DNA from: Thermoanaerobaculia bacterium
GTDB lineage: Bacteria; Acidobacteriota; Thermoanaerobaculia; Multivoradales; UBA5704
Direction of reading: 5' to 3'
Length of the DNA stretch: 31,561 bases
Assembly (NCBI GenBank): GCA_044226625.1
Contig: JBGAGQ010000070.1
Span: 1 to 31,561 of the forward strand
A program made the position numbers and the translations under genes. Every line of letters begins with the position of its first letter. The stretch's first letter is position 1. Shown here in pieces: positions 1 through 31,561 of the stretch. Under the pieces are notes generated by a model. It saw only the letters and a program-made list of their open reading frames with translations, was not told the origin of the DNA and ran no database searches.

Positions 1-41
1 CTCGGCCGGGCGATTCGCTCCCCATGTTAGGCTCCCCGACG

Positions 42-1189
42 ATGACCGTTCAGGATCTCCGTGAGCTTGCTCCGAGCGCCCTGCGCCGGGAGGAACCGCA
101 TTTCGAGAGGAATCCGGGCACCGACCTCGATCTCGCCTGGGTGCGCGACGTCCGGGTGAACACGAGCGCGGTCGAGCGCCGGGCGGCGACCCTGCCGAAG
201 CGCCGAACGGTCAAGAAAGAGTGGCAGGCCGCCTGGTACCTGCGCGCGGTCACCGTGATGGACCTGACCACCCTCCAGGGCGACGACACGCCGGGGCGGG
301 TCGAGAGGTTGTGCGCGAAGGCGCGACGGCCGATCCGCACCGACCTTCTCGAGGCGCTCGGGGTCGAGCACCTCGATCTGCGGGTCGCCTCGGTCTGCGT
401 CTATCACCAACTGATCGCCCCGGCGCGCAAGGCGCTCGCCGGATCGGGCATCCCGGTGTGCGCGGTCTCCGCGGGCTTCCCGGCCGGGCAGAACCCGCTC
501 CCCCTCCGGCTCGCCGAGATCCGCGCTTCGGTCGACGCGGGCGCCGAAGAGATCGACATCGTGATCAGCCGCGCCCACGTCCTTACCGGCGATTGGACCG
601 CCCTTTACGACGAGGTCCGCGCCTTCCGTGAAGCGTGCGGCCCGGCGCACATGAAGGCGATCCTCGCGACCGGCGAGCTCGGCACGCTGCGCAACGTGGC
701 GCGGGCGAGCCGGGTGGCACTCATGGCCGGCGCCGACTTCATCAATACGACGAGGTCCGCGCCTTCCGTGAAGCGTGCGGCCCGGCGCACATGAAGGCGA
801 TCCTCGCGACCGGCGAGCTCGGCACGCTGCGCAACGTGGCGCGGGCGAGCCGGGTGGCACTCATGGCCGGCGCCGACTTCATCAAGACCTCGACGGGCAA
901 GGAAAAGGCGAACGCCACGCTGCCGGTTTCGCTGGTGATGGCGCGGGCGATCCGCGATTACCGCGAGCGGACGGGGCACAAGGCGGGATTCAAGCCCGCG
1001 GGCGGCATCTCGACCGCCAAGCAGTCGGCCGACTGGCTCGCGCTGATGAAAGAGGAGCTCGGCCGCGAATGGCTCTCGCGGGAGCTGTTCCGGATCGGCG
1101 CTTCGAGCCTGCTCGGCGACATCGAGCGCCAGCTCGAGCACCACACGACCGGCCGCTACTCCGCCTCCTTCCGCCACCCGCTCGCTTGA
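42..1189 (+). pseudogene. deoC: Deoxyribose-phosphate aldolase (long DeoC type), frameshifted by a 140-bp tandem duplication (possibly an assembly artefact)
   Basis: ORF 24..794 has MDLTTLQGDDT, SVCVY, GAEEIDIV and HMKAILATGEL. ORF 635..1189 continues with GADFIKTSTGK (Schiff-base Lys) and GFKPAGGI. Removing one repeat copy gives a single ORF of about 335 aa. Start is ATG 42 or ATG 24. Confidence 0.9.
606..885 (+). repeat. Exact tandem duplication, 2 x 140 bp (606..745, 746..885)
   Basis: Both copies begin TACGACGAGGTCCGC and end GCCGACTTCATCAA, and no mismatch was seen on reading. Confidence 0.95.
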
Positions 1190-1217
1190 GAGCCGAAACC
1201 GGACGATCCCCATCGTG

Positions 1218-3650
1218 ATGAGCGTCGCCGAAATCTTCGAAACCATGGACTACGGCCCGGCCCCGGAGAGCGCCGATCCCGCGAACGCCTGGCTCGCGGC
1301 GCGCGATCGAGAGATCCTCCCCTTCATCGACGGCGCGTTCCGCCGCCCCGCGGTCGAGGAGTTCTTCACCACCCTCTCCCCCGCCGACGGCAAGCCGTTG
1401 GCCCGCGTGGCGCAGGGAGGGACCGTCGAGGTCGACGCCGCCGTCGCGGCCGCGCGCGCCGCGCAGCCCGGTTGGTGGGCGCTCGGCGGCCACGGCCGGG
1501 CGCGGCACCTCTACGCGCTCGCCCGCCACGTGCAGAAGAACGCGCGCCTGCTCGCGGTGCTCGAAACGATGGACAACGGCAAACCGATCCGCGAGACCCG
1601 CGACCTCGACGTGCCGCTGGTCGCCCGCCACTTCTACCACCACGCCGGCTGGGCGCAGTTGATGGAGCGCGAGCTGCCGGGCTACGTACCGGTTGGGGTC
1701 GCGGGGCAAATCATCCCATGGAACTTCCCGCTGCTGATGCTGGCCTGGAAGATCGCTCCGGCGCTCGCGATGGGCAACACGGTGGTCTTGAAGCCGGCCG
1801 AGTTCACGCCGCTCTCGGCCGCCGCCTTCGCCGAGATCTGCAAGGACGCGGGCCTGCCGCGTGGCGTGGTCAACATCGTCCAGGGCGACGGCCGGACCGG
1901 CGAGCTGATGGTCCGCCACCCCGGCATCGACAAGATCGCGTTCACCGGCTCGACCGAGGTCGGACGCCTGATCCGCGAGGCGACCGCCGGCACGGGCAAG
2001 CGGCTGTCGCTGGAGCTCGGCGGCAAATCGCCGTTCCTGGTCTTCGACGACGCCGATCTGGACGGCGCGGTCGAAGGGGTGGTCGACGCCATCTGGTTCA
2101 ACCAGGGAGAGGTCTGCTGCGCCGGTTCCCGCCTGCTCGTCCACGAGGGGGTCGCGGAAACCTTCTACGCCAAGCTGCGCGAGCGGATGGAGACGCTGCG
2201 CGTCGGCGATCCGCGCGACAAAGCGATCGACATCGGCGCGATCATCGCGCCGGTCCAGCTCGAGCGAATCGAGCGCCTCGTGGCTCAAGGCGTCCAGGAG
2301 GGGGCGAAGCTCTGGCAGCCCAGTTGGAGCTGCCCACGCGAGGGGTGGTTTTACCCGCCGACGCTGTTCACCGGCGTGGCGCCCGCGGCGACCATCGCCC
2401 AGGTGGAGATCTTCGGTCCGGTCCTGGTCGCAATGACGTTCCGCACGCCGGAAGAGGCGATCGACCTCGCGAACAACACGCGCTTCGGCCTCGCGGCGAG
2501 CGTCTGGACCGAGAACGTCAACCTCGCTCTCGAGCTCGCCTCGAAGATCAAGGCCGGCACGGTCTGGATCAACTCGACCAACCTGTTCGACGCGGCGGCC
2601 GGCTTCGGCGGCTATCGGGAGAGCGGTTTCGGCCGCGAAGGGGGCAAGGAAGGTCTGTGGGAGTACGCCCGCCCCGCCTGGGAGGCCCGCGAGCCCACTG
2701 CCAGTGAAACCGCCGAGACACCGCGGCACGACGTCCACGCCGAGACGACCGAGACGGACGAGGTCGAGGCGGAGAGAGAAACTGGGCTCTCCGGCCTGCC
2801 TTCGATCGACCGTACCGCGAAGCTCTACATCGGCGGCAAGCAGTCGCGACCGGACGGCGAGCTTTCGTTGCAGGTCCGCTCCCCCGGCGGCCGGCTGCTC
2901 GGCGAGGTCGGCGCGGGCAACCGCAAAGACGTGCGGAATGCCGTCGAGGCCGCGCGCAAGACGCAGCCCGGCTGGGCGAAATCGACCGCGCACCTGCGGG
3001 CGCAGATCCTCTACTACACCGCCGAGAACCTCGCCGCCCGCGCCGACGACTTCGCGCGTCGCATCGAAGCGATGACAGGCAGGGGTGACGAAGCCGCCGG
3101 TCGCGAGGTCGAGCGTTCGATCGAGCGGCTGTTCACCTACGCGGCCTGGGCCGACAAGTACGCCGGCCGAGTCCAGGCGGTGCCGCAGCGTAATTTCACC
3201 TTCGCGGTCCACGAGCCGCTCGGCACGCTCGGCCTGGTCTGCCCGGACGAAGCGCCGCTGCTCGGCTTCGTCTCGCTCGTCGCCCCGGCGATCGCCTTGG
3301 GCAACACCGTCGTCGCCGTCCCCTCGGAGCGCTCGCCGCTCGCGGCGACCGACCTCTATCAGGTGCTCGACACCTCCGACGTACCGGGCGGCGTGGTGAA
3401 CATCGTGACCGGCTCGCGCGACGCGCTCGCCCCGGTCCTCGCCGCCCACGACGACCTCGACGGGATCTGGTACTTCGGCGGAGCCGAGGGAAGCGCCGCG
3501 GTCGAGCGCGCCTCGACCGGCAACCTCAAGCGCACCTGGGTGAGCCACGGCCACCGGCGCGATTGGTTCGACGCCGAGCAGGGCGAGGGCGAGGAGTTCC
3601 TGCGCGAGGCGCTGCAAGTCAAGAACATCTGGACCCCCTTCGGGGAGTAA
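1218..3650 (+). CDS. Aldehyde dehydrogenase with an extra C-terminal Rossmann-like half-domain (ALDH16-like), about 810 aa
   Basis: Motifs IIPWNFP, LKPAE, FTGSTEVG, LELGGKSP (catalytic Glu), FNQGEVCCAG (catalytic Cys) and EIFGPV. A second partial ALDH NAD-binding domain (HEPLGTLG, PGGVVNIVTG) lacks the catalytic Cys. Lies directly downstream of deoC. Confidence 0.93.
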   Translation: MSVAEIFETMDYGPAPESADPANAWLAARDREILPFIDGAFRRPAVEEFFTTLSPADGKPLARVAQGGTVEVDAAVAAARAAQPGWWALGGHGRARHLYALARHVQKNARLLAVLETMDNGKPIRETRDLDVPLVARHFYHHAGWAQLMERELPGYVPVGVAGQIIPWNFPLLMLAWKIAPALAMGNTVVLKPAEFTPLSAAAFAEICKDAGLPRGVVNIVQGDGRTGELMVRHPGIDKIAFTGSTEVGRLIREATAGTGKRLSLELGGKSPFLVFDDADLDGAVEGVVDAIWFNQGEVCCAGSRLLVHEGVAETFYAKLRERMETLRVGDPRDKAIDIGAIIAPVQLERIERLVAQGVQEGAKLWQPSWSCPREGWFYPPTLFTGVAPAATIAQVEIFGPVLVAMTFRTPEEAIDLANNTRFGLAASVWTENVNLALELASKIKAGTVWINSTNLFDAAAGFGGYRESGFGREGGKEGLWEYARPAWEAREPTASETAETPRHDVHAETTETDEVEAERETGLSGLPSIDRTAKLYIGGKQSRPDGELSLQVRSPGGRLLGEVGAGNRKDVRNAVEAARKTQPGWAKSTAHLRAQILYYTAENLAARADDFARRIEAMTGRGDEAAGREVERSIERLFTYAAWADKYAGRVQAVPQRNFTFAVHEPLGTLGLVCPDEAPLLGFVSLVAPAIALGNTVVAVPSERSPLAATDLYQVLDTSDVPGGVVNIVTGSRDALAPVLAAHDDLDGIWYFGGAEGSAAVERASTGNLKRTWVSHGHRRDWFDAEQGEGEEFLREALQVKNIWTPFGE

Positions 3651-3694
3651 ACCGTCCCGAGCACCCCGCGAGGGAAATCTTGGAGGACCTTTCC

Positions 3695-4534
3695 ATGCGC
3701 CGCACCTTGCCCGGCCGTACGACGCGCGCCTTCGCGCATGGGAGCCTCGTCCCAACCCTCGGCCTCGGTCTCGTCCTTGGGCTCGCCGGCTGCGGTGGCG
3801 GCGGACGGCAGGAGCCGCCCCCCTCCAATCCCGTACCGCCGACGGAGGTGTCGATCGCCCCGACCCCCGGCAAGACCGTCGAGGAGGTGCTGGCCGCCTA
3901 TGAGGCCGCGCGCGGCGGCCGGGACAAGATCGCCGCCATCGCCTCGCTGCGGATGAAGGGCACCTACCGGCGGAACGACGAAGGCGAGACGCCGGTGACC
4001 GTCGAGCGCAAGAACCCGGACAAGTTCCGGCGCGACCTCGAGGACCCGAACGCACCGGTCACGGTCGGCTTCGACGGCACGACCGCCTGGCAACGGGGCG
4101 GCCCAGGAGGGGCCACTCAAGTCAGCCAACTGCCGCCGGAAACGGCCGAGCGCCTCAAGAAGAGCGCCGACATCGGCGGGCCGCTGGTCGACGCTGTCGC
4201 CAAGGGGGCGACCGCCACGCTCTTGGGAACGGCCACCGTCGACGGCGCCGCGACCTGGGCGGTGGAGCTGGTCTCGGGCGGCGAGAAGGCGACCTACTTC
4301 ATCGATCAGAAGAGCGGCCTCCTGATCCGCAGCCACGAGCCGATCCCGTCGTCCGACGGCCCGACGACAGCCGAGATCACCTACGGCGACTATCGGGACG
4401 AGGGTGGCATCCAGTGGCCGACCCACATCGTCTTCACCACTCCCGCGAACGGCCAGGTCCAGACGTTCACCTGGAAGCAGATCGAAGTCGGGGCGCCAAT
4501 CGACGACTCCCGGTTCGCGATGCCTCCGAGCTGA
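3695..4534 (+). CDS. Lipoprotein, LolA-like / outer-membrane lipoprotein-sorting-type fold (putative)
   Basis: GGAGG at 3682-3686 precedes ATG 3695. Hydrophobic stretch ends in lipobox LAGC, followed by a Pro-rich linker. Patterns A-x-GG-x-D-K-I, GFDGTTAW, YFIDQKSGL and YGDYRDEGGIQWP are typical of this family. Confidence 0.7.
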   Translation: MRRTLPGRTTRAFAHGSLVPTLGLGLVLGLAGCGGGGRQEPPPSNPVPPTEVSIAPTPGKTVEEVLAAYEAARGGRDKIAAIASLRMKGTYRRNDEGETPVTVERKNPDKFRRDLEDPNAPVTVGFDGTTAWQRGGPGGATQVSQLPPETAERLKKSADIGGPLVDAVAKGATATLLGTATVDGAATWAVELVSGGEKATYFIDQKSGLLIRSHEPIPSSDGPTTAEITYGDYRDEGGIQWPTHIVFTTPANGQVQTFTWKQIEVGAPIDDSRFAMPPS

Positions 4535-4538
4535 CTCG
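4447..4538 (+). repeat. 92-bp direct repeat, left copy (3' end of the lipoprotein gene)
   Basis: Matches 5231..5322 with 2 mismatches near the 5' end; 4459..4538 is identical to 5243..5322. Confidence 0.95.
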
Positions 4539-4564
4539 TCTCGCGCTAGCTGGTTTCGCCGAGC

Positions 4565-4945
4565 TCAGATTCTTTCGACGATCACCTCGCGAGCGTACCG
4601 AGCGAGGGCGCCCAGATCTCCGGGATCCGAGGTCAACACCGTCCCGCCTGGTTCGGCCAGGGCGACGACTAGCGCGTCGACCGCGGATCCTCGCCGTGCC
4701 GTCCGCCGCAGGAGCGCGGCGCGCCGGGCCAGCGGCTCGCCGATCTCCTCCACGATGTCGCACATCTTGAGAAATCGATTGGTGAGGGCATCGCGGCCCG
4801 GATGGCCTTGCAGGCACTCGACGAGGACGACCGAGGGGACGAGCGGGGGCCACAGATCCACTTCGCGAAGAGCCATGATCAGCGACGCCGCCTGCCGAGA
4901 ACGCTCGGCCAAGCGGCTGACGCCGCCCGAGTCGAGAACCAGCAC
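4565..4945 (-). CDS. vapC: PIN-domain ribonuclease toxin (VapC family)
   Basis: 126 aa with the PIN acidic residues: LVLDSG, VLVECL, SAVDALVVALA and VLTSDPGDL. GTG start lies 1 nt after the antitoxin stop. Confidence 0.88.
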   Translation of the reverse strand: MLVLDSGGVSRLAERSRQAASLIMALREVDLWPPLVPSVVLVECLQGHPGRDALTNRFLKMCDIVEEIGEPLARRAALLRRTARRGSAVDALVVALAEPGGTVLTSDPGDLGALARYAREVIVERI

Positions 4946-4946
4946 T

Positions 4947-5195
4947 TCAGCCGGCTTGCCGGATCGGCCGGCGGCTCAGACGCCGCGCGACAGCGTCCGC
5001 ACGCGCACGATCCGCGGAGGTAGGCGGACCGACCTCCGCGATCAGATGATCGAGATAACGGTCGGCCTCGGCCAGCAACTCCAAGCGGCGCAACTCCGCC
5101 CGCACGGCCCTCTGAAGCAGCTCCGAAGCGGGCAACCCGCGAGCCTTCACCTGCTCGTGGAGCTCGTCGGGGAGATATACCTGCATGCGGGCCAT
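4947..5195 (-). CDS. vapB: Antitoxin with ribbon-helix-helix N-terminus (VapB/CcdA-like), 82 aa
   Basis: MARMQVYLPDELHEQVKARGLPASELLQRAVRAEL is an RHH pattern, and the gene sits immediately upstream of the PIN toxin. Confidence 0.82.
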   Translation of the reverse strand: MARMQVYLPDELHEQVKARGLPASELLQRAVRAELRRLELLAEADRYLDHLIAEVGPPTSADRARADAVARRLSRRPIRQAG

Positions 5196-5202
5196 ACGCC
5201 TA

Positions 5203-5208
5203 AGTATA
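5203..5208 (-). promoter_or_regulatory. Candidate -10 box (TATACT) for a leaderless vapBC transcript
   Basis: The minus strand reads GTGTGTG-TATACT-taggcgt-ATG(5195). The 7-nt spacing and absence of a Shine-Dalgarno fit leaderless initiation. Confidence 0.55.
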
Positions 5209-5230
5209 CACACACCCTCACGGAACGAAT

Positions 5231-5322
5231 GAACGGTCAGGACCAGACGTTCACCTGGAAGCAGATCGAAGTCGGGGCGCCAATCGACGACTCCCGGTTC
5301 GCGATGCCTCCGAGCTGACTCG
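5231..5322 (+). repeat. 92-bp direct repeat, right copy (orphan duplicate of the lipoprotein 3' end)
   Basis: Encodes NGQDQTFTWKQIEVGAPIDDSRFAMPPS*, versus NGQVQTFTW... in the left copy. Confidence 0.95.
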
Positions 5323-5361
5323 ACGATCGGCGATCCCTTTTCGTTACCGGGGTGACGCGGC

Positions 5362-8300
5362 TCAGGCGATCACGATCTCTACCGAGTGTTTGATGTCGGT
5401 GCAGATCCCCGAGGATGCGACCACCGTGATTTTGTCGCCCGGTCGGGCTCGGAGGATCTTGAGCTCGAGCGCCGGGCTGTCCATCTCGCTCGGCACCGTG
5501 ATCTTGGTCGTGCTCAAGGTCGCGATCGCCCCCTGAGGCGTGCGAACTTCCAAGGGGAAGGTGTCTTCCTTCACGTCGGTCAGCGTCTTCGTCGTCTCGT
5601 TGCGCAGGGTGATCATCACGCTCCTCGGCTGATCGGCGGCCGGGGCCGGTACCTGGGTGCGCGAGGCCCGGAGCCTCGGACCGATCACGACCACGTACGG
5701 ATCGCTCGCGTTGGTGAAGTCGTTTGGATCGACGATCTGGTTCGGATCGAAGGAGTACGAGCGAAACTCGATCTTCTGCGGTCCGGCTGTGAGGTTGGTG
5801 GCGAGCACGCCGGTCTTCCACGGCCGATAGAGAAGATACGGGGTGTTCTTCTTTCGGCTCACCTCGGTCGAAGGATCGTCGTAGGCGTAGAGGTTCTTTT
5901 CGGCGTCGCCGACGGAGAACCGCTTCAAGCGGATCTCTTCGATCGGGCTCAAGGTGGTCTTGAAGTCGAGGCCGTACGGCACGAGCCTCTCGCCGGGGCC
6001 CGGCGTCGTCTGGGTTCCGCTCGGATCGATCGTCTGCACGATCACGTTGACGGTGCCCTTGAGGCCGGTGGAGCGCACGTTGGCGCCGGAGAGGTAACGG
6101 TCGCTCCGCAGGTAGACCGCGGAGATCGTCGGCTTGGCACCCTGGGGCCGATTCCACTCCTCGAAAGGCAGCCGTAGCGGGTTGAGGAACGTCATCTGCT
6201 CTTCGGCCGCGAAATCGAAATGCAGGTGGGGCCCTTCGTTCGGGATGCCGACCTTCGAAGCCTGGCCCAGATACGCCCCTTGGTTGACGAAGGTCCCCAC
6301 CGGGAACCGCTTGGTGTTCTTCATGTGTAGACAGTTGGTCTCGCGAGCGATGCTCCGGCCGTCTTCGCTGTCGCAGTTCGGATGCCGCAGCCGGATCGCC
6401 GCCTCCTTTTTGAGAATGGCGAAGTGGGAATCTCCCGGCACGTCGAGCGTCAGGACCTCTCCGCTCCGGGTCGCGTACACCGGGGTTCCGTTGCCCTGAA
6501 AATCGACCCCGCCGTGCAGACGGGTCATCCGGTACCCGCCGTGGAAGTACCCTTCCATGAAGTTTCCGTTCACCCGCACTTCCGGGTTCTCGATTGGAAA
6601 CAGCCACGATTCGCCGAAGGCCGAAACCGGGCGATCGATCTTGAACTTCTCGGCAGCGCTCCACTCGGCGTTTTTCTCCGAATATCGCGCGCGCCAGAGG
6701 TACTCGCCGGCCGGAAGAGAGGGTCCGGTCAGGTTGACGACCACGACGGGTCGTTCCGCCGTGGCGCCCGCGACCGTCCCCGAACGCTTGAGCCCGTTGG
6801 CGAAGCCGTTCGTGTCGGCCAGCTGGTATTCGATCGACACGCCAGGCTTCCGGCTCACCGCGTTCAGATACGGCAGCGAGACGCGGACTCGTTCGTTGCC
6901 CACCGGGTGGACCAACGTCGGGATCTGGGCGGCGGCGACGTCGACCGCGGCTTCGGCAGCCGCGACGAGCGGGGAGTCTCCACGATCCGCGAAGCTTTGG
7001 TACGCGAGATCGAGCACGGAGAGGGGAAGGATTCCGCGGTTCGGGCCGCGGGTCGGCACGAGCGCCTGGACCTTCGCCATGCCGGGGACCGTACCGATCA
7101 CCCGCCATTCGCTCGCGAGCGGCTGAGCGTCGACGAGCTGCGTCGCGATCAGCAGGCGGGAGGGGTCGTCCGGCCGGAACAGGACCTCGTTCGCCGGGAT
7201 CTCGCGTTCCGGACCGAGCGGCACGCCGTCGCGATCGACCGGAAGCTCGAAGGCGCGGACGGTGCGGCTTTCCCCGGGAGCGAGCTCGAACGCCTCGGGC
7301 TCGATGCGAATCTGGAACAGGCGATCAGCCGGCTCGATCGTGACGCACAGGTTGGGTTGGAACGACAGCCGCTCGACCGGCGGCGGTGCCTCGCCAGCAA
7401 AGCCGCGGGCGAGCGAGATCTCGAACGACCAGGGGAGGCAGGCGGTGCCCGGCGAGGTGGCGAAGAAGATGCCGCGGACGCCGAGCGGATCGGCGACCGG
7501 CGACGGTAGGAGCGTGGCACGGCCGATCGATCCGTCGAGCGGTCGGATCGAGTCGACCGAGGCCCGGATCGTCACGCCGGAGTCGAGAACCAACAAACCG
7601 CCAGTCGACTGGGCGGAAATCCCTTCGGCGACCAGGATCTGATAACCGCCGCCTGGGAGCAGGAGCGATTCGAGGAACGAGATCTCGACCGACACCGAGA
7701 CGTCGACCACGACGTCGTAGAGGATCGCGCCCGGATATCCGGAGAGCGGTGGCGGAAGCTCCGAACCGAAGTCGTTGAACGGCTCGCCGAAGTCGGCGTC
7801 CCGGAAGGGATCGAAGACCGGAATCAACGCGAGCGAGACCTCGATCCGAATCACGACCCGCAGGACCAACAAGACCGCGAGGCCGGTCAAGCTGAAGAAC
7901 TTGCCTTCCTCGTAGACGCCCGACGCCTCGGTGAGAGGATCGCGGCCGCGGCCGAACGCCGGCAGCACGACCGCCTCGTCGAGCAGCGGCAGGTCGATCC
8001 CCGTCGAGACCAATTGGAGCGGAACCGAAACGCCCGGCTTGAGCTGCGGGCTCGAGGTCATCGGCTGGCCGATCGCGAGCGGCCGCCCGTCTTGGACGCG
8101 GACCGCCTGGCCTCGTCCGTTGGTGCCGACCAGCGTCTGGCCGGGAACCGCGGCGAGGTCGAGGCTGGGCGCCTCCTCGGGGTCGGAGGAAGGGGGCGAC
8201 ACCAGCGTCAGCGGGAAAGTTCCGAGATTCCGGCTTCCGTCGCGCAGGCGCATCTGGAACGTCCCGGTGGCGTCGGCCTCGATCGCGAGCACGCCGGCGA

Positions 8301-10254
8301 CCGAGCGGTCGTTGGCTCCTTGCGAGAGGTCGACCGGTTGGCCGTCACGCAGCACTTCCATCGTGGAGGTCGCGAGGTTGCGCCCGGTCACCACGACGAG
8401 ATTCGGGCCGCCGCGCACCAGTTGGGTCGAGACGCCGACCGGCGAAGGGAGCGTGCGGCTTACGACCGTGATCACGCTCGACGTCTCGGCGAGGAGGTCG
8501 TCCGCCGCGCCCGGTCGTACGCTCGCCGTCACCTGGAGCGGCAAACGCTCCGCGAAGCCTAGGCCCCCCGGCCGGAGCACGCGCGGCGTCAATGAGAACG
8601 TCACGACGTCCTCCCCGCTCGCTCCCGCCGGCGTCGCGGCAGCGTTCGTGATCTTGATCTCGACCGCGTCACTCGCCGGGCCGCGGACGACGAAGAGACC
8701 TTCTCGAAACGCGCGCTCGAGATTGCGGCCGGTGACCGTCACGTCGTTGGCGATTCCTTCGAGCACGAGGTTCGGCGTCACTTTGGAGATCCGGGCGCGC
8801 CCCTGCTGCCGTGGCCCGAGGTACGTGAAGCCCTGTGCGATCGACGCTTTCTGGCCATCCGGATTGGCCACCTCGACCTTGACCGGGCCGCGCGCGTCGC
8901 CGGCGGGAACCTCCGCGTCGATCCGTGTGCCGTCCTCTCCGACCAGAGTCACGTTCGGCGAGGACTTGCCGCCGAAGCGAACCTCCGCGCCGGGGAGGAA
9001 CCCTTGCCCCCGGAGAGAGACCACCTGAGGAGGCGCCTGCTGCTGAGGACCGGCGTTCGGCGAGACCTCGACGAGCATGAGTGGCGGATCGAAACGGAAC
9101 GCGCCGGGGACGCTCGCCGAGAGCCCGTCCGGCGTGACGACTTTCACGTCGGCGAGACCGGCCATGGCGCCGATTGGAGTGTCGACGCGCAGCTCCCCGG
9201 AGCTCCGAAGCTCGACCCGCGGCGAGGCGATACCGTCGAAGCGCACGACGCAGCCGGGCACGAAGTTGGCGCCGAACAGGGAGATCGTGATCGTCCGGTC
9301 GACGGGACCGCGCGCCGGCTCGAGCCGGTCGATCCGCGGCGGCGGCTGGTTCGCTACGTGCTGAATCGTGAACGCGGGGCTGTTGCCGGAGCCGAGCGTA
9401 TTGCCCTGGGCATTCTGTGCCGCCACGCGCAGAACCGCCTGCACCGTCGTGGCGGGGTTCGGGAGGACCACCGAAAACGAGCGCGCGGACGCCGAGGCGT
9501 TGCCCACGTTGGTAAACGTCGCCCCGTTGTCGAGCGAAAGGCGAATCGCATGACCCGTCACCGGGCCGGTCGTCGTCCACTGGACGTTCACCGTCTGCCC
9601 GCCCGTGAACGTCCCGCCGAGAGGCGCCGTCACCGTCACGGTCGTCTGCTGCGGCGCGCCCTGGATCGTGAACGGCAGGCTGTTGCCCGAGCCGAGCGTG
9701 TTGCCTTGGGCATCCTGCGCGGCGACGCGGAGCACGGCCTGCACCGTCGCGGCGGGGCTCGGTAGGGTCACCGTAAACGACCGAGCGGAGGCCGAGGCGT
9801 TCCCCACGTTCGTGAACGTCGCCCCGTTGTCGAGCGACAGGCGGATCGCGTGGCCCGTCACCGGACCGGTCGTCGTCCACTGGACGTTCACGGTCTGTCC
9901 GCCCGTGAACGTTCCGCCCAGAGGAGCCGTCACCGTCACGACCGTCTGCTGCGACGCCGTTTGGAGCTTGAACGGTGGGCTGTCCCCACGGGCGAGCTGG
10001 TTGCCGAACGGGTCACGGGCGGCGACGCGGACGATCGCCTGATTCACCGTCGACGCCGGGGAAGGGAGATTGAAAGTGAAACTGCGCGCGGTTCCGGGCA
10101 GATCGCCCGATACGCCCACGAAGCTCGCACCACCATCGAGTGATAGCCGCACGATTTGAGTGGTTGGCGCATCGGTCGTGTTCCATTCGACCGTGATCGA
10201 TTGGCCTGCGAGAAACGTCTCGCCGCCGCGTGGAAATGTAACGTTCAAAGACAC
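5362..10254 (-). CDS. 1630-aa multidomain protein: three N-terminal ~100-aa Ig-like repeats, IPT/TIG domains and a C-terminal M23 metallopeptidase domain
   Basis: GGAGAGGGGG precedes GTG 10254. Repeats read VT.P.GG.TF..GQ.V.V.W.T. IPT-like segments are PRIDRLEPARGP...GANFVPGCVVRFDG and VSPNAGP...GQGFLPGAEVRFGG. M23 zinc motifs are LHGGVDF (HxxxD), GTPVYATRSGEV and GPHLHF (HxH). Confidence 0.85.
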   Translation of the reverse strand: MSLNVTFPRGGETFLAGQSITVEWNTTDAPTTQIVRLSLDGGASFVGVSGDLPGTARSFTFNLPSPASTVNQAIVRVAARDPFGNQLARGDSPPFKLQTASQQTVVTVTAPLGGTFTGGQTVNVQWTTTGPVTGHAIRLSLDNGATFTNVGNASASARSFTVTLPSPAATVQAVLRVAAQDAQGNTLGSGNSLPFTIQGAPQQTTVTVTAPLGGTFTGGQTVNVQWTTTGPVTGHAIRLSLDNGATFTNVGNASASARSFSVVLPNPATTVQAVLRVAAQNAQGNTLGSGNSPAFTIQHVANQPPPRIDRLEPARGPVDRTITISLFGANFVPGCVVRFDGIASPRVELRSSGELRVDTPIGAMAGLADVKVVTPDGLSASVPGAFRFDPPLMLVEVSPNAGPQQQAPPQVVSLRGQGFLPGAEVRFGGKSSPNVTLVGEDGTRIDAEVPAGDARGPVKVEVANPDGQKASIAQGFTYLGPRQQGRARISKVTPNLVLEGIANDVTVTGRNLERAFREGLFVVRGPASDAVEIKITNAAATPAGASGEDVVTFSLTPRVLRPGGLGFAERLPLQVTASVRPGAADDLLAETSSVITVVSRTLPSPVGVSTQLVRGGPNLVVVTGRNLATSTMEVLRDGQPVDLSQGANDRSVAGVLAIEADATGTFQMRLRDGSRNLGTFPLTLVSPPSSDPEEAPSLDLAAVPGQTLVGTNGRGQAVRVQDGRPLAIGQPMTSSPQLKPGVSVPLQLVSTGIDLPLLDEAVVLPAFGRGRDPLTEASGVYEEGKFFSLTGLAVLLVLRVVIRIEVSLALIPVFDPFRDADFGEPFNDFGSELPPPLSGYPGAILYDVVVDVSVSVEISFLESLLLPGGGYQILVAEGISAQSTGGLLVLDSGVTIRASVDSIRPLDGSIGRATLLPSPVADPLGVRGIFFATSPGTACLPWSFEISLARGFAGEAPPPVERLSFQPNLCVTIEPADRLFQIRIEPEAFELAPGESRTVRAFELPVDRDGVPLGPEREIPANEVLFRPDDPSRLLIATQLVDAQPLASEWRVIGTVPGMAKVQALVPTRGPNRGILPLSVLDLAYQSFADRGDSPLVAAAEAAVDVAAAQIPTLVHPVGNERVRVSLPYLNAVSRKPGVSIEYQLADTNGFANGLKRSGTVAGATAERPVVVVNLTGPSLPAGEYLWRARYSEKNAEWSAAEKFKIDRPVSAFGESWLFPIENPEVRVNGNFMEGYFHGGYRMTRLHGGVDFQGNGTPVYATRSGEVLTLDVPGDSHFAILKKEAAIRLRHPNCDSEDGRSIARETNCLHMKNTKRFPVGTFVNQGAYLGQASKVGIPNEGPHLHFDFAAEEQMTFLNPLRLPFEEWNRPQGAKPTISAVYLRSDRYLSGANVRSTGLKGTVNVIVQTIDPSGTQTTPGPGERLVPYGLDFKTTLSPIEEIRLKRFSVGDAEKNLYAYDDPSTEVSRKKNTPYLLYRPWKTGVLATNLTAGPQKIEFRSYSFDPNQIVDPNDFTNASDPYVVVIGPRLRASRTQVPAPAADQPRSVMITLRNETTKTLTDVKEDTFPLEVRTPQGAIATLSTTKITVPSEMDSPALELKILRARPGDKITVVASSGICTDIKHSVEIVIA
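9361..9952 (-). repeat. Intragenic tandem domain duplication with 300-bp period (9361..9652 and 9661..9952)
   Basis: Two near-identical 100-aa units (TVTVTAPLGGTFTGGQTVNVQWTTTGPVTGHAIRLSLDNGATFTNVGNASASARSF...) with mostly synonymous differences. Confidence 0.92.
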
Positions 10255-10313
10255 GGGTCCCCCTCTCCGCGCGCTCCAAGGCGTCGCGGTTGTCGAAGAA
10301 TGCTTGGACGGAT

Positions 10314-10352
10314 TCGAGCAACGGGCTCGAGCTACTGGCTCGAGCTACAGGG
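10314..10352. repeat. Three tandem 13-bp imperfect repeats in a divergent intergenic region
   Basis: TCGAGCAACGGGC / TCGAGCTACTGGC / TCGAGCTACAGGG. Confidence 0.7.
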
Positions 10353-10540
10353 GACCTCTACGACGGCCTCTCCAATTCGGATGGCGGCTCGGATGAATGG
10401 AGCCGCAAGATCTGCCGACCGGATCGAAGATCCTGCAGGCTCCAAGACGTCTCGCCCCGAGGAAGGCATGGCCGCACCTTTGCAATATCGGGGCGCGACG
10501 CCGCGATGGTGCGTCGTCCTTCTAACGAAAGAGCCAGGCC

Positions 10541-11056
10541 ATGAGCAAAGAGCACGAGCCGGTTGGAAATACTTTCGATTCGAACCGAGATCCGATCACG
10601 GGTGAGCCGGGCTCCCATCCGGTGGGTACCGGTCTGGGCGCCGTCGGCGGCGCGGCCGCCGGGGCGGCGGTGGGATCGATGGCCGGACCGGTCGGCACGG
10701 TCGTCGGCGGAGTGGTCGGCGCGGTCGCCGGGGGCGCCGTGGGACACGCCGCGGGCGAGGCGGTCAACCCGACGGTCGAGAACGCCTACTGGCAGGAAAA
10801 CTACCGCGACCGCCCGTACGTCGATCGCGATCGTCCCTACTCGGAGTACGAGCCCGCGTACCGTTACGGCTGGGAGTCTCGCTCCCGCGCCGGCAACAGT
10901 ACCTGGGATCAATCCGAACAGAACCTGGAGCGCGGCTGGGATCAGGCGAAGGGCCAGTCACGGCTCGCCTGGAACGAGGCCAAACAGGCTACGAAGGATG
11001 CGTGGCACCGCGTTGAGAACGCGCTGCCGGGCGACGCCGACGGCGACGGCCGATAG
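10541..11056 (+). CDS. Glycine-zipper-containing conserved hypothetical protein (general-stress type)
   Basis: NRDPITGEPGSHPVGTGLGAVGGAAAGAAVG... GxxxG zipper, followed by YEPAYRYGWE and SRLAWNEAKQATKDAWHR. Confidence 0.8.
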   Translation: MSKEHEPVGNTFDSNRDPITGEPGSHPVGTGLGAVGGAAAGAAVGSMAGPVGTVVGGVVGAVAGGAVGHAAGEAVNPTVENAYWQENYRDRPYVDRDRPYSEYEPAYRYGWESRSRAGNSTWDQSEQNLERGWDQAKGQSRLAWNEAKQATKDAWHRVENALPGDADGDGR

Positions 11057-11074
11057 AGGTCATCCACGCTCGAA

Positions 11075-11125
11075 CCGAGAGCGAGACGCCTGGGAAACCA
11101 TCCTCCCAGGCGTTCGCTCGCTCGG
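11075..11125. terminator. Hairpin between convergent genes
   Basis: Core stem ACGCCTGGGA (11086-11095) / TCCCAGGCGT (11104-11113), extendable on both sides. Confidence 0.6.
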
Positions 11126-11165
11126 AATCTCAAAGCGCCAGGCCGTGAACTGCGGGCGCCAGGAG

Positions 11166-13184
11166 CTAACTCTTGTCCGGCAACGTGCCGCAGGCGGCCT
11201 TGTACTTCTCCGGATGGTCGAGCAGGTCGTTGATCTCGTTCATGAAATCGAGCTCGGACATCGGCTGGGTCGGCAGGTGGGGCGGATACTTCGTGAGCGT
11301 GCAGAAAATCCGCTGCATCTCGGCCGAGAACAGATGCTGCGCCCAGAGGTGGCGGATCGCGATGTTGTCGCTCTCCTGGGGATCCTGCTGGATGTTGAAC
11401 ATCAGCATGTAGGACACCGGCAGGTCGACGCCAGAGAATCCTCCCGGATATCCCTGCCGCGTCGCGATGTCCTCGGTGATCTTCTTGTACGCCTTGAACT
11501 CGTCCATCCGCACGCCGGAGAAATTGGTGAGGTACCAATTCTGGACGCTTCGGCGGTTCGACGCCCCGTCCTTCGCGAGCAGGAACGAGGCCTGTTCGAT
11601 GCCGTCGAGATAGCGTCCTTCGATCGTCTTGACCAGCTCGGGCTCGGTCCGCAGGACCGGATCGAGATCGGGATGGGCGTAATCGATTCCGGCGAGCTCG
11701 AGGACCGTCGGGTAGACGTCCGCGAGATCGAACAGGCCGTCCGAGACGCGGCCGGGCTCGATCATCCCCTTCCAGACCGCGATGCCGGGAACACGCACTC
11801 CTCCTTCCCAGGTGTCGCCTTTGCCCCCGCGGAACGGCGTATGGCCGTGCGGCGGAATCTCGTTCTCCGGTCCGTTGTCGGAAGTGAGGAAGATCAGCGT
11901 GTCGTCGGCTTGGCCGGTGCGGTCGAGCGCGGCGCGGATCTCGCCGAGGATCTGGTCCATCTCCACGGTGCAATCGGAGTAGATGCTGCGCGCGTAGGAG
12001 ATCCGCCGGTTCGCGTCGGTCGGATAGTTGTCGAAGTGGCAGCCGCGCGTCGCATGGTAGAGATACCAGGGCTTGCCGCTGTCCTTCTGTTTCTCGATGA
12101 AATCGACCGAGTAGTTCACCCACAGGGTGTCGAGATCGGCAATCGAGATTCGCTTCTTCTCGTTCTCCGGCGCCACCCAGCAGTGGTTCGACGTGCCCTG
12201 ATTCTTGGGCGCGTTCGGATCGGCGTTGAGCGCAGCGGCCTCCCAAGGGATCGTAATCTCTGCGAGCGCCTCGCAACCGAGCGACGTGTTCGTGTCGTGG
12301 TCGAATTTCGCCTTCAAGGCGTCGGGAACGTTCGGCCTCGTCGTCGCATGGATCAGATAGTGGCTGAACTTGTTGTCGTACATGTAGTCGGTGCGCTCTT
12401 TGTCGCGCACGACTTCGGGGTTGTAGTACTGGTCGCGCCACTCGGTGTACATGTCGGAGACCGACAGGAAGCCGTAGTAGTCGTCGTAACCGACGTTCTG
12501 CGGCAGGTTCGGGATGTTCTCCCCGACATGCCATTTGCCGACGCCTTGCGTCGTGTAGCCGGCCCGTTTGAGCAGCAGCGGCAAGGGCACCGATTTCGCC
12601 GTGATGCCGCCCGGATCGCCGTACATGGGCGGATAGAGCACGCCATGGTGGACCGGCAGCTGGCCGGTGTGGATCGTGGCGCGGGTGGGCGAGCACGAAG
12701 GCTGAGCGTACGTCGAGGTGAGCAGCAGGCCGTCCTGGGCGAGCTTCGTCACCGCGGGAGTCGCCGCGCCGAACGCGACGCCGCCGCCGTACGGCTGGAA
12801 GTCGCTCCAGCCCATGTCGTCCACCAGGAAGACGAGGATGTTGGGCCGCCTGCAGCTCTTTTCCTTCGCCGCGTCCAACCGGCATCTCGGACAGACTCCG
12901 AGCAGCGGCGCGGCGCAGAATCCTTTCGATTGCAGCTTCGCGATGGTCGCCTGGATCTGTTCCGGGTGAACCATACGCGGCTCCATGTTCGGAGCCTGGG
13001 TGACCATGTCGGACGCCTTGACCAGGTAGCGGTTCTGGTCGGCGGCGAGGCGGTACGACCCTTCCTGGCCGATCGGGTCCTGGGCCAAACCGGGCGCGGC
13101 GACGGCCGCGAACCACGCGGCGAGCGACACGATTGATAGGGCGGGCCGAATCGGCCGGCGGCAAACGGCACGACGGGTGTTCAT
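11166..13184 (-). CDS. Secreted arylsulfatase (AslA-like, Cys-type formylglycine sulfatase)
   Basis: Signal peptide ending APGLA-Q. Motifs RPNILVFLVDDMGW, CSPTRATIHTG (CxPxR), GYTTQGVGKWHVG, FLTSDNGP and GGKGDTWEGGVRVP. Confidence 0.93.
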   Translation of the reverse strand: MNTRRAVCRRPIRPALSIVSLAAWFAAVAAPGLAQDPIGQEGSYRLAADQNRYLVKASDMVTQAPNMEPRMVHPEQIQATIAKLQSKGFCAAPLLGVCPRCRLDAAKEKSCRRPNILVFLVDDMGWSDFQPYGGGVAFGAATPAVTKLAQDGLLLTSTYAQPSCSPTRATIHTGQLPVHHGVLYPPMYGDPGGITAKSVPLPLLLKRAGYTTQGVGKWHVGENIPNLPQNVGYDDYYGFLSVSDMYTEWRDQYYNPEVVRDKERTDYMYDNKFSHYLIHATTRPNVPDALKAKFDHDTNTSLGCEALAEITIPWEAAALNADPNAPKNQGTSNHCWVAPENEKKRISIADLDTLWVNYSVDFIEKQKDSGKPWYLYHATRGCHFDNYPTDANRRISYARSIYSDCTVEMDQILGEIRAALDRTGQADDTLIFLTSDNGPENEIPPHGHTPFRGGKGDTWEGGVRVPGIAVWKGMIEPGRVSDGLFDLADVYPTVLELAGIDYAHPDLDPVLRTEPELVKTIEGRYLDGIEQASFLLAKDGASNRRSVQNWYLTNFSGVRMDEFKAYKKITEDIATRQGYPGGFSGVDLPVSYMLMFNIQQDPQESDNIAIRHLWAQHLFSAEMQRIFCTLTKYPPHLPTQPMSELDFMNEINDLLDHPEKYKAACGTLPDKS

Positions 13185-15250
13185 GGGATTCTCCTCTCCC
13201 CGCGAGGGGCGTCGTTCATCGGGTTAGGGCCACCGGTCGAGCGGTCGAGCGGAAAGCCGCTCGGGCGACTCTTCCGGCGAAGGATTTCGGCAAGGTTGAG
13301 GCGCGCGGCGAGGAACCCGGGATCCAGTTGGACCGCGCGGCGGAATGCCCTCTCGGCGGATTCGAGATCGCCGAGCTGCGCTGCGAGCCAGCCGAGATTG
13401 AGAGGCGATTCCGGGCGTTCGGCGTTGGCGCGGTGGGCGGCGCGGAAGTCCTCGGCGGCGGCTTCGAAGATCCGTCGGTCCTCGATCGTGAGCAGACCGC
13501 TCCGGGTCCGCTCGAGCACCAGAGGGGCGATCACGCGGACCGCCTCGATCCGCACGCCGGTCACCTCGTCGGAGAGGAGAGGCGAGACGAGGCGCCAGAG
13601 CGTCTCCCCGTCGAGAGCCTCGGCCGCCGTCGCCGCCGCCCGCCGGAGCAGCGGATCGGCCTCCCCGACGGCCACGGCGACGCGCCGCTCGATCTCCGAA
13701 GGGTCCGCGCCCGCCTGGCGCGCAAGCAGACCGAGCGCGGTCGCGCGGGCGATGCCGGGGACGGCGGGGTCGTCGATCGCCCGGGCGAGCCGAACCGGTG
13801 CATCGGCCGCACCGCGCCGCCCGGCGGCGATCGCTTCGCCCCAATGCGCGCCAGGGGTACGCCCGGTCCAGCTCTCGATCGCGCGGGCGGCCCAACGAGC
13901 GGGTTTTGCTTCGTGGCAGCCGGCGCAGGGATTGGGTACGCCGAGCTTCGTCGAGAGATCGGGGCGCGGAATCCGCAGCGAGTGATCGCGCCGGACGTCG
14001 ACCTTCATATAAGTCTTGGCCGGCATGTGGCATTCGACGCAGCGCGCGCCTTCTGATCCCGGATCGTGGTGGTGATGGCTCGTCTGCGCGAAGCGGCCGG
14101 CGTCGTGGCAGCGGGTGCAGAGCGCGTCGCCCGTCGCGCGCAGCGCTCCTGCGTGTGGCTCGTGGCAGTCGGAGCAGACGACGCCGTGGCGGTACATCTT
14201 GCTTTCCAGGAACGAGCCGACCTCGAACACCTCGTCGGCGACCTGCCCGTCCGGGTGATAAAGGTTTTCGTCCAACAGCGCGAGATCGTGGCCGGCGAGC
14301 AGCGGCCGGCCGTACTCGTATCGCTCCGTAATCGGCGTCCGCCGCGAATGGCACCGGCCACAGGCGTCGATCTGCGTCGCGCGCCGGAGCGTGGAAGGAT
14401 CGCTGCCGCCGCGCGCGGTGCCGGTCGCGGGGTCGAGCGTCGGATCGAACGAGCCGGCGCGTGCAAGGGCGACGACGAGACCTTTCCCCTCGACCGGCCG
14501 TAGATCCCCGCGCGCCCAAGCGACGTGCCGCGATCCCGGACCGTGGCAGGCCTCGCACGAGACGTCGATCTCACCGAATCCGGTTTCGAACGTGTCGGTG
14601 TCCGGCCGATAGCGCTTCTCGAGATCGGTCGAATGGCACTCGGCGCACATCGTGTTCCAGTTGAGCCGCGCGCCGGTCCAATGGAGCGGGTCGCCGGGCG
14701 TAACCAGTTCGCCCTCGGGATCGAGCGAGAACCAACGCCGCCCGCCCTCGGACGCGGGCCGCGAATCCCAAGCCACGGTGAGCGCTTGAAACCTCCCCCC
14801 GCGCGCTGCGACCAGGTACTGTTGTAGCGGCTCGACGCCGAACGTGTAGGCGACCGGGAGGTCGTGCGAAGCGCCATCGGCCCCTTCCGTTCGAACCACG
14901 AACTTCCCGTTGCGCCGATCGAAGCTGGAGACGGTCGCCTCGTGGTCGAGCTTCGCGTCGGAGAAATTGCCAAGCACGGACGCCTCGGACGGCTCCTCCA
15001 TCGCCCGGTCGTGGTGCGATCCCTGCCAGAGGCGCAATTCCTTCGCGTGGCATTCGCCGCACACCGCACGGCCGACGGGGCGCGCGGGAGCCGCGATCTC
15101 AGCAGAGGCGGTGGTCGCCGCGGATGCCGACGGCGACGGGCCGCAACCGGAAGCGAGCAAGGCGACGGCCGGGACCATCGCGGCCGCCGCAATGGAGGCG
15201 AACGGAGCGAAACCCGCGATCTCCCGGACAAGGCGTCGGAAAAGGCACAT
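13181..15250 (-). CDS. Multiheme (8 CxxCH) c-type cytochrome with C-terminal HEAT-like/TPR helices, probable lipoprotein
   Basis: CGECH, CAECH, CEACH, CGRCH, CSDCH, CTRCH, CVECH and CAGCH. N-terminal hydrophobic stretch ends in LASGC. GGAGG precedes the ATG, and the stop overlaps the sulfatase start (ATGA). Confidence 0.9.
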   Translation of the reverse strand: MCLFRRLVREIAGFAPFASIAAAAMVPAVALLASGCGPSPSASAATTASAEIAAPARPVGRAVCGECHAKELRLWQGSHHDRAMEEPSEASVLGNFSDAKLDHEATVSSFDRRNGKFVVRTEGADGASHDLPVAYTFGVEPLQQYLVAARGGRFQALTVAWDSRPASEGGRRWFSLDPEGELVTPGDPLHWTGARLNWNTMCAECHSTDLEKRYRPDTDTFETGFGEIDVSCEACHGPGSRHVAWARGDLRPVEGKGLVVALARAGSFDPTLDPATGTARGGSDPSTLRRATQIDACGRCHSRRTPITERYEYGRPLLAGHDLALLDENLYHPDGQVADEVFEVGSFLESKMYRHGVVCSDCHEPHAGALRATGDALCTRCHDAGRFAQTSHHHHDPGSEGARCVECHMPAKTYMKVDVRRDHSLRIPRPDLSTKLGVPNPCAGCHEAKPARWAARAIESWTGRTPGAHWGEAIAAGRRGAADAPVRLARAIDDPAVPGIARATALGLLARQAGADPSEIERRVAVAVGEADPLLRRAAATAAEALDGETLWRLVSPLLSDEVTGVRIEAVRVIAPLVLERTRSGLLTIEDRRIFEAAAEDFRAAHRANAERPESPLNLGWLAAQLGDLESAERAFRRAVQLDPGFLAARLNLAEILRRKSRPSGFPLDRSTGGPNPMNDAPRGERRIP

Positions 15251-15385
15251 GGAACCTCCCGGGCGGGAGGCCCCCTGGCCTCCGCCGTTTCGAAGCGCTT
15301 GGAGCGGCTTTCAGGAGGTGTGTGGGACGAGAGGGAGAAATCTCGCACCGCCCGTGGCGGTGCCTTGGGAAGGAGCGCCGGAGGG

Positions 15386-16294
15386 CTATCGAACCACTTC
15401 GAACCGGTACCGCTCGATCTCTTCGAGGCTACCGTCCGCCCGCCGCCCTTCGAGGCGAAGGCGATACTCCCCGGCCGTGAAGAAATCGCGCGGGAAGGTG
15501 AGGAGGATCACCTCGAGCGCGTTCGGTTGCAGGGCTTCGCCGACGTAGACCTGCTGTCCCCTGGCGTCGACGAGCGTCGCGCGGTAGCTCGAAAAACCGG
15601 TGGCCGCGCCCGCGTCGAGGGCGATCTGAGCGATGCCTTCGGCCCGGCGCAGGTCGAGACGGTTCGCCGTCGCGCTCGGCTCGCCGCCGCGGAGATGAGC
15701 GAGCAGAAGGAGGGGCGCTTCGCCGAGCGGCCGGCTCAGGGGCTCCGCGGCTCGCGGCGGCAGAGCTTCGGCGATCCGGGTTTCCATTCGGACTACCCCC
15801 TCGGCGTTCTCTTGGGCCTTTGGGCCTCTCTGGGCTTCTTGAGCGAGCCGCTCGCTCTGGGCCAAACGGACGGCCAGCGCCTTTCGCTCGGCCTCGCCAC
15901 GCTGCGCCCTCTCGCGCCAAACGGAGGCTTCCCGTTCGAGCGTGGCGCGGCTTTGCCAGAGCCAGGCGAAGAGAGCGAGCGGCGCGATCAAGAGCGCTGC
16001 CGCGAGCGCGTAGCGGACGAGCGGCCGGGAGGGGAAGCGGAGGAGCTTTCCGCCCCCGGCGACAGGTGTCGCCTCACGCTCCGATGCGGCCGTCGGTTTC
16101 GATCCTGTCGCCCCTGCGTCCTCCGCCGCCATCGCCTGGAGACCCAGCTCCAACCGGCGTTGGAACTCGAGCTCGTCCTGGCAGGCGGCGCAGGCAAAGA
16201 AGTGCTCTTCAAAGCGCTGCTCCTCGTCCGGTTCGAGCCGGCCGCTCCGATAGCGTGCGACCAGCCCGTGCTCTACCGCGGTCCCGTGATCCAT
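15386..16294 (-). CDS. Zinc-binding (zf-HC2/ZAS) membrane-anchored anti-sigma factor, 302 aa
   Basis: GGAGGAG precedes ATG 16294. FEEHFFACAACQDEL is HxxxCxxC. It is followed by TM helix YALAAALLIAPLALFAWLW, a coiled-coil segment and a C-terminal beta-rich domain. Starts 4 nt after the sigma stop. Confidence 0.85.
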   Translation of the reverse strand: MDHGTAVEHGLVARYRSGRLEPDEEQRFEEHFFACAACQDELEFQRRLELGLQAMAAEDAGATGSKPTAASEREATPVAGGGKLLRFPSRPLVRYALAAALLIAPLALFAWLWQSRATLEREASVWRERAQRGEAERKALAVRLAQSERLAQEAQRGPKAQENAEGVVRMETRIAEALPPRAAEPLSRPLGEAPLLLLAHLRGGEPSATANRLDLRRAEGIAQIALDAGAATGFSSYRATLVDARGQQVYVGEALQPNALEVILLTFPRDFFTAGEYRLRLEGRRADGSLEEIERYRFEVVR

Positions 16295-16298
16295 GCGA

Positions 16299-16928
16299 TT
16301 ACGCTCCTCCCCGCGATGCGGAAAGGCCGGCGACGTGGCCCAGCAAGAGCCCGAGCCAGAACAGCAGAACCCGCCCGAGGGCGTCCGGCTCCCCGTGCGC
16401 GAGCCGGGCGAGGTACAGCTCCTTATAACGCTGCCGGGCACGATAGAGGACGCGGTCGAATTGGGCGCTCGAAAGGTCGAGGTCCCGGCAGACGACGTCG
16501 CGATCTTCGTCCCGCAGGTAGAAGCGGTGCAGCACCTCCCGATCGCGCGCGACCGTGAGCTCGTCGAGCACCGCGCGGGCGAGGGCCGCGTTTTCCGCGG
16601 CGAGCAGGTCGTCGAGGACGCGAGCCGCGGTCGGCCGGTCGAGGCGATCCTCCGGGAGGAGATCGGTCTTCCGGCGCGCGGTCTTCCGGTAGTGCTCGGT
16701 CGCGAGGTTCCGCGCGAGCTGGCCGACGTATCCGGGAAGCTTGTCCGGCTCGCGCACCTCACCGCGCCGTAGCTTCTCGATCAGCAGGCGGAAGGTCTCC
16801 TGGAACAGATCCTCCCGTTCGTCGCGGTTGCGCGCGTGGCGGTCGAGCAGGAGCGCCACCGGACGGCCGAAGCGGGCGTACAGACGCTCCTCGGCCCGCG
16901 GATCGCCCGCGCGGATCGCCGCGAGCAA
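16299..16928 (-). CDS. ECF-type sigma-70 factor (start uncertain)
   Basis: Sigma2 region AIRAGDPRAEERLY...EDLFQETF...LARN and sigma4 region DELTVARDREVLHRFYLRD...LYRARQR. The first in-frame start codon not overlapping the upstream gene is TTG 16928. Confidence 0.85.
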   Translation of the reverse strand: MLAAIRAGDPRAEERLYARFGRPVALLLDRHARNRDEREDLFQETFRLLIEKLRRGEVREPDKLPGYVGQLARNLATEHYRKTARRKTDLLPEDRLDRPTAARVLDDLLAAENAALARAVLDELTVARDREVLHRFYLRDEDRDVVCRDLDLSSAQFDRVLYRARQRYKELYLARLAHGEPDALGRVLLFWLGLLLGHVAGLSASRGGA

Positions 16929-17022
16929 AGGGCCGAAGTCGTCCGCTTCGTGCCCGCTCGGGTTTGCATTTCGCTCGGCTTCGATGGGCGGGATGCTACC
17001 ACCCTCCCTCGGGGTCGCCCCG

Positions 17023-17448
17023 TCAGTTGCCGACGCCGTCCGCCCCCCAGACCGAGACCTGGTCCGGGTCGCCGTAGGTCGTCGAGCCGTAGAGTGAAGC
17101 ATAGGTGGTCTCCCCCGCGGCGTCCTCGGTCGACGAGTACGAGATGTAGATCCGCAACGCTTGGCCTTCGTACCAGCCGCTCCAACGCAAGGTGTCGCCG
17201 GTGAAGAGCAGGACGAGCGGCTGATGGGATTCGTCCTGGTCGTTCGAAGAGAGCACGACCTTCTCGCCGTCGAACACGGAGAAGCCGACGCAGATCTGAT
17301 AAGCCCCATCGAGAAAGGGGGCCGTGTCGCCCAACGTCTCGTCGCCGGTGCCGATCGAGATCGTCCATCCCTCCTGGAGCCACGGGTTCTCTCCGGTGAC
17401 CCATCGCACGATCCAGGTGCCCACGAAATCCTTGACGGTCGCTGCCAT
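17023..17448 (-). CDS. Hypothetical beta-rich acidic protein, 141 aa
   Basis: GAGGAGGGG precedes the ATG. Normal protein-like composition (Trp/Tyr/Asp-rich), no signal peptide, co-oriented between the CHAT and sigma genes. Confidence 0.75.
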   Translation of the reverse strand: MAATVKDFVGTWIVRWVTGENPWLQEGWTISIGTGDETLGDTAPFLDGAYQICVGFSVFDGEKVVLSSNDQDESHQPLVLLFTGDTLRWSGWYEGQALRIYISYSSTEDAAGETTYASLYGSTTYGDPDQVSVWGADGVGN

Positions 17449-17582
17449 TTTCCCCTCCTCGGTTTCGCCCGCGTTCCAGCTCCGCGGATCGATCTGTCGT
17501 TCGCTCTCTGCCCTTCGATCGTCGGTCCCTCTTTACCCGTTCAGTGGGGCCGGCACCCGTTTTCTCGCACCGGAACGGGATC

Positions 17583-20500
17583 TCAGCCCGCATCCCCCAA
17601 GAGCACCCACCCGGCCCAGAACACGGGATCGCGGGTGCGCCGTTCGGCGGCGACCGCGCGCTGGGCCGCGGCGAGCGCCGCTCCCGGCGCCAGGCGGTCG
17701 ATCCAGAGCGCGCGGTAGAACCGCTCCATGAACGCTGCCGCGGCCCGATCGTCGACCGCCCAGAGGCTCGCGACCACCCGCGATGCGCCAGCGTAGAGGA
17801 AGCCGCGCGCGAGGCCCACCAGACCTTCGCCCTGGACCTCTCCGCCGAGGGCCGTCTCGCAACCCGACAGGACGACCAGATCGGCGCCGAGGTTCAAGCG
17901 ATAGACGTCGCCCAGGTGGAGGAACCCCTCGACCGATTCGCCCGCCGGGGTGAAGCGCGAGAGCGCGAGCCCGGACAGGGAGGGCGAGGCGGCGTCGATC
18001 ACGCCGTGGGTCGCGAAGTGGAGCGTGCGGAAATCGGCGAGCCCGGCCGCCCCGGCCGCCGGCTCGAGCGCCGAGCGCGCGGCGTCGAAGCCCACGAGCA
18101 CCGAGCGCGGCTCGCCCGCGCTCTCGGGCGGGGCGAGCGCGAGGATGCGCTCGACCTCGACGGCGCTCGCCGGCAGGCGCTCGAACGGCTCGTCCCTTCG
18201 AGCTCCGGCCGCGGCCCGCGCCGCGGATCCTTGAAGGCGCGGGTCGCTCGCGGCGAAGACCGGATCGGCGAACGCCGCGATCAGACCGCGCGCGGGGGCG
18301 CGCCGCACCGCCCGGTCGCGCACCGCGGCGAGTACGGAGAGGGAGGGCACGAAGGAGATCTGGTGGTCGTCGACCAAAGAACGGTCGCTCCCCGGAACCG
18401 GGAGAGCCGCCCAAGGGAGGTAGGCCAGCGCGCAGTCGGTCTCGATCACGACCCGGCGCCGTCTGAGCTCGGGAGCGACCGGCCCGAGCAGGCGGCGCCC
18501 GAGCGCGCCGAGCCCCTCGGCCTCCGCCACCCGCTCGGCGGGATCGAAACGGCGAAGCGATCGGAACAGGTCGAGCGCCGCCCGCTCGATCTCCGCGCGT
18601 GGGCCGAGGTCGTGGCTCTCGACCTTTCCACCCGCCTCGCCGCGAGAGAGGCTCCAGACCCGGCTCTGCTCGGCTCCGAGTCGGAAGACGAGGACCACCG
18701 TGTCCGGATCGAGCGCCGCGGCGAACGTCTGAGGATCGAGTTCCGGAGGGTCGATCCAGTCGCGCGCGACCGGCGTTTGGGCGCGCGCTTCCGCCTCGAC
18801 CAGATCGAGCTCGATCGCGATTTCGGCCGCCTCCCGCCGCAGCTGGTCGCGCAACGCCGGGTTCGTGCTCGTCGCCGCCCGTTCCGCCTTCGCCGCCAGA
18901 CGCCGTGATAGATCGGCGCGACGCGCGGCGCTCGACGGGTCGATCGCCGCCGCGGGGTCGATCCCTTCCTGGGAGAGCCGCTCGACCAACGCCCGGCCGC
19001 GCGAGCGCTCGACCCGGGCGAGCGCCCGGAGGCTCCAGCCGGCGCCGGGGTGGATGCGATCGAGCGCGAGCGCGGTCTCGATCGCCGCCCCGGACGCGCT
19101 CGCGGCGAGTGTCGAGAAGCTGGTCTGCGCCTCGGCTCCGGGTAGATGCGCCCGCTCGCTCTCGAGCATCCGGAGCGATTCGTCGAACAGTCCCACCGCG
19201 GCCTCGAGGCGCCCTTCGGCACGGGCCAGCCGGCCGAGCGCAGCGAGCGCCTCGGCCTCGCGACGCGGCTGCTCCAACGTGCGAGCCAGGGCGAGCGCTC
19301 GCTCGAACGGCGGCCGCGCTTCCGCGAGCCGATGGGCCGCCAGCTCGAGCTCGCCGAGCGCCCGTTCGGCATCCCCGAGCTGCGCGAGGTCGCCGACCGC
19401 CTCGAGGCGCGCGAGCGCTTCGCCGAACGTGGTACGCGCGTTCTCCGTCTCGCCGCGTGCGGCCTCCGCTTTCGCTCGCGCCGCGAGCGCCATGCCCTCG
19501 CCGCGCGGGTCGCTCACGGCGCGAAACTTCGCGAGCGCGTTCTCGATCCGCGGCCGAGCGGCGTCCGGCCGCCCCTGGTCGAGCGCGGCCAGCGCCAGAT
19601 TGAGCGAGGTCGTGGCCTCTCCCCCGGCGTCTCCCGCTTCCCGCCAGAGAGGTAAAGCGGCCTGCCACTGCACCTCGGCCTCCTCCTGCCGCCCCATCCG
19701 CCGGTAGGCGAGACCGAGGTTGTTCTTCACCCGCGCCTGCCAGCGACGATCGCCGAGCGCCGAGAACTTCGCCGACGCCTCGGCATAGGCGGCGATCGCC
19801 TCACCGAACCGCCCCAGCTCCTGCTCGAGCAGGCCGAGATTGTTGAGCGTTCGCGCGCGCCCGACCTCGTCCCCCACCTTGTCCTCCAGGATGAGCGTCT
19901 GCCGGTAGAGCGAGAGAGCGGCCTCCGGTTCGCCGAGGAGGTCTTCGACCCGGCCGGCGGAGATCGCCGCCGACGCCTCGAGCGCAGGGGCTTGGGCTCG
20001 AGCGAGAGCCGCGCGCGCGAGGACGTAACACGAACGCGCCGCGGACAGGTTCCCCGCGACCGCATCCATGCGGCAGAGGTTGCTCGCCGCGACCGCTTTG
20101 ACGAAAGGATCCGAGGCTCGGTCGGCGAGCTCGGCCGCCTCTTCGAACGAGGCGCGCGCCGCCTCGTTTTCCCCTAGCAACTGATGATCGAGACCGATCT
20201 CGTTGGCGAGAGCTGCTGCAAGCCGACCGTCTAGCGCCGCGACCGGAGCGCGCGCTTCGGTCCCCCAGGAGAGCCCGTCCTTCGGCGAGTCCGTCAATCG
20301 CGCCACGACCGCGAGCGCGTAGAGAGCGCGCGCTTCGCCTCGTGCCTCTCCCGCGGCGCGAAATCCCGCGAGCGCCTCGGAATAGACGGCGAGGGCCTCG
20401 CGCCAGGAGGCGCGGTCGCCCAGCGCGTAGAGCTCGCTCGCCCGATCGAGCGCCTTCCAGGCCGGCACGAGGTCCGCGGCGGAAACGTCCAAGGAGAGGC

Positions 20501-20924
20501 AGACCTCCCCGGCCGGTGCGCCTCTCTCGCGCGCGCGGAGGGCGACCGGTTGCCCGGCGTCGCCGAGGAGAGCCGATTCCTCTCCCTGGCGATCCTGAGG
20601 GCTGTCGAGCCGGTGAGCTTCGGTTGGTGTGGAACCGGGTCGAGCGCCGATCTCGATCTCGACGTCGATCCCACGCTGTTCGACCACCAGCCGAAGGGGA
20701 CCCGTCGACGACGCATCGATCCCGACCGAGATCGAACCGCCCGCTGCAACCTCGCGGCAGGCGCGCTCGCCCGACCGGAGCGAAAGCTCCTGGCTCCGAA
20801 GGGGCGCGGCCGCCGACCAGGGCAGCGCGCACAGGGCGGCGAGCAAGGCGAGTGCCACCCCGCGCGGCAAGAGACCTCTCCACGCGCAAGGCGTCACGGC
20901 ATCGTCGGCGGGATCCGATGTCAT
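17583..20924 (-). CDS. TPR-repeat / CHAT (caspase-like clan CD) protease, 1113 aa
   Basis: N-terminal signal/TM segment (GVALALLAALCALPWSAAA), a beta domain (VVEQRGIDV) and many TPRs (ARTLNNLG, ARVKNNLG). CHAT motifs are YLPWAAL, AAFADPVF, LHFATHG (His), LVVLSGCETALG (Cys), VVASLWAVDD and PVFWAGW. Confidence 0.93.
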   Translation of the reverse strand: MTSDPADDAVTPCAWRGLLPRGVALALLAALCALPWSAAAPLRSQELSLRSGERACREVAAGGSISVGIDASSTGPLRLVVEQRGIDVEIEIGARPGSTPTEAHRLDSPQDRQGEESALLGDAGQPVALRARERGAPAGEVCLSLDVSAADLVPAWKALDRASELYALGDRASWREALAVYSEALAGFRAAGEARGEARALYALAVVARLTDSPKDGLSWGTEARAPVAALDGRLAAALANEIGLDHQLLGENEAARASFEEAAELADRASDPFVKAVAASNLCRMDAVAGNLSAARSCYVLARAALARAQAPALEASAAISAGRVEDLLGEPEAALSLYRQTLILEDKVGDEVGRARTLNNLGLLEQELGRFGEAIAAYAEASAKFSALGDRRWQARVKNNLGLAYRRMGRQEEAEVQWQAALPLWREAGDAGGEATTSLNLALAALDQGRPDAARPRIENALAKFRAVSDPRGEGMALAARAKAEAARGETENARTTFGEALARLEAVGDLAQLGDAERALGELELAAHRLAEARPPFERALALARTLEQPRREAEALAALGRLARAEGRLEAAVGLFDESLRMLESERAHLPGAEAQTSFSTLAASASGAAIETALALDRIHPGAGWSLRALARVERSRGRALVERLSQEGIDPAAAIDPSSAARRADLSRRLAAKAERAATSTNPALRDQLRREAAEIAIELDLVEAEARAQTPVARDWIDPPELDPQTFAAALDPDTVVLVFRLGAEQSRVWSLSRGEAGGKVESHDLGPRAEIERAALDLFRSLRRFDPAERVAEAEGLGALGRRLLGPVAPELRRRRVVIETDCALAYLPWAALPVPGSDRSLVDDHQISFVPSLSVLAAVRDRAVRRAPARGLIAAFADPVFAASDPRLQGSAARAAAGARRDEPFERLPASAVEVERILALAPPESAGEPRSVLVGFDAARSALEPAAGAAGLADFRTLHFATHGVIDAASPSLSGLALSRFTPAGESVEGFLHLGDVYRLNLGADLVVLSGCETALGGEVQGEGLVGLARGFLYAGASRVVASLWAVDDRAAAAFMERFYRALWIDRLAPGAALAAAQRAVAAERRTRDPVFWAGWVLLGDAG

Positions 20925-21095
20925 GGCGGAACCCGGAAAGCATAAACCGCCGCCGAAAAAGTCGCCTCCGAGGTTCGATCGGTGCTCCCATCGAGCCGCC
21001 GCATCGCTCCCGGAGGCACCAAGATTCCGATTTTAAACTATGCTTATTCGTCTTAACCGTCGCGGATTTCGCGTCCGCGGCACTCAGGAGGCCCC

Positions 21096-21284
21096 ATGAA
21101 CAAGCGAGCGAAGAAGTTGCAGCTGAACAGGGAATCTCTGACTCGTATGGATCTCGGCCACGCCGTCGGCGCGAAGACCGCGGAAGAGACGAACTGCATC
21201 GCCTGCAACACCATCGACCGGACCGCCTGCATCACCAACTGCGCCACCTGCGGCAACACCAACTACATCACCTGTCTCTGCTAG
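21096..21284 (+). CDS. Cys/Thr-rich RiPP-like precursor peptide A (62 aa)
   Basis: AGGAGG precedes the ATG. Leader MNKRAKKLQLNRESLTRMDLGHAVGA; core KTAEETNCIACNTIDRTACITNCATCGNTNYITCLC (7 Cys, 8 Thr). Followed by a hairpin. Confidence 0.8.
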   Translation: MNKRAKKLQLNRESLTRMDLGHAVGAKTAEETNCIACNTIDRTACITNCATCGNTNYITCLC

Positions 21285-21294
21285 AAATCCTCGA

Positions 21295-21331
21295 GGGCAG
21301 CTCCCGCGGGAACGCATGGCGGGAGCTGCCC
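21295..21331. terminator. 13-bp-stem hairpin after peptide A, between convergent genes
   Basis: GGGCAGCTCCCGC (21295-21307) / GCGGGAGCTGCCC (21319-21331), a perfect inverted repeat. Confidence 0.7.
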
Positions 21332-21393
21332 GACCTCTTCGGAAGGCGGCGAGGCTCTGCGAACGGAACGGACGCCCGTTCCGGCGGTCGGTC

Positions 21394-21903
21394 CTACTGC
21401 TCGTAGCCCTGGTAATTAGAATTCGAGCAGTTCACGACTACAGTCGAGCCGTTCAGGCTGAGCGACCAGGTCCAGGTCGCCGGATTGTCGTTGTCGTTCG
21501 TCCGCCAGTTGCAGGCAGGCATGACGGCGGACTGGCCGGAGCAAACGGAACCGTCGGTATTGTTCGCTTTGCAGTTCGCCTCTCCCGAGGCGAGCAGGCT
21601 CTGGCAGGAAGAAGAGATCGAGTAGAGAAGATTGGCTGGAAGACAGAGGTAGTTGCCTACGTTCTTCGGCGGAAACGTGGCGCCCGCGCAAGCGGAGCAG
21701 CTCGATTTGCTGCCGGTATTGCAGGAATGAAACGAAGCGCCCACGTCGGTGACGCGGTAGCCGGCCACGATGCTGCTGTTGTTGAACCCGGTCAGGCTGA
21801 GGTTGGCGCAGATGTTCTGGCCGGCCCTGGCGGTGCCGGCGACGAAAATAAAAGAGACGATCGAGACGACCACCGAAAGACCTACCCGCCGCACGCCATT
21901 CAT
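21394..21903 (-). CDS. Secreted Cys-rich protein (10 Cys, Ser/Asn-rich), function unknown
   Basis: AAAGGA precedes the ATG. Sec signal peptide ends TARA-G, and the mature part has 10 Cys. Confidence 0.8.
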   Translation of the reverse strand: MNGVRRVGLSVVVSIVSFIFVAGTARAGQNICANLSLTGFNNSSIVAGYRVTDVGASFHSCNTGSKSSCSACAGATFPPKNVGNYLCLPANLLYSISSSCQSLLASGEANCKANNTDGSVCSGQSAVMPACNWRTNDNDNPATWTWSLSLNGSTVVVNCSNSNYQGYEQ

Positions 21904-22080
21904 ATTTGTTCCTTTCTCGCGAGCGCCGCGCCATTGCAGCGCCGTGACATGCCGTTCGCTTGAGGTAGTGGGACGAGGGCGACCGATCTCGCATCTCGGC
22001 CTAAACCCCAGGCCGGTACCGTCCGTCCGTAGAATCTAGACGGAGAGGACGGAGCTAAATCCCCTCGACGAGGAGACCCA

Positions 22081-22947
22081 ATGGCACGAATCGGGGCGCC
22101 CCATGGGCTTTGGGCCTGCGTCGTCGCGACGTTCACACTCTTCGCACCATCCGCCGCCGGAGGCGCGAGCGGAGCCGACAGTCAGAGACGGATGACCCGC
22201 GATCTTGCCGAGGGACGGCCGATCGTCGTTCATGTGATCGTTGCGCTCTGCGACAACCTGCACCAGGGAATCGTTCCCGTGCCGAAGCATCTGGGTAACG
22301 GCCAGGATCCCGCGTCGAATCTCTATTGGGGCGCCACGTTCGGCGTGCGTTCCTATCTCGCGCGTCAGGCCCGATGGTCGCGGAGGCAGGCATCAATCCC
22401 CGGCTACGGCAGCGTCCTCGATCGAGCAGTTTTCTTCGGCATGATTTCCCGCAACGGAAAGCCGGCGCCTACTTACCTCATCGCCGACGCCTGGGACGGC
22501 GCGGCCATCCGGGCCGCGACCGAGAGGTTCTTGAAAATGGCGAGCGGCGGCTCGCCCGAGCAGGTTTCGTTCCGAAAGGGCACGGAAACGGTGCGGCTCG
22601 CCGCGGGCGGCGCGGCCCATCTGGTCGCTTACGTCGGACATGACGGGCTGATGGATTTCTCCCTGCCGCCGACGCCGGCCCTTTCCGAGCGAAAGGCCGG
22701 GAGCAGCCTCGTGTTGGCCTGCGCGAGCAAGCCCTATTTCCTCGATCGGCTGCGCACCGGCGGCTCGCATCCGCTCCTGCTCACCACCGGCCTGATGGCT
22801 CCCGAGGCGTACACCCTCGACGCGGCCGTCCGCGCCTGGGCGGCAGGGAGCTCCGTGGCCGCGGTACGAGAGGCCGCGGCTCAGGCGTATCAGAAGTTCC
22901 AGAAGACGGGGATCGGCGGCGCGCGCAAGCTGTTCTGGGGTGAGTAG
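22081..22947 (+). CDS. Secreted conserved hypothetical protein with a possible clan-CD His-Cys dyad
   Basis: GAGGAG precedes the ATG and an N-terminal signal-like segment follows. Motifs VALCDN..QGIVPV..LGNG.DP.SNLYWG, AYVGHDGLMD and LVLACAS. Confidence 0.75.
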   Translation: MARIGAPHGLWACVVATFTLFAPSAAGGASGADSQRRMTRDLAEGRPIVVHVIVALCDNLHQGIVPVPKHLGNGQDPASNLYWGATFGVRSYLARQARWSRRQASIPGYGSVLDRAVFFGMISRNGKPAPTYLIADAWDGAAIRAATERFLKMASGGSPEQVSFRKGTETVRLAAGGAAHLVAYVGHDGLMDFSLPPTPALSERKAGSSLVLACASKPYFLDRLRTGGSHPLLLTTGLMAPEAYTLDAAVRAWAAGSSVAAVREAAAQAYQKFQKTGIGGARKLFWGE

Positions 22948-23126
22948 GGAGCGGAGCCGCCCGCCGAGGTTCTAGATGCGCGAGATTCCGGCCCCCGGTA
23001 GATCATCTAACCATTGAAATCGGTCTCGTTATACAAATTGATTTGCACTACTCTTAATCGAGGTCCTTCCCTGCCGCCTTTTCACCGCTGAGGTGAACTC
23101 GGCGGCGTTCCGCGAAAGGAGAACCG

Positions 23127-23297
23127 ATGAAGAGAAAGATCGGCGTTCTGAAGCTTCACCGCGAGACCCTGAAGGCGCTCGAAACCCTCGAGCTCGAACC
23201 GGCGGTCGGCGCCTATACGACGCCGCGTCAATGCCCCTGGAGCGGCTACCAAACCTGTGGAACCTGTGTTCTGACTTGCGGCACCAACCTCTGCTGA
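23127..23297 (+). CDS. Cys/Thr-rich RiPP-like precursor peptide B (56 aa; absent from the ORF track)
   Basis: AAAGGAGA precedes ATG 23127. Translates MKRKIGVLKLHRETLKALETLELEPAVGA-YTTPRQCPWSGYQTCGTCVLTCGTNLC*, sharing LxLxRE[ST]L and AVGA with peptide A. Confidence 0.8.
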   Translation: MKRKIGVLKLHRETLKALETLELEPAVGAYTTPRQCPWSGYQTCGTCVLTCGTNLC

Positions 23298-23318
23298 CTC
23301 GTAGGCGATCTTAGAGAC

Positions 23319-23345
23319 CGCCCGCCGGGATGTTTCCGGCGGGCG
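23319..23345 (+). terminator. Hairpin after peptide B
   Basis: CGCCCGCCGG (23319-23328) / CCGGCGGGCG (23336-23345). Confidence 0.6.
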
Positions 23346-23697
23346 TTGCTGTCGCAGGTCCCCTTGAGCCCCGCCCGCGCACGGCGGCTCCTCTTGCTCG
23401 TACCCCACCTTCAATGCGCCTTCTGTCGGGACGCGGCATTTCGCCATCCGTTCCAAGGTGTGGAAGGCGAGTCACGCCCCGGACAACGACGAACCTAGGC
23501 ACCGCTCGTTATTAAAACTTTTGTTGCTACCCAAATTAACGGCGCGCAATTAATTACCTCTCCCTACAGTGTGAAGACGGCAGGTCCCGACCGGTTCGGC
23601 CGGCACACTCGCCGCCGATCCACTCAACAGGGAGACGCTCAATGAAACTCCAAAGTCTCATTCCAAGTGCTCCTCGTGGAAACTCCTGCAGAAGCCG

Positions 23698-24780
23698 ATG
23701 TTTCTCATTCCCCTTCTTGGAAGTCTCGGTGGCCTTGAAGCCGCTCATGCTTGTACCAAGCCATCTCGCCCGGAGGACCCCCCTCGGGCGTGGGTTCTGG
23801 TCCGTGGCAACGACGTGACGATCATGGTCCGTCCGTACACGACCTTCCAGGCGACCGGTGCCGTATGTGCCTGCGGGATGAAGAATATTCCTTCGATCGG
23901 TCAGACGACGGGGCTCTCGGTGCGCACCATGGACACCCAGCAAAGCCTCTTCTCGTTCTCCACCAACGGCAACACATCGACGGGGTTTGCCGGTGTCGCC
24001 GGCGGCCAGTGGGCGGGATTCTCCTCGGCTGCGACCCCGCAACCGATCGGCGCTGGGCAACAGGTGGAGCTCGTGTTCACCGGTAAGTTGGCCGCGGGCG
24101 CAAGTTTTCAGACCGTCATGAGCGATCTTCTCGCCAGCGGAAACTTCGGGACCGACCAAGGGACTTCGACAGGCGCCCTCAGCGGTGTGCACACCCACAT
24201 CACCCCTCCACCTCGTCTCGTCGACCCGGCGCTGGCCGGACCGGTGGGAAAGCTGAACGAAATGCATCTAGAGGCGCGATCCTCGATCGGCGTCCGCATT
24301 CAAGACCCGGATGATGGACTCGCGGAAATCCGCATGATCGGCGCTTCGAACATGGTCGAGACCGTTTCATCGTTCGCGCCGGGTACGCGGGAACCCGTCG
24401 AGGTGATCGTCGAGCGCTCGGACGACCGACTCCCCTCCTCGGCGACCATCGAAGCTTGTAACCTGCGGGGCGAATGCAACGTTTTCGAGCCTCGCCTCCA
24501 ACGCGTATTGCTCGGAGAGGCCGGACGCGCCGAGGTGATCTGGTCAAGGCTGACGTCGCGGTTGGGATTGATCCGAATCCGAAATCTCGAGGAGGGGTTC
24601 GCTCGAGCCAGCGTCTTCTCGAACGGCAGCCGCTTCTCACTTCGTCCACTCGAACGTGGCCAAGCAGTCGATCTGGACCTTCTCCTCGAGCCCGATGGGA
24701 ACCGAAGCAGCACCGTACGTACCGAATTTTCCGGGCCGGCCCTCGATGAGGCCGAGATCGGTTTCCTTGGCCTGCCTTAG
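23698..24780 (+). CDS. Probable secreted beta-rich hypothetical protein (true start may be near 23642)
   Basis: 360-aa ORF with a hydrophobic N-terminus ending AAHA-C, a Thr/Ser/Gly-rich N-terminal domain and an acidic C-terminal domain. Confidence 0.7.
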   Translation: MFLIPLLGSLGGLEAAHACTKPSRPEDPPRAWVLVRGNDVTIMVRPYTTFQATGAVCACGMKNIPSIGQTTGLSVRTMDTQQSLFSFSTNGNTSTGFAGVAGGQWAGFSSAATPQPIGAGQQVELVFTGKLAAGASFQTVMSDLLASGNFGTDQGTSTGALSGVHTHITPPPRLVDPALAGPVGKLNEMHLEARSSIGVRIQDPDDGLAEIRMIGASNMVETVSSFAPGTREPVEVIVERSDDRLPSSATIEACNLRGECNVFEPRLQRVLLGEAGRAEVIWSRLTSRLGLIRIRNLEEGFARASVFSNGSRFSLRPLERGQAVDLDLLLEPDGNRSSTVRTEFSGPALDEAEIGFLGLP

Positions 24781-24883
24781 TGGCGTTGGTCCCTATCGGC
24801 CGTTCTCCTGTCGTTGGCAGCGGATCTAGAGAATGGAAGCACCCGGACGGCCGAGTCGTCCGGGCGCCCTTTCGCACGTCGCC

Positions 24884-25564
24884 TCAACCCGCCACGGCCG
24901 CGTCCCGCTCGAACTCGGTGAGGGCGGCGAGCGATTCAATCGCGGCGGCGAGGTTTCGTCCGGCGAGGTCGCGCGCCAGGCTCCGCAGGAACGGCGAGCG
25001 GTCCAACCGAGATTCGAGCCTTCGCGCGAGGTAGAGACCGGCCGGGATGGCCGCGAGACCGAACAGCGCGTTGGCGGCGAGATAGAGCGGCGGAAAGACA
25101 GCCCAGGCGTCGACGCCCCAGAGGCCTTCGAGGCCGACGATCAGGAGCGGCGTCCAGAGGAGCGGCGCGAGGATCAGGGTCCATTTCGTCGCGCGCAGCC
25201 GCTCGACCCGCAACGCTTCCAGCCGCTTCTGCGCGGCGACCACTGGCTCGGCGTCGTCGCGGCGTCGGGCGGCGACCAGGTGACGGACGCCGATCGCGAG
25301 CTGGAAGATCGCCGCGAGATCGAGCAGCAACGCCGGCAGGAAGAAGCGGGGCTCCCCCACGTGGCTCGCGAGAAACGAGCCGAGCAGCACGGTCGCGACC
25401 GCGCTCACGACCACCTCGATCGCGAGGCCGCGCAACAGGCGCCTCGCCGTGGAGTCGCTTCGACGGAGGGTCGCCGCATACCGTCCGAGCGGCCGCCAGC
25501 GGAGATTGGAATCCAGAGCCCGGTCTTCCACCTGCCAGCTCTTCTTGAGGTCGTCGAGTTCCAT
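24884..25564 (-). CDS. Multi-pass membrane protein, probable anti-sigma factor
   Basis: MELDDLKKSWQ N-terminus, about 4 hydrophobic helices, and a position 2 nt downstream of an ECF sigma gene. Confidence 0.75.
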   Translation of the reverse strand: MELDDLKKSWQVEDRALDSNLRWRPLGRYAATLRRSDSTARRLLRGLAIEVVVSAVATVLLGSFLASHVGEPRFFLPALLLDLAAIFQLAIGVRHLVAARRRDDAEPVVAAQKRLEALRVERLRATKWTLILAPLLWTPLLIVGLEGLWGVDAWAVFPPLYLAANALFGLAAIPAGLYLARRLESRLDRSPFLRSLARDLAGRNLAAAIESLAALTEFERDAAVAG

Positions 25565-25566
25565 CT

Positions 25567-26085
25567 TCAGATCCTTTCCTTGTCGGCCGAAGCCGCGGCC
25601 TGACGCCGGAGCCGCTGCTTGATCCGGCCGATCTTGGTTCCCACGTTGGTTTCCGAGATGCCTAAGACTTGGGCGATGGTGTCGTACGGGTTGCCGTCGA
25701 GATAAAGGAGAACGAGCGCGCGGTCGAGCGGCTCGAGCTCGGCGATGAAGCGGTGCAGCGTTTCGAGGTCGGGATCGACCGATGCGGGTGGATCGGCCGC
25801 GATTTCGAGCAGCGACTCCTCGGCCGGCACCGTATGCCGGGCGCGCCGTGCTTCACTCCGGTGAAACGAGATCGCGACGTTCAGGGCGATCCGGTACGTC
25901 CAGGTCGAAAATCGCAGGCGCTCGTCGTAGCGGGGAAACGACCGCCAGAGCTGCACCGCGATCTCCTGCACCAGATCCGGCCGGTCGGCGACGCTCTTAC
26001 AGTAGGCGTTCGCCACCTTCCAGAGGATTTTCTTGTGCTGCGAGAGCAGGGCTTCGAACCGCTCTTGCGCTTCGGGTCGGGACAT
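25567..26085 (-). CDS. ECF-type sigma-70 factor, 172 aa
   Basis: DLVQEIAVQLWRSF, FSTWTYRIALNVAI, and LEPLDRALVLLYLDG.PY..IAQVLGISETNVGTKIGRIK. Confidence 0.93.
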   Translation of the reverse strand: MSRPEAQERFEALLSQHKKILWKVANAYCKSVADRPDLVQEIAVQLWRSFPRYDERLRFSTWTYRIALNVAISFHRSEARRARHTVPAEESLLEIAADPPASVDPDLETLHRFIAELEPLDRALVLLYLDGNPYDTIAQVLGISETNVGTKIGRIKQRLRRQAAASADKERI

Positions 26086-26161
26086 CGGATTGGCTCCCCA
26101 CGAGGTGTCCGCCTTCCCGCTCGGGCCTTCGGAGCGAGGCGGCCTCGTCTACGACCCTATG

Positions 26162-26188
26162 ATTCGCTCCCTGCCGAGGAAAATCACA
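26162..26188 (-). promoter_or_regulatory. Candidate ECF-type autoregulatory promoter (TGTGAT...CGAAT)
   Basis: The minus strand reads TGTGATTTTCCTCGGCAGGGAGCGAATC about 80-100 bp upstream of the sigma gene. The bipartite look is judged by eye only. Confidence 0.3.
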
Positions 26189-26294
26189 GGGGGCCGCCCC
26201 CGCGACGCCGCACGCGGGATGCCAAGCACCGGAGATCCACCTTCTCTTCGACCCCGCGCGAGAGCGCCGAGCGGGCCGATTCGGCGCTGCCCGA

Positions 26295-27146
26295 TCACGC
26301 GCCCGGGGTACGCCCGTCTCCGATCTCGCCGGTCCTGCCGCCCTTTTTCTCCCCTCGCAGATAGGCGACCCAGTAGACTCCCGCGACCAGCAAAGTGCCC
26401 CCGATGAGGTTTCCGGCGGTCGCCGCGACGAGGTTTCTGGCGGCTCCGACAGAAGTGACGGCACCTTCCGTGTCCAGCGCCAGACCGAAGGGAAGAAAGA
26501 ACCAGTTGGCGATTGAGTGCTCGAAGCCGAGGGTCACGAACGCGGTGATGGGAGGGAGGATCGCCAGAATCTTGTCCGCGACGCTGCGACCGCCCATCGC
26601 AAGCCAGACGGCGAGGCAGACGAGCGAGTTGCACAAGACGCCTCGGGCGAAAACCACCCCGAACGAAAGCCCGGCCTTCGTCGTGGCGATCTGGAGCGCC
26701 GTTTCGCCGACCGCGCCCTCTCCGAGCCGGCCAACGTCGGCCCAGAGGACGAACAGGACGGTTCCCAGGCAACCGAGAACATTTCCGAAATAGACGAGGA
26801 TCCAATTGCGCAGGACCTGCCGCGTACTGATCAGCCGGCTCGCCCAAGCCATCGCGAGCAGGTTGTTGCCGGTGAACAGCTCGGCTCCGGCCACGACGAC
26901 CAGAATCAACCCGAGGCTGAAGCTCATCCCCCCCAGCAGGCGGGTCACGCCGAAGCCGAAGCCGGACTTCGTCACCACCACGATGAAGAAAAGCGCGCCG
27001 AGCGAGATGAACGCACCGGCAAGCAGCGCAAGCACGAACAGCGAAACGGCGGAAGTGTGCGCTTTGGCGACCCCGAGCCGTTCGACCCGCCGGGCGATCT
27101 CGCGCGGCGGATGGGCATCAATCGGATCGAGTGAATTCTCCGTCAT
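26295..27146 (-). CDS. Formate/nitrite transporter (FNT, FocA/NirC family)
   Basis: LAGAFISLG, FSLGLILVVVAGAELFTGN, GVLCNSLVCLAVW, GFEHSIAN and GNLIGG. Confidence 0.95.
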   Translation of the reverse strand: MTENSLDPIDAHPPREIARRVERLGVAKAHTSAVSLFVLALLAGAFISLGALFFIVVVTKSGFGFGVTRLLGGMSFSLGLILVVVAGAELFTGNNLLAMAWASRLISTRQVLRNWILVYFGNVLGCLGTVLFVLWADVGRLGEGAVGETALQIATTKAGLSFGVVFARGVLCNSLVCLAVWLAMGGRSVADKILAILPPITAFVTLGFEHSIANWFFLPFGLALDTEGAVTSVGAARNLVAATAGNLIGGTLLVAGVYWVAYLRGEKKGGRTGEIGDGRTPGA

Positions 27147-27212
27147 TCCGAGGGGCTGCCGACCGGATCATAACGTCTAGGTCGGTTGCGGGAATGCGGG
27201 CGTTGCGTCCGC

Positions 27213-28394
27213 TCACCGAAGCAGCCCGAAGCCGCGCAACTGCCCGAGCAGGGACTTGGCCACCAACTCGTTCGCCAGGGGGCTGAAATGCCCCGGGATG
27301 AGCTCGTCGACCGAGCGCTCGCCGCCGACACCCTCGAGGACCGTCATCGCATCGACCACCCGGTACCCTTTGGCGGCAAGGAAGTCGAAGAGCGGCGCAT
27401 CGCGTCGGGTGTGGGCGCTACGCCAGCGCTCCAGATCGCCACGTTCGGGAAAGATCAGGATGACGGGCTGCCCTCCGTCGCGCAGCACCATCTCGTAGAA
27501 CGCCGTGAACAGGTCGGTCGTGACGCGAAACGCTTCACCGTCGGGGTTGTAGTGCCCGTCGCTCACGATCTCCGAGTCCGGCACGAACCGCTCTTTCGCC
27601 AGCTTCAAGAGACGAACCGTGGCGCTCGCATCGAGCTCTCCTCCGCGAAGCCGCCGCTGGTAGAAGTGGTCGTGCCGCCCCAGCCGTTCGAGTGTTTCGG
27701 CGGGATGCGCCAATAGCCGGCGGTAGTCCTCCAATCGCGGCAGCGGATTTTCGATCAGGGTGGGCCGAGGCCTGCCCGGCAGGTAACGCGGCTTCGCGAG
27801 CGGCAGCTGACTCTGCGCGTTGTAGAACGGCCGGAAGACGCTGACGTTGCGAAAGATGTTCTCCGCCAAGAAACCGATCACGACGATCTGCGGAGGGGTC
27901 CGCCGGCCGTCTCGTTGATAGCGCAGGAACGCCTGGTCGAGGCCGTATCCGGGAACGCCGAAATTCTCGATCGCGAGCCACGGTTCCATCCGCGCCAACA
28001 CCTCCGGATAGGCGTGGCGGTCGGCGACGTCACCGCCGAAGGTGAAGGAATCTCCGAAGGCGGCCAGCCGCACCGCGGATGCCCTCGGTTCCGGACGCTC
28101 GGGATCGCGGCGCCGTCCGTCGAGACCGACGGTGGCAAGCTCCGAGCGGAAGCCGGGGCGCAGCGTCCAGCCGAGCATCGCGTCGTGCTGAAAAAGCGAA
28201 GGCCGGCCGGCCAGCAAGTCTTCGAGCAGCTCGCGATGCTTCTCACTCAACCGATCGGCGATTAGAGGCTGGTAGGAGATCCCGCGCCGCTCGAGGAAAG
28301 CCAGGCCGGCGCTCGAAGCGAGCTCGATCGCCGCGACGGTCGCCGCGAGGAAGAGCGCCACCATCCAGGGGCGACGGGAAGGTCTCGCGATCAT
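27213..28394 (-). CDS. Membrane-anchored SGNH/GDSL-type hydrolase (alternative start GTG 28460)
   Basis: N-terminal TM helix, block I AFGDSFTFG, block II NFGVPGYG and C-terminal GHFSPLANELVA. Confidence 0.82.
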   Translation of the reverse strand: MIARPSRRPWMVALFLAATVAAIELASSAGLAFLERRGISYQPLIADRLSEKHRELLEDLLAGRPSLFQHDAMLGWTLRPGFRSELATVGLDGRRRDPERPEPRASAVRLAAFGDSFTFGGDVADRHAYPEVLARMEPWLAIENFGVPGYGLDQAFLRYQRDGRRTPPQIVVIGFLAENIFRNVSVFRPFYNAQSQLPLAKPRYLPGRPRPTLIENPLPRLEDYRRLLAHPAETLERLGRHDHFYQRRLRGGELDASATVRLLKLAKERFVPDSEIVSDGHYNPDGEAFRVTTDLFTAFYEMVLRDGGQPVILIFPERGDLERWRSAHTRRDAPLFDFLAAKGYRVVDAMTVLEGVGGERSVDELIPGHFSPLANELVAKSLLGQLRGFGLLR

Positions 28395-28487
28395 CGGGAT
28401 CCAGGAGACTAGCCCACCTTCAAGCCCCCCGGACCCGCAGCGCCTACACCCCCTGCCCACCCGAAGACGAGCAGGGGGCCAGCGTGG

Positions 28488-28811
28488 CTACTCGCACCAC
28501 CAACAGCGGAACTTGACGTAGCCATCCACCTGGAACTGTCCGGTGTAGCCATCCCAGTGGCAGCCGGCGGTCAGAACGTTCTGACGGCCGCAGGTCGAAG
28601 GGATGTCTTCGCAGACGATGTAGGCGGAGGCCTGCGCCCAGAGGTTCGATTCGGCCTCGGAGCAGCTGGAGCCGTAGGCCCAATCTTGGGGGGTCTGCTC
28701 CCAACCTCCGCAGACGCAGCCCGGAGGGGCCGCGGCAGCGGGCGCGGAAACCAGACTCAACGCTGAAACGAGGACCGCGAACAGAAAAAGGCCGGACGGG
28801 CGTAGCTTCAC
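28488..28811 (-). CDS. Small secreted Cys-rich protein (107 aa, 8 Cys)
   Basis: AAGGAGG precedes GTG 28811. Signal peptide ends APAAA and the protein ends YVKFRCWWCE. Confidence 0.78.
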   Translation of the reverse strand: MKLRPSGLFLFAVLVSALSLVSAPAAAAPPGCVCGGWEQTPQDWAYGSSCSEAESNLWAQASAYIVCEDIPSTCGRQNVLTAGCHWDGYTGQFQVDGYVKFRCWWCE

Positions 28812-28937
28812 GGGGACCTCCTTCTTGGGACATGCGGGAGCGGTCTGTCGCTCCGCAACCGTGGGTCGAATCGAAGGTACTCCCATCACAGCATGATTGT
28901 AAATCCGTAACTTTTATTGTCATGCCCCGATGACATA

Positions 28938-28985
28938 GCCCGCTGCAGCCGCGAAACCCGAGGGGCTTCGGCGGCTGCGGCGGGC
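28938..28985. terminator. Long GC hairpin downstream of the PepSY-domain gene
   Basis: GCCCGCTGCAGCCGC (28938-28952) / GCGGCTGCGGCGGGC (28971-28985), with inner GAAACCC/GGGCTTC pairing. Confidence 0.6.
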
Positions 28986-29055
28986 GGGGAAAGCGATCAG
29001 CCCGAGCGCCGCCTCATCGAAGGGCGACGCCGGGAGCCAGTCCGTGGCTGGATGC

Positions 29056-29625
29056 CTACTCCCGGCAAACACCCCCCGCGTCGTCGAGCTTGATCACCTG
29101 CGCCTCGCCCGTGTTGGCGTCGACTTCGACCTGCTCCTGCCCCGACTTGGTGACGATGTCGACGAGGTAATAGGGGTGGTCTCCGTCTCGGCCGTGCAAG
29201 TTGATCGAGACGACGTCGCCCGAAACGTGGCCGGTCGCCACGTTGCCCGCCTCGGCCGGGCCGAGTCGAGCGGGTCTCGCCATGACGAGTGGTAGGTGCC
29301 CGTGCACGCAGGCGCGGCAGCGGTACTTCCAGCGCGAGAAGCCCGGCATGCCGGTCGCGGGGGCGGTGTAGATGATCGAAACCGGGCCGGAGAAGGCGTA
29401 GTTCGAGGCGAAGTTGTCCCAGCTGGTCTGGCACTTCTGCGCCGCGTATTCACTGGCCTGGGTCACCGTGGGGGTGTCGACGTCGTCGCACTGGAAGACG
29501 TACGGCGTCTGACCCCAGGCGTACGTCCAGATGTGCTCGTTCTCGCCGTTGCACCACTGGTCGGCGCGGGCGGCGAGGGGAGAGAGCAACAACGCGAGAA
29601 CGAGCGACTTCGGCAGGAATTTCAT
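29056..29625 (-). CDS. Secreted protein with a Cys-rich N-terminal domain and a C-terminal PepSY-like domain (189 aa)
   Basis: AAGGAGG precedes ATG 29625 and the signal peptide ends AARA-D. The C-terminus AEA..VA...VSGDVVSINL.....PYYLVDIV......VEVDANTGE matches the PepSY pattern. Confidence 0.78.
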   Translation of the reverse strand: MKFLPKSLVLALLLSPLAARADQWCNGENEHIWTYAWGQTPYVFQCDDVDTPTVTQASEYAAQKCQTSWDNFASNYAFSGPVSIIYTAPATGMPGFSRWKYRCRACVHGHLPLVMARPARLGPAEAGNVATGHVSGDVVSINLHGRDGDHPYYLVDIVTKSGQEQVEVDANTGEAQVIKLDDAGGVCRE

Positions 29626-29875
29626 CGCGACCTCCTTCAAGGAAGGCCTCCGCCGCGGAGGCCCTCCCGGAGTGGCGGACCGCGCGGCTCGGCTTTCTCC
29701 TCATTGCGGAGGGGGCGCCGGTTGTCCCTCAAGTTGTCCCTCATGCCTCTCGCTCGTACCACCTTTAGAACGGTCGGACGCGCCGCACAAGACGGTTTGA
29801 GGGAGTCGGAAGCGGGTTTACGCAGAGGCTTTTCAAGGTCGGTGTCGCCGCGTCGAAGCGGCGGGAGGAGCTGAG

Positions 29876-30799
29876 ATGAAACGGACGATGAACGGTCGTG
29901 CCAAGGCCTCGCGAAACGGGCGGGCTCGAACCTGGCGAACCTGGACACTCGCGGCGCTTTGCCTAATCGCGAGCCTCGGAGGGGCGCAGGCGGCGGAGCT
30001 CGCGTTTCCGGCCGGAAGCCAGACCGGCGGCGACGGCACCCTGGCCATCGGCGATTCGCTGCGGGTGGGAGCCACCGGGCTTCGTCCGGGCGCCGCGGCG
30101 GACCTGCTCCTCCGGAATCCCCAGGGGGAGGTCGTCACGCGGCTCGAAGGGCGCGCCGACGCGAACGGAAACCTCCCCCTCGCAGTGCTCTGGCTCCACA
30201 CCGGCGTGGTCGGGTGCGACTGCACGAAAAAGCCCGGGCTCTCGCGTTACGAGTTCCTCACCCACGAGATGGCGGAGCAGGCGCTCGGCGGCTCGCGGTG
30301 GTCGGTCGACCTCATCGGCGAAGACGGCGCGCTCGTGGTGGCGGAGCGATCGTTCGTGCTCGAGCCCACGCTCGGATATCAGGCCTATTTGAGCGACGCC
30401 GCGGGATGCCCGCGCAACCAGATCTCGCCGGACGAAGATCTCTATCTCACTTTCCGTGGACCGCTCGCGCCGAAATCGGCCCGCGTCTTCCTGGTGGCGG
30501 ACCGGCCGAGCTGGAACGATTCCCTTCCCCTGCTCGAGGCGCGGGAAGAGATCGGTCCGAACGGCCAACTGCTTTCGGCGGGCGGCGGCTCGCTCGGCAC
30601 CCTGCTGCTCTGGCCGGCCGATCCGAAAGGAACGCGATCCGGGTATTACGCGCTGGTCGTCCGAACCGACCTGGCGGACGATCGTCCGCTCCTCGCCACG
30701 ACCGATCGATTGCTGTCCCACCTGCCGCCTGGTGGCTGGCGCTCGACCGAAGAGGGGGTACGGATCAACGATTGGGACTGCGGTCCGCCGCAGCACTGA
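29876..30799 (+). CDS. Secreted hypothetical protein, 307 aa
   Basis: GGAGGAG precedes the ATG, the signal peptide ends GAQA-A, and the mature region is beta-rich with a few Cys. Confidence 0.7.
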   Translation: MKRTMNGRAKASRNGRARTWRTWTLAALCLIASLGGAQAAELAFPAGSQTGGDGTLAIGDSLRVGATGLRPGAAADLLLRNPQGEVVTRLEGRADANGNLPLAVLWLHTGVVGCDCTKKPGLSRYEFLTHEMAEQALGGSRWSVDLIGEDGALVVAERSFVLEPTLGYQAYLSDAAGCPRNQISPDEDLYLTFRGPLAPKSARVFLVADRPSWNDSLPLLEAREEIGPNGQLLSAGGGSLGTLLLWPADPKGTRSGYYALVVRTDLADDRPLLATTDRLLSHLPPGGWRSTEEGVRINDWDCGPPQH

Positions 30800-31561
30800 G
30801 CACTCCGGCGAGCGCCTCGCGCGCCTCGTCGATCCGGCGATGGCCGGCGGGAAGCGCCGCCTGCCGGATCGCGAGCGCGCGGCGCAGCAGGGTCTCCGCC
30901 TCGGCGTAACGTCTTTCCTCCGCGAGCAGCCAGCCGAGCGGCAGGAGGGTGAAGGAAAGGGCCGGGTCGGCAGCTCCCAGCGTCTCCTCCTGGATCGCGA
31001 GCGCCTCGCGCAGAAACCGCTCGGCTTCGCGGGTGGCGCCCCGCTCGGTCACGACCGCGGCAAGTTGTAAGAGGGTCCGGGCGACCTCGACGTCGCGGGG
31101 GCCGAGCACGCGCCGCTGGATGGCGAGCGCGCGCCGACCGAGCTCTTCGGCCAGCGGCAGTCGCCCCGCGGACAGCTCCACCTTCGCAAGCAGCGACAGC
31201 GCCTCGGCGGAGCGCGCGTGCTCGTCGCCGAACGCCTTGCGGACGATCGTGAGCCCCCGCTCGGCGGCGTTTCGCGCGCGCGCCAGATCGCCGGTCTGGC
31301 GCGCCACGGTCGCGAGGTTCAGGAGCGCGGTCGCGACGTACGGATGGTCGGCGCCGAGCACCTTGGCGCGCAGGGCGACCGTTCGGTCGAAGAGCGCGAG
31401 CGCCTCCGCCGCATCGCCCCGGTCGAACTTCACCGAGGCGAGGTCGTTGAGCGCGGTGAGCGATGCCGGATGGTCCTCGCCCAACAGGCCGCGAGGGAGG
31501 TCGAGAACCTCGAAAAGCTCCCGCTCCGCCTCCTCGAGGCGGCCGGTTCGGTACCAGACCT
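30765..31561 (-). CDS. C-terminal part of a TPR-repeat protein (42-aa kinesin-light-chain-type repeats), 5'-truncated by the window edge
   Basis: The frame is open to the window end. Repeats include LGEDHPASLTALNDLA, LGADHPYVATALLNLA and LGPRDVEVARTLLQLA. Confidence 0.88.
   Translation of the reverse strand, partial: VWYRTGRLEEAERELFEVLDLPRGLLGEDHPASLTALNDLASVKFDRGDAAEALALFDRTVALRAKVLGADHPYVATALLNLATVARQTGDLARARNAAERGLTIVRKAFGDEHARSAEALSLLAKVELSAGRLPLAEELGRRALAIQRRVLGPRDVEVARTLLQLAAVVTERGATREAERFLREALAIQEETLGAADPALSFTLLPLGWLLAEERRYAEAETLLRRALAIRQAALPAGHRRIDEAREALAGVLSAAADRSPNR

Follow-up and report, generated by a model that had tools for sequence, protein, structure and literature searches.

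Peptides A and B, encoded by two small genes in a 31,561-nucleotide stretch of a genome of Thermoanaerobaculia (Acidobacteriota; GC 0.677), are probably precursors (LanA) of class I lanthipeptides that are processed in trans, within a dispersed library of the prochlorosin type. This whole stretch is called the window below. The genome has about 55 dispersed genes with a common type of leader, A and B among them, and thus one set of enzymes would act on many scattered substrates, as in prochlorosin libraries. An earlier note on this DNA, made from its letters alone, had proposed that a trans-encoded modifier serves several substrates; this proposal is supported by the enzymes found elsewhere in the genome, by their co-occurrence with the leader family in 41 genomes and by gene clusters in relatives.

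A and B are real genes and are under purifying selection. Both ORFs were recovered by the ORF listing at the positions given in Table 1, and the earlier description of each gene was confirmed in all of its parts, namely the strong ribosome-binding site, the AT-rich upstream stretch, the downstream hairpin, the leader ending in AVGA and the numbers of Cys, Thr and Ser in the core.

Table 1. Positions of the genes of peptides A and B and of their associated elements in the window.
Feature	Position	Strand	Details
Peptide A gene (candidate LanA-like precursor)	21096..21284	+	ORF, 62 aa, ATG start
Leader of A	21096-21173	+	about residues 1-26; ends in AVGA
Core of A	21174-21281	+	36 aa; 7 Cys, 8 Thr
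Shine-Dalgarno site of A (AGGAGG)	21086..21091	+	4 nt ahead of ATG
AT-rich stretch 5' of A, presumed promoter region	21000..21089	+	GC 0.48 versus 0.677 in the genome
GC-rich hairpin 3' of the A stop codon, without T tract	21295..21331	+	-32.6 kcal/mol, z -3.60
Peptide B gene (candidate LanA-like precursor)	23127..23297	+	ORF, 56 aa, ATG start
Leader of B	23127-23213	+	about residues 1-29; ends in AVGA
Core of B	23214-23294	+	27 aa; 5 Cys, 6 Thr, 1 Ser
Shine-Dalgarno site of B (AAGGAG)	23116..23121	+	5 nt ahead of ATG
AT-rich stretch 5' of B, presumed promoter region	22980..23069	+	GC 0.38-0.47 versus 0.677 in the genome
GC-rich hairpin 3' of the B stop codon, without T tract	23319..23345	+	-31.7 kcal/mol, z -2.97

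The GC content at the third codon position, 0.87 in A and 0.74 in B, is typical of coding frames in the host genome. None of 200 shuffled sequences folded as well as the hairpin of A, and two of 200 as well as that of B, whereas a terminator scan called no T-tract terminator at either gene; the hairpins are thus real, yet they are not canonical intrinsic terminators. A consensus promoter scan recognized no sigma-70-like site at A or B. For A, an ortholog exists in G048 and six further homologs in the databases (73-84% identity, all Cys invariant), with a dN/dS of 0.24; for B, there are orthologs in G007, G038 and G048 and three database homologs (74-82% identity), with dN/dS values of 0.28-0.46, and the Cys residues are again invariant among the orthologs. 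The cleavage site of these orthologs is mostly GG, and therefore the AVGA of A and B is a GA variant of the double-glycine site. In metatranscriptome libraries from a single study (runs X3, X4 and X7), contigs span positions 21062-21263 at A (X3) and 23075-23305 at B (X3, X4 and X7); such contigs carry no strand information and may stem from DNA carry-over. The stretch between the two genes has no cover in X3, X4 or X7, and only one low-depth contig in X12, but this gap is given no weight as evidence.

The leaders place A and B in a large family. A leader HMM run over the six-frame ORFs of the host genome, a search that the earlier note had recommended for small ORFs, gave 54 matches at E ≤ 1.1 × 10-4 and no match to reversed sequences at E ≤ 0.1; the family, which includes A (E = 2.7 × 10-9) and B (E = 3.3 × 10-11), has about 55 members on 32 contigs. 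The idea of several substrates with one conserved leader thus stands, but the number of two was an undercount, and A and B, which had been presented as a pair of paralogs, are not each other's nearest ones, each being absent from the phmmer list of the other (E ≤ 10). Among 22 paralogs, L8 and L10 of the leader are invariant, and E13, T14 and L18 are at least 90% conserved. The leader is of the LxLxKx5L type, and its motif is found in A and B in the form LxLxK/Rx5L/M: it reads LKLHRETLKAL in B and LQLNRESLTRM in A, with R for K and M for the final L in A. The NCBIfam model of a class I lanthipeptide leader (NF038153, lant_leader_L1a) matches 41 places in the genome at E ≤ 10; six paralogs pass its curated cut-off of 22 bits, unlike A (12.9 bits, E = 0.096), which falls under it, and B, which gave no match. 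A Shine-Dalgarno-like pentamer precedes 49 of 54 family members, versus 8% of random ATGs. No Lan enzyme is encoded within 10 kb of 49 of the 55 genes, A and B among them, and we could not find any enzyme family that recurs beside the 55; the only recurrent neighbors are MacB/FtsX permeases (6), ABC ATPases (5) and kinase-TPR proteins. A link to the permeases was rejected as too weak, since, of the 37 in the genome, six have a precursor gene no more than 6 kb away, where about 2.7 would be expected.

No RiPP enzyme was found in the 31.5-kb window, in agreement with the earlier note, and the genome-wide search for modifier genes that the note had called for located one full-length LanB, two LanC and one C39-peptidase ABC exporter (PCAT) on other contigs. 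The LanB, on contig C93, matches PF04738 and PF14028 at 572 and 229 bits. The two LanC proteins (PF05147) score 141 and 147 bits; one is encoded on contig C114 and the other on C4, and both keep the AHG, WCYG and CHG motifs with the zinc motifs intact; three paralogs of the leader family adjoin the LanC gene on C4. The PCAT, also on C93 and accompanied by an HlyD-like partner, aligns to PCAT1 and keeps the DCG and HFVV motifs, and the best PDB match of its C39 domain is a double-glycine protease domain (6mpz). For LanM, no PF13575 match was found in the host genome, although the same search gave none in the control genomes either. The estimated contamination of the assembly is 5.5%; the same set of LanB, LanC and exporter occurs in five genomes of the same genus, which counts against contamination as its source.

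In relatives, the leader family and these enzymes are physically linked. A leader-family gene adjoins the LanB ortholog in G006, G037, G003, G055, G089 and G001, accompanied by LanC in four of the six loci and by PCAT in four of the six, and in relatives with only one or two such peptides the gene lies inside a canonical LanA-LanC-LanB-exporter cluster. Unlike A and B, the precursors of G006, G037, G003 and G001 share one cluster with LanB and LanC. The host proteins are 42-50% (LanB), 55-58% (PCAT) and 39-45% (LanC) identical to those of these relatives. The leader family exists in 33 of 41 genomes of the taxonomic family, and LanC is present in the same 33 and absent from the same eight; a LanB ortholog is missing from seven of these eight, and in G132, the remaining one, it is present only as fragments, one of which contains a stop. 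The losses fall in five genera. Being related, these genomes do not count as independent observations. A PF04738 match was found in all 26 leader-positive genomes of an order-level sample and in all five distant leader-positive genomes. A high-scoring LanB also occurs in five genomes of the order sample that lack the leader family, which is thus not always a requirement for LanB. The precursors of the closed genome G107 lie megabases away from LanB.

From these comparisons, the following pathway may be proposed. Each gene would be translated from its own small transcript, and its leader would be recognized, through the N-terminal half (KLxLxRE[TS]L), by the single LanB dehydratase of C93, which would convert Thr and Ser of the core to dehydro residues. 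A stand-alone LanC (that of C114, of C4 or both) would then add the Cys thiols of the core to the dehydro residues, giving (methyl)lanthionine rings. A double-glycine signal would be supplied by the leader's C-terminal half: the C39 domain of the PCAT on C93 would cut behind GA, and the same peptidase-ABC exporter would export the ringed core. What the analysis observed is the genes and their family, the enzymes with intact motifs, their linkage to the leader family in relatives, the co-occurrence, the purifying selection and the cover in RNA libraries; from this, the dehydration of the core, the formation of rings, the cut behind GA, the export and a biological activity of any kind are inferred. 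Several Thr and Cys residues in the cores of A and B are spaced at i+1 or i+2; the rings of well-studied lanthipeptides are larger than such spacings would give, which speaks against the proposed reading.

It is unlikely, though the best of the alternatives, that A and B are bacteriocin-like double-glycine peptides that remain unmodified or only disulfide-bonded, pass through the C39-ABC exporter alone and leave LanB and LanC to a few cluster-linked paralogs. The classical double-glycine signal in the C-terminal half of the leader, the intact PCAT, the very Cys-rich cores and the distance of most members from any Lan enzyme would all fit such peptides. However, the leader family has been lost together with LanC and an intact LanB in eight of eight genomes, and one of these, G132, keeps a PCAT of 56% identity although it lacks leader peptides and LanC and has LanB only in fragments. 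The number of Cys residues is odd in A, in B and in 31 of the 55 cores altogether, and Ser plus Thr at least equal Cys in all 55; moreover, cleavage by PCAT alone should not need a conserved N-terminal leader motif.

Modification by another enzyme encoded elsewhere, of the radical SAM/SPASM, MNIO (DUF692) or YcaO type, is quite improbable. The host genome does encode four SPASM proteins, two MNIO and one YcaO, but no match to any of the three was found on the window's contig. A radical SAM/SPASM gene lies 170 nt upstream of one family member (C17:5762); the best NCBIfam matches of its product are to AhbD/NirJ2, under their cut-offs. As a general modifier this protein was rejected, because its ortholog exists in only nine of the 41 genomes and a leader-family ORF adjoins it in none of three relatives. 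MNIO was likewise rejected, because it shows no co-variation with the leader family across the 41 genomes: it is present in six of the eight leader-less genomes, and seven of the 33 with leader peptides lack it, among them genomes that encode 26 and 27 such peptides. Of the modifiers suggested in the earlier note, a lanthipeptide synthetase is therefore favored by the evidence, and radical SAM and DUF692/MNIO enzymes are not. Finally, cytoplasmic metallothionein-like metal binders or spurious ORFs, for which the high Cys content speaks, are very improbable in view of the purifying selection, the orthologs in congeners, the frequent Shine-Dalgarno sites, the co-occurrence with LanB and LanC, and a conserved leader, cleavable at a GG/GA site, that would be superfluous for a cytoplasmic metal binder.

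With A and B taken as class I precursors, a broader conclusion may well hold, if with less assurance: a natural combinatorial library of class I lanthipeptides would be run by this whole family of the Thermoanaerobaculia and, independently of it, by another genus of Acidobacteriota. In each genome, one LanB and one or two LanC would process dispersed precursors, from 20 to more than 50 in number and hypervariable in their cores, and a single C39-ABC exporter would mature them. To our knowledge, only class II lanthipeptides (ProcM/SyncM) have libraries in which one set of enzymes serves many scattered substrates, and these systems have become tools for peptide engineering. No description of a class I library of this kind was found in the openly accessible literature searched, taken without supplements. 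If true, this would give the prochlorosin system its first counterpart in class I, with an unusually substrate-tolerant LanB/LanC pair acting on dozens of very different Cys/Thr-rich cores. Such a library would provide a new toolkit of leader and enzymes, and would mean that genome mining by gene clusters overlooks most of the precursors in these Acidobacteriota (49 of 55 here).

In class I LanA peptides, a leader of the form LxLxKx5L...GG together with a C39 protease is described by Walker et al. 2020 (PMC7268733), and PMC9680876 reports the modification of precursors with double-glycine leaders by VdsCB in E. coli. The Gram-negative class I lanthipeptides (the pinensin family of Walker et al. 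2020, Ped15.1/15.2, thalassomonasins and viridisins) resemble the present system in leader, GG-type site and C39 exporter, and also in having separate LanB and LanC and cores rich in Ser, Thr and Cys. The situation is different in gene arrangement and host: their precursors are described within the enzyme operon, at one to three per cluster, whereas one LanB here faces about 55 on 32 contigs, and their hosts are Bacteroidota or Gammaproteobacteria rather than Acidobacteriota. The double-glycine peptides handled by PCAT1, LahT and ComA share with A and B a GG/GA site after a hydrophobic pattern. However, the leader family of A and B has an extra conserved N-terminal motif, which, with the co-occurrence of LanB and LanC, points to modification before export. 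A parallel in organization is offered by the prochlorosins and SyncA peptides of marine picocyanobacteria (PMC10783134, PMC9872173 and PMC7268733): there, too, the leader is conserved among dozens of precursors whose cores are hypervariable, and many of these precursors are encoded far from a single synthetase. In those peptides, however, a Nif11-type leader is combined with one bifunctional LanM (class II), whereas here an LxLxKx5L leader is combined with separate LanB and LanC (class I). By analogy, the system in this genome would work like a library of the ProcM type, yet it is not a member of that family.

Genes A and B of the window are, in the best-supported reading, predicted class I lanthipeptide precursors and members of a library of some 55 such peptides encoded at dispersed sites. 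The ORF listing gave both genes at the positions claimed in the earlier note (see table), and the features described there were recovered: AGGAGG lies 4 nt 5' of the ATG of A and AAGGAG 5 nt 5' of that of B; the 60-90 nt farther 5' are AT-rich, with a GC content of 0.48 (A) and 0.38-0.47 (B) against 67.7% for the whole genome; a strong fold follows each stop codon (-32.6 kcal/mol, z = -3.60, for A; -31.7 kcal/mol, z = -2.97, for B); and the Cys/Thr-rich cores contain seven Cys with eight Thr in A, and five Cys with six Thr and a single Ser in B. Both hairpins lack a T tract, and no promoter or terminator was called at either gene by a consensus scan. The GC content at the third codon position (A, 0.87; B, 0.74) matches that of real genes of this genome. 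Pfam contains no match for either peptide, and the sole NCBIfam match, between A and the leader model for class I lanthipeptides (NF038153), is sub-threshold (12.9 bits; cut-off, 22).

The source assembly, in which the window is contig C70, comprises 6.6 Mb in 133 contigs, with an estimated completeness of 97.9% and an estimated contamination of 5.5%. When A and B were searched with phmmer against all of its six-frame ORFs, about 30 more small ORFs with a common leader and Cys-rich tails were found. The two genes had been proposed to be a paralogous pair; their leader is indeed shared, each is absent from the phmmer list of the other, and both belong to a large family. A leader-motif search yielded 54 ORFs, 46 of which have a short tail with Cys. 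An HMM built from the leaders of these ORFs, as the earlier note had advised, detected 54 ORFs at E ≤ 1.1e-4, followed by one family-like ORF at E = 0.044 and two unrelated ORFs at about 0.05; reversed sequences gave no match at E ≤ 0.1. The family consists of 55 members on 32 contigs, seven of them on C16 alone, and the consensus of 22 leaders is xxKxxxKLxLxRETLxxLxxxxLxxAxGG. A Shine-Dalgarno-like pentamer is present at -17 to -4 in 49 of the 54 members with a clean start, versus 1599 of 20000 random ATGs. Cys constitutes 0.1% of the leaders versus 15.9% of the cores, which also contain 13.7% Thr and 8.2% Ser (the cut site between leader and core follows a rough rule, by which the Cys counts are unaffected). 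In all 55 cores Ser plus Thr equal or outnumber Cys, and 31 of them have an odd number of Cys. NF038153 recognized six members above its cut-off, and 41 places at E ≤ 10; in the 14 control genomes it had no match above the cut-off. A Lan-related gene is found within 10 kb of only five of the 55 precursors, and one precursor adjoins a radical SAM gene.

As the earlier note had stated, the window holds no modifier: family searches found no RiPP enzyme there. Elsewhere, the genome encodes a single LanB (dehydratase) with unrelated neighbours, which matches solved class I dehydratases, NisB among them, and two LanCs (cyclases). Both LanCs retain AHG, WCYG and CHG, aligned with those of NisC, which we take to be the zinc and catalytic residues. 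There is one C39-peptidase ABC exporter (PCAT), preceded by a HlyD-like gene; its protease domain keeps DCG and HFVV when aligned to PCAT1, and its top match is PDB 6mpz, a double-glycine protease domain. The one LanB, together with a stand-alone LanC and this exporter, would process A and B in trans. Other candidate modifiers are four SPASM proteins, one YcaO and two MNIO (DUF692) enzymes, and a search for LanM gave no match here or in any control genome. Two of the three precursors in the mini-cluster on C4 have nearly identical cores, and a YtnP-like lactonase of the metallo-beta-lactamase fold also follows the three. The methyltransferase on C84, which is flanked by two family precursors, shows 42.6% identity to a methyltransferase within LanA-LanC-LanB clusters of two relatives (G006 and G037; LanA, precursor), and is possibly a tailoring enzyme.

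Coordinates of features in the window, on other contigs (C) of the source genome, and in excerpted loci (L, local coordinates)
Feature	Location	Strand	Description
Gene A	window 21096..21284	+	62 aa
Gene B	window 23127..23297	+	56 aa
169-aa protein	window 21394..21903	-	between A and B; signal-peptide-like start, many Cys
TPR + CHAT (caspase-like) protein	window 17583..20924	-	1113 aa; directly upstream of A, on the opposite strand
RNA-library contig, A	window 21062-21263		within A and its 5' flank; run X3
RNA-library contigs, B	window 23075-23305		gene B; runs X3, X4, X7
LanB	C93:86992-90363		1123 aa; PF04738, 572 bits; PF14028, 229 bits
LanC no. 1	C114:7232-8530		stand-alone
LanC no. 2	C4:58628-59944		directly 3' of three family precursors
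Three family precursors	C4:57634, 57956, 58291
Mini-cluster	L005 (C4) 9634-12821		three precursors, then LanC
C39-ABC exporter	C93:132017-134380
Methyltransferase with flanking precursors	C84:15535-17282
Methyltransferase	C84:15753-16988		PRMT/PrmA-like
Radical SAM/SPASM gene	L035 (C17) 4223-5590		170 nt 5' of precursor C17:5762
Thaumatin-family protein	L009 (C93) 7520-8647		376 aa; directly upstream of precursor C93:158790
LDHHCSG-form repeats	L063 (relative G048, C17) ~1498		just 3' of the B ortholog

The leader family was detected at E ≤ 0.001 in 26 of the 121 genomes sampled from the order, where leader-gene counts per genome are lower bounds, with scoring limited to 67 candidates in each. 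All 26 have a PF04738 match, scoring at least 349 bits in 24; the exceptions are G054 (fragments only) and G064 (a partial match). Five genomes (G005, G022, G057, G080 and G116) possess a high-scoring LanB without the leader family. In relatives with just one or two leader genes, these genes adjoin LanB: the orders are LanA-LanC-LanB-methyltransferase-GAF protein-PCAT in G006 and G037, HlyD-PCAT-LanA-LanC-LanB in G003, PCAT-LanA-LanB in G055, LanB with two LanA beside it in G089, and LanC, two LanA and LanB in G001. The source LanB is 42-50% identical over its full length to the LanBs of these clusters; the corresponding values are 55-58% for the PCAT, 41-43% for the LanC of C114 and 39-45% for that of C4. 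Dispersal is not an assembly artefact, because it is also seen in two closed genomes, G107 and G097, where megabases separate dozens of leader genes from the LanB gene.

A second sample comprised 41 genomes from the family to which the source belongs; since related genomes are non-independent, co-occurrence is given as counts without statistics. The leader family (up to at least 38 copies) occurs in 33 of the 41, and LanC (query, the C114 protein; E ≤ 1e-20) in the same 33. Both are missing from the other eight, G018, G067, G117, G123, G129, G132, G139 and G144, which are spread over five genera. Seven of these eight also lack a LanB ortholog (E ≤ 1e-30), and the eighth, G132, retains just two LanB fragments, one of them containing a stop codon. 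A high-identity PCAT ortholog was not seen in seven of the eight, nor in the leader-positive G125 (89% complete) and G149 (81%), and was partial in G122. The control, MNIO, was found in six of the eight leader-less genomes, and seven of the 33 with the leader family lack it. LanB is single-copy throughout the six genomes from the window's genus, with from at least 15 to at least 38 leader genes per genome. Phylum-wide, the family was detected at E ≤ 1e-5 in nine of 251 genomes, including the unpublished G299 with one match. It is expanded in a second, distant genus (15 leader genes in G375 and six in G264). All five distant leader-positive genomes tested have one high-scoring LanB; in G169 and G171 this gene adjoins leader genes, and in G264 and G375 it lies apart from them.

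The radical SAM gene on C17 served as a further control. Its ortholog is present in nine of the 41 family genomes, and no leader gene lies beside it in the three relatives checked. Because it occurs in few genomes and is 83-87% identical even across genera, versus about 60% for the LanBs of the same genera, its sequence distribution suggests a mobile accessory gene.

An ortholog of A was found in G048, and orthologs of B in G007, G038 and G048; a large protein collection added six relatives of A (73-84% identity) and three of B (74-82%). Among the matches listed, a source name is given for one relative of A only (hypothetical protein, Thermoanaerobaculia bacterium). In the orthologs every Cys and most core Thr are invariant, and the leader mostly ends in GG. 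Pairwise comparisons over 55-62 codons gave rough dN/dS values of 0.24 (A) and 0.28-0.46 (B). Small parts of the window occur in four metatranscriptome runs of one study. The contigs on 20950-23450 (95-100% identity) show that A and B, or close relatives, are present in RNA libraries; these contigs carry neither strand nor ends, and DNA is a possible origin. Immediately 3' of the stop codon (window 23298), the X3 contig over B diverges from the window for 94 letters; the transcript comes from a related strain whose region 3' of B differs.

Several neighbours of the precursors were also recorded. The 169-aa protein belongs to no family in Pfam or NCBIfam; its ortholog in G007 (75% nucleotide identity) directly adjoins that of B, and it is a possible candidate for a partner or immunity protein. 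A paralog of the TPR + CHAT protein lies near another family precursor on C78. Six of the 37 MacB/FtsX duplicated-permease genes are located within 6 kb of a family precursor; as these surroundings make up 7.4% of the genome, about 2.7 would be expected. The long run of LDHHCSG-form repeats in one frame in G048 is probably a tandem DNA repeat.

Walker et al. (2020, PMC7268733) describe LanAs of class I from Bacteroidetes that have the motif LxLxKx5L instead of FxLD; many of these terminate in Gly-Gly, and their clusters often encode a C39 protease. The corresponding sequences of A (LQLNRESLTRM) and B (LKLHRETLKAL) agree with the motif. VdsCB, the LanB/LanC of a Gram-negative cluster of this kind, modify double-glycine-leader precursors in E. 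coli, as reported in PMC9680876. No description of a class I library of this kind was found in the literature searched, which covered neither supplements nor most subscription journals. With its dispersed library, the predicted system would work like that of the prochlorosins, using class I components and a leader of the LxLxKx5L type.
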